This document shows positions 1-64,000 of a stretch of DNA of 64,000 bases, in pieces. The DNA is taken from contig JALWPK010000137.1 of NCBI GenBank assembly GCA_026995045.1, forward strand, positions 83 to 64,082, in the 5' to 3' direction. The notes under the pieces are model-generated. The model saw only the letters and a list, made by a program, of their open reading frames with translations, searched no databases and was not told the DNA's origin. Source of the stretch: Gammaproteobacteria bacterium. Its GTDB lineage: Bacteria; Pseudomonadota; Gammaproteobacteria; SZUA-229. The position numbers and the translations under genes are program-made. How positions within the stretch are numbered: position 1 is the first letter of the stretch; the number at the start of each line of letters is the position of its first letter.

Positions 1-1
1 A

Positions 2-1393
2 TCGCATGTATGGATTATCGATGATGACGATTCCATCCGCTGGGTGTTGCAAAAAGCGCTGGAAGCCGCCGGCATGCGGGTCACGTCGTTCGCCAACGCC
101 GACGCCGTGCTGCAACAATTGCAGAGCGGAGAGCCCGACGCCATCATCACCGATGTGCGCATGCCTGGCATGGACGGCCTGACCCTGCTCGGCAAACTGT
201 CTACCGAGTGGCCGCACATCCCGGTGATTATCATGACGGCGCACACGGATCTCGACAGCGCGGTTTCCGCCTATCAGGGCGGCGCATTCGAATACCTGCC
301 CAAACCATTTGACATCGATGAAGCCGTTGAACTGGCGCAGCGCGCCTGCGCGCACAAAAACGACACCACCGCAGATGATGGCGACTTACACGGCAGCATG
401 CCCGAAATTATCGGCGAAGCTCCCGCCATGCAGGAAGTGTTCCGCGCAATAGGTCGGCTGTCGAATTCCAATATCAATGTGTTGATAACCGGCGAATCCG
501 GCACCGGCAAGGAACTGGTGGCGTTGTCGCTGCACAAACACAGCCCGCGCGCCAACAACGAATTTATCGCCCTCAATACCGCCGCCATTCCCAAAGACCT
601 GCTCGAATCCGAACTCTTCGGTCACGAGAAAGGCGCGTTCACCGGCGCGCAGGCGCAACGCAAGGGGCGGTTTGAACAGGCCGACGGCGGCACATTATTT
701 CTTGATGAAATCGGCGACATGCCCGCCGACCTGCAAACCCGTTTGCTGCGCGTGCTCGCCGACGGCATTTTTTATCGCGTCGGCGGACACACGCCGGTCA
801 AGGTTGATGTGCGCATCATCGCCGCCACCCATCAGGATCTGGAATCGCATGTTCAGCAAGGCCTGTTTCGAGAAGACCTGTTTCACCGGCTCAATGTGAT
901 ACGCATACAATTGCCGCCGTTGCGGGATCGCAGGGAAGACATCCCCGCGCTGCTCAACCTGTTCATGCAACGCGCCACCCGCGAATTGCAGGTTGAACAC
1001 AAAACCTTTTTGCCGGAAGTGGTGGATTATCTGTCTTCGCTGGACTGGCCGGGCAACGTGCGTCAGCTTGAAAACACCTGTCACTGGCTGGCGGTGATGA
1101 CATCGGGTCAGCAGATACACCTGTCCGACCTGCCGCCTGAATTACAACCCGGCTTTCAGCAGGGCAGCCAGACCGGCGTCACCAGCTGGCAAGATGCGCT
1201 GCAACAACACCTGCAACAGTCGCTGGCGCAGGGCAAACAACAGGTCGCCACCGACATTATCCCGCAGGTTGAGAAAATTCTGATTGACGCCGCGCTGGAG
1301 CACACCGGCGGCAAAAAACACGAAGCCGCCAAACTGCTGGGCTGGGGAAGAAACACACTAACGCGCAAACTCAAGGAACAGCAAACCGGCTGA
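2..1393 (+). CDS. glnG: Nitrogen regulation protein NR(I) NtrC, 5' end cut by window edge
   Basis: Frame open from base 2 ([15 protein letters not shown]); receiver Asp in IITDVRMPG; GESGTGKE Walker A; [15 protein letters not shown]; C-terminal [15 protein letters not shown] typical of NtrC. Confidence 0.95.
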
Positions 1394-1455
1394 CAGCCAC
1401 CGCCAACCAGTTGCGCTCGCAATGCAGCATGTAACACGAGAGCATTGTCTGTGTT

Positions 1456-2178
1456 TTATGCCTCCACGCTTTCGATACTGCGCATATACGCCTGTTCCAG
1501 GTTGTCCGCCTGGTATTTTTCAATAAATGCCGTGGTTGTTCCGCTATAGGTGATTTTATTCTGATGCAACACCGCCATGGTGTCGCTCAACTCGTCCACG
1601 TCGGCCAGCACATGCGAGCTGAAAAACACGGTCATCTGTTCATCGCGCATGTCGGCCAGCAGCTGCTTGAACAGATAGCGGGATTTGGGGTCCAGCCCGC
1701 TCATGGGCTCGTCCAGAATTAACAGCGATTTACCGCTAAGCAAACAGGAAGCGAGACCGAGTTTCTGCGTCATGCCTTTCGACAGCTTGCCGACTGACTT
1801 GCCCAGAATGCTTTCATCCAGCTCCAGCCTGTTCAGCACCTGCAACACCTGGTTGCGGCTTTTTTTGCTGCCGTGCAGGGCAAGCATGTAGTCGAGAAAA
1901 TCCTGGCAACGCAGATGCGGCGGCGGACTGAACCGGTCGGGCAGATACGCCACCCTGTCACGCGCCTGCACCTTGCGATGCGACACGCCATACAAACTGA
2001 TTGCGCCGCTGTCTATCGCCAGCAAATCCAGTATGGCCTTGATCAGGGTCGACTTGCCGCTGCCATTCATGCCGACCAGGCCGGTAAACTCTCCCTGCCT
2101 GACCGCCAGCTGGAGATTCTGCAACACCATTTGTTTGCCAAACGATTTGCTGACCTGTTCGCACTGGATTGCATTCAT
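1456..2178 (-). CDS. ABC transporter ATP-binding protein (PilH/XapD-like, pilus-associated)
   Basis: GMNGSGKST Walker A, LSKGM signature, LILDEP Walker B, SSH loop; directly downstream of the pilin. Confidence 0.85.
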   Translation of the reverse strand: MNAIQCEQVSKSFGKQMVLQNLQLAVRQGEFTGLVGMNGSGKSTLIKAILDLLAIDSGAISLYGVSHRKVQARDRVAYLPDRFSPPPHLRCQDFLDYMLALHGSKKSRNQVLQVLNRLELDESILGKSVGKLSKGMTQKLGLASCLLSGKSLLILDEPMSGLDPKSRYLFKQLLADMRDEQMTVFFSSHVLADVDELSDTMAVLHQNKITYSGTTTAFIEKYQADNLEQAYMRSIESVEA

Positions 2179-2208
2179 GATTCGATGTTATCGATTTGTC
2201 GCTTCAAC

Positions 2209-2234
2209 AAAAAGAGCCCGCAAGCGGGCTCTTT
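2209..2234 (-). terminator. Intrinsic terminator after major pilin
   Basis: Minus strand AAAGAGCCCG-CTTG-CGGGCTCTTT followed by TTGTT. Confidence 0.8.
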
Positions 2235-2258
2235 GAGATTATATGTGGCGCACTGTAA

Positions 2259-2948
2259 TCAGAAATTTCTGAATACTGCAGCACAATTCGAGCTGGGAGA
2301 CTGCAACTCGTAGTTGGCGCCATTTTTACAGGCGGTTTCATCTGCTGCAATCCAGCCAGCGCCGGCAACACCCAGCTGCATTGCTCCGGTGCCGGCAGCG
2401 CCATCATCCACTTTTCTGTCCAGTTCGGCCAGCACTTCAACCGGGATACCTCGGCCAGTAATCAATTCATGCGCATTAACCGTGCCGGACTGCACCATCG
2501 TGCCATAGCTTAGATTCATTCCCGCGCCGAATCCGTTATCCGGACAAACCGTTACCTGGCAGTCATAAGCATCAGCAGCAACGGTTTGGGTATCATCGGA
2601 ATACCCGCCGGTGAGATAACCTGCTGCTTCAAGATGCACCCATACCCGGGCGCGTTCCGCGTCAGTGTTAACCAGTCCGTTAGCGTCACCGCCATCAGGC
2701 GCGCCCGGCAGGTTGACGTTGGATAGCGCCGTCAAATAGTCGCCCGGAAAAGCGCGGTAGCGATCCTGAAAACTGAACCATGCCGCTGTAATACCATCCA
2801 CTGTATTGTTCAGCGCGCGCACGCGTGCCGTATTAATCAGCTCCTGCCCCTTGAGCACGCCGCCGAGCAGCAGGCCGATAATAACCAGCACGATGGCGAT
2901 TTCGATAAGTGTAAAGCCGCCCTGTTTATTCTTTGTTATGTTCATCAT
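2259..2948 (-). CDS. Type IV prepilin, probable major pilin of the locus
   Basis: KQGG/FTLIEIAIVLVIIGLLLGG class III signal peptide with E5; 4 Cys; has its own promoter and terminator. Confidence 0.9.
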   Translation of the reverse strand: MMNITKNKQGGFTLIEIAIVLVIIGLLLGGVLKGQELINTARVRALNNTVDGITAAWFSFQDRYRAFPGDYLTALSNVNLPGAPDGGDANGLVNTDAERARVWVHLEAAGYLTGGYSDDTQTVAADAYDCQVTVCPDNGFGAGMNLSYGTMVQSGTVNAHELITGRGIPVEVLAELDRKVDDGAAGTGAMQLGVAGAGWIAADETACKNGANYELQSPSSNCAAVFRNF

Positions 2949-3003
2949 GTTCGTATTCTCTGCAAGTCAGCGCATCACTGATAAATTGTATTTATCGTAA
3001 TTC

Positions 3004-3020
3004 AGCAATTACCATACCAA
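3004..3020 (-). promoter_or_regulatory. Sigma-54 (-24/-12) promoter of the pilin gene
   Basis: Minus strand TTGGTATGGTAATTGCT = GG-N10-GC, 56 bp upstream of the ATG. Confidence 0.75.
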
Positions 3021-3067
3021 CTAGTTATAGCCTACAAATGTTCGATTTGCAGTGTAATATCAACCCT

Positions 3068-3829
3068 TTATCGGCTTTCTTGTGTCGAGTTTTCAACACT
3101 TTGACGAACATCTGACGCCTTTTCTTCCAGCGTGGCTATTTTGTTGGTGAGAAACTGAATTTCATACGGATCGGTGATTTCCCCGCTTGCTATCAGCGCG
3201 CCAACCAGTATCTTTGCGGCTTCGACCTGTCCCATGTCTTCCAGCACGATAATTTTCATGTCGCGCGCCCAGTAGGGGATGTTGGCGTCCCTGTCCGCCT
3301 CGGCCAGCGCATGCGCGTATTTGAGCGCCAGCTCCATATCCCTGAGTTCATGCTTGGCGGTGATCACCGCATGCGCCAGCCAGCGCCAGTGTTTTTTCGG
3401 GTTCTGCCTGAATTTGAAAAAAATATATTCCAGCATTTTGCGCTGCCGCGGCGGATCGAACACGCTGCCATACACCCTTGCCGCCACCAGCATCGGATAA
3501 TGGCCGTCCGGATCCAGCGCCAGGATGGTGTCCAGCCATTTGATGATGCGGTCGTAATCGAGTTGGCGAAACGGAATGCTGACCCCGGGCTGGTTATCAA
3601 ACGCCTGCAACCACAGATTGAGTATCTTCGCCATCGCCACCGGCTCGCCCAGCGAGACGAGCGCATAGGTTCGCGGCGACATCGGATTGGGAAGGTCTTC
3701 CGCCCTGGCCGCCACTGGCTCTTGCTGGCTGTGCCACGCCAGTTGCAGCATCAGCATGATAACCAGCAGCCAGCGTATGCTGACGGGCACATCACGGATA
3801 CCGCGCTCCTTGTCGAAAACCAGGTTCAT
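3068..3829 (-). CDS. Membrane-anchored helical hypothetical protein (PilG/XapA-like position)
   Basis: 253 aa, single N-terminal hydrophobic segment, helical-repeat-like body; lies between ABC permease and pilin. Confidence 0.7.
   Translation of the reverse strand: MNLVFDKERGIRDVPVSIRWLLVIMLMLQLAWHSQQEPVAARAEDLPNPMSPRTYALVSLGEPVAMAKILNLWLQAFDNQPGVSIPFRQLDYDRIIKWLDTILALDPDGHYPMLVAARVYGSVFDPPRQRKMLEYIFFKFRQNPKKHWRWLAHAVITAKHELRDMELALKYAHALAEADRDANIPYWARDMKIIVLEDMGQVEAAKILVGALIASGEITDPYEIQFLTNKIATLEEKASDVRQSVENSTQESR
3083..3117. promoter_or_regulatory. Putative enhancer sites for a sigma-54 activator, inside the 3' end of the upstream CDS
   Basis: TGTCGAGTTTTCAACA (TGT-N10-ACA, 3083-3098) and a degenerate second copy TGACGAACATCTGACG (3102-3117), starting about 64 bp above the -24 element. 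Confidence 0.5.
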
Positions 3830-3832
3830 TCG

Positions 3833-4609
3833 TCAGAAATTTTTCCGGTAAAAATCAAACAGGGCGATGCTTGACAACAAGCCGAGAAAGATCAGGGTTT
3901 GGCCCAACACCGGCGCCAGCAACGACCAGTCGCTGACGGCGCCGGTGAGCCAGGAGGTTTGGGTATAACGATGCAGATCCGGCAGTAGCCAGGTCAGCAT
4001 TTCGATAAAGCCGTCCATGAATTTCTGCGCCGCAGTGGTTTGCTGCAAAATCGGGTACTTCACCATCAGATAGATGGATGTTGTTATGCGGGCGGCGATG
4101 TAGATGATAAACACGCCCGCCAGCGCAGGCGGTATCTGGCTGAAGGTAAACAACATGACCAGTGACAGCGCCACTACCAGCATCAACTCCATAAACAGCG
4201 ACAGGCTCCAGATCAGCACCGAGTCCGCCGACGCGTACCACAGCAGCAACAAACCAAACACGGCGCTGACCAGCATGGCCACCACCACAAACCCCGCCAG
4301 TTTGCCAAAATAATACTGGCTTCGATGAATCGGCATGGCCAGTATCATTTCCAGGGTTTTGTCCTGCAGCTCGCGCACGCAGCTGGAAACCACGAACATC
4401 GCCACCACAACCACTGAGCACAAGCGCAGAAACGCGGCCAGTATCGCCACCTGTGTCACTCGGTGCTCGGTAATGGCGAGGTCGCCGATGAATTCCACCA
4501 TGGCAAAACTGATTGCCGTAACCAGCAGCAACAGCAGCAGCAGCCGGTTTCGCATTGCTTCGACTATGGTAAATTTGGCTATCACCGTGACGGGCGCCAG
4601 AATATGCAA
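3833..4609 (-). CDS. ABC-2 type permease (PilI-like)
   Basis: About 6 TM segments; ELQDKTLEMILAMPIHRSQYYFGK EAA-like motif; C-terminal FDFYRKNF. Confidence 0.85.
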   Translation of the reverse strand: MHILAPVTVIAKFTIVEAMRNRLLLLLLLVTAISFAMVEFIGDLAITEHRVTQVAILAAFLRLCSVVVVAMFVVSSCVRELQDKTLEMILAMPIHRSQYYFGKLAGFVVVAMLVSAVFGLLLLWYASADSVLIWSLSLFMELMLVVALSLVMLFTFSQIPPALAGVFIIYIAARITTSIYLMVKYPILQQTTAAQKFMDGFIEMLTWLLPDLHRYTQTSWLTGAVSDWSLLAPVLGQTLIFLGLLSSIALFDFYRKNF

Positions 4610-4644
4610 AACCTTGTGCCTCCCCGAATCTCATCTATCATCCG

Positions 4645-4671
4645 TTAACAGGTAGTTGAAAAGCCTGTTAA
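4645..4671. repeat. Inverted repeat resembling the collapsed ends of the short element at 6414-6560
   Basis: TTAACAGG-TAGTTGAAAAG-CCTGTTAA. Confidence 0.35.
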
Positions 4672-4715
4672 AACAGGGATGATGCTATTATTCAACAAAT
4701 TGTAGGCAAGCAGGC

Positions 4716-6407
4716 ATGAATTTGCACCCCGCAGGCGGGCTTTTAAAACACGAATTCAGATTGCTTGGCCTGATGGTCGCCAGCTTGCTGGCGGCTATTG
4801 TGTTTATCGATGACAGCACGCTGTCGCGCAGCCTGTTAATCATCCATTTTGGCTTCTTTCTTCTGTGGCAGCCCATCCTGGCGCAACAGGAGTCATTCAG
4901 TTTCCGTAACCTGCTGGTTTTGGCCGGTTTTCTGGCCGGGTTTTTAATCTGGTTTAACTTGTGGGTCGCCACATTCTGGATACTGTTGTTAATGAGCCTG
5001 CTTACCGGGCGCATATTCGCACGTGGCCTGCGCCGGGCGATATACGGCGTCGCAGTCATTATCCTGTTTCTTGAAATTACCCTGGTCATTACCCCGCACC
5101 TGTTTCAACTCAAGGCGCTGGGAGACGAGCTTGAAACTGTTTTGCAGTCCGCCATGATCGGCGCTTCACTGTTGCTGCTGTTCAGCAAGGCCGATCAGCA
5201 GCATGCTACACATGTCGATTTCATCCGCGGCTTTATGGTGATATTGCTGATATTGTTCCTGTGCATGGGCAGTGTGCTCAGCACCTACAATACCGGCAAC
5301 CAGTATTTGCCCTCGCTGGCGACAACGATTGTTATCGCCGCTCTGTTCATGCTGGCCACGGCAATTCTGTGGACGCCGCGCGCCGGTTTTACCGGACTGG
5401 CGCAGTTGTGGGAAAAATATCTGCTTAATATCGGCGGCCCGTTTGAGCAATGGGTGTCACAACTGGCTGCGCTGGAAGCCAACACCAATATCAAGCCGGA
5501 CAGCTTTCTGCAAGCCAGCATTCAGTATTTGCTGGATCGTCACTGGATTTGCGGCGTCTACTGGAAGACCGGGCGCAGGGAGTCGATGCAGGGCAAACAA
5601 AGCAATCACCATGTTTCTTATGCAGACAGCAAGCTGCGCATCACGCTGTATGCCTACAACCCGATCGGCCCGGCGCTGATGCTGCACACCAAGCTGCTTC
5701 TCAGCGTACTGACTTTTTATCACCGCGCCAAACTGCAGGAGCAACAGCTTATCAAACAGGCGCATTTGCGCGCGATTTATGAAACCGGCTCCAAGTTGAC
5801 ACACGACATCAAAAATATTCTGCAGTCCACGCAAATGCTGACGCAAGTCATCGCTGATGAACAAACCTCTGTAGATGATGCGCGCAATCTGCTTTCCTAT
5901 CAACTTCCGCTGCTGACCCAACGCTTGAAAACCACACTGGAAAAACTAACTACCCCAGTGCAGGCGGACTCTGAGCAAAAACCGTTGTCGGTCTGGTTTC
6001 AGTCATTACAGTCGCGCTACGCCGGCCGCGACATTGTGTTTGAGGCCGACATCCGGCATGACGCCATGATTCCGGTTGAGCTGTTCGACACGATTGTGGA
6101 AAACCTGCTGGACAACGCGCGCACCAAACGCATCAACACCCCCGGGTTGTCAATTCAGGTATCCCTGCGGTCAGACAGCGCCGGTATCGAGTTGTGCGTT
6201 ACTGACACAGGCGACGCCGTCGCCGATGAGATTGCTGACCAGTTATTCCATGAAGTCATCAACTCGGAAAACGGCTTTGGCATCGGCCTGTACCAGTCGC
6301 GCCAGCTCGCCATGCGACAGGGGTACGAACTGCATTTGACAAATAATGTAAAGGGAGCGGTTCGTTTCAGCCTCAGCAGCCGGCAAAGCCAGGCGTCAGC
6401 CGTCTAG
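4716..6407 (+). CDS. Multi-pass membrane sensor histidine kinase (PrsK-like motifs)
   Basis: Many N-terminal TMs; H-box THDIKNIL; N-box ENLLDNA; VTDTG; GFGIGLYQSRQL. Confidence 0.9.
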   Translation: MNLHPAGGLLKHEFRLLGLMVASLLAAIVFIDDSTLSRSLLIIHFGFFLLWQPILAQQESFSFRNLLVLAGFLAGFLIWFNLWVATFWILLLMSLLTGRIFARGLRRAIYGVAVIILFLEITLVITPHLFQLKALGDELETVLQSAMIGASLLLLFSKADQQHATHVDFIRGFMVILLILFLCMGSVLSTYNTGNQYLPSLATTIVIAALFMLATAILWTPRAGFTGLAQLWEKYLLNIGGPFEQWVSQLAALEANTNIKPDSFLQASIQYLLDRHWICGVYWKTGRRESMQGKQSNHHVSYADSKLRITLYAYNPIGPALMLHTKLLLSVLTFYHRAKLQEQQLIKQAHLRAIYETGSKLTHDIKNILQSTQMLTQVIADEQTSVDDARNLLSYQLPLLTQRLKTTLEKLTTPVQADSEQKPLSVWFQSLQSRYAGRDIVFEADIRHDAMIPVELFDTIVENLLDNARTKRINTPGLSIQVSLRSDSAGIELCVTDTGDAVADEIADQLFHEVINSENGFGIGLYQSRQLAMRQGYELHLTNNVKGAVRFSLSSRQSQASAV

Positions 6408-6413
6408 CCAGAC

Positions 6414-6560
6414 CTGACAGATTGTTGAAAATGTCTCAGGTGAGTGTGAGACAAGGCAAAATCTGGTGAAAAAAGCACAGTTTACGAGCGGCATATGAGC
6501 ACTTTGAGCCGGGTTTTAACGCCGCGTCACGCCGTATGAGGTTTTGCAGCAGCCTGCTAG
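6414..6560. mobile_element. Degenerate MITE-like element of about 147 bp
   Basis: Imperfect terminal inverted repeats CAGATTGTTGAAAA ... TTTTGCAGCAGCCTG; ends in CTAG, which supplies the stop codon of the adjacent gene; non-coding, between convergent genes. Confidence 0.55.
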
Positions 6561-7327
6561 GGTAAAGCGCCGGCCTCTACCATCTTCGCCTTCAGTTCGT
6601 ATTCGGAGATCCAGATAACAATGTCATCAAATACCCCGCCGTCAGTATCCGCATCTTCATCCGTTGGCGGACGCTTGATGAACACCGCATTCAGGTCAAC
6701 ATTGTCCTGCTCATCCACATTAGCGGCAGGGATGCCCGGTTGAATGGTATTGGCGGAACTGATCGCGCCATAACCGTTTTTTCCGTGAGACAATAACACT
6801 GCGGCGACATTGCTCGCCAGGGTTTCTGTTGCCGTACCATCGTTGGTTCTTTTTTCAATTGCGCCGACCGCCGTGTCGTTCAGGCTAAAGCTTGCCGCGC
6901 CGCTGCCATCGCGTGCAAACGTGTCATCCACCCAATAGCGGTAACGGTTTCCCCAGGCATCCTTGTCCGCCAGCCCGAGCGTCACCCACGGCAAGGTTCC
7001 GACACGGTTGCCAACCGAGCAGGAGCCGTTCACCCGCCTGTCTTCGATGCCATCCCTCGCTGTACCGTTCGGACACAATATGGCGTTGATACAATCTGGA
7101 CAGGGCAGGTAAGGCGAGGGCTGACTGAGCGCATAGCCAATCATCGCTTGTTTGGCCAGCTCCAGTTCATCGCGCGTATCCGCAACCCGGGTATTATCGA
7201 TACGCGAACTCAAGGTGCTGATAAAGCTACCCGCCAGCATACCAATGATGACCAGCACGATAGCCAGCTCAATCAGGGTAAAGCCTGTCTGTTTGTTCAG
7301 CGTCAGCATCATGGCGCCAGCACCCAT
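6557..7327 (-). CDS. Minor prepilin-like protein
   Basis: KQTG/FTLIELAIVLVIIG; YLPCPDC, GTLPWVTLGL, DAWGNRYRY motifs; true start probably MMLTLNK, slightly downstream. Confidence 0.88.
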   Translation of the reverse strand: MGAGAMMLTLNKQTGFTLIELAIVLVIIGMLAGSFISTLSSRIDNTRVADTRDELELAKQAMIGYALSQPSPYLPCPDCINAILCPNGTARDGIEDRRVNGSCSVGNRVGTLPWVTLGLADKDAWGNRYRYWVDDTFARDGSGAASFSLNDTAVGAIEKRTNDGTATETLASNVAAVLLSHGKNGYGAISSANTIQPGIPAANVDEQDNVDLNAVFIKRPPTDEDADTDGGVFDDIVIWISEYELKAKMVEAGALP

Positions 7328-8544
7328 ACAAAGTCTTCCGCTTCACTGGCGTCGAATATACTGTCCTGAACAGTATTGTCATTTTCGCCTTCAAAATAAT
7401 CGGATGGCGAACTGCTCGGCGCAGGCAGCCCGTGACGGCCACTGAATACGATTACCGCCTGTTTATCATTGTTCGGCGCCGCTGTGTTATTCACTGTCAG
7501 GCAATCCACCCCGGGGCTGCAGTCTGCGGTTGAAGCGGTGGCGTAATAGCTATTCAGGTGCCATTTTTCATTGGCTATCCATTCTGGCAGCAGGTTTTCG
7601 GCGCAACCGCCCGCATCCCATTCATTATCATCAACCGGGAGATGGCCTTGCAGGTTGCCCGCCTGCCTGACAAAAGAACCGTCCAGTTGTGTTGAATCAA
7701 ATGGCGTCGCTTCTGGCCAGTAACCGCAATTGCCGCGAAACGCCGTGACAGCATCGGCGATATCGCCTGCAACCTTTGCGTGCATGTATGCGGCCATATC
7801 CGCGTAGGTTATTACTTCAATCATATCGTTAACGATGATATTGCCGGCGGCGTCGCGCACCGGGCCGGGCATCAGCCCATTCACACTGTCGCCATTCTCA
7901 AAATCCACATTGTCTTCTTCGTTTGCGGTATTGAAAAAAGCGATATCCAGATAGTTCCTGGGATCAAGCCTGTCAGCGTTCGTGGCGCGTGTCTGCACGT
8001 ATCCATCCTGCCTGACCAATGCTTTGCCTGGCGAAATAATCACGGCGATAATCCCGTCCGGCCCCGCGCCATCGTTAACAGACAAACTGCCATCACGGTT
8101 TTTCAGGGTGATGCGTCCGGTCGTTGCAGTATTGATAGTGGTGACGCCTGCCGTGCCAAAATTGTTGCTGACGGCATACCACAATCGCTCATTGTTTCCG
8201 TCCCGCAGATCATCCATGCCCAGATCGCGGTATGGTAATCTGCCCGGACTCTCGATAAACGCATTGCAGCCCAAATCCTTGGCGCCGTCATCATTGGTAT
8301 CCGGGCATGGAAGCTTGCCGGGGCCTTCATCGCCTGTGCCTTCAATCGCGGTGTAGTTCATTGCATACGCCAGCAACGCCTGTTTGGCCCTGACCAACGC
8401 CTCACGGGTAACCTGCTGCCGTTTTATCTGCTGCTCCTCGGCTGAAACACCGGTCAAAAAATAAGCGATGGAGGCCAGCGCCAGCGCAATGACAAACACC
8501 AGGAGCGCCAGACCCGACTGCTGCTTGTACAGCGCGCTGTTCAT
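7309..8544 (-). CDS. Large minor pilin / PilX-GspK-like tip protein
   Basis: QQSG/LALLVFVIALAL prepilin-like signal lacking E5; LPCPDTNDDG and GRLPYRDLG motifs shared with the neighbour. Confidence 0.75.
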   Translation of the reverse strand: MNSALYKQQSGLALLVFVIALALASIAYFLTGVSAEEQQIKRQQVTREALVRAKQALLAYAMNYTAIEGTGDEGPGKLPCPDTNDDGAKDLGCNAFIESPGRLPYRDLGMDDLRDGNNERLWYAVSNNFGTAGVTTINTATTGRITLKNRDGSLSVNDGAGPDGIIAVIISPGKALVRQDGYVQTRATNADRLDPRNYLDIAFFNTANEEDNVDFENGDSVNGLMPGPVRDAAGNIIVNDMIEVITYADMAAYMHAKVAGDIADAVTAFRGNCGYWPEATPFDSTQLDGSFVRQAGNLQGHLPVDDNEWDAGGCAENLLPEWIANEKWHLNSYYATASTADCSPGVDCLTVNNTAAPNNDKQAVIVFSGRHGLPAPSSSPSDYFEGENDNTVQDSIFDASEAEDFVWVLAP

Positions 8545-8550
8545 GCCTGC

Positions 8551-8937
8551 TTATTCGCCGGCCTGATTATCTGACCAGCTTTCCCCGGGCTTGACCCGCA
8601 CCAGCTTTCCGTCCACCAGCATCACCACCGATTTTTCGGAGCTGCGTGAACGCAAGACCTTGACGCCATCACTTGCGCCCCGGTTAACGCGGCCATTCAC
8701 CCACACCACACTGCCGCCTTTACTGCTTTTGACTATGCCATTGACCTTGATATGGCTTGGGCTGGCATGTTCGCTCGCAGGCGTATCCGCCGCCTTGCCC
8801 TTGCGCAGGCGATCAATCTGGTGACGTTGTTTTACTGTTGTGAACAATGTACCGAGATCAGATTCCCGAAACAATGTATCAGCAGATGCGGCTGCGCCGC
8901 AGATGAACAATGCCAACGTTATCAGACTACGCATCAT
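8551..8937 (-). CDS. Exported pilus-assembly hypothetical protein (PilP/MshK-like position)
   Basis: Signal peptide ending ASA; LGTLFTT and NGIVK..WVNG beta motifs; overlapping operon arrangement. Confidence 0.65.
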   Translation of the reverse strand: MMRSLITLALFICGAAASADTLFRESDLGTLFTTVKQRHQIDRLRKGKAADTPASEHASPSHIKVNGIVKSSKGGSVVWVNGRVNRGASDGVKVLRSRSSEKSVVMLVDGKLVRVKPGESWSDNQAGE

Positions 8938-9560
8938 CCCTTTGCCTTTTTCGATTTTGTTGCGCGGATGGTATACCAGCTCAGCTCACAATATGCTTTC
9001 ATGTTATTGGTTGATGCTGCTGTGCTGTGCTTGAGATCCGAGCCGGCGCGCTCAACATCACATTTATCGACAAGAAACAAGCCATTGGCTTTTTCCTGCA
9101 GGTTATTCAGCATGGCGAACAGGTCGCCTTCATGACCCATCTTGATGTCCATGGTCATGGTGCTACGATAGAGATCCAGCCCCTTGAATGCTTTCGCCAC
9201 TGCGCGCTTGTCCAGCTGTGTCTGACTGGACACACTGTATTTCACCGATGGCATCCCTCTGGATTCAGATGTCGCCTGTATCGCCTCATACCAGCTCAAA
9301 CGGTCTTCCTTGCCAATAACGCCATGATTGATCAGCTGAAGATACTCTGATTCGTAAGCGTCGATGATGCTGTTGTTATGACGCGAACTGCTGACGCGGT
9401 TTTTCCATATCTTCATCGCCCGCTTCGCATCCATCATGTCCTCCCTGGCCGAGTCCATGTAAACATAGGAAAAGCTGGCCATGCCTATCACAAATACCAA
9501 GGTAACAATGAACACATAGACCGCGCGTGAAAGATACGGGTGTACGTTATCAAGCATCAT
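8934..9560 (-). CDS. PilO/MshJ-like inner-membrane alignment protein
   Basis: One TM, coiled coil, ferredoxin-like C-terminus; operon position after the PilM/N-like gene. Confidence 0.65.
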   Translation of the reverse strand: MMLDNVHPYLSRAVYVFIVTLVFVIGMASFSYVYMDSAREDMMDAKRAMKIWKNRVSSSRHNNSIIDAYESEYLQLINHGVIGKEDRLSWYEAIQATSESRGMPSVKYSVSSQTQLDKRAVAKAFKGLDLYRSTMTMDIKMGHEGDLFAMLNNLQEKANGLFLVDKCDVERAGSDLKHSTAASTNNMKAYCELSWYTIRATKSKKAKG

Positions 9561-11127
9561 CCACCCCCTTCATAATTACACGCAATGAAAACCCGCCATT
9601 GCTTCTGCGATCGCGATCCGGCTTGATGCCACTTTCGGCGGTAAATTTTTTCTCTGAGCGCACTTCAACCGGCATCTTGATGGCTTCCGCCTGCTCAATT
9701 CGCTCATCATCCATCAAGGCGTCGATAATATCCTGTATTCTGTCTACCGACGCGCTGTAATTGTCAGCCGAAATCGCCAACCGGCCTTCAATCACGGCCA
9801 CATGCCTGAGCCGGTCTTTTGATATGACATCAGGTTCGGACACGAGCGGCTGTTTTTTTCCTTTTACCTCACTCACCTGTTCCGGTTGCCAGCTGATACT
9901 GTCAATCGTGATATCTTCAAGCTTCGCCCTGTCGATAATTCGGCTGAACGCTATCATCAGATCCAGCGGTGACACCTTACTGTGCTGCCGGATCTGTCTC
10001 GCCAGATCCACAGCCGAATTCATTACGCTGGCATTGGCAAAAACTTCTTCATAGGCTTCAAACTTGTTTTTATAGACCTGACGATATTCCTTTTCCTGCT
10101 CAACCAGCAGCTCGCTTGCCTTGTTGTGCTCAATCGCATCGGAAATGTAGGATTCGGTCAGCAGCAAGCCTGTAACCAACAAGGCGATTGACGCCGCGTA
10201 CAGACCACCCGCCAGCAATGTATAAAAATAACGGTTTTTTTCATGACGCTTTCCGTAGTGGCCACCTACCTGCATCAGGTTGAGACAGGCCCAGGCAAAT
10301 AATCCATCGGCAAACTTGCTGTTGTAACCCTTGAAACCGGATTTTTCCTCCAGCTCACGGATACGGTGTATGCTTACCTGCTCGCGGTCTGTTGACGTGA
10401 ACATTGCCCGAATCGAGTCGATTTGTTCATCCGCCGCCAGAATATGCACATGCAGCACTTCATCGCCCCGAATCAAATCCTGGCTGCGCAGAAAATTGAT
10501 GGTGCGCTCGACTTCAGGCTTGGCGTATTCTCCCAGTCTGCTGATATCACTGGCGTCAAGATTAATCACCGATTGCCGCGAGGTAATCATCTTGCCATCA
10601 CGGAAAAAGGTTTGCCGCAGGTTGCTGTTCACCTGCTGGCTGACTAGCAGAACCGGCCCTTTTTTTGCCCCCAGCATCGGCAGAATCTGTTTGCTCACCA
10701 GCGGCAGGGTCCAGATGCCGGAAAGCGGCACATCGCATTTTTCTATGATATCCAGCCACGGCTGTATCAAATCCGGATTGGTGATGGCGCCCAGCAATAC
10801 GCGGTTATCCTTGCGGCCGTGTTTGTCCCGCGCAATGATTTCGCTGTAGGTAAACTGCCTGCTTGCGCGGTAATAGCGGTCGATCATACGCTCAATTACC
10901 GCCGCGCGATCCTTGCCGTATACATGAGGCGCGGACTCAATGCGAAAGTCTTCTTCAATGACATCGACCAGCAGCTTGGTGGCGATTTTCGCCGAGCTTT
11001 GAAGGTATTGCTCAAATTTGGCGTAACCGTCACTATCCGGCTCGAATGAGCAGGCGCCGGAAAACTGCTTGCCACTCCAGTGCAGAATGCTCATTCGGTG
11101 GCCGGTAAAATAGAATATTCGCTTCAT
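9550..11127 (-). CDS. PilM/PilN-like (MshI/GspL-like) fused alignment protein
   Basis: About 300-aa cytoplasmic domain, one TM (LLAGGLYAASIALLVTGLLL), periplasmic domain; follows the platform gene. Confidence 0.65.
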   Translation of the reverse strand: MKRIFYFTGHRMSILHWSGKQFSGACSFEPDSDGYAKFEQYLQSSAKIATKLLVDVIEEDFRIESAPHVYGKDRAAVIERMIDRYYRASRQFTYSEIIARDKHGRKDNRVLLGAITNPDLIQPWLDIIEKCDVPLSGIWTLPLVSKQILPMLGAKKGPVLLVSQQVNSNLRQTFFRDGKMITSRQSVINLDASDISRLGEYAKPEVERTINFLRSQDLIRGDEVLHVHILAADEQIDSIRAMFTSTDREQVSIHRIRELEEKSGFKGYNSKFADGLFAWACLNLMQVGGHYGKRHEKNRYFYTLLAGGLYAASIALLVTGLLLTESYISDAIEHNKASELLVEQEKEYRQVYKNKFEAYEEVFANASVMNSAVDLARQIRQHSKVSPLDLMIAFSRIIDRAKLEDITIDSISWQPEQVSEVKGKKQPLVSEPDVISKDRLRHVAVIEGRLAISADNYSASVDRIQDIIDALMDDERIEQAEAIKMPVEVRSEKKFTAESGIKPDRDRRSNGGFSLRVIMKGVDDA

Positions 11128-12332
11128 AGTTTTACACTGGATACGGCGTCATAAACCGGGCCAAGGACAGACAGCATAATCCACATCATGATTCCACCCA
11201 GCAACAAGGTCAACGCCGGCATCATCGCTGGCTCCAGCTTGTCGATGGATTCCCGTACTTCGCGGTTATAAAAATAGCTGACATTCAACAGCGCTTCGTC
11301 CATCGCGCCGGTATCCTCGCCAATCTTGAGCATGCGCACGATCATTGACGGGAACACACCGATACTCTCAAAACTTTTGCTGATCAACGTGCCCTCTGCT
11401 ATTTGCCCTCTTGCATTGCTAATGGCTTCTGACAGCACCACGTTGTCCACCATACTCTCCGATATTTTCAGCGCATCCAGCACGGTGATGCCGGAGCTGT
11501 ACATCATGGCGAAATAATTCGCAAACCGCGCCAGTTTGATTTTGCTGTTAAGCGGACCGAACAGCCAGATTTTCAGCTTGACGCCATCGAGGGCATAACG
11601 CACCATGTGACTGTGCCGGTTGAGATAGGACAGGACAAACCACGCCAACACCGGCAGACCAAAAATCAGGTACCAGTATTCAATAAAAGCGTCGGAAACA
11701 CTCATCAATATGCGGGTATGCAACGGTATTTCCGAACCGATATTTTTTATGAACGGCAATAACTGCGGCATCAGGTACATCATCAAAAAGCTGACCACGC
11801 CCAGCACAACTACCGTAACAATGGCCGGATAAATCATGATTTTTTTGGTGTGCGACGCCAGCTCATCCTGCCAGCGCAAGGTGTCGGCCAGGTCGTGCAA
11901 TACCTCAGACAGGCGGCCGGTTTCCTCGCCCACTTTTACCAGCGTTACATACACCTTGTCGAAAATCTGTGGATGCTCGGCCAGCGCAAGCGAAAAGGTT
12001 TTGCCGCCTTCGATATCATCGATAATGGTTTGCAGCACATCGGTGAAGTGACTGTAATCGAGGCTGTCGCGGATATCTTTCAGGCTGTCTATCAGCGGCA
12101 CGCCGGACTTGATCAGCTGCTCAATGTGAAAAGTAAAATTAATCAGTTCACGACGCGATATTTTCTTGCGCCGCAACAATGAGCGCGACGCCTGCACCTG
12201 CTCCTTGTAACTCAGCAGATCAAAGCCCATGGTTGTCAGGCGCTTTTCCAGCTCCATCGGATTGCTGGCGATCATGGTGTCGGTTCGAATCTTGCCGTTG
12301 GCGTCTATGGTGCGGAAACGATAATCGGGCAT
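11124..12332 (-). CDS. GspF/PilC/MshG-family platform protein
   Basis: SGVPLIDSL, GEETGRL, IYPAIV, GEDTGAM, EPAM motifs of the T2SSF family. Confidence 0.93.
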   Translation of the reverse strand: MPDYRFRTIDANGKIRTDTMIASNPMELEKRLTTMGFDLLSYKEQVQASRSLLRRKKISRRELINFTFHIEQLIKSGVPLIDSLKDIRDSLDYSHFTDVLQTIIDDIEGGKTFSLALAEHPQIFDKVYVTLVKVGEETGRLSEVLHDLADTLRWQDELASHTKKIMIYPAIVTVVVLGVVSFLMMYLMPQLLPFIKNIGSEIPLHTRILMSVSDAFIEYWYLIFGLPVLAWFVLSYLNRHSHMVRYALDGVKLKIWLFGPLNSKIKLARFANYFAMMYSSGITVLDALKISESMVDNVVLSEAISNARGQIAEGTLISKSFESIGVFPSMIVRMLKIGEDTGAMDEALLNVSYFYNREVRESIDKLEPAMMPALTLLLGGIMMWIMLSVLGPVYDAVSSVKL

Positions 12333-12334
12333 GA

Positions 12335-14047
12335 CTACAACCTCTGCGTCAAATCGATGACGCGCGACACTTCCTGCAATGAGGTGTCGCCTTCCAGCAC
12401 GCGCCGCACGGCATCATCCGCCAGGGTTTTGTAACCACTTGACTTGGCGCAGTTGCGCAACTCGCCCAGGGTGGCGCGTTTGGCTATCAGTTCATCCAGT
12501 TCGCTGTCGATTCGCAAGGCTTCCACCACGGCGACCCGTCCCTTGTAGCCGGTGTTGTCGCAATGCGGGCAGCCGCCCGGCTCATAGATGGTGAGCGGCT
12601 CCTTGACATATTCCACACCCAGCAGCTTGCTTTCAATTTCGTTGGCCTGCGTCGGTTTTTTGCAATGCGGACACAGCAGGCGCACCAACCGCTGGCTGAT
12701 AATGCCGATAATGTTGCCGGTCATGATATCCGGCAGCACACCGATGTCCAGCAACCGGGGGATCGCACCGATGGCCGAGTTGGTGTGCAGTGTCGACAAC
12801 ACCTGATGGCCGGTCATGGCGGCGCGGAACGCCATGTCCGCCGTGTCTTCATCGCGGATCTCGCCGACCAGAATGATGTCCGGGTCCTGACGCATCATCG
12901 AGCGAATGCCGTTGGCGAAATCCATGCGCGCCACTTCGTTCACCGAGGTCTGGCGAATCATGTCCATCGGGTATTCCACCGGGTCTTCCAGCGTCATGAT
13001 ATTGACCTGCTCGGACTTCACATAATTGAGCATGGAATACAGCGTGGTGGTCTTGCCGCTGCCTGTCGGCCCGGTGACCAGAATAATGCCTTCCGGCCGC
13101 GCCATCATCAGTTTCAGGCTTTCCAGGGTTTCGTCGTGCACACCCAGTTTTTCCAGCGGCACAATGCCCTTTGCGCGATCCAGCACACGCAGCACGATGT
13201 TTTCACCGTGCGTGGTCGGCTGCGCCGACACACGAAAATCCACCCGATGGCCCTGCACCTGCAAACTCAAACGGCCATCCTGCGGGATGCGGGTTTCAGC
13301 GATATTCATGTTCGACATCACTTTCAGACGCACCACAATGGCTGACCAGTAATCCTTGTGCAGGCTGCGAATCTGTCTGAGTACGCCGTCAATGCGATAG
13401 CGCAGGCGCAAAAAGCCTTCTTCCGGTTCGAAATGAATGTCCGACGCTTCGCGTTTTACCGCATCCGCCAGCACCGCGTCCACCAGCCGCACCAGCGGCT
13501 GACTGTATTCATCATCTATCGCATTGAGGCTCTGGTAATCAATCTCGCCGGTTTCGATTTCGTGCAGAATGCCATCCACCGACAGTTCGTAACCGTAAAA
13601 ACGGTCAATCGCCTGTTTGATTTCACTCTCACCCGCCATCAGCGCGGTGAGTTCGATCTTGCGGCCTACAATGGCGTGAATGCGATCCAGCGCCATCAGA
13701 TCTGAGGCGTTTTTCATCGCAATCTGCAGATGCTGTGTTTCCGGATTGAAGGTCACCGGCACCACGGTATGCCGCTCGGCCATTTCCTTGCTGATCAGGT
13801 TCAGCGCTTCCTGATCCGGCACCACATTGTTCAGATCGACACTGCTCAGCCCCAGCACCTTGCTGAGCACATCACGCATCACGGACTCGGAAACAAAGCC
13901 CAGTTCGACCAGCACCTCGCCGAGCATCTTGCCGCTTTTCTTCTGCTCGGTCAGGCCAATATCAATCTGATCCTGGGTGGCGAGGCCGGCGGAGACCAGC
14001 TCTTCTCCCAGTCGGGTTTTTTTACGGATATGCGCCGGCGCGTTCAT
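12335..14047 (-). CDS. GspE/PilB/MshE-family extension ATPase with MshEN domain
   Basis: GPTGSGKTT, EDPVE, RQDPDIILVGEIRD, TGH..STLH, CPHC/CPHC zinc motif; N-terminal RLGEELV..G..LTEQ. Confidence 0.95.
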   Translation of the reverse strand: MNAPAHIRKKTRLGEELVSAGLATQDQIDIGLTEQKKSGKMLGEVLVELGFVSESVMRDVLSKVLGLSSVDLNNVVPDQEALNLISKEMAERHTVVPVTFNPETQHLQIAMKNASDLMALDRIHAIVGRKIELTALMAGESEIKQAIDRFYGYELSVDGILHEIETGEIDYQSLNAIDDEYSQPLVRLVDAVLADAVKREASDIHFEPEEGFLRLRYRIDGVLRQIRSLHKDYWSAIVVRLKVMSNMNIAETRIPQDGRLSLQVQGHRVDFRVSAQPTTHGENIVLRVLDRAKGIVPLEKLGVHDETLESLKLMMARPEGIILVTGPTGSGKTTTLYSMLNYVKSEQVNIMTLEDPVEYPMDMIRQTSVNEVARMDFANGIRSMMRQDPDIILVGEIRDEDTADMAFRAAMTGHQVLSTLHTNSAIGAIPRLLDIGVLPDIMTGNIIGIISQRLVRLLCPHCKKPTQANEIESKLLGVEYVKEPLTIYEPGGCPHCDNTGYKGRVAVVEALRIDSELDELIAKRATLGELRNCAKSSGYKTLADDAVRRVLEGDTSLQEVSRVIDLTQRL

Positions 14048-15309
14048 GGCTGTCGCTCCAGGGACTGCAAACGCAGTTTTACCGCATCGGTGGAAAAACT
14101 GTGGTTCTGGCTGCGCGCCAATTCCAGGCTGCGGCGATAAAATCGCGCCGCCTGACCGGGCTTGCCTATCCGGTCTAGGCTGACAGCCAGGTTAAAGGCG
14201 TAATCCGGATTGCCGTCATCCGCCATCCACGCATTGAAATAATAGGATTGCGCCTGCGGCCATTTTTTTTGTTGCGCGCTGATATTACCTAACGCAAAGT
14301 TGACCGGCGCGGAATCCGGCTGCTGCTTCAGCAGCATCTTGAGCCGCGATTCGCTCAGTTCACTGAACTGCTGGCCGTGATGGCTGTCCTGCGATACCGT
14401 AGCCTGTTTCAGGTTGGCCAGCGCGGCAACCGCAATCGGGTCACGCGGATTCAGCTTCAGCAATTTGGCATAATACGACTTTGCCTCGTCTATCCGGTTC
14501 TGTTTCATGGCGATAGCCGCCATGCCGAGCAGCGCATCGCGGTTTTCCGGCTCACGTTGCAATACCGCGCGGTAGGATGTCGATGCGGCGCCATAGTCAG
14601 CGCGGTTATAGGCCCGCCAGCCCTGCTGCAGCATATCGGCTACCGGGTCGACCTTTGTCGTGCGCACAAACTGTGGCTTGGCTGTCTTCGACTTTGTTGG
14701 CTTGCCGGTGTTTTTCCTGCTGGCTGCCGCCGCCACAGCTGGCGCGGACGGCTTTGCCGTCGCCGGTTTATGCGTCGCCTCCTGCTTTGCAGGCGTGTTG
14801 TCTGTCAGATCCGCAATCAATTCGGGGCGTTTTTTCTTGATAACTTCAGCATTTACTTTTTGAATCGTGATACGATGCTTGCGCTCGAGCGACTCGATGT
14901 CCTTGACCATGTTGTCATAAAAATAATAGCCGCCAAGCAGCAGGATAAAAACAGACACTGCGGCAACCGCGCCCCACACCATTTGTTGCTTGCGGCGGTG
15001 TTCGCGGTTGGTTTTATACACCAGCATCTGCAAGGCTTCATCGGATACGGTTGAGGTTGTGGTGCGCGCCTGCACCGGCTCCAGCATCAACTTACCTGCT
15101 TTCGAGTCCCGCGCTTTGGCGCCAGCCTTGTCCGGCTGCGCCGCTCCGGTCGCATCCGTCGCGGAGTCTTCATCCAGCGTCAGTTGCAACTCATCGTCGC
15201 TTTGCTCCGCTGTATGCTGCACGCGACCGCTATCGTCAGCCTCACCTTGCGATGACGCATTTTGCTTGTCTTTTGCGGCTTTTTTGAGGGCGTCCAGTAA
15301 CAGGCTCAT
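14044..15309 (-). CDS. TPR-repeat membrane protein (MshN-like C-terminus)
   Basis: MSLLLDALKKA N-terminus (GspB/ExeB-like), one TM, Ala/Pro/Lys linker, TPR repeats ending in FNLAVSLD. Confidence 0.8.
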   Translation of the reverse strand: MSLLLDALKKAAKDKQNASSQGEADDSGRVQHTAEQSDDELQLTLDEDSATDATGAAQPDKAGAKARDSKAGKLMLEPVQARTTTSTVSDEALQMLVYKTNREHRRKQQMVWGAVAAVSVFILLLGGYYFYDNMVKDIESLERKHRITIQKVNAEVIKKKRPELIADLTDNTPAKQEATHKPATAKPSAPAVAAAASRKNTGKPTKSKTAKPQFVRTTKVDPVADMLQQGWRAYNRADYGAASTSYRAVLQREPENRDALLGMAAIAMKQNRIDEAKSYYAKLLKLNPRDPIAVAALANLKQATVSQDSHHGQQFSELSESRLKMLLKQQPDSAPVNFALGNISAQQKKWPQAQSYYFNAWMADDGNPDYAFNLAVSLDRIGKPGQAARFYRRSLELARSQNHSFSTDAVKLRLQSLERQP

Positions 15310-15329
15310 GATGCTGTCAGCTCTGCGTG

Positions 15330-16949
15330 TTATTGCGGCCTGATATCATCAAGCAGGTACTGGCTGTATTCGGACAAATCACCGGTGAGACTGGCGTCAT
15401 GCGTGACCACCGGGCGGATGAAGATAACCAGCTCGGATTTCACATATTCATCATCCGTATAGGAAAACAGCCCGCCCAGAAACGGAATGCTGGACAATAA
15501 CGGCACGCCGGTTTGCTTCTTGTTGATCTGATCCTGCATCAGGCCGCCGATGACCGCGGTGTCGCCATTGTTGATTTTCAGCATGGACTCGATTTCTCGC
15601 ACCTGGATAACCGGCACTTCGGATGTGACGCGCGCTTTGGCCAGCTCCGGGTTGGGATCCTGCACGCGATCCACTATCCGGGAGATGGTCGGGCGCACAT
15701 TCATGGTGACCACATCGTTTTCATCGATGTAAGGTGTAACGGACATGACAAAACCGATGGGTACGGTGTTCACCTCGGTATCCACCACCGCCAGCGCCAC
15801 CGCATTGCCGGTGTTGTTCACTCCCTGCGACACCTCGACTTCCGTGGTGAAATACACTGCGTTGTCAACCACCTTGAGCATTGCAGTCTGGTTGTTCAGC
15901 GCCATCACTTTGGGGCTGGACAGCACTTTCACATCACCGAAGGTTTCCAGCGCGCGCAAGGTCGCGTTCAACGGGTTGCTGCCCAGCGTGTCGCTCAAGG
16001 TCAGCGAGAAAAACGGCGTATTGCCCAGGTTGCCGCCCAGCAGATTCTGGTTGAATGTCTGATCGCCGCCACCGGTGACCAGCGACCAGTCAATGCCCGC
16101 CTGATAGCGGTCGCTGAGCGTCACTTCAGCAATGGTTGCTTCAATCAGCACCTGGCGTTGCGCGCTGTTGATAACGCGGTCGAAAAACGCCTGTATCTGC
16201 TTGTGCTGGCGCGATGTCGCCCTGACCGCCAACACCCCGCTTTCGCGGTTAACAATGATATTGCCGCCGGTTTCAATCTCATCACCCTTGCCGGCTTTGA
16301 AATCCTCGCCAATGATGGCGGCGATATTGTTCGCCAGTGTTTTCCAGAACTGGTTATTGGATCTGTTTTCAACCTGCGAGCTGGAATTGTTTCCACCCCG
16401 GCTGCCGCCGCCACGGCTCTTGGCGCCTTTCCCGGCGGCGCCGCCGGTCGAACTGATTTCCGTCGATACCGTCACCTTGCCCGTGCTCAGGCGCGACATG
16501 TTCAGATACGGCACGTTATACATTTCCAGATAAGGCTTGTCGAGGCGCACGTGCAGGGTGTCGCCTTCCATGCGATAGTCAATCGGCGCCTGGCGGCTGA
16601 TGCGGTCGAGCAATTTGGGCAGGGTCTGGTCGATGGCGTTCATCGTGACCACACCCTTGACGTTGTTATCCAGATCCAGATTGATTTTGGCGTCGCGCGC
16701 TATTGAAAACAGCAAGTCCCGAACCGGCACCTGGTTGACGATGACGGTGTAGGTTTCCACTTTCTCGCGCTGCTGCGGACGCGGCAGCACGGGCGCCTGT
16801 TGCACGGTTTCAGGAATCGCCGCCTTCTGTTGCTCAACGGGCGCGTGAATATGCCCGTCAGAGACTTGCGGCGGATTGCTTGCCGAACAACCGGCCAGGG
16901 CCAGCAACAGACTGACCCACATTGCTCCATTCTTTTTACTATTTATCAT
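15330..16949 (-). CDS. MshL-type secretin lipoprotein
   Basis: Lipobox LALAGC; RQVLIEATIAEV, GIDWS, SSPKVMALNNQ, VIGGLM, PLLSSIPFLGGLF..KSELVIF. Confidence 0.92.
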   Translation of the reverse strand: MINSKKNGAMWVSLLLALAGCSASNPPQVSDGHIHAPVEQQKAAIPETVQQAPVLPRPQQREKVETYTVIVNQVPVRDLLFSIARDAKINLDLDNNVKGVVTMNAIDQTLPKLLDRISRQAPIDYRMEGDTLHVRLDKPYLEMYNVPYLNMSRLSTGKVTVSTEISSTGGAAGKGAKSRGGGSRGGNNSSSQVENRSNNQFWKTLANNIAAIIGEDFKAGKGDEIETGGNIIVNRESGVLAVRATSRQHKQIQAFFDRVINSAQRQVLIEATIAEVTLSDRYQAGIDWSLVTGGGDQTFNQNLLGGNLGNTPFFSLTLSDTLGSNPLNATLRALETFGDVKVLSSPKVMALNNQTAMLKVVDNAVYFTTEVEVSQGVNNTGNAVALAVVDTEVNTVPIGFVMSVTPYIDENDVVTMNVRPTISRIVDRVQDPNPELAKARVTSEVPVIQVREIESMLKINNGDTAVIGGLMQDQINKKQTGVPLLSSIPFLGGLFSYTDDEYVKSELVIFIRPVVTHDASLTGDLSEYSQYLLDDIRPQ

Positions 16950-16991
16950 TGTGACACCATTTGTTCACATCGCACCTGTCAGACAGACTTG

Positions 16992-18371
16992 TTATTGCAG
17001 TGACGACACCACTGAATCATTGTTAATCACCAGATCCTTGCGCAATGCGCTGACGCGGCGCAAGTAAGGCTTGCTTGCCTGTAAATCTTCGGGGAGCTTG
17101 TTCAGGGTTGCGCGCGCCATCTGACGGCTGTTGTACTCATCGTACAACACACTGTACATGGGGCGACCGTTTATTTTTGTTTCATAGATGTATATTTTTT
17201 CAAAAGCAAGCGTATCCGAAGCATCCCGCAAAAACTGCTCGACCGCATCGGCGTCAACCTTGCGCGCCATGAACAACTGGATGCTGTAGTGATTGTCGGG
17301 CACACGCAGCAACCAGTCTCGCGTATCCTGTAAGCGCGTCGCCAGCAGGTCATGAGGTGCTTCATTCATGCTGGCGACCGCCCTGTCAATCGGCGCGGCG
17401 TTCACAAGCTGTTTCACCTCGCCCACAGCCACCGTTGCAGGAGCAGGCGACGCCACGGCCAGTTGTTGACCGTTGCCCGGCAGCAATGTGCCCATCCACA
17501 CAGCCACGCCCAGGCATATCGAGGCGGCGGCCGCATAGGCGAAAGGCTTCCAGTTAACCGCTTTGGCGAAATCGCTGTCGATGGCGGCGGTGCGAACGTG
17601 TTTTGTTGTCACTTCGTGACTGCCTTCGGAATAAGCCGACATCAACGCCTTGTCGGCGAGAATATTGATTCGCCGCGTCAGGCCGCCGGAAGCTTTCTTG
17701 ATTGCTGTTGCGGTTTTCTGATTGAAAATATCCGGCCCCTTGTAACCGACGCAACGCAAGCGAAAGTTGAGATATTCCAGCGTATCTTCAGGCGGAAACG
17801 GCTCCAGATAAAAATTATGCGTGATGCGCTCCTTTAACTGGCGTATATGTGGTTGCGCCAGTTTTTCATCCAGCTCCGGCTGACCGAACAGCACCATTTG
17901 CAACAATTTGCTTTCATCGGTTTCCAGATTGCTGAGCAGGCGGATTTCTTCCAGCGTTTCCACCGGCATGCTCTGCGCCTCTTCGACAAATACCACCACC
18001 GGTTTGCCTTCCGCGTGTTTCTGCAGCAGGTAATTTTGCAGCTTCTGCATCACGTCCAGCTTGCTGGTGTTGCTGTCAACATCCAGACCGAGTTCGTGCG
18101 CAATCACATGCAGAATATTGTCTGGCGACAGGCTGGGGTTGGCGATATAGACCACATCAACCCTGTCCGCCAACCGCACTTCCAGCATGCGGCACAGCAT
18201 GGTTTTGCCACTGCCAACTTCTCCCACCACCTTGATAATGCCTTCGCCGCTGGTAATGGCGTAAGCCAGCGCGTCCAGCGCCGCGCCTCGCTTGCTGCCT
18301 TCAAAAAACAGGCTGGTGTCAGGCGTGATTTTGAACGGCGGCCGTTCGAGTCCGAAGTGTTCCAGATACAT
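16992..18371 (-). CDS. ExeA/MshM-family AAA ATPase with C-terminal SPOR-like domain
   Basis: MYLEHFGL..PF, GEVGSGKT, VEEAQ, LFGQPEL; TM followed by HYSIQL..YSVLY..LP..L...PYLR. Confidence 0.88.
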   Translation of the reverse strand: MYLEHFGLERPPFKITPDTSLFFEGSKRGAALDALAYAITSGEGIIKVVGEVGSGKTMLCRMLEVRLADRVDVVYIANPSLSPDNILHVIAHELGLDVDSNTSKLDVMQKLQNYLLQKHAEGKPVVVFVEEAQSMPVETLEEIRLLSNLETDESKLLQMVLFGQPELDEKLAQPHIRQLKERITHNFYLEPFPPEDTLEYLNFRLRCVGYKGPDIFNQKTATAIKKASGGLTRRINILADKALMSAYSEGSHEVTTKHVRTAAIDSDFAKAVNWKPFAYAAAASICLGVAVWMGTLLPGNGQQLAVASPAPATVAVGEVKQLVNAAPIDRAVASMNEAPHDLLATRLQDTRDWLLRVPDNHYSIQLFMARKVDADAVEQFLRDASDTLAFEKIYIYETKINGRPMYSVLYDEYNSRQMARATLNKLPEDLQASKPYLRRVSALRKDLVINNDSVVSSLQ

Positions 18372-19804
18372 TATGTTTTCCCCAGTTTTTGCACGCGGCT
18401 GTACAGCGTGGTGCGGTTGATATGCAAAGCCTCCGCCGCCCGGCTGACATTGTTATTGTTCATTTCCAGCGCGAGCTTGATGCAACGGCTTTCGATTTCT
18501 CCCAGTACTTCATCCAGATAAAAATCATGGTTCAGCATTTTCTGCCGGATTTGTTCATCGTCTCCCAGCAACGACGCCTTCCTGGACAGGGTGCTGCTGG
18601 ACAGCCGGGTTTCCAGTTCGGCTTCCAGCTGCTCGGCGGACACCACTGCGCCAGGGTACTTGGTGCCAAGACGAATCACGATATTGCGAAGTTCACGCAC
18701 ATTGCCGGGAAAGTCGTAATTGCCCCACAGTTTCATGGCGTCACGGTCAAGACTGAATGGCGATACCGTGCCGGCGTATTCATCCTGAAAATGATTCAGC
18801 AAGAGATACACATCGTTGCCGCGTTCGCGCAGGGGCGGCAACACAATGTTGAGTATGCTCAGACGATGATACAGATCGGTGCGAAAACGGCCGGCTTCGA
18901 CTTCATCGCCCAGATTCTTGTTGGTGGCGGCGATGATGCGCGCTCTGGATTGCAGCAATCGGGTATCGCCGACGCGGTAATACTCGCCGCTTTCCAGCAC
19001 GCGCAACAGTTTTACCTGCAGACTTGCCGGCAGTTCGCCGATTTCATCCAGCAGCAGGGTGCCATTGCCGGCGTTTTTGAAAAAGCCGTCATGCGCATCA
19101 ACCGCGCCGGTGAAGGCGCCCTTGCGATGGCCGAACAACTGCGACTCCAACAACTCAGGAGTAAACGCTGCGCAGTTGATGGCGAGATAAGGTTCGTTCG
19201 CGCGTTCGCTGTTTTCGTGTATGGCGCGCGCAATCATTTCCTTGCCGGTGCCGGACTCGCCCTCAATCAATACCGGGAACGGTGACTCGGCAAACTGGCG
19301 GATTTGTTTGTGCACCGTGTCCATGGCGATGCTGTCGCCTATGATATGGAAGGTATTTTTGGCGGACTTGCTGAGCTCAACCTGACGCAGGCGCGCATGA
19401 TGTTGCAGCCGCGCCAGCAGCAAGGTCGGGTCGGCCGGCTTGGCGATAAAATCGACCGCGCCCAGCGTCAGCGCATGCTGGATGTTGACGTCTTCATCCT
19501 GGCCGGACAGCACCAGCGTTTTGATGGCGCTGTCTTTCGCCAGCAGATCGCCAATCAGGGCAAAGCCTTCTTCCGGCGAATGTGCTTTTGGCGGCAGGCC
19601 GAGGTCAACCAGCGCCAGCGCAGGAACTTGCTGATGCGAGGCAATCGCATCCAGCGCCGCTTGCCGGCTGTCCGCCACCATCACCTCAAAATGCTTGCGC
19701 AGTATGAAGCCCAGGCTTTCGACAATCAGCGGATCATCGTCAACCAGCAGTATCAGGTCTTTCTCGTCTGTACGTGATTCAGCCATCGCGTTTGCTTTGT
19801 TCAT
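18371..19804 (-). CDS. Sigma-54-dependent response regulator (PrsR-like receiver)
   Basis: LVDDD; DLGLPP..EEGF receiver loop; GESGTGKE; ESQLFGHRKGAFTGA; INRTTLY Fis HTH. Confidence 0.92.
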   Translation of the reverse strand: MNKANAMAESRTDEKDLILLVDDDPLIVESLGFILRKHFEVMVADSRQAALDAIASHQQVPALALVDLGLPPKAHSPEEGFALIGDLLAKDSAIKTLVLSGQDEDVNIQHALTLGAVDFIAKPADPTLLLARLQHHARLRQVELSKSAKNTFHIIGDSIAMDTVHKQIRQFAESPFPVLIEGESGTGKEMIARAIHENSERANEPYLAINCAAFTPELLESQLFGHRKGAFTGAVDAHDGFFKNAGNGTLLLDEIGELPASLQVKLLRVLESGEYYRVGDTRLLQSRARIIAATNKNLGDEVEAGRFRTDLYHRLSILNIVLPPLRERGNDVYLLLNHFQDEYAGTVSPFSLDRDAMKLWGNYDFPGNVRELRNIVIRLGTKYPGAVVSAEQLEAELETRLSSSTLSRKASLLGDDEQIRQKMLNHDFYLDEVLGEIESRCIKLALEMNNNNVSRAAEALHINRTTLYSRVQKLGKT

Positions 19805-19917
19805 AACCGGTCGCTTTCATTCGCTTTATTAACAGAGTGTATATAGCAGATGAGCGGCTATTCTTTGTCTCCGGAAGGTAAACTTAGGCGTTTTTTGTTG
19901 AAATATCGGAAGCGTCC

Positions 19918-20379
19918 ATGTTCAGAATTGTGCTGTTTCAGCCCGAAATTCCGCCCAACACCGGCAACGTCATCCGCCTGTGCGCCAACACCGGCTGTGA
20001 ACTGCACCTGATTGAACCGCTCGGATTTGAGCTGGATGACAAACGCCTGCGGCGCGCCGGGCTGGATTACCATGAGTTTGTCGCCGTGCAAACCCATCGC
20101 AGCCTGGATGATTACCTGCGACAACATCCATCGGTTTGCCATGCCCTGTCCACCCGCGGACGCAGACGCTACGATCAGGCCCGCTTTGCGCCCGGCGACA
20201 GCCTGATTTTCGGACCGGAAACGCGCGGCCTGCCGGCGGATTATCTGGCCAGCCTGCCGCCGGACAGGGTGCTGCGGATGCCGATGCTGGCGGACAGCCG
20301 CAGCCTGAACCTGTCCAACAGCGTGACCGCAGTGGTGTATGAAGCCTTGCGGCAGAATGATTTCAGGGGGCTGGGATAG
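19918..20379 (+). CDS. trmL: tRNA (cytidine(34)-2'-O)-methyltransferase
   Basis: PEIPPNTGN, RRAGLDYHE, FGPETRGL, SRSLNLSN SPOUT motifs. Confidence 0.95.
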   Translation: MFRIVLFQPEIPPNTGNVIRLCANTGCELHLIEPLGFELDDKRLRRAGLDYHEFVAVQTHRSLDDYLRQHPSVCHALSTRGRRRYDQARFAPGDSLIFGPETRGLPADYLASLPPDRVLRMPMLADSRSLNLSNSVTAVVYEALRQNDFRGLG

Positions 20380-20460
20380 GGACTGAAACTGTCACGAAAT
20401 AATCCATAACGGGCGTGTTTTGCACCATATTGCAGCAAATGTCGCCGATTATGCTTGAAT

Positions 20461-21468
20461 TTACTCGACTCTGGTATCGCGGCTGAGCAGTGTTTTCACC
20501 GCATCCCTGGGCGGTTTGCCGTGATACAGCACGCTGAACACCTGCTCTACGATAGGCATGTCGACCTGGTGCATTTCAGCCAGCCGGTTGGCTTCCTGGG
20601 CGGTGCGCACGCCCTCGACTTCCTGACCGATTTTTTCGCGCGCCTCGTCAATCGACAGGCCTTCCGCCAGCAACAGGCCCATGCGGCGGTTGCGGCTCTG
20701 GTTATCGGTGCAGGTAAGCACCAGATCGCCCAGGCCGGCCAGCCCCATGAAGGTTTCGCGTTGCGCGCCCATGGCTTCGCCCAGGCGCATGATTTCCGCC
20801 AGCCCCCGGGTTATCAGCGCGGCGCGCGCATTGGCGCCAAAGCCCAGCCCGTCCGATGCGCCGGCGGCGATGGCCAGCACATTTTTCAGCGCGCCGCCGA
20901 GCTCAACGCCGATGATGTCATTGCTCATGTAGGCGCGAAAATTACCGGTGTGCAGATAGGCGCGCAGCTCCTCGGCCAGCCACTCGGTGCTGGAAGCCAC
21001 GGTGATGGCGGTGGGCAGATTGGCGGCGACTTCGCGCGCAAAGGTGGGGCCGGACAATACGGCTGTATGCCTGCACTGTGGCAGTTCCTCCTGCACCACC
21101 TGGTGAAGCAGCTTGCCGGAGCCCTGCTCCAGCCCCTTGCTGGCCCATGACACCGGCAGATCTGCAGTGAACAAGCCCCGGTTGGCGGACAAAAACGCGC
21201 GATAGGCGTGACTGGGGATGGCGATCATCACCAGATGCGCGCCACTCATGGCGGCTTCGAGGTCGGCCGCCGGCTGTAGCGTCTCGGGGAACGGAATGTC
21301 CGGCAAAAATTGCTGGTTGCAGCGCTCTTCGGCAAGCCGCGCCATATGCTCCGGTTCGTTGCCCCAGAGTTTTACCTTGAAACCGGAGCGCGCCATGTGA
21401 ATGGCCAGCGCAGTGCCCCACGACCCTGCGCCCAGCAGGGTAATGCTGTCGCCTGAAGGAGCCGTCAT
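20461..21468 (-). CDS. gpsA: NAD(P)H glycerol-3-phosphate dehydrogenase
   Basis: GAGSWGTALA, SKGLE, SGPTFA, GALKNV, GLGDLVLTC..SRNRR. Confidence 0.97.
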   Translation of the reverse strand: MTAPSGDSITLLGAGSWGTALAIHMARSGFKVKLWGNEPEHMARLAEERCNQQFLPDIPFPETLQPAADLEAAMSGAHLVMIAIPSHAYRAFLSANRGLFTADLPVSWASKGLEQGSGKLLHQVVQEELPQCRHTAVLSGPTFAREVAANLPTAITVASSTEWLAEELRAYLHTGNFRAYMSNDIIGVELGGALKNVLAIAAGASDGLGFGANARAALITRGLAEIMRLGEAMGAQRETFMGLAGLGDLVLTCTDNQSRNRRMGLLLAEGLSIDEAREKIGQEVEGVRTAQEANRLAEMHQVDMPIVEQVFSVLYHGKPPRDAVKTLLSRDTRVE

Positions 21469-21471
21469 GCT

Positions 21472-21942
21472 CTAGTGCGCGGTTTCCTGCTGCGCGGCTG
21501 CGGCGGCCTGCTGCTCCATATGCTGCTGGTACAAGGCGTTGAAGTTGACCGGCGCCAGCAGCAGCGGCGGGAAACCGCCATTGGTGACCAGGCTGGAAAT
21601 CACCTCACGCGCAAACGGGAACAGGGTTTCCGGGCAATAGGCTCCCAGCATGCCATTGAGGTTGCTCTCTTCAAAACCCTTGATGGTAAAAATACCCGCC
21701 TGTTTCACTTCCACCAGAAACGCGGTTTTGTCCTGTTGCTTGGCGGTGACGGTAATCGACAACACCACTTCGTACATATTTTCGTTCACGGTGCTGTTGC
21801 TGCTGTTGATTTGCACGTTAAGCTCCGGCTTCCATTCACTGCCGCTGATAAACAGGGCGGGGGTGTTGGGCGACTCGAAAGAAACGTCCTTGATGTAGAT
21901 TTTGTCGATGTTGAATTGCTGTTCGTTGGCTTGTTCGCTCAT
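21472..21942 (-). CDS. secB: Protein-export chaperone SecB
   Basis: IYIKDVSFESP, EVKQAGIF, CPETLFPFAR, GGFPPLLLAPVNF. Confidence 0.97.
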   Translation of the reverse strand: MSEQANEQQFNIDKIYIKDVSFESPNTPALFISGSEWKPELNVQINSSNSTVNENMYEVVLSITVTAKQQDKTAFLVEVKQAGIFTIKGFEESNLNGMLGAYCPETLFPFAREVISSLVTNGGFPPLLLAPVNFNALYQQHMEQQAAAAAQQETAH

Positions 21943-21990
21943 AATATTTCTCGGTTAAAGTGTTGAAAGTTGTTTTTGGACGCAGCGGAC

Positions 21991-22425
21991 TCAGCCGCTG
22001 CTGACAGGCAGTTTGGTTTCCTCCCAGGCAACCAGACCGCCCTTGAGATTCCTGACATGTGTGTAGCCCTCGCGAGCCAGCGCGCGGCAAACCCGGGCGG
22101 ATGTGTTGCCGACATTGCAGTAAACAATGATGGCGTCATCCTTTGATTTCGCCAGTTTGGCGACTTTTTCCACCGCCTCGCTGGCTGGCGCATGTTTGGC
22201 GTTTTTGATATGCGCCTTTTTGAATTCCGCATCGCTGCGCACATCGATAACAATGGCGTCTTCGTTATTCATCAGCCGGGTGGCCTGAATCGGATCGACC
22301 AGCAGCTTGCGGATGGTCTGGTGCTCAAATTCCGATTTCACCAGCAGCGCCAGCACCACCAGAAAGGCGCCGACCAGAAACAGGTGATTGGAGATAAATT
22401 CAGGCAATAGCTGAAATTGTTCCAT
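21991..22425 (-). CDS. Membrane-anchored rhodanese-domain protein (YibN-like)
   Basis: N-terminal TM; IDVRS..EF..HI; IVYC; LKGGLVAW. Confidence 0.9.
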   Translation of the reverse strand: MEQFQLLPEFISNHLFLVGAFLVVLALLVKSEFEHQTIRKLLVDPIQATRLMNNEDAIVIDVRSDAEFKKAHIKNAKHAPASEAVEKVAKLAKSKDDAIIVYCNVGNTSARVCRALAREGYTHVRNLKGGLVAWEETKLPVSSG

Positions 22426-22462
22426 GAAAGAACCGACCTTGCAGACAGAGGTGAAAGTTTAG

Positions 22463-22798
22463 TTATTCGTCAGATGTCTGACGCGCGGAGCAAAATACAT
22501 CCTGCATCATGCCAATCAGGCGCAGGGTGCGGGTGTCGCCGACGCGATAATACACCTTGTTGGCGTCCTTGCGGGACGCCAGAATGCCCTTGTCGCGCAA
22601 AATGGCCAGATGTTGCGAGATATTGCTTTGGGAAGTGCCTACAGAATCGACGATATCCTGTACACTCACTTCCTGGTCACCGAGAGTGCACAGAATTTTC
22701 AGACGCAGCGGGTGCGACATGGCCTTGAGTGAGCGTGAAGCGCGGCTGATATCTTCTTCACGGGTCATCAAATGGGGATCATCAGCAACTACAGACAT
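22463..22798 (-). CDS. ArsR/SmtB repressor, BigR/SqrR/YgaV two-Cys type
   Basis: LKAMSHPLRLKILC, SQHLAILR, VYYRV, DVFC. Confidence 0.9.
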   Translation of the reverse strand: MSVVADDPHLMTREEDISRASRSLKAMSHPLRLKILCTLGDQEVSVQDIVDSVGTSQSNISQHLAILRDKGILASRKDANKVYYRVGDTRTLRLIGMMQDVFCSARQTSDE

Positions 22799-22946
22799 GT
22801 AACCTTACCTCTCGGTGAAACCTATATAAGAACTAAACAATACAATAATACACTTTTTTACCCAAATAAAAAGCGTGAATTTTCATTTTTTCCGGATTGC
22901 ATGGATATTTTCCCGATTACCCCTTGTATACGGCCATGGCGGCGCA

Positions 22947-24113
22947 GTGAAACAGTATATTAGAAAGCGCTTAAGCCTGGCGCTGGCGGTGGCGCTGACG
23001 CTGCTGGCCAGCTCGCCGCTGGCGGCTGAAACGGACGAAGTTTCACGCTACCAGAGCAAGCTCGAAAAGCTGTACAAGAGCATCGACAAGGTCAAAAAAC
23101 ACCTCAAAACGCGCCGTCACAAACGCGGCAATGTGCTCACCGAACTGCACCAGTTGGAAGCCGATATCGGCGAAAATGCACTCAAACTGAAAAAAACCGA
23201 CAAAAATGTTCGTCAGCTTAAAGTTCGCATCAATAAACTCAATAAAGAACTGCGGCTACTTGAGAACAGGCTGCGCCAGCAGCAGGCGGCGCTGGCCGAG
23301 CTGTTTCGCGCCGCCTACATGCTGGGCGCGCAGCAACAACTAAAAATGCTGTTGAATCAACAAGATCCGGCCAGTCTGGGACGCGTGCAGGCGTATTTCG
23401 ACTACCTCAACCGGGCGCGCGCGCAGCGGATTGCCGAATTTGAGCAATCCATCAAGCACAAGCAACGTCTGCAAACCGACATCAACGCCTCCCTGCAAAA
23501 TCTCAAATCCACACTCGCCAGCCAGAAGGCGCAGAAAAAAAAGCTCAACCAGCAGCGCCGCAGCCGCGCCGCCTTGCTGGCCAGACTGGAGCAGGAAATC
23601 CAGCAGCAGGAGCAGAACCTGTCCGAACTCGAATCCAGCCGCAACCGCATCGAAAACCTGCTCAAGTCACTGGGCGAGCTGCTGGCCGACATCCCGCCGG
23701 GGCCGGGCGACAAGGCGGATTTCGCCAGTCTCAGGGGCAAATTGCCGCGGCCAGTGGCGGGGCGCTTCATCGCCCGCTTTGGTCAGGCCAAGCAGCAGGG
23801 CGGGCTGAAATGGAACGGGGTGCTGATCGCCAGCGAATACGGCGAGCCGGTGAAAGCGGTCAGCTACGGCAGGGTGGCGTTTGCCGACTGGTTGCAGGGC
23901 TTTGGTTTTATTACCATTATTGACCACGGCAAGGGATACATGACACTCTACGGCCACAACGAATCGCTGTTCAAGCAGGCTGGCGACTGGGTGGAGGCCG
24001 GCGAGGTCATCGCCACGGTGGGCGACAGTGGCGGGCACAGCCACCCGGGGCTGTATTTCGAAATCCGCGAGCGCGGCAAGCCGGTCAACCCGGCCCGCTG
24101 GTTCGGCGGCTGA
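22947..24113 (+). CDS. envC: Murein hydrolase activator EnvC
   Basis: Signal peptide, long coiled coil, degenerate M23 domain (WNGVLI, LYGHN, LYFEIR); start placed at GTG 22947. Confidence 0.88.
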   Translation: MKQYIRKRLSLALAVALTLLASSPLAAETDEVSRYQSKLEKLYKSIDKVKKHLKTRRHKRGNVLTELHQLEADIGENALKLKKTDKNVRQLKVRINKLNKELRLLENRLRQQQAALAELFRAAYMLGAQQQLKMLLNQQDPASLGRVQAYFDYLNRARAQRIAEFEQSIKHKQRLQTDINASLQNLKSTLASQKAQKKKLNQQRRSRAALLARLEQEIQQQEQNLSELESSRNRIENLLKSLGELLADIPPGPGDKADFASLRGKLPRPVAGRFIARFGQAKQQGGLKWNGVLIASEYGEPVKAVSYGRVAFADWLQGFGFITIIDHGKGYMTLYGHNESLFKQAGDWVEAGEVIATVGDSGGHSHPGLYFEIRERGKPVNPARWFGG

Positions 24114-24235
24114 ACCCGTGGTGATGGTTACACTCTAAAACATGTAATATACCGCTATATCACTGAATCGCTCCGGAGTAGACTAAACTCTGGAGACAGG
24201 ATAGCCACACCGTTATAGCCCGGAGTAACAAGTTA

Positions 24236-25546
24236 ATGAGCAAACAATTCAAGACCGCACTGGTACTGGTCTTAGGTATGATTGTCGGCATCGGCGCCAC
24301 GCTGACCGGTAATGTACTGGCCAACAAACAGGCTGAAGCACAGGGCCTGCCGCTGGATCAGCTGCGCAATTTCTCGGATATTTACAGCCGCATCAAATCC
24401 GACTACGTCGAGGATGTGGATGACAAAACCCTGCTGGAGTACGCCATTCGCGGCATGCTGTCCGGCCTCGACCCGCACTCGACCTATCTGGACGCCGACG
24501 AATACCAGGAATTGCGCATCGGCACTTCCGGTCACTTCGGCGGCCTGGGCATTCAGGTGGGCATGGAAGACGGTTTTGTCAAAGTCATCTCGCCGATCGA
24601 CGATACCCCCGCCTACAAGGCCGGGCTGAAAGCCGGCGACCTGATTATCCGCCTTGATGAAAAATCAGTTAAAGGCATGACCCTGAGCGACGCGGTCAAA
24701 ATCATGCGCGGCAAACCCGGCACCGACATCAAGCTGACCGTGGTGCGCGAGGGCGCCGACAAACCGCTGGAGTTCACCGTCACCCGCGACATCATCAAGG
24801 TGAAAAGCGTGAAAAGCCGCATGCTGGATCCCGGTTTTGGCTATGTTCGCATTACCAACTTCCAGTCCAAAACCGCGCGCGACCTGCTCGACGCCATCAA
24901 CAAGCTGAAGGAAGAAAACAACGGTGAGCTGCGCGGTCTGGTGCTCGATTTGCGCAACAACCCCGGCGGCGTGCTCAACGCCGCCGCCGATGTCGCCGAC
25001 CTGTTCATCAACAAGGGCAAACTGGTGTACACCGAAGGCCGCGTCGAAAACGCGCATTTTGAATTCAACGCCAAACCGGGCGATGTGCTCAACGGCGCGC
25101 CCATTGTTGTTCTGATTAATGGCGGTTCAGCGTCAGCTTCCGAGATCGTCGCCGGCGCCCTGCAGGATCACAACCGCGCCGTGGTGATGGGCAGCAAGTC
25201 TTTCGGCAAGGGCTCGGTGCAAACCATTCAGGAATTGCGCAGCGGTGGGGCGGTAAAAATTACCACCGCGCGTTATTTCACCCCCAAGGGCCGCTCGATT
25301 CAGGGTGAAGGCATCACCCCGGATATCGTGCTCGACAAGTTCAAGCTGACCGAGGCTGAGTCCAACACCATCAGCCTGAAAGAATCCGACCTCAAGGGCT
25401 CCATCAGCAACCCGACCAAGTCTGAGGAAGAACTGGAGGCGGCGAAGAAAAAAGAGCTGAAGGAAAACAAGGAAATCGCCAATGACTACCAGCTGCACGA
25501 GGCGCTGTTGCTGTTGAAGGGTCTGAATATTCTCAGCAAAAAATGA
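24236..25546 (+). CDS. ctpA: C-terminal processing S41 peptidase
   Basis: LDPHS, PDZ GGLGI, LDLRNNPGG, SASASEIVAGALQD, SFGKGSVQ. Confidence 0.93.
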   Translation: MSKQFKTALVLVLGMIVGIGATLTGNVLANKQAEAQGLPLDQLRNFSDIYSRIKSDYVEDVDDKTLLEYAIRGMLSGLDPHSTYLDADEYQELRIGTSGHFGGLGIQVGMEDGFVKVISPIDDTPAYKAGLKAGDLIIRLDEKSVKGMTLSDAVKIMRGKPGTDIKLTVVREGADKPLEFTVTRDIIKVKSVKSRMLDPGFGYVRITNFQSKTARDLLDAINKLKEENNGELRGLVLDLRNNPGGVLNAAADVADLFINKGKLVYTEGRVENAHFEFNAKPGDVLNGAPIVVLINGGSASASEIVAGALQDHNRAVVMGSKSFGKGSVQTIQELRSGGAVKITTARYFTPKGRSIQGEGITPDIVLDKFKLTEAESNTISLKESDLKGSISNPTKSEEELEAAKKKELKENKEIANDYQLHEALLLLKGLNILSKK

Positions 25547-26358
25547 AGCTGACCCTGCTGCGGCCGGCAACCCTGGCGTTGCTGGCCGCCCTGCTTTTTC
25601 CCGCAGCTGGCGCGCGGGCGGAATATCTGGCCAGCATCATCATCGACGACATCGGCCAGAGCCTCGAACGCGTTGAAGACATTATCAACGCCGACATTCC
25701 GCTGACGCTGGCCATTCTGCCGCAAACCCTGTTTGCTGAAACCATCGCCGAGCAGGCGCACCGGCGCGGCAAGGAAATCATGGCGCATCTGCCGATGCAG
25801 TCAATCCGCCACCACAACCATTCGCCCGGCACGTTGACGCTGCACATGACGGAGCAGGCATTCATTCAGCAATTAAAGCAAGATATCGAATCGGTGCCGC
25901 ATGTCACCGGCGTCAACAACCACATGGGCAGCCTGATGACCATGCATCCGGGCTACATGAGCTGGCTGATGCGCACCCTGGCGGACTATGACGGCATGTA
26001 TTTCATCGACAGCCGCACCACCGAGCAGACCGTGGCGGCGAAAATCGCCGATGAATACCAGGTGCCCAATCTCGAACGCGATGTGTTCCTCGACCCGGAA
26101 CAGGATGCGCAAACGCTGGAGCAGCAATTCCAGCGCTTCATCGACAAGGCCAGAACCAACGGCTTTGCTATAGCGATTGCACACCCGCACCCGCTTTCCA
26201 TACAATATATTCTGAACAACGTCGATCGCCTGCGGCAGAACGGCATCCGGCTGACGCCGGTGTCCCGGCTTATTCAGCTACGCCAGCAGGCCAGACACAA
26301 CACGCCGGAGGCCGATAACCATGTCACGTGTACTGGTTCCGCTTGCGCAGGGATGTGA
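25543..26358 (+). CDS. Divergent polysaccharide deacetylase (YibQ family)
   Basis: IIIDDIG, HLPMQ, NNHMGS, FIDSRT, RDVFLD, AIAHP. Confidence 0.92.
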   Translation: MKLTLLRPATLALLAALLFPAAGARAEYLASIIIDDIGQSLERVEDIINADIPLTLAILPQTLFAETIAEQAHRRGKEIMAHLPMQSIRHHNHSPGTLTLHMTEQAFIQQLKQDIESVPHVTGVNNHMGSLMTMHPGYMSWLMRTLADYDGMYFIDSRTTEQTVAAKIADEYQVPNLERDVFLDPEQDAQTLEQQFQRFIDKARTNGFAIAIAHPHPLSIQYILNNVDRLRQNGIRLTPVSRLIQLRQQARHNTPEADNHVTCTGSACAGM

Positions 26359-26869
26359 GGAGCTCGAAGCCATCACCATTACCGATCTGATGGTGAGGGC
26401 GGGCATTGATGTTGTCACCGCCGGGCTTGATGACCGACCGGTGGTCGCCTCGCGCGGCGCAACCCTCATCCCGCACACCACGCTTGACCAGGTCACCGAC
26501 GAAACTTTCGACATGATTGTGCTGCCCGGCGGACTGCCCGGCGCCGATCATTTACGCGATAACGCCACCCTGCAAGCCATGCTGAAACGCCACGCTGGCG
26601 AGGGCAAATACGTCGGCGCCATCTGCGCCGCGCCAAAGGCCCTTGAAAAGGCGGGTTTATTGAATGGCAAAACTGCGACAAGCTTCCCCGGCGTGCTGGA
26701 ATCGCTGAACAACAGCGCAATCACCATCAGCAACGCCGCCATCGAACAGGATGGCAACATCGTCACCTCTCGGGGTCCCGGCACGGCAATGGACTTCGCG
26801 CTCAAGCTTGTCGAACTGCTCGAAGGCAGCGAAACCCGGAACAAGGTAGAACAATCCCTGGTCAGATAA
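26321..26869 (+). CDS. DJ-1/YajL/ThiJ family protein
   Basis: EELEA, VLPGG, AICAAP nucleophile elbow, TSRGPGTA. Confidence 0.92.
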   Translation: MSRVLVPLAQGCEELEAITITDLMVRAGIDVVTAGLDDRPVVASRGATLIPHTTLDQVTDETFDMIVLPGGLPGADHLRDNATLQAMLKRHAGEGKYVGAICAAPKALEKAGLLNGKTATSFPGVLESLNNSAITISNAAIEQDGNIVTSRGPGTAMDFALKLVELLEGSETRNKVEQSLVR

Positions 26870-26885
26870 CTGACCGACAAATTCT

Positions 26886-27035
26886 GAAACTCTGATTTAC
26901 TCAGAGTTTCCGCGGCACAGGGAAGTGCCGCCATTTTTAACAGCTTATCAGCTGTTGAAAATGAAGAAAAAGGCGAAATCGCATTTTGCCTTTTTTGTGC
27001 TCTGATAATTCAGGGATGAATTAATCAGAGCTTCC
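26886..27035. mobile_element. MITE-like element of about 150 bp with IS5-like ends
   Basis: Terminal inverted repeats GAAACTCTGATTTA / TTAATCAGAGCTTC (12 of 14 match); internal hairpins GCGGCAC-AGGGAA-GTGCCGC, AACAGCT-TATC-AGCTGTT, AAAAAGGC..GCCTTTTT. Confidence 0.6.
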
Positions 27036-27072
27036 TTCTTTTTTAACGTCCACAATGGACATGAGGTAAGTA

Positions 27073-27408
27073 ATGCAAGCAGAAGTAAATGGCAAAACCA
27101 TACAGCTGAGTGAAGCTGGCTGGCTGGAAAATCTGGATGAATGGAGTGAAGAGCTGGCTGAGGCTATTGCCAAAAATGAAAAGATTGATGAACTGACGCA
27201 GGAACACTGGGACATTATCAATCTGGCTCGCGAGTACTTTCTCGAAAACGGCGTTGTCTGTGAGCCGCGCCAGTTCTCCAAGCTGATGAAGAAAAAATAC
27301 GGCAAGGATCGCAGCGACCAGAAATACATCTATTCGCTATTCCCGACCGGCCTGATCAAATGCGCCAACAAAATCGCCGGCCTGCCGCGGCCGAAAGGCT
27401 GTAGTTAA
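27073..27408 (+). CDS. DsrC/TusE-family sulfur relay protein, non-canonical
   Basis: GWL..W.EE.A..IA, LTQEHWDII, LFPTG..KIAGLPRPKGCS with penultimate Cys. Confidence 0.9.
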   Translation: MQAEVNGKTIQLSEAGWLENLDEWSEELAEAIAKNEKIDELTQEHWDIINLAREYFLENGVVCEPRQFSKLMKKKYGKDRSDQKYIYSLFPTGLIKCANKIAGLPRPKGCS

Positions 27409-27429
27409 GCTGTCATAATTTATGACAAC

Positions 27430-27457
27430 AAAAAGGCCAGCATTGCTGGCCTTTTTT
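27430..27457. terminator. Bidirectional intrinsic terminator
   Basis: AAAAAGGCCAGCA-T-TGCTGGCCTTTTTT between convergent genes. Confidence 0.85.
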
Positions 27458-27481
27458 ATTTTCTGCTTATTGCCTCGCCGA

Positions 27482-30400
27482 TTACGCCGAGCGATGCACC
27501 CAGTCAGCGCCCAGCGAACCCTGCAGGTTCTGCAAATACTGTTCGCTGTTAATCTCCGCCAGCATGGCCTGCGCATGCTCCCGGTTTTTCTGCAACTGTT
27601 GCAGACGCGCTTCATCATCATCCATCAATTCTTCAATCTTGCGCTCAATGTAGGCCAGGTTGTTTTGCCACAATCTGGCGTCGCGTTGCTGCTGAATTTT
27701 CAGGCGCTGCTGATACCAGTCGCTTTGCAGCAGATAATCACGGGTAAACATTTCACGGATTGACGGGTCATCGATGGTTTTGCCTTGGTACTCGCCGGTC
27801 GCCATGATGCTGAGCACCGCCTTGAGAGGCGGGCAGGCGTCTTCAATCGAACCGTCTTCAATATAATGCTGCGCCACTTTTTGCTGCGCCTCGCAAATAT
27901 TGTTGATGCCATCGACATAGGCGGCCATGTCCTGGGTTTCCGGTTTCAGCATGGGCTCGTCAAACACAATGGTCGGGCTGTCGAACACCTTGCCGAAGTA
28001 GGCGTGCACAAAACTTTCGGTAATGCGGTAGCCGAGACGGCTGGCGAGCACGGTCTGGCCTTCGTATTCGAAGTCATCGAGCTTTTCCAGATAACCTTTT
28101 TCAATCAGGTATCGCGGATCGCGCTCGGCAACCGGAATGCGGCACCAGATTTCCGGTATCAGCATGCTGATATCGTGGTCAATACGACGACGCGCTCCGA
28201 TATAACCGGCGGCGGAGGAATAGCCCTGATGACCGCAAAGAATAAAAGACACCATGGCGTTGTTCAGGTCCGCCGTTGCCGACAGGGCATTGAACGGCCC
28301 CTTGGTGAGCGCGCCCTCGGAGCCGGCGCCGGTGGTCGACGGCGACTTGCCGGTGAGGCTGCATACCAGATCCATGAACAGCTCCGGCAGCTCCTGATAG
28401 TGAATCGGGTTGTACACCGCCAGCGGGCGAATGCCGGCCTTCAGATCCTGCGGGTTGTTGCGGCGCCCCTGCAGCACGGCATTCACTGGATGATACACCG
28501 GGTCGTTCAGTGACAGGCCGCGCGCCAGCCGGGCGCCCATGTCAGCCAGGTATTTCGGTTTCGGGTTGGCCAGATCCGGGCGCTTTTGCAAATAGCGCAT
28601 GTTGAGGCTGGGCTTGCCGTTGACAATGCGCGGATGTGATGAGGCGACAAAATATTCATCGTCCTGCAATTCTTCCGCGGCGGAGCGGATAAACTCACGC
28701 ATGGGGCGGGAATATTCCTGAAAATTGACGCTGTCTTCCACCAGCTCAATCGCATCCTGTTTGGTCAGCGGTTCAAAGTTGGAGATAAAGTTGCCGTCTT
28801 CCGCCATGTCGGCTTCGGTCTGGGTGTCAAAACCGCGAATCACGGCGTCATCCGGACGCTGAAACAAACGCCGCTCGCAATTGGTCACCAGCTTGACGCT
28901 TTGTTCGGTGTATTGCGGGTTGAGTTTGCCCTGCAACAAACGGGCTGGTACAACCGTGGACGCCGAAATGTCATCCTCGGTCTGCACCTTGGTGGCGGCC
29001 ACAAAATCCTGGCGCAGTTTGTAGATGCGCCAGCGGCCATCACTGTGCGTGCCAACACGCAGGTAACTGGTCACCAGTTTGCGGCCGTTGTATTTGAGTT
29101 CGTTCGCCGGGTGACCGTTGACTTCATCGACGGAGAAATGCTCGCGCCAGTTGTCGCCCCATGACGGCTTGTAAAAACGTTTGATTAAAAACACCAGCGC
29201 CAGTATGTGCTGCGGAATGGCTTCCAGCCAGGCATTGTATTCATCGGTGTAGTCGCTGGCCGAGGGCGTCAGCAGTTTGATCACCGAACCGAGGCTGCGA
29301 TCCATGCTCAGCAGGCTGCGGTCATCCTGCATGCTGCTGTCGCGGAAACGCTTGCTGTAATCGTAATTGATAATGTCCGCGACCTTGTCAAAATCGGCCT
29401 CGAAGTCGCCAATGAACACCGGGCCGGAAATAATCGCATCCTGTATCGATTTGGAAATTTCCGACTTGCCGCCACCCGATACGGTGCTGGGCTTGTGACA
29501 GAAGGCGCCTTCGCCAAGCGTGCCAATCAGACGCCAACTCGGCGCCTGCGGATGCTTCTGCATGCTGACGGAAAAACCGCTGGGATACATATAGGTGTTG
29601 CTGGCCAGTAGTTTCAGGTATTGCGGCTGGCCGTCTTTTTCCCAGCGAATTGACTGGTCGTTCATGTCGAAACGGGCGTTTTCCGGCACATAAATAATGT
29701 CCTTGTACTGGCGGTCAACCGCATAGCCGCTTTCGTGTATGTCGATGCCGCCTTCAAGCTGCTTGCACAAACGCTCGAAGGTGTATTCGCCCATGTCTTC
29801 TTCAATCTGCGGCACATAGGTTTCACCCAGATTGAAACGCGGGAAGGCGAGGGCGCCGCCAGCGTGTTCTTCCTCGACACCACCAAACAGGTTGGCGGAA
29901 TAGCTGATTTGCGATTTGATTTCTTTTTTGCTGTAGCCGAAATAGTTGTCGGCGATGATGGTGACAATGACGCCGTTCATGTCGCGGCACACCACCTTGA
30001 AGGCCTGACCATCGTTGTACAGTTCGTCTTCCGCCTGCCAGCACATGCCATCCTTGCGCTGACGCTCGCTGGCGTCATCATAATGCGGCAGGCCGAGGGA
30101 TTTTTTGGTCAGGCGCGTCAAATGCGGCGCCAGGATGATGCAGCCGGTGGTTCCGGTCCAGTGCTCGGTGTCCAGCGCGGCGTCATTTTCCGGCAGGAAC
30201 GGGTCACCGCCGTTGCCGAAAATGGTTTCCACAAAGTCCAGGTTGGCGACCAGGCTGCCCGGCGCGAACATGCGCACTTCCATGGTTTTTTCCGGCAGCA
30301 CATCGCCCACCTGCGGGCGCACTATCGGGCGCACCAGCAATGACACCCACAAATCAATCGGTTTTGGCAGGCCGCTGGCTATCGGCAGGCTCAGGGCTTC

Positions 30401-30949
30401 GGTTGGCGGATCCAGCGCCACCTGCAACAGGTTGGCGTAAACCTCCACAGGCACAGCCTTTTTATCGAACGGTATCGGCAGGCCGCCTTCAACGATGTGG
30501 AACACGCCAGAGGTGGTGCGGCGGTCGTTCTTCGGATTATGCAACACGCCCTGCTTGACGCGATACGACTCCAGCAGCTCTGACTGGTGCTTGTTGTCGA
30601 CCAGCGGCAGCGACAGCTCACGCGCCAGGCCTTCTTCATTCAGGGTAAAGGTTTCGCCAGGCAGTTTGACCTGCATGTCGACGCCGTTACGCTTGAGATA
30701 ATCGGTGAGAAAATTCTGGATGCGCTGATCCGCCGGGCAGCGGTAGTCGGCCAACAGGCGGCGGTGCTCGGAATAGTTTTTCAGCAGGCTGTCAGCAATC
30801 GAGAGGTAACTGCGGTCGGTGCTGAGCTGGCATTTGTGCCCCAGAGCGGCCAGTTGCAGGCAAATGTTTTGCAGTGTGATCTGGCGCTTATCAACCGCGC
30901 GGCGTTCGGGAAGGGTATAGCGGGTTTGCATATTCATAACGGTAGCCAA
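27482..30949 (-). CDS. PPi-type phosphoenolpyruvate carboxykinase (PEP carboxytransphosphorylase)
   Basis: About 1150 aa; [76 protein letters not shown]. Confidence 0.85.
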   Translation of the reverse strand: [1155 protein letters not shown]

Positions 30950-31195
30950 GGCGTGTATCCTTAAACTCTCTGATTGCGAGGGAGCGCTATTTTAATCAGC
31001 TACCGGCGAAATATCTAATTAGCAAAGGGTAATACACTAACATTCGGTTATTGAATATTTACAATACTTTCAATAACCTGCGCAGTTTAGGCCAGATAAC
31101 GCACCGATGTGGTGCGATAAAAAAAGCATGCCCCGGCAGCCGCCAAACACGCAGCTTTTCAGGGGATTTACTGATACCGAGGCGACGTATGGACA

Positions 31196-31387
31196 GTGAA
31201 CCATGCGCGCCCTGATGGAGAAAACATGAAGCCACACAGCGACAAATCAGCAGACAAACCCGGCTCACAACCATCCGGCAAGGGCGCTTCCAGTGACGGC
31301 CCCAGCGACTTTGTGGTCGGCTCGGTGCTGTTCATTATTTTTCTCGTCTTTATGACGCTGTGGATGCTGTACCGCCTGCCGGACTGA
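31196..31387 (+). CDS. Small hypothetical single-TM protein
   Basis: Polar N-terminus followed by a strongly hydrophobic 22-aa segment; alternative ATG at 31226 follows GGAG. Confidence 0.4.
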   Translation: MNHARPDGENMKPHSDKSADKPGSQPSGKGASSDGPSDFVVGSVLFIIFLVFMTLWMLYRLPD

Positions 31388-31406
31388 CTGTCCGCCGGCG
31401 CCCCGG

Positions 31407-32777
31407 TTATTCCCGTTTTTTCTTCACCGGCCGCTTCCAGCCCCTGATGCTGGTCTGCTTGCTGCGGCTCAGCACCAGCACCTCGTCTTCGGTGTCGCGG
31501 GTGATGGTGCTGCCGGCGCCAATGGTGGTATTTTTGCCGACTGTGACCGGCGCCACCAGCTGGGTGTCGGAGCCGATGAAAGCGCCGTCCTTGATTACGG
31601 TTTTGTGCTTGTTGGCGCCATCGTAATTGCAGGTGATGGTCCCGGCGCCGATATTCACCTCGGCGCCGATTTCTGAATCGCCCAGATAGCTCAGATGACT
31701 GGCCTTGGAGCCTTTGCCTAGCACGGTGTTTTTGGTTTCGACAAAATTGCCCACCTTGCTGTTTTCGCACAGATGCGTACCGGGACGGATGCGCGCGAAC
31801 GGACCGACTTCGACGTTCTTGTCGATGATTGCATTTTCAATCACGCTGTGCGGCTTGATGTGACTGTCGCAGGCGATGGTGCTATTGCTGATGACGCAGC
31901 CCGCGCCGATGTGCGCGCCCGGGCCGATATTCACCTCGCCTTCGAATACACAATCGACATCAATAAAAGCATCGTTGCCGACATTGAGTTCGCCGCGGAT
32001 GTCGATGCGCGACGGGTCAGCCAGACTGACGCCTTCCGCCATAATCGCCTCGGCCTGTTGCCGCTGTTTAACGCGCTCCAGCCTCGCCAGCTGGATGCGG
32101 TCATTGACGCCTTCGACCTCGGCGGTAGTTTGCGGATGTGTGGCGACAACCCTGTTGCCATCCTGCACAGCCAGCGCAATCAGGTCGGTAAGATAATATT
32201 CGCCCTGTGCATTGTCATTACCGATACGCGCCAGGCACCGGTTGAGATAACCGGCGCGCACCGCGAGGATGCCGGTGTTGATTTCGCAAATGGCGCGCTG
32301 CTCTTCGCTGGCGTCCTTGTGTTCGACAATCGCGATGACGTTGCCGTCATCATCCCGCACGATGCGGCCATAGCCTGTCGGGTCATCCAGTTCCACTGTC
32401 AACAGCGCGACATCATCGCCGCTGACGTTTTGCACCAGTTGCTGCAAGGTGGCTGTCTCAATCAGCGGCACATCGCCGTACAGTATCAATGCGATATTGT
32501 CGTCCCGAATAGCCGGGCTGGCCTGCTGCACCGCGTGGGCGGTGCCGAGTTGTTGTTCCTGTTCATGCCATTCGGCGTCGAAATGGGCGCAGGCCTGTTT
32601 CAGCAGGTCGCCGCCGTGGCCGTAAACAATGTGTATGCTGTCGGCTTTGAGTTCACGGCTGCGGTCGTAAACATGTTCGACCATCGGCTTGCCCGCCAGC
32701 TTGTGCAGCACCTTAGGCAGGCGGCTTTTCATTCGGGTGCCCTGACCAGCGGCCAGGATGATGACGCTTAACGGCAT
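31407..32777 (-). CDS. glmU: Bifunctional GlmU
   Basis: [23 protein letters not shown], hexapeptide repeats, NYDGANKH. Confidence 0.98.
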
Positions 32778-32812
32778 ATTTATCCTTTTTGCATACTATG
32801 CGAATTCAAATG

Positions 32813-32840
32813 AAAAAGGCCGGTGAAAAACACCGGCCTT
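32813..32840 (-). terminator. Intrinsic terminator after atpC
   Basis: Minus strand AAGGCCGGTG-TTTTT-CACCGGCCTT followed by TTT. Confidence 0.8.
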
Positions 32841-32887
32841 CAAATTGTAGCGCATCAACCGTGCGGTTGCTGACAGTCGACAGCCCG

Positions 32888-33307
32888 TTAGCCTTTCTTC
32901 TTCAGCTTCTTGATGGTTTCCAGCTGGGCGATGGCTTCGGCCAGTTCGGCCTTGGCGCGGGCGTATTCCATATCCGAGGTCTTGTCCTGCATCGCGGCTT
33001 CGGCGCGCGCCTTGGCTTCCAGCGCGGCGGCTTCGTCCAGATCGGCTGCGCGCACAGCGGTGTCAGACAGCACGGTAACGATATGCGGTTGCACTTCCAG
33101 CACGCCGCCGTTGACGAAGAAAACCTGCTCGGCGCCGCCCTGTTCCACCACGCGGACTTCGCCGGGTTTCAGGCGAGTAAGCATGGGCGCATGACGGGGA
33201 TGAATACCCACCTCACCCATTTCCGCAGGCGCATAGCATTCGATAACAGTGCCTGAGAATATCTCGTTTTCTGCGCTGACGATGTCAACGTGCATGGTCA
33301 TGGCCAT
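32888..33307 (-). CDS. atpC: F1 epsilon subunit
   Basis: DIVSAE, GEVGIHPRHAP, GGVLEVQP; operon position. Confidence 0.97.
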   Translation of the reverse strand: MAMTMHVDIVSAENEIFSGTVIECYAPAEMGEVGIHPRHAPMLTRLKPGEVRVVEQGGAEQVFFVNGGVLEVQPHIVTVLSDTAVRAADLDEAAALEAKARAEAAMQDKTSDMEYARAKAELAEAIAQLETIKKLKKKG

Positions 33308-33331
33308 TATTGTACGCTCTTCTCTTTTCGC

Positions 33332-34726
<1,395 letters not shown>

Positions 34727-34759
34727 TCAATATTTAAATTCGTTATGGTCTGCTGCTGA

Positions 34760-35623
34760 CTAGACCGCTGCCGCGCCGCTGACGATTTCGGAAATTTCCT
34801 GGGTAATCGCCGCCTGGCGCGCCTTGTTGTAAATGGTCTGTAATTCTTTAATCAGCTCACCGGCGTTGTCGGTGGCGGCTTTCATCGCAATCATGCGCGC
34901 GGACATTTCACTGGCGATGTTTTCCACCACGCCCTGATAGACCTGGGATTCGATAAAGCGCAGCATCAGCGCGTCGATCACCGGTTTGGAGTCCGGCTCG
35001 TAGATGTAGTCCCAGTGGTGCTCCAGCTCGGCGTCGGGTTCGCCGCTCACCGGAATAATCTGCTGGATGGTCGGGGTTTGCGTCATGGTGTTCACAAACT
35101 CGTTGTTGACCAGATACAAACGGTCGATTTCACCGTTGTCGTAGGCGTCCAGCATCACCTTGACCGAACCGATCAGGTCTTCCAGCATCGGCTTGTCGCC
35201 AATGTTGCTGAGTTCGGCAATCATCTTGCACTTGAAGCGGCTGAAAAAGCCCACGGCTTTTTTGCCGATGGCGCACACATCCACTTCCACGCCTTTTTCA
35301 TCCCACTGCATCATTTCGCCGACCACCGCCTTGAACATGTTGGTGTTGAGGCCGCCGCACAAACCGCGGTCGGTGGAAATGATGATGTAGCCAACGCGTT
35401 TGATTTCGTCGCGCTCCTGCAAGTAAGGATGCTTGTATTCAGAATGCGACTGCGCCAGATGCGCCAGCACGCTGCGAATCTTGGTCGCATACGGACGGGA
35501 AGCATACATGCGATCCTGGGCGCGGCGCATTTTACTGGCCGCCACCATTTCCATCGCCTTGGTGATCTTGGCTGTGTTTTGTACGCTTTTGATTTTGCCG
35601 CGTATTTCTTTCGCGCCCGCCAT
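34760..35623 (-). CDS. atpG: F1 gamma subunit
   Basis: [32 protein letters not shown]. Confidence 0.99.
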
Positions 35624-35657
35624 GTGTTATCCCGTCGTCAGTTAATCGCAGTTGTGC

Positions 35658-37199
35658 CTAAAACACGCCCTTGGCTTTGAAGTCGTCCAGCGCGGCGCGC
35701 ATGGCGGCTTCAATGTCATCGTTGTAGTCGCCGGTGCTGTTAATCTGATCCAGCAGCTCGGCGTAGTTGCTCTTGATGTGCGCCAGCATGGCGGCTTCAA
35801 AATCCACCACCTTGTTGGTGTCAATATCATCCAGATAGCCTTCGTTGGCCATGAACAGCGAGAACGCCATTTCCGCAACCGACATCGGTGAATACTGCGC
35901 CTGTTTCATCAGTTCGGTGACGCGTTCACCACGCTCCAGCTGGGCGCGGGTGGCGTCATCGAGGTCGGAGGCAAACTGGGCGAAGGCCGCCAGTTCGCGG
36001 TACTGCGCCAGCGCCAGTCGCACGCCGCCGCCGAGTTTCTTGATGATGGTGGTCTGCGCGGAACCGCCCACACGCGAGACGGACAGGCCGGCGTTGATCG
36101 CCGGGCGGATGCCGACGTTGAACAGGTCAGATTCAAGGAAAATCTGGCCATCGGTAATGGAAATCACGTTGGTCGGCACGAACGCGGAAACGTCGCCGTC
36201 CTGGGTTTCAATAATCGGCAGCGCGGTGAGCGAACCGGTTTTGCCGGTGACCTTGCCACCGGTGAATTTTTCCACATACTCGGCGTTAACGCGGGCAGCG
36301 CGCTCCAGCAAACGCGAATGCAGGTAGAACACGTCACCCGGATAGGCTTCACGGCCCGGCGGGCGGCGCAGCAGCAGGGAAACCTGACGATAGGCCCAGG
36401 CCTGTTTGGTCAGGTCATCGTACACAATCAGCGCATCCATGCCGTTGTCGCGGAAGTACTCGCCCATGGTGCAACCGGCGTAGGGCGCGATGAACTGCAT
36501 CGCGGCGGACTCGGCGGCGGTGGCGGCAACCACAATGGTGTGTTCCATCGCACCGTGCTCTTCCAGCTTGCGCACGATGTTGGCGACGGTGGAGGCTTTC
36601 TGGCCGACCGCCACATAAATACATTTCACCCCGGTGTTGGCCTGGTTGATGATGGCGTCGATGGCGACAGCGGTTTTACCGGTCTGGCGGTCACCGATAA
36701 TCAGCTCGCGCTGACCGCGGCCAATCGGCACCATGGAGTCAATCGACTTGAGGCCGGTCTGCACCGGCTGGTCGACGGATTTACGTTCGATTACGCCCGG
36801 CGCGATTTTTTCAATCGGCGCGGTCTCGCTGGCCTCAATCGGGCCCTTGCCGTCGATGGGATTGCCCAGCGCGTCGACCACGCGGCCCAGCAGGCCTTCA
36901 CCGATGGGCACTTCCAGAATACGGCCGGTGCATTTGGCGGTGTCGCCTTCTGACAGATGACCGTAGGAGCCCAGCACCACGGCGCCAACTGAATCGCGCT
37001 CCAGGTTAAGCGCCATGGCGTAAGTGTCGCCCGGCAGTTCGATCATTTCGCCCTGCATGGCGTCGGCCAGACCGTGAATGCGCAGAATACCGTCGGTCAG
37101 GCTGACAACCGTGCCTTCGGTGCGCGCCTCGACGCTGGCGTCGAAGTTCTCGATTCTGGATTTGATGAGTTCACTGATTTCAGATGGATTCAGTTGCAT
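35658..37199 (-). CDS. atpA: F1 alpha subunit
   Basis: [29 protein letters not shown]. Confidence 0.99.
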
Positions 37200-37212
37200 T
37201 TCAAGTTTCCTC

Positions 37213-37749
37213 TTAACGGCTCAGACTCAGCGCCAGCGATTCCAGCCGGGACTTCATTGAGCCATCGATAATAGTATCTCCGGCCTTGATCACCACGCCG
37301 CCGATCAATGACACATCGGTAGCCGTGGTAAGTGACACTTCGCGGCCAAGCTTGTTTTTGAGTGTCGTGGTAATAGTGTTGACTTGCTCGTCGCTGAGCT
37401 CGAAGGCGGACACCACCTGCGCATCAATCTTGCCTTCGGCTTCGGCGCGAAACACTTCGAACTGTTGCGCCACATCAGGCAATGCCTGCAAGCGGTTGTT
37501 TTCCGCCATCAGCCGGATCAGGTTTTGCTGCTGCGCTGACAGTTTGTCGCCAATCACGGTGAGCACGGCTTCGCCTTTTTGCTGACGGCCCATGCGCGGA
37601 TTGTCCAGCACGTCGCGCATGGCGCTGTCGCTGACCACGGCGGCCATCAGCGCAAGCGCATCGCCCCATTCACTGACGGCGTTATGTTGCTGTGCTGTCT
37701 GGTAAACCGCGCGTGCGTAGGGGCGGGCGGCAGTTGTGTTTTCGGCCAT
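37213..37749 (-). CDS. atpH: F1 delta subunit
   Basis: [24 protein letters not shown]. Confidence 0.97.
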
Positions 37750-37764
37750 GTTGAATCGCCCGGC

Positions 37765-38235
37765 TTACAGTTGCGCGGCCAGATCGTCGAGCGCGCTGGC
37801 GTGCGCGGCGGCGTCAACCTCGCGCTTGAGCACTTTTTCCGCGCCGGCAATCGCCAGGCTGACGACTTCCTTGCGCAGATGCTCACGGGCGCGATTGACC
37901 TCCTGCTCGATTTCCGCCTCGGCGCCGGCTTTGATGCGGTCGGCTTCGGTGCGCGCATCTTCCTTGGCTTCATCGACAATTTCAGCAGCGCGCTTTTGCG
38001 CCTGGGCGAGAATTTCCGCCGCCTGGCCCTTGGCTTCTTTCAGATGCTCGGCGGCTTTTTTCTCCGCCAGCTCCTGTTCGTGCTGACCGCGTTCGGCAGC
38101 CGCCAGACCATCGGCAATCTGCTTCTTGCGCTCGGCCAGCGCGTTGACCAGCGGCGGCCACACGTAGGCGTAGCAGAACCAGACAAACACGAAGAACGTG
38201 ATTGACTGGCCAATCAGCGTTAAATTGATATTCAT
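37765..38235 (-). CDS. atpF: F0 b subunit
   Basis: [14 protein letters not shown], long coiled coil. Confidence 0.97.
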
Positions 38236-38258
38236 ACGCTAAAACCCGTTTGGTGGCG

Positions 38259-38507
<249 letters not shown>

Positions 38508-38547
38508 CTAAATATTAAATCTTCAAAATTCAAAAAATCTGTTCGTA

Positions 38548-39848
<1,301 letters not shown>

Positions 39849-39979
39849 TTATTACAGGCGCAACACACCCGGTGCGGGAGCGCGCGCAGATTATAAGGAG
39901 TGCAGCCATGTGGGTCAAGTTGCGATGCAGGCATAAGAAGGGTTTATGACGAGCGGTTTTTATTAAGCGCTTCAAAGGC

Positions 39980-40846
39980 TTACCTGATTTTCTCCAGTAT
40001 GCCGTCGAGCTCGTCGAGGCTATTAAAATGGATTTCGAGCGAACCCTTGCCCTTGGCGCCCGACTTTATGCTGACCGATGCGCCCAGCTTCTCGCTCAGC
40101 TCGCTTTCCAGCCGGGTGATGTTGGGGTCTTTTTTCATCGGTTTGGCTTTGGGTTTTTTGTCCGACTGCCTGCGCACCAGCTGCTCGGTTTCGCGCACCG
40201 ACAGGCCTTTTTTGGCTACCTCTTTCGCCAGCCGGCTTTGTTCGGCGCCGGACACGCCCAACAGGGCGCGGGCATGACCCATTTCTATCTGGCGCTCGGC
40301 CAGCAGGGTTTTGACATCTTCGTTCAGGTCCTGCAGGCGCAGCAGATTGCTGACGCTGGCGCGAGAGCGCGCCACGGTGTCGGCCACTTGCTGGTGGGTC
40401 ATGTCAAATTCGCTGATCAGGCGTAGCAGGGCGTTGGATTCTTCCAGCGGGTTCAGGTTTTCGCGCTGGATGTTTTCAATCAGCGACACCGCCGCCGCGG
40501 TCTGGTCATCAAAGCTTTTGATGACCGCCGGAATGGTTTGCAAACCAGCCAATTGCGAGGCGCGCCAGCGGCGCTCGCCGGCTACAATCTCGTACACCCC
40601 ACCCGCCGCCTTGCGCACCACAATCGGCTGCACCACGCCCTGGGTGGAAATGGAATCGGCCAGCTCCTGCAGCGCCTCTTCATCAAAATGCACGCGCGGC
40701 TGCCATGGGCCGCGCTGCACCAGATCGATATCCAGCTCGCGCAACTCGTCATCGCTGACCGCCGTGGTCAATGCTTCTACCGATTCATTACCGCCGAGCA
40801 GGGCGTTAAGGCCGCGCCCCAGGCCGCGTTTTTTCTTGCTTGCCAT
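39980..40846 (-). CDS. parB: Chromosome partitioning protein ParB
   Basis: GLGRGLNAL, QPR, AGERRWRA, ENIQRENL, GHARAL. Confidence 0.97.
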   Translation of the reverse strand: MASKKKRGLGRGLNALLGGNESVEALTTAVSDDELRELDIDLVQRGPWQPRVHFDEEALQELADSISTQGVVQPIVVRKAAGGVYEIVAGERRWRASQLAGLQTIPAVIKSFDDQTAAAVSLIENIQRENLNPLEESNALLRLISEFDMTHQQVADTVARSRASVSNLLRLQDLNEDVKTLLAERQIEMGHARALLGVSGAEQSRLAKEVAKKGLSVRETEQLVRRQSDKKPKAKPMKKDPNITRLESELSEKLGASVSIKSGAKGKGSLEIHFNSLDELDGILEKIR

Positions 40847-40903
40847 AACTGCGAGTTACTAACCAAAAAATATTTTGTTGTCGACAGGCTGCCGCGCGAA
40901 TGC

Positions 40904-41725
40904 TTATGCGGTGGTACCTGTCCCAGTGGTTGCGCCCGGCGAGCCGCCAGTGGCGTGCTTGCGTTGATCGCGGCGCAGCATTTCCCCAGCCAGCGCCAGA
41001 TAGGCCAGCGCGCCGCGCGAGGTTTTCTCATACAGCAGCGCCGGCAGACCATGGCTGGGCGCTTCCGCCAGCCGCACATTGCGCGGCACCACGGTGCGAT
41101 AGACCTTGTCGCCAAAATGCTCGATCAACTGCGCCGACACATCGTTGGACAGGGTGTTGCGCGGGTCGAACATGGTGCGCAGCAGGCCTTCGATTTTCAG
41201 CCTGGGATTCACCGTGGCGCGCACCTGCTCGATGGTTTCCATCAATGCAGTCAGCCCTTCCAGCGCATAGTATTCGCACTGCATCGGGATAATTACCCCG
41301 TCGGCCGCGACCAGCGCGTTCAGGGTGAGCATGTTGAGCGCTGGCGGGCAGTCCAGCAGCACATAATCATATCTGTCTTTTATCGGCGCAATCGCGTTTT
41401 TTAGCGTGTTTTCGGCGCCGTCTGTGCGCATCAACTCGACTTCGGCTGCGGTCAGATCGGTATTGGACGGCAACAGGTCGATGCCGATATTATCCAGATG
41501 ATGCACGCATTCGAACACATCGTAGCCTGACAGCAGCACGTCGCAGAAGGTGTATTCCAGCGCGTTTTTGTCCACGCCCACGCCCATGGTGGCGTTGCCC
41601 TGCGGGTCGAGGTCGATCAGCAACACGCTGCGTTTGGTCGCCGCCAGTGAGGCTGCGAGGTTAACGCTGGTGGTGGTTTTGCCGACGCCGCCTTTCTGGT
41701 TGGCGAGTGCGAGTACCTGAGTCAT
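40904..41725 (-). CDS. parA: Chromosome partitioning ATPase ParA/Soj
   Basis: NQKGGVGKTT, DLDPQGNAT, DCPP, QCEYYALEG, EAPSHG. Confidence 0.97.
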   Translation of the reverse strand: MTQVLALANQKGGVGKTTTSVNLAASLAATKRSVLLIDLDPQGNATMGVGVDKNALEYTFCDVLLSGYDVFECVHHLDNIGIDLLPSNTDLTAAEVELMRTDGAENTLKNAIAPIKDRYDYVLLDCPPALNMLTLNALVAADGVIIPMQCEYYALEGLTALMETIEQVRATVNPRLKIEGLLRTMFDPRNTLSNDVSAQLIEHFGDKVYRTVVPRNVRLAEAPSHGLPALLYEKTSRGALAYLALAGEMLRRDQRKHATGGSPGATTGTGTTA

Positions 41726-41785
41726 GGCGCTATCTTAACAGGTTGGCGCAGCCGCCTCATGCGGACGCTAGCGAAAAACACATAT

Positions 41786-42406
41786 TCATAGCGGCGCAAT
41801 TTCCAGCAAATGCCGTTCGGCGTCCAGCCCCGGCACATCCAGCGCGTGCAGCGCCCTGATTTGATACGCAGGCGTGTTCAGACTTTCATCACGCTTGCCC
41901 TGCATCACCAAGATGCGCGTATCGCCACCGTGCAGGTGGCGCGTGCTGGCGAGAATGTCATCGGTTGCGGCGTAGGCGCGGGCGATGATAACGGGCGCCG
42001 ACTCACCAGGCTGGTAATCCTGCACCCGACTGTGCACTACATCCATATTGTTAAGCCCAAGCTCGATTTTTACCTGCTGCATGAAACGGGTTTTTTTGCT
42101 ATTGGCGTCAATCAGCACGAATGACTGCTCCGGCCTGGCCATCGCCAGCGGAATACCCGGCAGACCGGCGCCGGAGCCAACATCGACCACACTCCCCTCA
42201 CCAATGAAAGGTAGCACCGCCAGTGAATCAAGCAGATGCTTGCTCACCATCTGCTGCGGTTCGCGCACCGCGGTCAGGTTGTAGGTTCTGTTCCAGCGGT
42301 GCAGCAGTGCGATGTATTCAAGCAGCTTTTCTGCTGTCGTCGGGGGCAGGTTCAGTCCCAGTTGCGCAATGCCACTGGCCAATTCGGTGTGAAGTGAAGC
42401 CGTCAT
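41786..42406 (-). CDS. rsmG: 16S rRNA G527 methyltransferase
   Basis: WNRTYNLTA, HLLDSL, DVGSGAGLPG, ERHL; start placed at ATG 42406. Confidence 0.95.
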   Translation of the reverse strand: MTASLHTELASGIAQLGLNLPPTTAEKLLEYIALLHRWNRTYNLTAVREPQQMVSKHLLDSLAVLPFIGEGSVVDVGSGAGLPGIPLAMARPEQSFVLIDANSKKTRFMQQVKIELGLNNMDVVHSRVQDYQPGESAPVIIARAYAATDDILASTRHLHGGDTRILVMQGKRDESLNTPAYQIRALHALDVPGLDAERHLLEIAPL

Positions 42407-42567
42407 GGTGGTATTTTGACATGAACAGCTCTGTTTTATTGCAGCCACGGCGCTGTTTGTCTGCGCCATGAACATATCAGACAGGTATTAGTGTGCTGAC
42501 ATATTGGTCACAGCATGATCATGCTGTTGTTCCGCTAAGGTTTACAGAGTTTATTGGCGGGATTCGA

Positions 42568-43260
42568 CTATCCACCCTTGCTGTCAGACTTGATCGCCAG
42601 CAACTCTACCTCGAAAATCAGTGCAGCGTTTGGCGGTATCCGGTCGCCCAGGCCTTTCGGGCCATAGGCCAGATCGGAGGGGATGAACAATTTCCACTTC
42701 GCGCCCACATGCATGTGCTGCAAGGCTTCCGACCAGCCGGCGATAACCTTGTCGACGCGGAACACCGCCGGTTTGCCATGGCCGTAGGAACTGTCGAACA
42801 GCGTGCCGTCAATTAACATGCCGCGATAATGCGCTTCGACAATATCGTTTTTGCCGGGAACCGGGCCGTCGCCTTCCTCGATGACGGTATATTGCAAACC
42901 GCTGTCCATCACCTGAACGCCGGGTTTCTTGCGGTTGGCCTCCAGAAACAGGTTGCCCTCCACCTGGTTTTTTTGCGCCTCGATTTGCATGCGCTGGCTG
43001 CGACGGGCGCGGTTCTGGTTGATGGCGTCAAACACTTCCGCTCGCGACATAAGGGGGGCGTTGCCTTCAAGCGCATCCTTCACCGCGCGCAATACCATTT
43101 CGTTGTCCAGTTCCGCACCTTCCAGTTTCATGCTCATCACGGCCATCTGGCCTAGCGCATAACTGAGTTTTTGCTTGTCTGTTTTCAGGCTGTCCGCCAG
43201 TCCGTTGCCTGACAGCAACAGCATGCCGGCGGCGAGCCAGACAGGGAGTAATTTGCTCAT
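42568..43260 (-). CDS. Periplasmic FKBP-type PPIase (FkpA/Mip-like)
   Basis: Signal peptide from ATG 43260; LSYALG dimerisation domain; SGLQY, HYRG.L.DGT.FDSS, VIAGW, IPS.LAYG, LIFEVEL. Confidence 0.93.
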   Translation of the reverse strand: MSKLLPVWLAAGMLLLSGNGLADSLKTDKQKLSYALGQMAVMSMKLEGAELDNEMVLRAVKDALEGNAPLMSRAEVFDAINQNRARRSQRMQIEAQKNQVEGNLFLEANRKKPGVQVMDSGLQYTVIEEGDGPVPGKNDIVEAHYRGMLIDGTLFDSSYGHGKPAVFRVDKVIAGWSEALQHMHVGAKWKLFIPSDLAYGPKGLGDRIPPNAALIFEVELLAIKSDSKGG

Positions 43261-43328
43261 GGTTTTGTATCCTGTGTTGTGTCCTGAGTATACCCAGAGC
43301 TTGCCGTATTCTTTTCTGTCAGTATGAC

Positions 43329-43345
43329 AGTCGGGGCAATTTACA
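43329..43345 (+). promoter_or_regulatory. PEP-CTERM-box-like enhancer upstream of the GlyGly-CTERM gene
   Basis: AGTCGGGGCAATTTACA; same layout and orientation as TGTCGGTGTTGTTGACA upstream of the VPLPA-CTERM gene. Confidence 0.6.
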
Positions 43346-43418
43346 CTCGCTTGCCAACACTTGGCGCGCCAACAATGTTGCTCACGTAACCCACTGAAAA
43401 ACAATCAATATTCTGTGA

Positions 43419-43434
43419 TGGCATGCGACTTGCT
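43419..43434 (+). promoter_or_regulatory. Sigma-54 promoter of the GlyGly-CTERM gene
   Basis: TGGCATGCGACTTGCT = GG-N10-GC; IHF-like TAACCCACTGAAA at 43387-43399. Confidence 0.8.
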
Positions 43435-43549
43435 TTATCTGTATCAGGCGCCACTCGTGCTGTTGGCGAACTGACCGCCGGCTTTATGGCAAACCTGCCG
43501 CCGCTATAATGAAATTTGATCACATCACGAAATTTAACGAGTAACTGTT

Positions 43550-44386
43550 ATGCTTAAATCGTTGTTAACTGTCCTGCCTCTCGTACTGTTTTCACAAGCA
43601 GCACTGGCAATCACCCAGGTTTTTACCGTCGATGGCGCACGCTCCAAAATCACGCTGAGGCTGATTGATGTGGGTGGCGTTGATTCGGCGCCGGTTGATG
43701 TCGGACTTGACGGGGAGTTTGCTATCAACATCGGCGCGCCGACCGCTGGCGCCGCCACCACCGATCCGAAAAACTGGAACGTCAGCGCCGGTCTGATCAA
43801 GGACGATACGATTGCGCCTGTCAGCGCGGTGATTACTGCGCCACCGATCACACTGTCCGCCAACGGCGTGGTGGTGACCATCGACACCCTTGTGCTAACC
43901 GGTTTCAGCGTCGGCAACAACTATCCGCCCACGACTCTGGCCGGCGGCCCGCCGGTCTCTTCGGGTTCGCAGACTACTAATGCCGAGTTTGTCGCTGCCG
44001 GCGACATTCAGATCGGACCGACATCGGTACCAATACCCAACGCCCCGACACAAACGGCTGACACGGCTTTTTCAATTGAACTTGCGGACGCCGACCAGCT
44101 GGGCGGCGCAACCGGCAATACCGTCGCCCACATTACGGCAACCACAGCCGCCACCATCACCACAACGGCCGCCGCCGGGCAACTTGAAGTGGTGCTGGAT
44201 ATGTACGGTTACGCCGACTACAGCGGCGCGGTGAATCCGGCTCCAACAACGGGCGGCGGCAACTCAGGTGGCAGTGGCTCCTCTGGCGACAGTTCATCTC
44301 CCAGCGGCGGCGCGGCAGACTGGTTGCTGCTGTCTGGTTTAACTGTTGCGCTGCTCGGCATTCGACGCCGAAACAAACAAGCGTAA
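43550..44386 (+). CDS. Secreted beta-rich protein with GlyGly-CTERM (rhombosortase) signal
   Basis: Signal peptide ending QAALA; Gly/Ser linker, then SGGAADWLLLSGLTVALLGIRRR. Confidence 0.85.
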   Translation: MLKSLLTVLPLVLFSQAALAITQVFTVDGARSKITLRLIDVGGVDSAPVDVGLDGEFAINIGAPTAGAATTDPKNWNVSAGLIKDDTIAPVSAVITAPPITLSANGVVVTIDTLVLTGFSVGNNYPPTTLAGGPPVSSGSQTTNAEFVAAGDIQIGPTSVPIPNAPTQTADTAFSIELADADQLGGATGNTVAHITATTAATITTTAAAGQLEVVLDMYGYADYSGAVNPAPTTGGGNSGGSGSSGDSSSPSGGAADWLLLSGLTVALLGIRRRNKQA

Positions 44387-44391
44387 AATCA

Positions 44392-44418
44392 TAACCGCCC
44401 TGACAGGCAGGGCGGTTA
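44392..44418. terminator. Hairpin between convergent genes
   Basis: TAACCGCCCTG-ACAGG-CAGGGCGGTTA; weak U-tails. Confidence 0.6.
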
Positions 44419-45225
44419 GCGTTTAACGTTTTCGATTACGCCGTCGCGTTCCAGCTTCATTTCGATGCTGGTTGAAAACAACAACCCCATGATGATGCTG
44501 TTGATATTGTCCGGGTTGTTCAGCGCTACGCCGTTGATTTCCATGACGATGTCGCCTGGCTGGATGCCGATGCTGTCCAGGTAAACACCTTCCGGCGGGT
44601 TGATCTGATAGCCCAGCACATTGCCATCGCGCGATACCGGCCTGGCGCCCATCAGTTGCAACAGCCCGGACGGGCCATCATTGACAATCAAATCGCGCAC
44701 TTCGGCCAGCGCGGTTTGCGCATCCATGTCTTCAATGCCGGGGATGATATCGTTGCCGCTTTCCGTCGCTGTCGAAGTAGATGCCGTCGGGTTCTGTTGA
44801 ATAATGACGCCTGCTGTCTGACTTCCGCCAGACAATGCGCCCTGCTCGCTATCACGCGAACGTTGCGCATCATAGGCGTCGTTCGCGTTGTGCGGTTCCG
44901 CAAACGTTGACCCAGCCCTTCCGCCACGTGCGGTTGTCGAGCTTTGCCCGCCGCCTGTTCGGGCTGGCCAGGATGATGGCGCGTTGTTCACATGTGTCAT
45001 TAGCGTGTTGTTGCGCGCCGGGTGTTGCGCCATGCGCTCACCTGCTGTGCGCTGGCTGCCGGCCTTGAACGATGCCGACCGTCTGTCTGCCTGATGTTGT
45101 GTAACCGACTGCAAATCAGTGTTCCGGTTTACAACTGTTTCATCATCCCACACCGAGTAAAGCGCTGTAGCGATAATCAGCGCACCGGCCGGCATGACCC
45201 AGTTGTTGTTATGAAACAACCACAT
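44416..45225 (-). CDS. Membrane-anchored protein with GspC-like C-terminal PDZ domain
   Basis: N-terminal TM, long disordered linker, RPVSRDGNVLGYQINP..GIQPGDIVMEING..L. Confidence 0.75.
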   Translation of the reverse strand: MWLFHNNNWVMPAGALIIATALYSVWDDETVVNRNTDLQSVTQHQADRRSASFKAGSQRTAGERMAQHPARNNTLMTHVNNAPSSWPARTGGGQSSTTARGGRAGSTFAEPHNANDAYDAQRSRDSEQGALSGGSQTAGVIIQQNPTASTSTATESGNDIIPGIEDMDAQTALAEVRDLIVNDGPSGLLQLMGARPVSRDGNVLGYQINPPEGVYLDSIGIQPGDIVMEINGVALNNPDNINSIIMGLLFSTSIEMKLERDGVIENVKR

Positions 45226-45227
45226 GA

Positions 45228-46880
45228 TTATTCTTCAGGCGAGTCTTTACCGCTTTCCAGTTCGTGCGGCAATTTGCCGCCATGTTTTTTCAGCAGCTCA
45301 ATCATCTCGACACGGTCTTTTTCGATGGCCCACTGCAAGGCGGTTTTGCCTTCCTTGTCGATAACATTGACGTCGATACCGGCATCAATCAGCATACTGC
45401 CGATTTTTACAAAGCCGCTGGCGGCGGCGTAGATCATGGCGTTGCGTTTGTTTTCATCACGATGATTGACTTTGGCGCCCTTGCCAAGCAGATAGTCCAC
45501 TGCCGCTATCTTGCCACCGCTGGTGGCGAAAATCAGGGGACTGACGCCGCCGTTGTTGGTGGCGTTAACATCAGCGCCGTGCTCAACCAGATTTTCGATA
45601 TTTTTCATGTTGCCTTTCAGTGAGGCGTACATCAACGATGTGTTGCCGTCTTTTTCACGCGCGTCCACCTTGGCGCCGGCCTTGAGCAATGTGTCCGTTG
45701 CTTCCAGGCGCTCTTTCTGCGCGGCCTGAATCAATGCCGTGCGCCCCATGCTGTCGTGTATTTCGGTATCGGCGCCTGCTGCAAGCAGTATTTTGATGCT
45801 GCCATCATGATTCAATGCGGCGGCATTAATCATGGCCGTGCGGTTATCCTTGTCGCCATGATTCACTTTTGCGCCGTTTTTAATCAGCAGTTTTACGATT
45901 TCATCATGCCCCTTGCGCGCAGCATAGATGAGGGGAGTTTTTTTGAAATTATCCTGCGCATTGACGTCAGCGCCTTTTTTCAATAACCATTTCGCCAGCT
46001 TGATGTCATTGTTGTTGGCTGCGATCATCAACGCGGTGACGCCATCAATCAGTGGCGTGTCGACTTTCAGACCACGGTCGACATACAGTTTGACCAGGTC
46101 GAGGTTGCCCTTGATCAGGGCGTGATGGAAACCATTCATGCCTTCGTTGTCAGACTCGAACAGGTCGGCGCCCTTGTCCGCCAGCATGCTGACCAGTTCG
46201 GTCTGTCCCGCCTGCGCCGCCAGCAACAAGGCGGTGACATTGAATTCGTCCTTGATGTTCACGTCGATGCCATGCTCGATTAACCATTTGGCCGTGTCGT
46301 ACTGTTTGCCGTTGATTGCGATAATCAACGCAGACGAACCGTCATCGTCCGTTGCGTTGATGTTGGCGCCTCGCTTGACCAACAGCTCCAGTACCGGAAT
46401 CTCGCCGCGAAATGCCGCCCATAACAAGGCGGTTGCGCCACGCTTGTCTTCAGACTCGATACGCGCGCCCTTGTCCAGCAGGTAGTCGACTATCGCCTTG
46501 TGTCCAAACTTGGCGGCGACAATCAGCGCGTTGTCGCCATCATCATCTTTCAGGTTGATGCTTGCGCCCTTGTCTATCAACAGTTTGACCGTATCAAGAT
46601 GGCCTTCTGAAGCCGCCCATAACAAGGCGGTTGCGCCCTTGGGGTCACGCCAGTCAACATTGGTACCTTCTTCCAGCATGCCCTTGATGACTTCATTGTT
46701 ACCATTGCGCGCCGCCTGGATAAACATTTGTTCCTGCGCAGTCTGGCCGGCTATGGCTGACTGCTGGGGAATGGTCGGTATATCGTCTTCAGCAAACGCA
46801 TGCATCGACACCGTAAACAACAGTGATGCGCCGGCAACGACTGCGCTGTAATGAACAAGTTTATTTAAACGATGACTCAT
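45228..46880 (-). CDS. Exported ankyrin-repeat protein (15 repeats)
   Basis: Signal peptide ending HAFA; 33-aa TALxxAA..G...V..LL..GA.VN..D repeats; identical 26-nt copies at 46414-46439 and 46612-46637. Confidence 0.93.
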   Translation of the reverse strand: MSHRLNKLVHYSAVVAGASLLFTVSMHAFAEDDIPTIPQQSAIAGQTAQEQMFIQAARNGNNEVIKGMLEEGTNVDWRDPKGATALLWAASEGHLDTVKLLIDKGASINLKDDDGDNALIVAAKFGHKAIVDYLLDKGARIESEDKRGATALLWAAFRGEIPVLELLVKRGANINATDDDGSSALIIAINGKQYDTAKWLIEHGIDVNIKDEFNVTALLLAAQAGQTELVSMLADKGADLFESDNEGMNGFHHALIKGNLDLVKLYVDRGLKVDTPLIDGVTALMIAANNNDIKLAKWLLKKGADVNAQDNFKKTPLIYAARKGHDEIVKLLIKNGAKVNHGDKDNRTAMINAAALNHDGSIKILLAAGADTEIHDSMGRTALIQAAQKERLEATDTLLKAGAKVDAREKDGNTSLMYASLKGNMKNIENLVEHGADVNATNNGGVSPLIFATSGGKIAAVDYLLGKGAKVNHRDENKRNAMIYAAASGFVKIGSMLIDAGIDVNVIDKEGKTALQWAIEKDRVEMIELLKKHGGKLPHELESGKDSPEE

Positions 46881-46948
46881 AACCCTACCTACCTTTTATT
46901 GATGATTGAAAAAACGAGCATATCTTCTCATTGCTGTTTGACATACGC

Positions 46949-47332
46949 TCATTGTTTGATAATGCTGCATGCGTACCAGTCCATTTCAGGATGACGGGCC
47001 TTTACTTCAGGCCTGAACATTACCTGTGTTTGCAGTTTGAAATACCCCGGCCAGGGCACGCCGCGTGACTGTCTGATAATTTCGATAAATTTCTGTGTCT
47101 CATCGTGCGGCGCATCGCCTGCTTGACTGACATATTTCACTTCACCAAAGCAGGCAAGCTTGTTCCAGTCTGTTTTGGGCTGGATGCGCACCATCAAATC
47201 AATGCGACATTTTTCCGTATCATCAAGCTGATGCATAAATGTATTGCAGGCAAGCTTGCGCAGGCGGGCGGTAACGTGTTCGCCTGACCATGCCGGTGAG
47301 GCCAGTGAAAAGAGTACGATTGTAATTATCAT
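46949..47332 (-). CDS. Small exported 4-Cys hypothetical protein
   Basis: ATG overlaps the cusA stop (ATGA); signal peptide MIITIVLFSLASPAWS. Confidence 0.65.
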   Translation of the reverse strand: MIITIVLFSLASPAWSGEHVTARLRKLACNTFMHQLDDTEKCRIDLMVRIQPKTDWNKLACFGEVKYVSQAGDAPHDETQKFIEIIRQSRGVPWPGYFKLQTQVMFRPEVKARHPEMDWYACSIIKQ

Positions 47333-50300
47333 TCGCATGATACGAGCCTTCCTGTTTTCAGTTTGTGTGACATCCACAGGTAATACAGCGCGGGAATCAG
47401 CACCATCGAAACCAGTGGCGCCGTCAGCATACCACCCAGCATGGGCGCTGCTATTCGCGCCATGACTTCCGAACCAGCGCCGCCGCCGAGCATGATGGGC
47501 AACAAGCCCGAGATTATTACGGCCACGGTCATTACCTTGGGCCGCACACGCGACAAGGCGCCCTCGATGACCGCTTCACGCAATTCTGTGAGGTTTGCAG
47601 GCTTGCGCGTTTTGACGGACTGTTCCAGATAAACCAGCATCACCACGCCGAACTCGGCCGCCACTCCGGCGAGCGCTATAAAACCAACCGCCACCGCGAC
47701 CGACAGGTTATAGTCCAGCAAATACAGCAACCAGAATCCGCCGACCAGCGCCAGCGGCAAGGAACTGATAACCATCATCGCCGATGTCATGTTGTTGAAG
47801 TTCAGATATAAAAGCACCACGATCAGTATCAGTGTCACCGGGACAATGTATGCGAGCCGCTGCTTGGCGCGCTGCATGTATTGATACTGACCCGCCCAGC
47901 TGATGGTATAGCCTGAGGGCAATTTCAGTTTTTCCGCCAGCAGGGCGCGCGCATCTTCCACGTAGGATCCGATATCGCGTCCACGTATATCGAGGTAGAC
48001 CCAGCCGTTAAGCCGGGCGTTTTCGGTTTTGATAACCGCCGGGCCGTCCTTGATGGTGATGGTGGCGATCTCTTCCAGCCTCAGGGTTTCCCTGCCGGGC
48101 GCAAAAATCGGCAGGCGTTTTAACTGTTCCGGCGAATCACGATAACTCAGTGGAAAACGCATATTGATGGGGTAGCGCTCGCGGCCTTCCACGGTATAGG
48201 CGATGTTGGTGCCGCCCACGGCCATGCTGATATAGTCCTGGATTTCGCGTACGCTCAAATCGTATCGCGCAGCAAGGTCGCGGTCGACGGTGAAGTCAAC
48301 ATAGTGCGCGCCGCCCACGCGTTCGGAATACACACTGTGCGTTCCCGGCAGGGTTTTCAGCAAACGCTCAATGTCCTGGCCAATGGATTCTATGACCTGT
48401 AAATCCGGCCCGGCTATTTTCACACCCACTGGAGTTTTGATGCCGGTGGCCAGCATGTCGATGCGCGCGGAAATCGGCATCAACCAGGCATTGGTGACGC
48501 CGGGAACCTGTACGATTCTGTCCAGCTCTTCAATCAAACCCTGGATATCCAGTCCTTCGCGCCACTGATCCTCCGGTTTCAGCTGAATTGTGGTTTCCAT
48601 CATGGTGAGCGGCGCGGGGTCGGTGGCTGTTTCCGCGCGCCCGGCCTTGCCGAATACGCGCACCACTTCGGGCACGGTTTTGATTAGCCGGTCGGTTTGC
48701 TGCAACAGTTCACGTGCCTTGCCGATGGAAAGCCCCGGCAGGGTGCTTGGCATGTACAACAAATCGCCCTCGTTCAACTGCGGCATGAACTCGGCGCCCA
48801 TTTTGACATACGGCCACAGGGTTGAAGCGACCAGCAAGACAGCAAGCAGAACAACCTGCCACGGTTTGCGCAACGCCCAATCAACCAGCGGGCGATAGCT
48901 TCGCAGCATCAACCGATTAACAGGATTATTGCCTTCCGCCATGATGCGCCCGCGAATCAGATAAACCAGCAGCGCAGGCACAAGCGTGATGGACAATATG
49001 GCGGCTGCGGCCATTGCATAGGTCTTGGTGTACGCCAGTGGTGAAAACAATCGTCCTTCCTGCGCCTGCAGTGTAAACACCGGCAAAAAGCTGATGGTGA
49101 TAATCACCAGCGAGAAAAACAGCGGCGCGCCGACTTCATTCAATGCGCTCCTGATTGCTTCGATGCGATTACCGTTCGACAGGTTTTCTTCCATGTGTTT
49201 GTGCACGTTTTCAATCATCACGATAGCCGCATCCACCATCGCGCCGATAGCAATCGCGATGCCGCCCAGCGACATGATGTTGGCGTTGATGCCCTGCAAC
49301 CGCATAATGATAAAGGCGCACAGTATGCCAATCGGCAGGGTGATCAGAATCACCAGCGCCGAGCGCAGATGCACCAGGAACAGGGCGCAGACAATCACCA
49401 CCAGCAGAAACTCTTCCAGCAAACGGCTTTGCAGCGTGCTGACTGCGCGTTCAATCAGCGACGCCCGGTTGTAGGTTTCGACGATCTCCACTCCATCGGG
49501 CAAACCCTGTTGCAGCTCGGCCAGCTTTTGTTTGACCCGTTCGATGGTGGTTCTGGCGTTTTCGCCCCAGCGCATCACCACGATGCCGCCAACCACTTCG
49601 CCCTCACCATCGAGGTCCGCAATGCCGCGTCGCAGTTGCGGCCCGGTGCGGATGTCTGCGATGTCAGACAGCACCAGTGAATTGCCGGACAGTCTTTTTC
49701 TCACATAGGGCACGTTTTCAAGATCCCGGATATCCGAGATATAGCCTCGCCCACGCAACATGTATTCAGTTTCGCCAAATTCGATAACCGAACCGCTGAC
49801 TTCGTTGTTGGCGTCAAGTATCGCCTTGCGAATGCCTTGCAGAGTCAGATTGCTGACCTGCATCTGCCCTGGGTCAATCACCACCTGATACTGCTTGACC
49901 ATGCCACCGAGCGTGGCCACTTCCGCCACGCCGGGAAGGGTTTGCAGTTCGTATTTCAAAAACCAGTCCTGCAAACTGCGCAGTTCCGCCAGATCATGCT
50001 GGTGATTTCTGTCCACCAGGGCATACTGGTATACCCAGCCGACGCCGCTGGCGTCCGGGCCAAGCGTGGGCTGCACGCCCTCCGGCAACTGGCCAGTCAC
50101 CTGGTTAAGGTATTCCAGCACGCGGGTGCGCGCCCAGTAGGGATCAGTGTCATCATCGAAGATGACATAGACATAGGAGTCGCCAAAAAAGGAATAGCCG
50201 CGCACGCTGGTGGCGCCCGGCACGGACAGCATGGCGCTGGTGAGCGGATAGGTCACCTGGTCCTCGACAATTTGCGGCGCCTGTCCGGGATAGGGCGTTT

Positions 50301-50448
50301 TGATAATCACCTGCACATCGGAAAGATCCGGTATCGCATCCAGCGGAATACTGCGCAACGCGAGGGCGCCGGACAGGCTTAACAACACCGCCAGCAATAA
50401 CACCAGCGAGCGGTTGTTAATCGACCAGTTGATGATGCGGTTAATCAT
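47329..50448 (-). CDS. cusA: Cu(I)/Ag(I) RND transporter CusA
   Basis: LDAIPDLSDVQVI, GPDASGVGW, AIGAMVDAAIVMIEN; Met triad in LLYMP, PLTMME, RIDML. Confidence 0.95.
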   Translation of the reverse strand: MINRIINWSINNRSLVLLLAVLLSLSGALALRSIPLDAIPDLSDVQVIIKTPYPGQAPQIVEDQVTYPLTSAMLSVPGATSVRGYSFFGDSYVYVIFDDDTDPYWARTRVLEYLNQVTGQLPEGVQPTLGPDASGVGWVYQYALVDRNHQHDLAELRSLQDWFLKYELQTLPGVAEVATLGGMVKQYQVVIDPGQMQVSNLTLQGIRKAILDANNEVSGSVIEFGETEYMLRGRGYISDIRDLENVPYVRKRLSGNSLVLSDIADIRTGPQLRRGIADLDGEGEVVGGIVVMRWGENARTTIERVKQKLAELQQGLPDGVEIVETYNRASLIERAVSTLQSRLLEEFLLVVIVCALFLVHLRSALVILITLPIGILCAFIIMRLQGINANIMSLGGIAIAIGAMVDAAIVMIENVHKHMEENLSNGNRIEAIRSALNEVGAPLFFSLVIITISFLPVFTLQAQEGRLFSPLAYTKTYAMAAAAILSITLVPALLVYLIRGRIMAEGNNPVNRLMLRSYRPLVDWALRKPWQVVLLAVLLVASTLWPYVKMGAEFMPQLNEGDLLYMPSTLPGLSIGKARELLQQTDRLIKTVPEVVRVFGKAGRAETATDPAPLTMMETTIQLKPEDQWREGLDIQGLIEELDRIVQVPGVTNAWLMPISARIDMLATGIKTPVGVKIAGPDLQVIESIGQDIERLLKTLPGTHSVYSERVGGAHYVDFTVDRDLAARYDLSVREIQDYISMAVGGTNIAYTVEGRERYPINMRFPLSYRDSPEQLKRLPIFAPGRETLRLEEIATITIKDGPAVIKTENARLNGWVYLDIRGRDIGSYVEDARALLAEKLKLPSGYTISWAGQYQYMQRAKQRLAYIVPVTLILIVVLLYLNFNNMTSAMMVISSLPLALVGGFWLLYLLDYNLSVAVAVGFIALAGVAAEFGVVMLVYLEQSVKTRKPANLTELREAVIEGALSRVRPKVMTVAVIISGLLPIMLGGGAGSEVMARIAAPMLGGMLTAPLVSMVLIPALYYLWMSHKLKTGRLVSCE

Positions 50449-50472
50449 GCCTGCTGTGTCTGACCTGCATCA

Positions 50473-51810
50473 TCATTCCGCCATTCTTCTGAAGCCGGCT
50501 CTCAGGTTGCTCTCTGAATCGAGCAGAAACTGGCCGGACACCACGACCTTGTCGCCTTCCTGCAAGCCTTCCAGCACTTGCACATAATCGCCGCTTTCAA
50601 TTCCGGTCTTGATGGCCACCGGCTGAAAGCCGCCATCCTCCAGCATACGCACCACATGGGTTTCGTTTTCATAACGAATCAGCGCATCGCGCGGCACGCT
50701 CAGGATGTTGTCATGCCGGTCGCCCACCACGGTGGCTTTGACGTACATGGAGTTTTGCACCAGGAACTGCGGCACATTGAACGCGAAACGAACGCCTATG
50801 GTGCGCGCGCTCGATGTCATGCGTGAGGCTTTCTGACTGACAATGCCCGGCCAGGTTTTAGACGGCGCATGCGGGATGGTCAGCTCGGCGGGGTAGCCGT
50901 TTTCGATCCAGGCGATGTCGCGCTGCACCGCATCGGCCACTACGGTGATTCTGGCGTATGCCTGCTCCGCATACAGCTCCTGCCCGGCGTCAACCACCAT
51001 GCCCGCCTCAACCTTGCCCAGGGGTATCAATGTGCCGGTATCCGGCGCCAGCAAATCGAATTCGGTGAGTATGCTGCCGCTTTGTTCCAGCTCGCGTATC
51101 TGCGCATTGCTCAGTCCAATCTGCCTCAAGCGCTGACGACTGTTCTCCAGCAACGACTGCGAATCATCCGGCGGTGACTCTGTCTGGTCGTCCGACTGGA
51201 GGCTGGTTGCCGCTTCTGTTTCGCTCGTGGCTTCGTCGTCTATTTGCGCGGCGCCTTGCTTCTGTGCGTTATATAACGCAAGGTGTTCCGCCTGTGCATC
51301 TTCCGCCAGTTGCGACACCATGGTGAGCAGCTTGTCGCCCTGTTTGACGAGTTGTTTGTCGGCAATATAAACCCGCTGCACCTTGCCGGTGACGGGCGCT
51401 CTCAATTTGTAGCGTTTGCCGGACTTGATTGAGCGCACAAAGCCTGGCGCGGTGACCTTGCGGAACAAAGTGCGTTTTTCCACGGTGTCCAGCTTGATGC
51501 CAAAGTTATGCCGCACATCAGGTGAAATTCTGACAACCGGAAAATCACTGTCATCCGTTGCGGAATCCGGCTGTATTGCTTTTTCGACCAGCTTCATGCC
51601 GCATATTGGGCAGCTTCCCGGCTGGTCGGATATTATCTGTGAATGCATCGGGCAGACATAACCCGGTTCGAGGTGTCTGGCTGCATGCTCCATAGCGGTT
51701 TCGGTTGGTTTGGGCGGGTTGAGCACATAACGCTCAAGCGCCACGCCGCCTGCCAGCGCCGAGGCAAGCACGATTATTCCAACAACTAATCTAGATACAT
51801 TCATGGTCAC
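50473..51810 (-). CDS. cusB: CusB-type periplasmic adaptor with heavy-metal-binding domain
   Basis: YVCPMH..PGSCPICGM.L; C-terminal GL..GD.VVVSGQFLLDSESNL. Confidence 0.88.
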   Translation of the reverse strand: MTMNVSRLVVGIIVLASALAGGVALERYVLNPPKPTETAMEHAARHLEPGYVCPMHSQIISDQPGSCPICGMKLVEKAIQPDSATDDSDFPVVRISPDVRHNFGIKLDTVEKRTLFRKVTAPGFVRSIKSGKRYKLRAPVTGKVQRVYIADKQLVKQGDKLLTMVSQLAEDAQAEHLALYNAQKQGAAQIDDEATSETEAATSLQSDDQTESPPDDSQSLLENSRQRLRQIGLSNAQIRELEQSGSILTEFDLLAPDTGTLIPLGKVEAGMVVDAGQELYAEQAYARITVVADAVQRDIAWIENGYPAELTIPHAPSKTWPGIVSQKASRMTSSARTIGVRFAFNVPQFLVQNSMYVKATVVGDRHDNILSVPRDALIRYENETHVVRMLEDGGFQPVAIKTGIESGDYVQVLEGLQEGDKVVVSGQFLLDSESNLRAGFRRMAE

Positions 51811-51942
51811 TCATTCCGGGGCTAATTGTCTGGCCTCGCTTGGCTTTATCTTTAGCATTACATTTATTTCCTGACAGGTGACGTTATCAGCTTGCAGTAA
51901 ACCAGTCATTCATATCAGTTCCAAATTACAAACCCGGAAGGG

Positions 51943-52008
51943 AAAAAGACCCGGCCAGGCCGGGTCTGAAAAAATAATCCATCACCCGGGCTATTCCCGG
52001 GTGATGGA
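51943..52008 (-). terminator. Tandem intrinsic terminators after the 849-aa gene
   Basis: Minus strand TCCATCACCCGGG-AATAG-CCCGGGTGATGGA-TTATTTTTT, then AGACCCGGC-CTG-GCCGGGTCT-TTTT. Confidence 0.85.
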
Positions 52009-52021
52009 GAATAACACACCG

Positions 52022-54571
52022 TTACCGTTTGGTTACAAAGGTCATGGCGTGCGGGGTGGCGTTACCTGCACCAGCGGCGCGTGCGCCAGCAGCAGGCCAC
52101 GATTTGCCACTGTCACCGAAGTCCGGATCAATACAACCCTGAGGTGAAGTATTGTCGCCAGCATTGAATGAGGTATCCAATGTCAGCGATCCGGTCCAGC
52201 GGTTCAGCTTCATCATGCAGATGGTGTCGTCACCCACGGAGCCGGTGCCCGGCAGCACGTTGGTTTGACCCAGCAAGCCGCCCAGACCACCTGGCGCCGG
52301 CGTGCCGTTGCCACCGGTTGTGCCTGCGGCGGTGAAGCCTGTTCCCGGTACATAGGCGTCCAGCAGTCCAAGCGCTGCTTTCAGAGTGCCGGTGTCAGCA
52401 ATCGCATACTCACGCAGATCCACGAAGTAGTTGCTGGTGGCGACATAGCGCTCCAGTTCATCGTGAACCACAAAGTGAGGTCCGCCACGGGTGGTTTCCG
52501 CATCCGGATGATCGTCCGCCGTGCCAGGAATGCCGTCAGCGCCGTTACCATCGTAGTAAACCACTGAAGCGATGGTCGGGCAGTCTGGTGAACCGTTGTT
52601 TGGCCAGTATCCGGTTGCGCTGTACGCAGCCGCCATCGGGCCGGAAGTATGCTCCGGATGACCCAGAACACCTGACGGTCCCAGTGTCAGCGGCTCACCC
52701 AACGGGGTCAACGTACCCGGATCTTCAGACCACTTGCTCACGGCTGCAGGTGTCACACCGTCCATTTCATAGCTTGAATCATTACAGGTGTGGGCTGTGC
52801 CAGCGGCCAGCAGGTTTTTGATATCCAGCGCAACAACACGCATGGAGTGTTCGCCTGCATAATCGCGGTCATGCACCGGGTCGCCGCCAGCAGCAGCCGG
52901 AGGAGACACATCAGTCTGAATACCGGACAGCGGCACGATCAGGTAGCGGTCGTTGCGTGTCACGGTAAATACTGATGCCCCGGTACAGGCGCCGAAGTCA
53001 TAAACATTGCGGAACTCCGGAACCTGAACGGTTACGTCTGGTGAATAGAAGATGGAGCCACCACACATGGAAGCAACGAACGCGCCCTTGTGTGCGCGGC
53101 GGTTGGTCATGGCCATCGCCATCAAACCTTCGTTTTCCTCGTGGATCTGGTTATCTTCATGACGCGGGCCGTCCGGCATTTCCACAACCGCATACGGACC
53201 AGCGGCCATGTTGTCCATGTCCCACAAACGAATTGTGGTGCCCAGGTTCTGTGCTGAAGTCTGCGGACCTTCACCGGAGCCTGTCAGCGCCAGTGATACC
53301 GGGTCGGCATAGTCAGACGCCATGATGATGCCCTGACCACCCATCGGGTTGGGCAGATCCGGGCGTATGCCCACACCATGTGGATGCGCCAGCAGGCCGG
53401 TATCCGGGCCTTCGTTGATGCCGTTAGGCAGATCAACCGCGCCGGTATCCGGGCCAAGACCTACACCGGCGCCAGCCAACGGACCCGGAACCGGGTTGCC
53501 GTTTCCGTCAACACTGCCCAGCACAATCTGGGTGCGCGGCGCATAGCGTTTCGGCCCAAGCATGGGTGAACCGTCAGCAAATGTACCAGCGTTCGGCAGC
53601 GGCGCTGACGGGATGGCGGTGTACTCCGCAACCACCGTATTGGTGGCGGTATCGATTTCAACCAGGCCACCCGGCGTCGTCAATGTCGGCGGCAGGGTGA
53701 TGGAGCCCGGCACGAATGTGCCCTTGGCGCCCATGTAGGTGGCAATTAGATGACCTCCACCCATTGGCAGCAGGTCGTCCGTACCGGAGTAGTTCACCAC
53801 ATCCTTGCCACTGATGCTGAGACCGCAGAAGTTATTGGTGCGACCCAGCAGGTCTGTAGTGGTACCGGCTGAAGGCTTGATGTTCAGCGGGTCGGTGATA
53901 TCACAACCGAAGATATTGGCGCTGATCAAGCCGGCAGGGTAGATGTTGCGTGAACCATCGGCGCCTATCACATGCTGCACATTCATATGATGGGATTCAT
54001 TCAGGATGGAAGACGGCGCCAGAATGCCATTGACTTCACCCAGAATATCACCGAATTTTGCGGTGTAGTCTCCTGCACCCGGAATCGTACCGCCACCGGT
54101 ACCAGAGCCATCGCCACCAGCGACAATATCCAGCGCATTGTCAACAAAGTTCTCGGTTTCAGACAACAGGTGCTGATCCAGCACAATAGGCATTTCTGCT
54201 GTGTTGACAATCTGACCGTAGGTCGGCGAGCTCGGCTCGGCGTCAATCACGGCGAGGAAGTCAGCGTCCGGCATCGCGCCAGGCAGAGCGGAGACGCCAC
54301 CGAGGTTGTTCAAATCAGCAGGGCCATCTACCACGCCATCCGGCGGGTTGCCGTCGGTGCCATCAGGAAACACGATGGCGTCCAGCGGGCTGACATTGAC
54401 GCCATCGAGCATCTGGTCGCCCATCCAGACCACCAGGTATTTGTGAGCGGTGTTAAAGCCGGGGAAAAACCCAAGGGCATTCGCCTGCTGTGACACACCC
54501 AGCGTACCTGCCGATAACGCGGCGGCTACGCCCATCGCCGTAGCAGTACGTTTAAATAGTGAACATTTCAT
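52022..54571 (-). CDS. Secreted SBP56 / methanethiol-oxidase-fold beta-propeller, divergent, 849 aa
   Basis: Signal peptide ending QANA; YLVVW.GD, DFLAVIDAEPSSPTYG, NESHH, HPHG, SDY, TIRLWD, GGPHF, SNYF, LTLDTSF, terminal PHAM. Confidence 0.78.
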   Translation of the reverse strand: MKCSLFKRTATAMGVAAALSAGTLGVSQQANALGFFPGFNTAHKYLVVWMGDQMLDGVNVSPLDAIVFPDGTDGNPPDGVVDGPADLNNLGGVSALPGAMPDADFLAVIDAEPSSPTYGQIVNTAEMPIVLDQHLLSETENFVDNALDIVAGGDGSGTGGGTIPGAGDYTAKFGDILGEVNGILAPSSILNESHHMNVQHVIGADGSRNIYPAGLISANIFGCDITDPLNIKPSAGTTTDLLGRTNNFCGLSISGKDVVNYSGTDDLLPMGGGHLIATYMGAKGTFVPGSITLPPTLTTPGGLVEIDTATNTVVAEYTAIPSAPLPNAGTFADGSPMLGPKRYAPRTQIVLGSVDGNGNPVPGPLAGAGVGLGPDTGAVDLPNGINEGPDTGLLAHPHGVGIRPDLPNPMGGQGIIMASDYADPVSLALTGSGEGPQTSAQNLGTTIRLWDMDNMAAGPYAVVEMPDGPRHEDNQIHEENEGLMAMAMTNRRAHKGAFVASMCGGSIFYSPDVTVQVPEFRNVYDFGACTGASVFTVTRNDRYLIVPLSGIQTDVSPPAAAGGDPVHDRDYAGEHSMRVVALDIKNLLAAGTAHTCNDSSYEMDGVTPAAVSKWSEDPGTLTPLGEPLTLGPSGVLGHPEHTSGPMAAAYSATGYWPNNGSPDCPTIASVVYYDGNGADGIPGTADDHPDAETTRGGPHFVVHDELERYVATSNYFVDLREYAIADTGTLKAALGLLDAYVPGTGFTAAGTTGGNGTPAPGGLGGLLGQTNVLPGTGSVGDDTICMMKLNRWTGSLTLDTSFNAGDNTSPQGCIDPDFGDSGKSWPAAGARAAGAGNATPHAMTFVTKR

Positions 54572-54606
54572 AATTTACTCCAGTAACTATCTTGTAGAAA
54601 ACGCGC

Positions 54607-55179
54607 TCAGGCTGTTTTCTTTTTACGGTTGAACAGTCCGAGGCCAAACAGGCCTGACAGGAAAAGCGGCAAGGCTGCCGGCACGGGCACAACCGATGTT
54701 TGCGCCATGCCAATAACGTCTGTGCCGTTGCCATAGTTCACCGTTACACTGAGCATGACTGAGGAACCGGACAGCACCAGGCTGCCAAACGATACGTCCA
54801 GCGTGCCGAACATTGTGCCGCCGCTGAAAGTCACGCTGCCATCGCCGGGCATGCCGGTAACGTCATCCCAGGCCGCCATGCTCCAGCCGTTAAACGGGGA
54901 GCTGCCTACATTATTGATAGTCAGGTTGAGGTCGAACGACCCACCCATGCCATCCGTTTCGAATGTACTTAAAATCGGATCCACACCATTGACGGTAGAT
55001 GAATCTATAGTGCCGCTTACCGTTGATCCATCGATCACGGTATACACGGCTGCCTGACTGCCGCCGATGCCTGCCGCGCTGTCCTGATAAGCATCGATGA
55101 TCGCGGACTGCGCCGTCCCGGTCATCGCCATCAGGGCAGCCGAGGCGATCAGCCCAGGCCGTAATGTTGTTTTTATCAT
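54607..55179 (-). CDS. Secreted protein with VPLPA-CTERM (PEP-CTERM-type exosortase) signal
   Basis: GGAGG RBS before ATG 55179; signal peptide ending TAQS; C-terminus VPVPAALPLFLSGLFGLGLFNRKKK. Confidence 0.88.
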   Translation of the reverse strand: MIKTTLRPGLIASAALMAMTGTAQSAIIDAYQDSAAGIGGSQAAVYTVIDGSTVSGTIDSSTVNGVDPILSTFETDGMGGSFDLNLTINNVGSSPFNGWSMAAWDDVTGMPGDGSVTFSGGTMFGTLDVSFGSLVLSGSSVMLSVTVNYGNGTDVIGMAQTSVVPVPAALPLFLSGLFGLGLFNRKKKTA

Positions 55180-55324
55180 TTCACCCCTCCAGGTAGAATT
55201 TGAACATTTGTACTCATTACAGGTTTCTGGCACGTTTACACCAACCCAAGTCCGACTGACATAATGTCAGCCTTATCAATGACCCGTGTCATATCGCCGT
55301 GACAGTCACCACACGACGTTAAAG

Positions 55325-55340
55325 AGCAACAACCATGCCA
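55325..55340 (-). promoter_or_regulatory. Sigma-54 promoter of the VPLPA-CTERM / SBP56-like operon
   Basis: Minus strand TGGCATGGTTGTTGCT = GG-N10-GC; IHF-like AATTAATAAGTTA at 55361-55373. Confidence 0.8.
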
Positions 55341-55454
55341 ACAAATAAAAAATACTATTCAATTAATAAGTTATGATGTTTGTAGCGAATTACCCCTGCG
55401 CCAGCAAGGCTTTTATTAAGGCACGTTTAATGTTCACACAGCGTCGTCTAATAC

Positions 55455-55471
55455 TGTCAACAACACCGACA
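55455..55471 (-). promoter_or_regulatory. PEP-CTERM-box-like enhancer (TGT-N11-ACA)
   Basis: Minus strand TGTCGGTGTTGTTGACA, about 115 bp upstream of the -24 element. Confidence 0.65.
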
Positions 55472-55550
55472 CTTTTCGCCTTGCGCCATACAAAGGGAGT
55501 ATCAGTTAATATAATAAAAACAAGTAGTTAGAATATTACTTGAGGGAATC

Positions 55551-55578
55551 AAAAAAGCTTGCCACCAGGCTGGCAAGC
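55551..55578 (-). terminator. Orphan terminator-like hairpin
   Basis: Minus strand GCTTGCCA-GCCTGG-TGGCAAGC-TTTTTT with no ORF upstream on that strand. Confidence 0.55.
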
Positions 55579-56085
55579 GAGCCACGGCTTTCAGACATAT
55601 TGTCATATAATGGTAAAATCATGTATGTAATCTATTGATAAAACTGGGTTTAATTTTTCACATTGCATTTATACCGAAATTAAATAAACCGACACGTATA
55701 TAAGCGATGCATAATACGCCGATATACTGCTGAAATTTTGTCATGAACGGTATTTAAGTTGATAAAACATGCAAGGTAATATCTAATATAATCAATATAG
55801 TAGTATACTAATTTTTTAATTATACAGGTATTATCAATATTCTTTGATAAATACCGATATATATATAAACTTAAACCTGCTTCGCCTTACTATTATCGCC
55901 ATGATAAATTTCTGACATATTGTCGCACACCGTGCGTTTTCTCATCTCACCAGCATCAATCGTGACAATATGTCATGTTGCCGCCTGCAGAAAACTGCCT
56001 GACTGGCTTCCACGCTTCGCTATTTTCTATAAGCTATGTATGCCGGTTTCCAGAAACACGCTCTTTGGCGCTGTAAGGCATTTCC

Positions 56086-57603
56086 ATGAACAAACCACAC
56101 GCCATCACAAGGTTGAGCCTGCCGCCCCTGTTACAGGACGCGCTGGCTTTATTGCTCGGCTGCCTCATGCCACTTGGTTTCGCGCCCTGGTCATGGCATC
56201 TGCTGGTGGTTATCGCCCCTGCTTTGCTGATTTTGCTGGGCGACCACGCAACTGCGCGCCGCGCTGCCTGGCGGGGGCTGCTGTTCGGATTCGGCATGTT
56301 CGCCGGTGGGGTTTACTGGGTCTATATCAGCTTTCATGATTTCGGCCACCTGCACGCCGGCGCCGCGCTGACGCTGACGCTTTTGTTCATCCTGTTACTG
56401 GCCGCTTTTCCCGCTTTGCTGATGTTGATTGTCCATCCCTTGCGCCAGAATCACAGCCGGTTGCCGCTGGCGCTGGGTTATGCTTCTGGCTGGGCGCTGC
56501 TGGACTGGGTTCGCAGTTGGCTGTTTACCGGCTTTCCCTGGCTGGCGCTGGGTTATGCGCAAACCGATTCCCCTCTGGCCGGTTATGCTTCGGTGGTTGG
56601 CGTTTTCGGCGTCAGTTTTGTTACCGTTTTGCTGGCTGCGCTGCTGGCCAATCTTTTCGCCACCTGTTTCCGTTCAGGCTGGAAAATAATTGCCGTGATG
56701 GCGCTTGTTGTGGTGACCGGCAGCATCTTGTTCCGCATGGAATGGACCGAGCCGAGCGGTGACACGCTGACTGTTGCGCTGGCACAGGGCAATATTGATC
56801 AGGAAAAGAAATGGCGGTCGTCCAGTCTGCTCGATACGCTGGATCTGTACATGGAGCTGGTGGAGTCGTCGCTTGATGCAGACGTGGTTGTGCTGCCCGA
56901 AACCGCTATCCCGGAAAACCTGTCGCGCGTGCCGGACTTTATCGAAGCCATCGATGTGTTCGCCAAGCAACAGCAGGCTACGGTTCTGGTGGGCATTCCC
57001 ATCGACCGCAACGGCAAGTTTTATAATGGCGTCATGGCCTATGGGCAATCTCAGGGTGAATACCGCAAGCGACACCTTGTGCCGTTTGGAGAGTACATGC
57101 CCTGGCGGCAACAGATTCCTGCGCTGAAAAACATTCTTGATGCGCCCATGTCCAATTTCAGCCCAGGCGATGACCAGCAAGCTGTGATGAATCTGGGCGG
57201 ACATCCCGTCGGCCTGTCTATCTGCTATGAGGATGTGTTTGCCAGCACCATGTTTTCGACTCTGCCGGAAGCGGAGTGGTTAATCAACATCAGCAATGAT
57301 GGCTGGTTTGGCGACAGCGCTGCGCCTCACCAGCACCTGCAAATCACCCGCATGCGCGCCATCGAATCCGGTCGCTATATCGCGCGCGCCACCAACACGG
57401 GTATATCCGCGATTATCGATCATCATGGCGAGGTGCTGGCCAGCACGCCGCAATTCACACGGACAGTGCTGAAGGGGAAGGTGGCGCTGCGGAAGGGCGC
57501 GACACCTTATATAAGGGCAGGCGATACACCAGTAATCATCGCGCTTGCGCTGTTGTTTTTTGGCAGTTACCTGTCAGTCGCCCGCCGGTCTTCCAGCCGC
57601 TGA
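56086..57603 (+). CDS. lnt: Apolipoprotein N-acyltransferase
   Basis: FTGFPWL.LGY, QGNI; E-K-C triad in [22 protein letters not shown]; SNDGWFG, RATNTG. Confidence 0.95.
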
Positions 57604-59490
57604 TTCAGCGATTCGCCTGTCCGGTTTTTTAAGATGCACCATCAGCAATGAAATCGCCGCCGGGGTGACCCCGGGGATGCGTGACGCCTGACCGATGGTT
57701 TCAGGTTTGTGCTGATTGAGTTTCTGGCGCACTTCGGCGGACAGGCCGCGCACCTGCTGGTAGTCGCTGATATTGCTGATGCGGGTGTTTTCGTGCCGCC
57801 GGGCTTTTTCGATTTCGCTTTGCTGACGCTCCAGATAGCCTTCGTAGCGCGCCTGGATTTCCACCTGCTCCGCCACCGCTTCGTCGCCGACGCCGCCGAT
57901 GATGTTACGCAGACTGGCGTAATCCATTTCAGGGCGGCGCAGAACCTCGCTGGCGCGGTACTCGCGTGACAGCGGTTTTTCCAGCATCAACGACACGGCG
58001 CGACCGGCGTCGCTGTCAGGCCGAATCACCATGTCGTTGAGGCGCTGCTGCTCGCGCTCGATGGCTTCGCGTTTTTCGCTAAATGCGCGCCACTGCGCAT
58101 CATCCACCAGCCCCAGCTTGCGCGCCTGCTCGGTGAGGCGCAGGTCGGCGTTGTCCTCGCGTAATATCAGGCGATATTCGGCGCGTGAGGTGAACATGCG
58201 GTAGGGCTCCTGCGTGCCCAGCGTCACCAGGTCGTCGACCAGCACGCCGAGGTAGGCCTGATCGCGGCCCGGCGTCCACGGCGATTCATCCCGGACGTGT
58301 CGCACCGCGTTGATGGCGGCCAGCAGCCCCTGTGCGGCGGCTTCTTCGTAGCCGGTGGTGCCGTTGATCTGGCCGGCGAAGAACAGGCCATCGATAAATT
58401 TGGTTTCCAGTGTGGCCTTGAGGTCGCGCGGGTCAAAAAAGTCGTATTCAATCGCGTAGCCTGGGCGAGTGATATGCGCGTTTTCAAAGCCTTTCATGCT
58501 GCGAACAAATTCGAACTGCACATCGAACGGCAGACTGGTGGAGATGCCGTTGGGGTAGACCTCGTTGCTGCTCAGGCCTTCCGGCTCGATGAATATCTGG
58601 TGCGAGCTTTTGTCGGCGAAGCGTACAATCTTGTCTTCAATTGACGGGCAATAGCGCGGCCCCACACCCTCAATCACGCCGCTGTACATCGGCGAGCGGC
58701 CCAGCCCCTCGCGGATGATATCGTGGGTGGCTTCATTGGTGTGGGTGATGTGGCAGGGAATCTGCTCCGGGTGTTGCTCGCGCGAGCCGGTAAAGGAAAA
58801 CACCGGCGTCGGCGTATCGCCGGGCTGCACCTGCAAATCGCTGTAATCGATGCTGCGCCGGTCAATGCGCGGCGGGGTGCCGGTTTTGAGACGACCAACG
58901 CGGAACGGCAGCTCGCGCAACCGCTTTGCCAACGCAATCGAAGGCGGGTCGCCGGCGCGGCCGCCTGCATAATGACTCTCGCCGATGTGAATCTTGCCGC
59001 CGAGGAAGGTGCCGACGGTGAGCACCACCGCCCGCGCGGAAAACCGCAGCCCCATCTGCGTGACCACGCCGCTGACGCGCTCGCCCTGGCCGCTGCTTTC
59101 CACGATCAGGTCATCCGCCGCCTGCTGGAAAATAAACAGATTCGGCTGGTTTTCCAGCGCTTCACGAATCGCGGCGCGGTACAGCACGCGGTCGGCCTGG
59201 GCGCGAGTGGCGCGCACCGCCGGGCCCTTGCGGCGGTTGAGAATGCGAAACTGGATGCCGGCGCGGTCGGCGGCTTTGGCCATCACCCCGCCCATGGCGT
59301 CGATTTCTTTCACCAGATGGCCCTTGCCGATGCCGCCGATGGCCGGGTTGCAGCTCATCTGCCCCAGCGTGTCGATGTTGTGCGTCAATAGCAGGGTTTT
59401 TGCGCCCATGCGCGCGCTGGCGAGCGCCGCCTCGGCGCCGGCGTGGCCGCCGCCGATAATGATGACATCGAAGGTTTCGCTGTAACGCAT
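57574..59490 (-). CDS. mnmG: tRNA modification enzyme MnmG (GidA)
   Basis: [61 protein letters not shown]. Confidence 0.98.
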
Positions 59491-59594
59491 GGATTTGTTT
59501 GTCAGCCTGGTTTCCGGAACCGGGTATTATAAACTGAATCAATAGCCTGGTAACCCGCCTGTGGCTTAACGGCGCCTGGCCATGGACTTGTTGC

Positions 59595-59615
59595 TGTATA
59601 TGACTATAATATACA
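59595..59615 (+). promoter_or_regulatory. TA operator palindrome overlapping a -10 box
   Basis: TGTATAT-GACTATA-ATATACA containing TATAAT, just before the brnT start. Confidence 0.6.
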
Positions 59616-59619
59616 CAGG

Positions 59620-59943
59620 ATGATTGATTTTGCGCTGATCACGGGTTTTGAATGGGATGCCGGCAATGCCCGCAAGAACGAAAAACACGGTGTCAGCATG
59701 GCCGAGGCGGAGCAGGTGTTTTTTAACCAGCCCTTGCTCGTTCTGCAGGATGCCCGCCACAGCCTGACCGAGCTGCGGTTTCATGCGCTGGGTAAAACAG
59801 ACGCCCGCCGTCTGCTGCATATCACGTTCGCCCTGCGACAACAAAACAGCAAAATCCGTGTCATATCAGCCAGACCCATGCACAAGAAAGAGCGGAATAT
59901 TTATGAAAAAGCCACCCGAAAAAATCCCCGAATTCCGCACTGA
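59620..59943 (+). CDS. brnT: BrnT-family ribonuclease toxin
   Basis: FEWD..N..KN.KHGV...EAE.VF, E.R..ALG, IRVISAR..ER..Y. Confidence 0.9.
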   Translation: MIDFALITGFEWDAGNARKNEKHGVSMAEAEQVFFNQPLLVLQDARHSLTELRFHALGKTDARRLLHITFALRQQNSKIRVISARPMHKKERNIYEKATRKNPRIPH

Positions 59944-60169
59944 AGCCGACGAAAGACGGTTCTGGGAAGAACATGATTCCTCAGACTACCTCGACTGGAA
60001 TCAGGCGGAGCAGGTAGTGCTGCCGAATCTGAAACCGACCACCAAAACCATTTCACTGCGTCTGCCGCAGCATCTGCTCGACGCCATCAAGTCCGCCGCG
60101 CACGCGCGGGACGTGCCTTATCAGTCGCTTATCAAGGTATGGCTACAGGAAAAGCTGCATGAGCGCTAG
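59903..60169 (+). CDS. brnA: BrnA/CopG-type RHH antitoxin
   Basis: IPEF.TEA.ER.FW..HD, TISLRLP..L..IK..A..DVPYQSLIK; overlaps the toxin gene. Confidence 0.88.
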   Translation: MKKPPEKIPEFRTEADERRFWEEHDSSDYLDWNQAEQVVLPNLKPTTKTISLRLPQHLLDAIKSAAHARDVPYQSLIKVWLQEKLHER

Positions 60170-60233
60170 CAAGGTTTTTGCGTGAGGCCGCTGAAAACTA
60201 TAAAGAAGATGGCTTACATTAAGGAATATATCT

Positions 60234-60440
60234 ATGCCGAATTATTTAAAAAAGTGGATGTATTTTTTATGTTACGCAACTATGTTCGCAGGTGCGTATA
60301 TTCTGTTGTTCAGAGATTATATTCGTGTGTATAAATACCGTAACTATGTTGATTTTGGTGAATATCACCAAATAATAGGTTTAACACTTATTGTTTTTGG
60401 CTATGTATTTTTACGTTTCGCAAAGAAAAAACTTAACTAA
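60234..60440 (+). CDS. Small 2-TM hypothetical protein, AT-rich
   Basis: AAGGA RBS; two hydrophobic segments; ends at ACTTAAC (RYYYAAC). Confidence 0.55.
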   Translation: MPNYLKKWMYFLCYATMFAGAYILLFRDYIRVYKYRNYVDFGEYHQIIGLTLIVFGYVFLRFAKKKLN

Positions 60441-60610
60441 GGCACTCGAAACATTATGCCATTACTAAACAATGTACCAAGCACTCTGTTCACGAAGAGT
60501 TTTTCGTAAAGTAGTAGGCGTGTAACAACAAACCCCACCTGTCAGCACAAGCATAGTGACGTTAGGTGCGGTGCTTTTTATGGTCAGGCGTAGTGCATTA
60601 TTAGAACTCA

Positions 60611-61333
60611 TTACTTTTGCTCCACTTCGATACCCTTTATGGCTTTCACCTGAGCATCTTCTTCTAACAATTTCACTTTTACTTTTTTTCCAGTATTAGT
60701 GCCAATGTAATTCTTTGATGCGGCAACAAGTATAGGAAAGACCCTTCGCAGGTCACCGCTTGTTCCTGTGCTTGTCACGATAGTTTTCCATAGTTGCACT
60801 TCCTTTTGTGACTTTCTGTATTCATCTAAATCGACGGCATCCAGCAGCATGAACCTGAAATAAGTTACATAAGAGCCTGAATGAGTTGTTGAGCCCGTAA
60901 CACCGTATGTTGGCGTATATGTTGTTGTGCCAGAATACATACCATAACCACCATACGAGCTAACCGTACCAGTTGTATAAGAAGATAACACTCCAGTTTG
61001 CCCCCATGTAGGCAATGAATATGTGTACTGGTGCTCTTGAGGATCGCCAATGCCGTAGCCTAGAAATATCGCGACATTTGCTTCTTGTAATGTTTCAGCT
61101 TGGATAAAACCCTTCTCTTGCAGCGCCCGATTTACATATCTTGCATATTCCTGGAACTGGAGACTGCTTGGTTTTGTATCTTTGTTCCCAGGCAATAGGA
61201 TATATGTTTTGTTGGATCCAGCATCTCCAATTGAATCAACGTTGACATAAAATGTTGGAGGCCGCATGTTGGCACAACCAGACAAAAGCAGCACACTAAA
61301 CCATAGAGATATTATTACAATCTTTAATTTCAT
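60611..61333 (-). CDS. Hypothetical lipoprotein (DUF4136-like), cassette-like
   Basis: Lipobox LLSGC; Thr/Gly/Tyr-rich core; flanked by GTTAGAACTC and GAGTTCTAAT. Confidence 0.85.
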   Translation of the reverse strand: MKLKIVIISLWFSVLLLSGCANMRPPTFYVNVDSIGDAGSNKTYILLPGNKDTKPSSLQFQEYARYVNRALQEKGFIQAETLQEANVAIFLGYGIGDPQEHQYTYSLPTWGQTGVLSSYTTGTVSSYGGYGMYSGTTTYTPTYGVTGSTTHSGSYVTYFRFMLLDAVDLDEYRKSQKEVQLWKTIVTSTGTSGDLRRVFPILVAASKNYIGTNTGKKVKVKLLEEDAQVKAIKGIEVEQK

Positions 61334-61379
61334 ACCGTTCTCCCTTACGAGTTCTAACTATTTGTTATAAGCTATAGAC

Positions 61380-61823
61380 ATGAAAATCATATATGCCAAC
61401 ATTGTATTTTTTCTGTTTGTGTTATATGGCTTGATTGGTACCACGCAAATCAGGCTCACTTCAAAGTTTTGGCAGAGTATGGATAGCCTTACAACCGAAT
61501 ATGATCTTGTTTCAGTCATTTTCGTTGTCTGGTTAATTTTCACAATAATAGGCTTGGTCATGAAAAAACCATGGGCTTATGCTCATGCATTATCTGCTAA
61601 TGCTGTTATAGCGGTAGTGCCTATGTTGTTGTACATTGTTGCAACCATTATGCTTTGGGGTGAAATTGATCATATTGAATCAGCAAAACGATCAGCAAAT
61701 GATTTTATTGTTTCTATTACCAGCTTTGTGTTTTGGTTAATACTGTATAAATCCAGCAAAGTTAAAAACGCATATAACAAATCGCCAAACCAAGCCAGCG
61801 CAAACAACGCGCCTCATGGTTAG
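61380..61823 (+). CDS. 4-TM hypothetical membrane protein, cassette-like
   Basis: AT-rich; preceded by GTTATAAGC; stop codon falls inside the attC-like site. Confidence 0.75.
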   Translation: MKIIYANIVFFLFVLYGLIGTTQIRLTSKFWQSMDSLTTEYDLVSVIFVVWLIFTIIGLVMKKPWAYAHALSANAVIAVVPMLLYIVATIMLWGEIDHIESAKRSANDFIVSITSFVFWLILYKSSKVKNAYNKSPNQASANNAPHG

Positions 61824-61837
61824 CTCAGCCGTTATCG
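61770..61837 (+). mobile_element. attC-like integron recombination site
   Basis: GCATATAAC-AAATCGCCAAACC ... GGTTAGCTCAGCC-GTTAT; R''/L''/L'/R' layout. Confidence 0.7.
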
Positions 61838-61854
61838 GGCCGCTCTACCCGCAC

Positions 61855-62079
61855 CTACGCACAGCAGGCCCGCATGCCAGTCAACACATGGCTGATGTCC
61901 TTGCCTAGATGCGGATGGTGTTGCAGCTGTTGAAAACAGACATCGAAGCGCTGAATGTACTGCCGCGCCTTGTGGCGTCCGAAATTTTCCAGGCTGTAGC
62001 GATAAATTGCTTCCAGGTCAGCCTCGGCCGCCGGTTTTAGCTTCAGATGATGGACGGATTCAGAATTGGTTTTCTTCAT
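61855..62079 (-). pseudogene. parE: ParE/RelE toxin, apparently C-terminally truncated
   Basis: L.PAAEADLEAIYRYS..NFG...A..Y..P.LG; stops before the expected H.I.Y / RVLH C-terminal strands. Confidence 0.7.
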
Positions 62080-62323
62080 CACGCATCGAATCCATTCGAG
62101 TCAGAAACTGCTCCATATCCCAGTCAGACGCCTCACCGCTGGCTTCGCCCTGCGCCAGCAGTTTTTGCAGCAAAGCCAGTCGTGATGCCGCCTTTTGCTC
62201 CTGTAGCAGCCGTAGCCCGTCCCGAACCACCTCGCTGCTTGTTTTGTAACTGCCTGATTTTACTTGTTGATCAATAAACTTCCGGAGTTCTTCGCCGGTA
62301 TCAACGGTTATTGTGCGCGCCAT
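62060..62323 (-). CDS. parD: ParD-family antitoxin
   Basis: FIDQQVKSGSY.T.SEVVRDGLRLL..L..G..SG. Confidence 0.92.
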   Translation of the reverse strand: MARTITVDTGEELRKFIDQQVKSGSYKTSSEVVRDGLRLLQEQKAASRLALLQKLLAQGEASGEASDWDMEQFLTRMDSMRDEENQF

Positions 62324-62529
62324 GAGACCACCGCTTTGTAAGAAATATGCTTACATCGGAGTATAGGGCAATACTCCATGCGCGAGCAAGCAAGCCGGCC
62401 GTCGTGACGACTATCCCAAAAGCATATTAGTAAACAATAATTTATTTATATAAGCTACAGCTTTTCTAATTGGCGGGCATGCGCCCGCTTCGGCTATAGT
62501 GCCGCATCCAGAATTGAACGGAACAGCTT

Positions 62530-64000
62530 ATGTCCAGGCCCTTGCACAATCCGACTGCGAAACCGGTTGACGACAACTGCCGCGTCGAAACCAAAAACAC
62601 CACCTGTTATATGTGCGCCTGCCGCTGCGGCATCCGCGTCACGCTGCGCGATGGCGAGGTGCGCTACATCGAGGGTAATCCGGAGCATCCGCTGAACAAG
62701 GGCGTGATCTGCGCCAAGGGCGCCTCCGGCATCATGAAGCAGTATTCGCCGGCGCGCCTCACCAAGCCGCTGCTGCGCAAACCGGGAAGCGACCGCGGCG
62801 AGGGCAAGTTCGAGGTGATCAGCTGGGAAAAAGCCTTCGACATGCTGGAAGAACGTCTCGCCAATATCCGCCACACCGACCCGAAAAAATTCGCGCTGTT
62901 CACCGGCCGCGACCAGATGCAGGCGCTGACCGGGCTGTTCGCCAAACAGTTCGGCACGCCCAACTATGCGGCGCACGGCGGTTTTTGCTCAGTGAACATG
63001 GCCGCGGGCATGATTTACACCATCGGCGGCTCGTTCTGGGAGTTTGGCGGGCCGGATCTGGATCGCTCCAAGCTGTTCGTGATGATCGGCACCGCCGAGG
63101 ATCATCACTCCAACCCGATGAAAGTGGCGCTGTCGAAATTCAAGCGCCAGGGCGGCAAGTTCATCGCCATCAACCCGGTGCGCAGCGGTTACGCCGCCAT
63201 CGCCGATGAATGGATTCCCATCAAGCCGGGCACCGATGGCGCGCTGTTCCTCGCGCTGATTAACGAGATTATCAAACAGGGTTTGTACGACCGCGAGTTT
63301 CTGGTGCGCTACAGCAACGCCGCCGAGCTGGTCAACATGGATGAAAACTCCACCGAGCACGGCATGTTCGTGCGTTTTGAGGTGCCCAAGGAGGAGGGTT
63401 GTTTCGATGCGCAGAACAAACTGTGGTGGGATCGCCACCTCGACAAGCCGATTTCGATGCACACCGACGGCAGCGACCCGTACCTGCTGGGCGAGTTCAA
63501 GCTGGACGACGGCACCCCGGTGAAAACGGCGTTCCAGTTGCTGGTCGACCGGGTGAAGCAATACACACCGGAATGGGCCGCTGAAATCACCGGCATCCCG
63601 GCCGACACCATCACCCGCCTAGCCTATGAAATGGGCATCACCGCGCGCGATGAAAAAATCGAGCTGCCCATCGCCTGGACCGACGCCTGGGGCAACGAAC
63701 ACGACCGCATCAAGGGCAACCCGGTGTCATTCCACGCCATGCGCGGACTGGCGGCGCATTCCAATGGCTTCCAGACGATTCGCGCGCTCTCTATATTGAT
63801 GAGTATTCTGGGCACCATCGACCGCCCCGGCGGCTTCCGCCACAAGGCGCCGTTCCCGCGGCCGATTCCACCCTGCGCCAAAACCCCGACCGGGCCGGAA
63901 GCGGTGCAACCTGACACCCCGCTCGACGGCATGCCGCTGGGCTGGCCGGCCGACCCGGATGATTTGTTTGTCGACGATGACGGCCAGCCTGTACGCATCG
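62530..64000 (+). CDS. soeA: Sulfite:quinone oxidoreductase molybdopterin subunit SoeA, 3' end cut by window edge
   Basis: Translated by hand from ATG 62530: TTCYMCACRCGI..CAKG..GIMKQYSPARL, FTGRDQMQALTG, AAHGGFCSVNMAAG, GGSFWEFG, EDHHSNP, HAMRGLAAHSNGF; no Tat signal. Confidence 0.9.
   Translation, partial: MSRPLHNPTAKPVDDNCRVETKNTTCYMCACRCGIRVTLRDGEVRYIEGNPEHPLNKGVICAKGASGIMKQYSPARLTKPLLRKPGSDRGEGKFEVISWEKAFDMLEERLANIRHTDPKKFALFTGRDQMQALTGLFAKQFGTPNYAAHGGFCSVNMAAGMIYTIGGSFWEFGGPDLDRSKLFVMIGTAEDHHSNPMKVALSKFKRQGGKFIAINPVRSGYAAIADEWIPIKPGTDGALFLALINEIIKQGLYDREFLVRYSNAAELVNMDENSTEHGMFVRFEVPKEEGCFDAQNKLWWDRHLDKPISMHTDGSDPYLLGEFKLDDGTPVKTAFQLLVDRVKQYTPEWAAEITGIPADTITRLAYEMGITARDEKIELPIAWTDAWGNEHDRIKGNPVSFHAMRGLAAHSNGFQTIRALSILMSILGTIDRPGGFRHKAPFPRPIPPCAKTPTGPEAVQPDTPLDGMPLGWPADPDDLFVDDDGQPVRI

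Follow-up and report, generated by a model that had tools for sequence, protein, structure and literature searches.

In nitrous oxide reductase (N2OR), the central channel of a seven-bladed propeller binds a multi-copper centre, CuZ, via seven inner-strand histidines. CusA pumps, in turn, are exporters used in detoxification. Among proteins of the SBP56 superfamily, bacterial methanethiol oxidase (MtoX) has been linked to the cofactor TTQ; according to PMC5739008, that cofactor is a proposal from a mauG neighbour and inspection of the structure 2ECE, and the preliminary description of the DNA studied here overstated it as established. The Trp residues proposed to form TTQ are numbered W223 and W386 in the Ruegeria pomeroyi enzyme, RpMTO (PMC10936201). 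Human SELENBP1 made in Escherichia coli was active with copper alone, according to PMC10362175. For thiocyanate dehydrogenase (TcDH), PMC6504805 describes loci in Thiohalobacter and Guyparkeria with Cus-like genes and a sigma-54 regulator, for which its authors proposed copper supply; that case is itself a proposal. Here we describe an SBP56-like propeller gene and its neighbours within a 64,000-nucleotide stretch of gammaproteobacterial DNA (the window; Table 1), a stretch found in hydrothermal vent metagenomes.

Table 1 Features of the propeller gene and its surroundings, in direction of transcription. Positions are those of the window.
Feature	Position	Strand	Remark
Sigma-54-type promoter-like site TGGCATGGTTGTTGCT	55325..55340	-	about 90-150 nt upstream of the VPLPA-CTERM gene
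208-aa ORF, exported, VPLPA-CTERM/PEP-CTERM-like sorting tail	54607..55233	-	probable start at internal MIKTTL; read from sequence
Propeller ORF, ATG start, 849 aa	52022..54571	-	predicted exported, insertion-expanded SBP56-superfamily seven-bladed propeller
Sec-type signal peptide, residues 1-32, no twin arginine	54476..54571	-	read by eye; helix 5-24 in the model
NESHH, residues 191-195	53987..54001	-	equivalent of MtoX NEAHH / SELENBP1 XHHX, retained (hhalign)
D265-D266 in SGTDD	53774..53779	-	site of the canonical MtoX 'GPH' copper-ligand His (hhalign)
HPHG, residues 396-399	53375..53386	-	two new invariant His; MtoX has ADGYG there
SDYADP, residues 419-424	53300..53317	-	pairs with MtoX TSSFTGW; first proposed TTQ Trp site is Pro424
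H575 in RDYxGEH, near-invariant	52847..52849	-	column count 47/48
GGPHF, residues 696-700	52472..52486	-	new invariant His699 immediately before strand 700-703
L719, approximate second proposed TTQ Trp site (MtoX ...NWDKKG)	52415..52417	-	by eye via the 2ECE alignment
PH, residues 840-841 in TPHAMTF	52049..52054	-	equivalent of MtoX RAHQMRF, C-terminal copper-ligand His, retained (low-significance alignment)
Two tandem intrinsic-terminator-like hairpins	51947..52008	-	13-bp and 9-bp stems, T run after each; directly past the propeller stop
CusB-like membrane-fusion protein	50473..51810	-	HlyD_D23 and HMBD; TIGR01730 118 bits
CusA-type Cu(I)/Ag(I) RND permease	47329..50448	-	TIGR00914 1241.8 bits
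142-aa exported ORF, family unassigned	46949..47377	-	overlaps cusA 3' end
550-aa ankyrin-repeat protein, signal peptide (periplasmic)	45228..46880	-	conserved cluster member

Fold and family placement

The AlphaFold model of the protein (pLDDT 81.1, pTM 0.87) predicts an SBP56-type seven-bladed propeller. Its best Foldseek match was the Sulfolobus SBP56 protein 2ECE (E 8.7e-12, TM (target) 0.67), which also came first in VIA-align, both among the Foldseek matches and against 48,161 representative chains (Z 24.2, rmsd 2.5 Å, 381/455 residues, 20% identity; model residues 40-847 on chain residues 22-451), so the predicted fold agrees with the SBP56-type architecture put forward in the preliminary description. 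Generic seven-bladed propellers filled the ranks after it (Z ≤22.4, ≤336 aligned residues), headed by the archaeal surface-layer propeller 1L0Q (Z 22.4).

The Pfam model SBP56 (PF05694) scored 19.2 bits on residues 101-132 only, short of its gathering cut-off of 34, and is annotated in 36 of the 120 relatives listed, all of them short forms of 535-594 aa. Searching the PDB returned 2ECE only, at residues 100-133 with E 0.046 by phmmer and, with profile A3, by hmmsearch, where a chance row at E 0.57 accompanied it; 2ECE, an apo structure, was the only SBP56 structure found among solved structures. The propeller has 134 relatives in 5.8 billion proteins, and 99 clusters of relatives in 1.84 billion representatives. 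In the tree, the long forms group as a single clade (SH-aLRT 100) arising within a grade of short forms, and the branch between this family and MtoX measures about 5 changes per site. On the MtoX model NF052453, the propeller scored 9.9 bits against a cut-off of 650 bits, where canonical MtoX of the same class score 729-794 bits; the earlier reading that this is not a canonical MtoX is borne out. Profile comparison by hhalign linked the family to MtoX with 97.7% probability (profile A1) and, for short forms against seven canonical MtoX, with 98.9% over 275 columns locally and 99.6% globally. In this alignment with MtoX, a check suggested earlier, reliable pairing is confined to the N-terminal ~60%; the C-terminal half fell to a probability of 0.2-3%, without significance. 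The propeller belongs to a distinct, small, uncharacterised clade and not to MtoX.

Its length sets it apart from the seven canonical MtoX (457-513 aa, counted as ATG-to-stop frames, some of which may over-extend upstream) and from 2ECE (455-462 aa). Relative to its own short-form relatives, it carries 13 extra segments with 280 residues in total and a G+P+D fraction of 0.27-0.62 (0.30 for the whole protein). The Gly/Pro/Asp-rich insertions, the length of about twice that of MtoX, and the loops DGNPPDGVVDG (within 59-98) and GADGIPGTADD (within 674-686) were all as first described; conservation and model confidence are lowest in the loops. Two relatives (P0061 and P0062) bear cadherin/Big_9 domains. 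The N-terminus, MKCSLFKRTATAMGVAAALSAGTLGVSQQANA/LG, has an n-region of basic character, a hydrophobic core and an AxA site; read by eye, it shows no RR pair, in keeping with the Sec-type leader noted before. Four co-varying Cys pairs in the family argue for an extracytoplasmic location.

Conserved residues and the metal site

The motifs singled out initially (NESHH, HPHG, GGPHF at exactly 52472-52486, and the terminal PH) are present, and their His residues are invariant: H194, H195, H396, H398, H699 and H841 are found in 48/48 aligned family members, joined by H575 in all but one, which argues against chance occurrence. N191 and E192 are likewise invariant, D265 occurs in 48/48 and D266 in 46/48 members. 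In the model, each conserved His lies at or directly before the start of a beta-strand.

Aligning the short forms with seven canonical MtoX (hhalign) paired NEAHH with NE(A/S)HH, GPH with GTDD, ADGYG with AHPHG and FTGW with YADP, placing the MtoX GPH His on Asp265 (98.9% / 99.6% probability). A HMMER alignment with 2ECE shifts the register of the D265 segment by a few residues; either way, the segment contains no His. The preliminary description had taken the Phe of GGPHF for a substitute of a Trp following the MtoX GPH motif. This was mistaken on two counts, since GGPHF is a different site, the true GPH His aligning with Asp265, and since the seven canonical MtoX read GPHT(T/M/S)Y. Judged from these alignments, the metal site is rebuilt: three of the four MtoX copper-ligand His (Hyphomicrobium H89, H90, H140 and H412) are kept as H194, H195 and H841, and the fourth is replaced by Asp265. 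The further His residues H396, H398, H575 and H699 sit at inner-strand starts of other blades; H699 corresponds to the Q/N of the SBP56 'PQM/VNM' motif in a by-eye match that is without statistical support. Strand positions and homology suggest that the conserved His would converge in three dimensions.

As the preliminary description had surmised, Trp is absent from both proposed TTQ sites. RpMTO W223 corresponds to P424 (48/48; hhalign), close to Y421 (41/48), and W386 to about L719 (46/48; by eye). No Trp lies within about 25 residues of P424 or 60 of L719, nor in residues 450-614 or between 656 and 792, W656 and W792 being the nearest to L719. W49 (47/48, with a gap in the other row) and W825 (48/48) are conserved, with no role assigned.

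The clade thus resembles a natural experiment, keeping the HH pair and the C-terminal His, dropping both candidate TTQ Trp and one canonical His, and adding four His.

Neighbouring genes and their regulation

The propeller gene starts 35 nt downstream of the sorting-tail ORF, on which TIGR03370 scored 22.5 bits, under its cut-off of 25.35, and which has relatives in only four other loci (L019, L031, L044 and L045). Taken together, this tail and the cadherin/Big_9 domains of two relatives hint at a surface, rather than purely periplasmic, location. On the other side, cusBA is set off from the propeller gene by the two hairpins, both strong and terminator-like, so that these genes are neighbours and not clearly one transcript. 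The CusB-like protein has an N-terminal anchor, a periplasmic heavy-metal-binding domain (CPMH...CPxCGM) and His-rich linkers, and its C53/P54/M55/H56/C67/P68/C70 motif is invariant in 20 orthologues. The CusA of the window is 56% identical to that of E. coli, and the residues at M573, M623 and M672, which we take from the CusA structure literature to be the three-methionine Cu(I) site, are Met in 7/7 propeller-linked pumps compared. The 142-aa ORF had no relatives in the other loci.

Inspecting relatives revealed these neighbours to recur. A cusB-like gene follows downstream on the same strand in 22/24 evaluable long-form loci, cusBA missing from two divergent ones (L025 and L046), and an ankyrin gene is present in 16/27. 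A SCO1/SenC gene lies directly downstream in 12/18 short-form loci and in 0/27 long-form loci. Two independent kinds of copper-handling neighbour, the CusBA pump and the SCO1 of short relatives, thereby point to copper and would independently support a copper role for the propeller. This copper-gene context had been missed in the preliminary description.

No gene of the OEP family lay inside 5/5 long-form loci checked, and the window's contig gave no OEP hit; the OEP genes of this genome are on three other contigs (C102, C103 and C257), the last with a complete cusCBA and its own outer-membrane factor. E. coli CusC and CusF found nothing by tblastn, a search of low sensitivity since the same query missed the outer-membrane factors of the genome itself. 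Neither SCO1 nor mauG was among the window ORFs scanned, which hold no mtoX-SCO1/senC-mauG arrangement, and a Pfam scan of the 47 window ORFs did not find CCP_MauG, of which the genome has four genes on other contigs.

A strict sigma-54 motif matched twice in the 64 kb (0.43 expected), once at the promoter-like site of Table 1, with at least two matches in 6/100 shuffles. The same motif precedes the propeller gene in 7/24 related long-form loci, and these upstream regions account for 7 of the 10 strict plus-strand matches across 393 kb. An orthologous PAS-sigma-54 activator adjoins the propeller locus in 10/27 long-form loci, and CusRS was not adjacent to any Cus-linked locus examined.

Proposed role, alternatives and comparison with known systems

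We give roughly even credence to the propeller being a Sec-exported, TTQ-independent periplasmic copper enzyme of the SBP56 superfamily, probably with more than one copper ion, that is served by the CusBA module; it would probably represent a new kind of periplasmic copper enzyme. The copper binding, nuclearity, catalysis, substrate and direction of copper flow set out here are those we infer for the system. The protein would cross the membrane via Sec, be stabilised by disulfides and, because it crosses unfolded, be metallated in the periplasm. In short forms, the SCO1/SenC chaperone gene would serve metallation; the long form would have acquired instead a CusB-CusA Cu(I) pump without outer-membrane factor and a periplasmic ankyrin protein, which we read as the copper supply and handling module of the propeller. 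A small reduced compound would most likely be oxidised, with a thiol, sulfide or other reduced sulfur species as a first guess because of the family, its hosts and the vent habitat. Expression is predicted to start from a sigma-54 promoter that a PAS-domain activator controls, and not to depend on a copper sensor. A bolder version, possible though on the whole rather doubtful, would have CusBA lacking an outer-membrane factor, the ankyrin protein and the propeller form a dedicated copper-insertion line, in which the RND pump, instead of serving detoxification, hands Cu(I) to the Sec-exported apo-enzyme and a new multinuclear six-to-seven-His-plus-Asp centre in an SBP56 scaffold oxidises reduced sulfur or C1-sulfur without a quinone cofactor, under sigma-54/PAS control. 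We know of no demonstrated precedent for a CusA pump metallating a periplasmic enzyme; the Cus-like genes and sigma-54 regulator beside the copper propeller TcDH are a precedent for the arrangement, with copper supply proposed there too.

Alternatively, the propeller might be a copper-homeostasis accessory and no catabolic enzyme: a periplasmic copper-binding or cuprous-oxidase partner of CusBA, occupying the operon place of CusC/CusF and buffering or oxidising Cu(I) in vent fluids rich in copper and sulfide. Its near-constant company of CusB/CusA, its position upstream of cusB (as for cusC and cusF in E. coli), its His-rich site, the His-rich linkers and metal-binding domain of CusB, and the occurrence of the DNA in vent metagenomes would all suit such a partner. 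We nevertheless consider it unlikely, as a complete cusCBA is already encoded in the genome, no CusRS is adjacent but PAS-sigma-54 activators occur along with sigma-54 promoters, and a 90-kDa propeller with an enzyme-like conserved pocket would be costly for copper binding. Moreover, the neighbour of short forms, as of canonical mtoX (PMC5739008), is SCO1/SenC, a chaperone that helps to build cuproenzymes.

An enzyme bearing a cofactor after all, derived from residues other than the Trp pair (e.g. kynurenine or another oxidised residue) and made by a divergent di-haem CCP/MauG/MbnH-like protein, strikes us as improbable. The initial statement that mauG is absent stands for the window, but not for its relatives or the rest of the genome: in four loci (L009, L017, L018 and L023), a gene whose ~480-aa product carries two CxxCH motifs is located between that of the propeller and cusB, and this genome has a copy, 64-70% identical, on another contig (C65:5229-6701). 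The protein scores weakly, at 23.5 bits on CCP_MauG against a cut-off of 25.6 and at 30.4 bits on the MbnH family against one of 362.85, and the conserved W49 and W825 could also be counted in favour of this reading. Yet, with the query used, the di-haem gene was found in only 2/10 other long-form genomes searched, one being the positive control, and tblastn with the four CCP_MauG paralogues of this genome located no canonical CCP/MauG in any of the 78 loci. With 5902 relatives (E up to 0.001) among 8000 scored candidates, the family is also large, some sources name members of it cytochrome c peroxidase, and H2O2 removal or electron transfer might explain the adjacency just as well.

The Asp/Gly-rich insertions, the cadherin/Big_9 fusions in two relatives, the VPLPA-CTERM-like tail on the upstream gene and the resemblance to surface-layer propeller 1L0Q might instead speak for a non-catalytic exported scaffold or surface protein, a calcium-binding propeller in adhesion or envelope structure. 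This reading is highly improbable in our view: the invariant His/Asp/Glu lie at inner-strand starts and not in the loops, which are the poorly conserved regions, and the consistency of the copper-gene neighbourhoods across loci argues against a purely structural role. That the protein is an ordinary MtoX orthologue with long loops, copper and TTQ is barely conceivable, for while SBP56 fold, NExHH motif and C-terminal His are shared, the NF052453 score, the Asp in place of the GPH His, the loss of both proposed TTQ Trp, the very long branch and the window's lack of an mtoX-SCO1-mauG arrangement all contradict it.

Characterising the putative copper enzyme would reveal the true copper-binding residues of the superfamily and whether it can do without quinone chemistry. 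If metallation by the pump holds true, the near-obligate pairing of the propeller with a CusBA that has no outer-membrane factor would put an RND metal pump to a new use. The family occurs in sulfur oxidisers and methanotrophs, in this case at a hydrothermal vent, and its substrate could therefore be relevant to sulfur or C1-sulfur cycling.

Among known systems, MtoX (Hyphomicrobium sp. VS; RpMTO; NF052453) is likewise an exported SBP56-type propeller with the NE(A/S)HH and C-terminal (A/P)H(Q/A)M motifs. The propeller differs in Asp265 for the GPH His, in the new His 396, 398, 575 and 699, in Pro424 and about Leu719 at the proposed TTQ sites, and in having no mauG adjacent; its long form is linked to CusBA and the ankyrin protein, not to SCO1. 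The copper-dependent thiol oxidases SELENBP1 of humans and SEMO-1 of Caenorhabditis elegans belong to the same superfamily, and their XHHX motif, needed for activity, is kept in the propeller. They indicate that an SBP56 enzyme can work with copper without a MauG-made cofactor (PMC10362175). Unlike the propeller, they are cytosolic and about 470 aa long, and the SELENBP1 HxxH (H137/H140; mutation lowers copper content) would have no His counterpart in the propeller. Sulfolobus tokodaii ST0059 (2ECE) lacks all 13 insertions and reads LHTVH where the propeller family is without His.

TcDH, from sulfur oxidisers, is likewise a seven-bladed propeller of the periplasm and has a multi-His copper centre such as is predicted here, but it is Tat-exported (PMC6504805), where the propeller has a Sec leader. 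TcDH (5F75) did not match the propeller by phmmer or hmmsearch of the PDB and was not among the best 50 structural rows, from which a family is not excluded by being unlisted. N2OR is seven-bladed too. Its chains ranked second, fourth and from seventh place on in Foldseek, at E about 5e-6, and came in at rank 45 of the wide structural search (Z 16.8, 366 aligned). With a TM of about 0.3 and sequences that are unrelated, the two resemble each other in fold alone; the propeller has no CuA domain and no nos accessory genes. Compared with CusCFBA, no CusC or CusF was found among the neighbours of the propeller, and the pump matches CusA in its three Met and in overall identity.

Fold and distribution of the propeller family

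At the level of sequence, the match of the 849-aa protein to Pfam SBP56 is sub-threshold (19.2 bits against a cut-off of 34) and confined to residues 101-132, and the protein scores 9.9 bits against the NCBIfam equivalog for bacterial methanethiol oxidase (MtoX; NF052453), whose cut-off is 650. A phmmer search of the PDB returned the Sulfolobus SBP56 structure 2ECE as its sole match, at E 0.046 and over the same 34 residues as the Pfam match. An AlphaFold2 model built from a 48-sequence alignment (mean pLDDT 81.1, pTM 0.87, the weak-confidence stretches being the insertions) retrieved 2ECE as the top Foldseek match (E 8.7e-12, target TM 0.67), with nitrous oxide reductases next (E about 5e-6). 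VIA-align likewise ranked 2ECE first, whether it was given the Foldseek candidates or, independently, 48,161 representative chains; the match has Z 24.2 at rmsd 2.5 A, covers 381 of 455 residues at 20% identity and extends over model residues 40-847. Generic seven-bladed propellers came next, with Z ≤22.4 and at most 336 aligned residues. With 2ECE first in the structure searches and an ESM Atlas feature search reaching SBP56 clusters, the predicted fold is of the SBP56 type, as the preliminary description had proposed.

The histidine-containing motifs reported in that description, NESHH (191-195), HPHG (396-399), GGPHF (696-700; nt 52472-52486) and PH (840-841), all lie where it had placed them, and both of its Asp/Gly/Pro-rich loops are found in the translation. 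All 48 aligned relatives keep H194, H195, H396, H398, H699 and H841, and 47 keep H575, which argues against a chance origin of the motifs. The unusual size, ascribed earlier to insertions, is accounted for by 13 added segments totalling 280 residues relative to the short form. The Sec-type leader indeed lacks a twin arginine; by eye it ends ANA/LG, and the model places a helix at residues 5-24. Cys columns co-vary in four pairs (223/249, 503/529, 596/664 and 785/813), which suggests a disulfide-bonded and hence extracytoplasmic propeller.

A word-indexed search of 5.8 billion proteins yielded 134 relatives of the propeller, while exhaustive phmmer against 1.84 billion cluster representatives returned 99 clusters at E ≤0.001, just 19 of them at ≤1e-30. 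Relatives fall into two size classes, the long form (about 750-1020 aa) and the short form (about 535-594 aa). Among those listed by homology search, none carried a label beyond 'hypothetical' or 'SBP56-related', the latter given to one short-form protein by one source; the PF05694 annotation was attached to 36 of 120, all short-form, and to no long-form protein. In a maximum-likelihood tree of 48 aligned members and seven canonical MtoX, the long form is one clade (SH-aLRT 100) nested in a short-form grade, and about 5 changes per site lie between MtoX and the propeller family as a whole.

Among long-form carriers with a named lineage, sulfur oxidisers and methanotrophs predominate (Thiohalobacter, Sulfuricaulis, Thiothrix, Thiolinea, Granulosicoccaceae, Methylomonas and Usitatibacter); the Methylomonas, Thiothrix and Thiohalobacter entries are MAGs. 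The nearest relatives belong to Thiohalobacter MAGs (63-71% identity), and the DNA runs containing the stretch come from hydrothermal vent metagenomes; no RNA run was listed for it. Within the same assembly, the window's contig (C137) and contig C145 are syntenic, with 83-95% DNA identity over >20 kb; their common stretch includes both the propeller-cusBA cluster and the origin region with gidA/gidB/parAB, and the two propeller copies, both of 849 aa, are 95.2% identical without gaps. At a contamination estimate of 6.5%, the pair is more readily read as two strains binned together than as a duplication.

The predicted metal site and its counterpart in MtoX

As a reference set we used seven bona fide MtoX from same-class genomes, scoring 765-794 bits on NF052453. 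The short-form profile aligned to MtoX by hhalign with 98.9% probability over 275 columns (99.6% in global mode), and the long-form profile with 97.7% over the first ~180 positions only. The C-terminal halves gave no significant profile alignment (hhalign 0.3%, short windows 0.2-3%, global mode scrambled), so that correspondences there are by eye only. Ligand and Trp numbers, taken from PMC5739008 and PMC10936201, were placed on the MtoX alignment by spacing and proved consistent, with an offset of +8 before and +7 after one indel.

In the N-terminal half, NEAHH of MtoX is retained as NE(A/S)HH. The segment VVGPHT, whose GPH histidine is given as a copper ligand in those papers (Hyphomicrobium H140, RpMTO, from Ruegeria pomeroyi, H141), reads SGTDD in the propeller family, with an invariant Asp265 in place of His; a HMMER alignment of this segment to 2ECE moves the register by a few residues, and no His is found there in any register. 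ADGYGYD corresponds to AHPHG, which brings two new His, and TSSFTGW to SDYADP, so that the first Trp proposed to form the Trp-derived quinone TTQ (RpMTO W223) is replaced by Pro424 in 48 of 48 members.

Towards the C-terminus, RAHQMRF of MtoX and TPHAMTF of the propeller were paired in the non-significant alignments, so that H841 probably corresponds to the fourth canonical copper ligand. By eye, through the MtoX-2ECE alignment, GGPHF..ELERYVATSNYFVDL aligns with GAPQM..RDGRRVYVTNSLYSTW, which puts His699 on a conserved Q/N and Leu719 at or beside the second proposed TTQ Trp. All six Trp of the window protein (49, 450, 614, 656, 792 and 825) are positioned such that this second Trp is missing whichever register is adopted; W450 is the counterpart of a structural Trp also conserved in MtoX (VVVWDL). 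The protein thus lacks both proposed TTQ tryptophans, as first supposed, and two details of the original reasoning fall away: MtoX reads GPHT(T/M/S)Y, without a Trp following GPH, and GGPHF is a different site from the MtoX GPH motif.

Homologues of H194/H195 and H841 line the cavity of 2ECE, according to PMC5739008. In the secondary structure of our model, the conserved His lie at or just before strand starts (193-195, 397-407, 578-583, 700-703 and 838-848), and D265/D266 fall within the strand 261-271. This placement would fit a set of ligands that successive blades supply from their inner strands, as happens in other copper propellers, and we infer from it that the His converge.

Gene neighbourhood and regulation

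From 78 related loci we counted 27 long-form and 18 short-form ones; the other 33 (L042, L053-L084) are partial or remote matches and were left out, many matching residues ~102-125 only and actinobacterial proteins matching ~98-600. The contig ends too early in three long-form loci, leaving 24 evaluable. In 22 of these a cusB-like gene lies downstream on the same strand, the exceptions being L025 and L046, two divergent Xanthomonadales forms; cusA comes next wherever the sequence reaches (20 loci), and 16 loci have an ankyrin gene. The propeller-linked pump of the window shares 56% identity with E. coli CusA, and at the positions aligned with the three-Met Cu(I) site it and six related-locus pumps all have Met.

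Coordinates of features in the window
Feature	Position	Strand	Description
Propeller gene	52022..54571	(-)	single 849-aa frame, ATG start, GGAG-type ribosome-binding site
CusB-like adaptor	50473..51810	(-), as propeller	periplasmic heavy-metal-binding domain; downstream of propeller
CusA-type RND pump	47329..50448	(-), as propeller	downstream of propeller
Small exported ORF		(-), as propeller	downstream of propeller, listed between CusA-type pump and ankyrin gene
Ankyrin-repeat protein	45228..46880	(-), as propeller	signal peptide; downstream of propeller
269-aa protein	44416-45225	(-)	directly after ankyrin gene; C-terminal PDZ-like region
Strict sigma-54 promoter motif	55325-55340	(-)	upstream of 208-aa VPLPA-CTERM-like gene
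AT-rich intergenic region	55234-55950		about 700 bp, upstream of VPLPA-CTERM gene; GC of 54-56 kb bin 0.48
Second strict sigma-54 motif	43419-43434	(+)	just upstream of 278-aa protein gene
278-aa exported protein	43550-44386	(+)	Gly/Thr/Ala-rich; hydrophobic-then-basic, PEP-CTERM-like C-terminal tail
1155-aa ORF	27482-30949	(-)	no Pfam match at E ≤1e-5
Type II secretion / MSHA-like pilus cluster	2259-19804		secretin, T2SSE ATPase with MshEN domain, T2SSF, N-methylation-motif pseudopilins, TPR protein
Sigma-54-dependent response regulators	44-1393; 18371-19804		flank the type II secretion / MSHA-like pilus cluster
CopG-type antitoxin gene	59783-60169		
Low-GC stretch	60001-62000		GC 0.42; CopG-type antitoxin gene and DUF4136 gene; may be an inserted element

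No outer-membrane factor was found near the propeller-linked pump, the Pfam OEP (outer-membrane factor) matches of the genome being confined to contigs C102, C103 and C257, and none lay inside the five related loci examined (0 in 5). We take this Pfam search as the usable test, as opposed to outer-membrane factor sequence queries of low sensitivity: tblastn with E. coli CusC and CusF gave no match in the loci or the genome, so missing the genome's own outer-membrane factors, three outer-membrane factors of the host genome gave no match in the 78 loci, and the two sets of queries fail to detect one another. A separate, complete canonical cusCBA with its own outer-membrane factor lies on C257 (62770-68548; its CusA is 60.5% identical to that of E. 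coli), and C103 (11645-17310) carries a second heavy-metal RND pump, for which an outer-membrane factor is likewise encoded. The cusBA beside the propeller is therefore an additional copy, and one without such a factor.

In 12 of 18 short-form loci the propeller is directly followed by SCO1/SenC (94-111 bits against Pfam in the four scanned), which occurs in none of the long-form loci; a SCO1/SenC chaperone also follows canonical mtoX, according to PMC5739008. Three further short-form loci (L047, L048 and L050) have a PpiC-type peptidyl-prolyl isomerase instead. This subgroup, which includes Methylomicrobium lacus and is 28-30% identical to the window protein, represents a third family context, and in L047 and L050 an RND pump lies farther off, at up to 6 kb. 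The two independent kinds of copper-handling neighbour constitute the strongest evidence here that the propeller family would bind copper. Beside the cluster, the 269-aa protein shows a weak match to GspC, the type II secretion protein C (50 bits, cut-off 101.6), and is conserved in L019, L044 and L045.

Only two strict sigma-54 matches occur in the window, and, judging by the tails of the downstream proteins, both precede genes for sorting-tail proteins. The first of these, the 208-aa gene, ends 35 nt before the propeller gene; the product of the second has no Pfam or NCBIfam match. The same strict motif recurs ahead of the propeller gene in 7 of 24 related loci, and these seven are among just ten plus-strand matches to it in 393 kb. 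An orthologous PAS-sigma-54 activator (44-58% identity, full length) adjoins 10 of 27 long-form loci, that of the host genome being on another contig; against NCBIfam, these activators give generic matches only, below every cut-off. A CusRS-type sensor was found beside none of the Cus-linked loci. Two strong terminator-like hairpins come right after the propeller stop codon, and propeller transcription is predicted probably to exceed that of cusBA or to be separate from it.

The earlier claim that mauG is absent stands for the window and, by tblastn with the host genome's four CCP_MauG paralogues, for the 78 loci; those four paralogues lie elsewhere in the genome, for which the claim fails. 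Between the propeller gene and cusB, L009, L017, L018 and L023 encode a ~480-aa protein with two CxxCH motifs. The host-genome copy (C65:5229-6701, L085; 490 aa, 64-70% identical) sits in a housekeeping neighbourhood. Recognition of this di-haem protein is marginal, with 23.5 bits against CCP_MauG (cut-off 25.6) and 30.4 bits against the MbnH family (cut-off 362.85). As queried here, its gene was detected in just 2 of the 10 other long-form genomes searched, the positive control being one, and it belongs to a large general family, members of which some sources name cytochrome c peroxidase; an obligatory maturase role is rejected on these grounds, and the protein is an occasional companion. Candidate roles are the scavenging of peroxide, electron exchange as a partner, or enzymatic modification.

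Proposed function and relation to known systems

The best-supported reading is that the propeller is a periplasmic copper oxidoreductase that would not need a Trp-derived quinone, with a remodelled and probably larger copper centre, metallated after Sec export. Metallation would fall to SCO1 in the short form, and in the long form to a dedicated CusBA module without outer-membrane factor, together with the ankyrin protein. The main rival reverses the partnership: the propeller would buffer copper, or act as a cuprous oxidase, in the service of the pump. It is harder to reconcile with the presence of SCO1 beside the short form, which is ancestral, with the non-copper regulators at propeller loci and with the separate full cusCBA in the genome. 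For the copper oxidoreductase, family, hosts and habitat lead us to guess at thiols, sulfide or related sulfur compounds as substrate.

On a known scaffold, the propeller combines a ligand set, a size and a gene partnership that are all new, and we found no link between SBP56 proteins and Cus pumps in the open-access literature. A proposed parallel to the arrangement of propeller, cusBA and sigma-54 may be seen in the thiocyanate dehydrogenase loci of Thiohalobacter and Guyparkeria, where, according to PMC6504805, a copper propeller is accompanied by Cus-like genes and a sigma-54 regulator.
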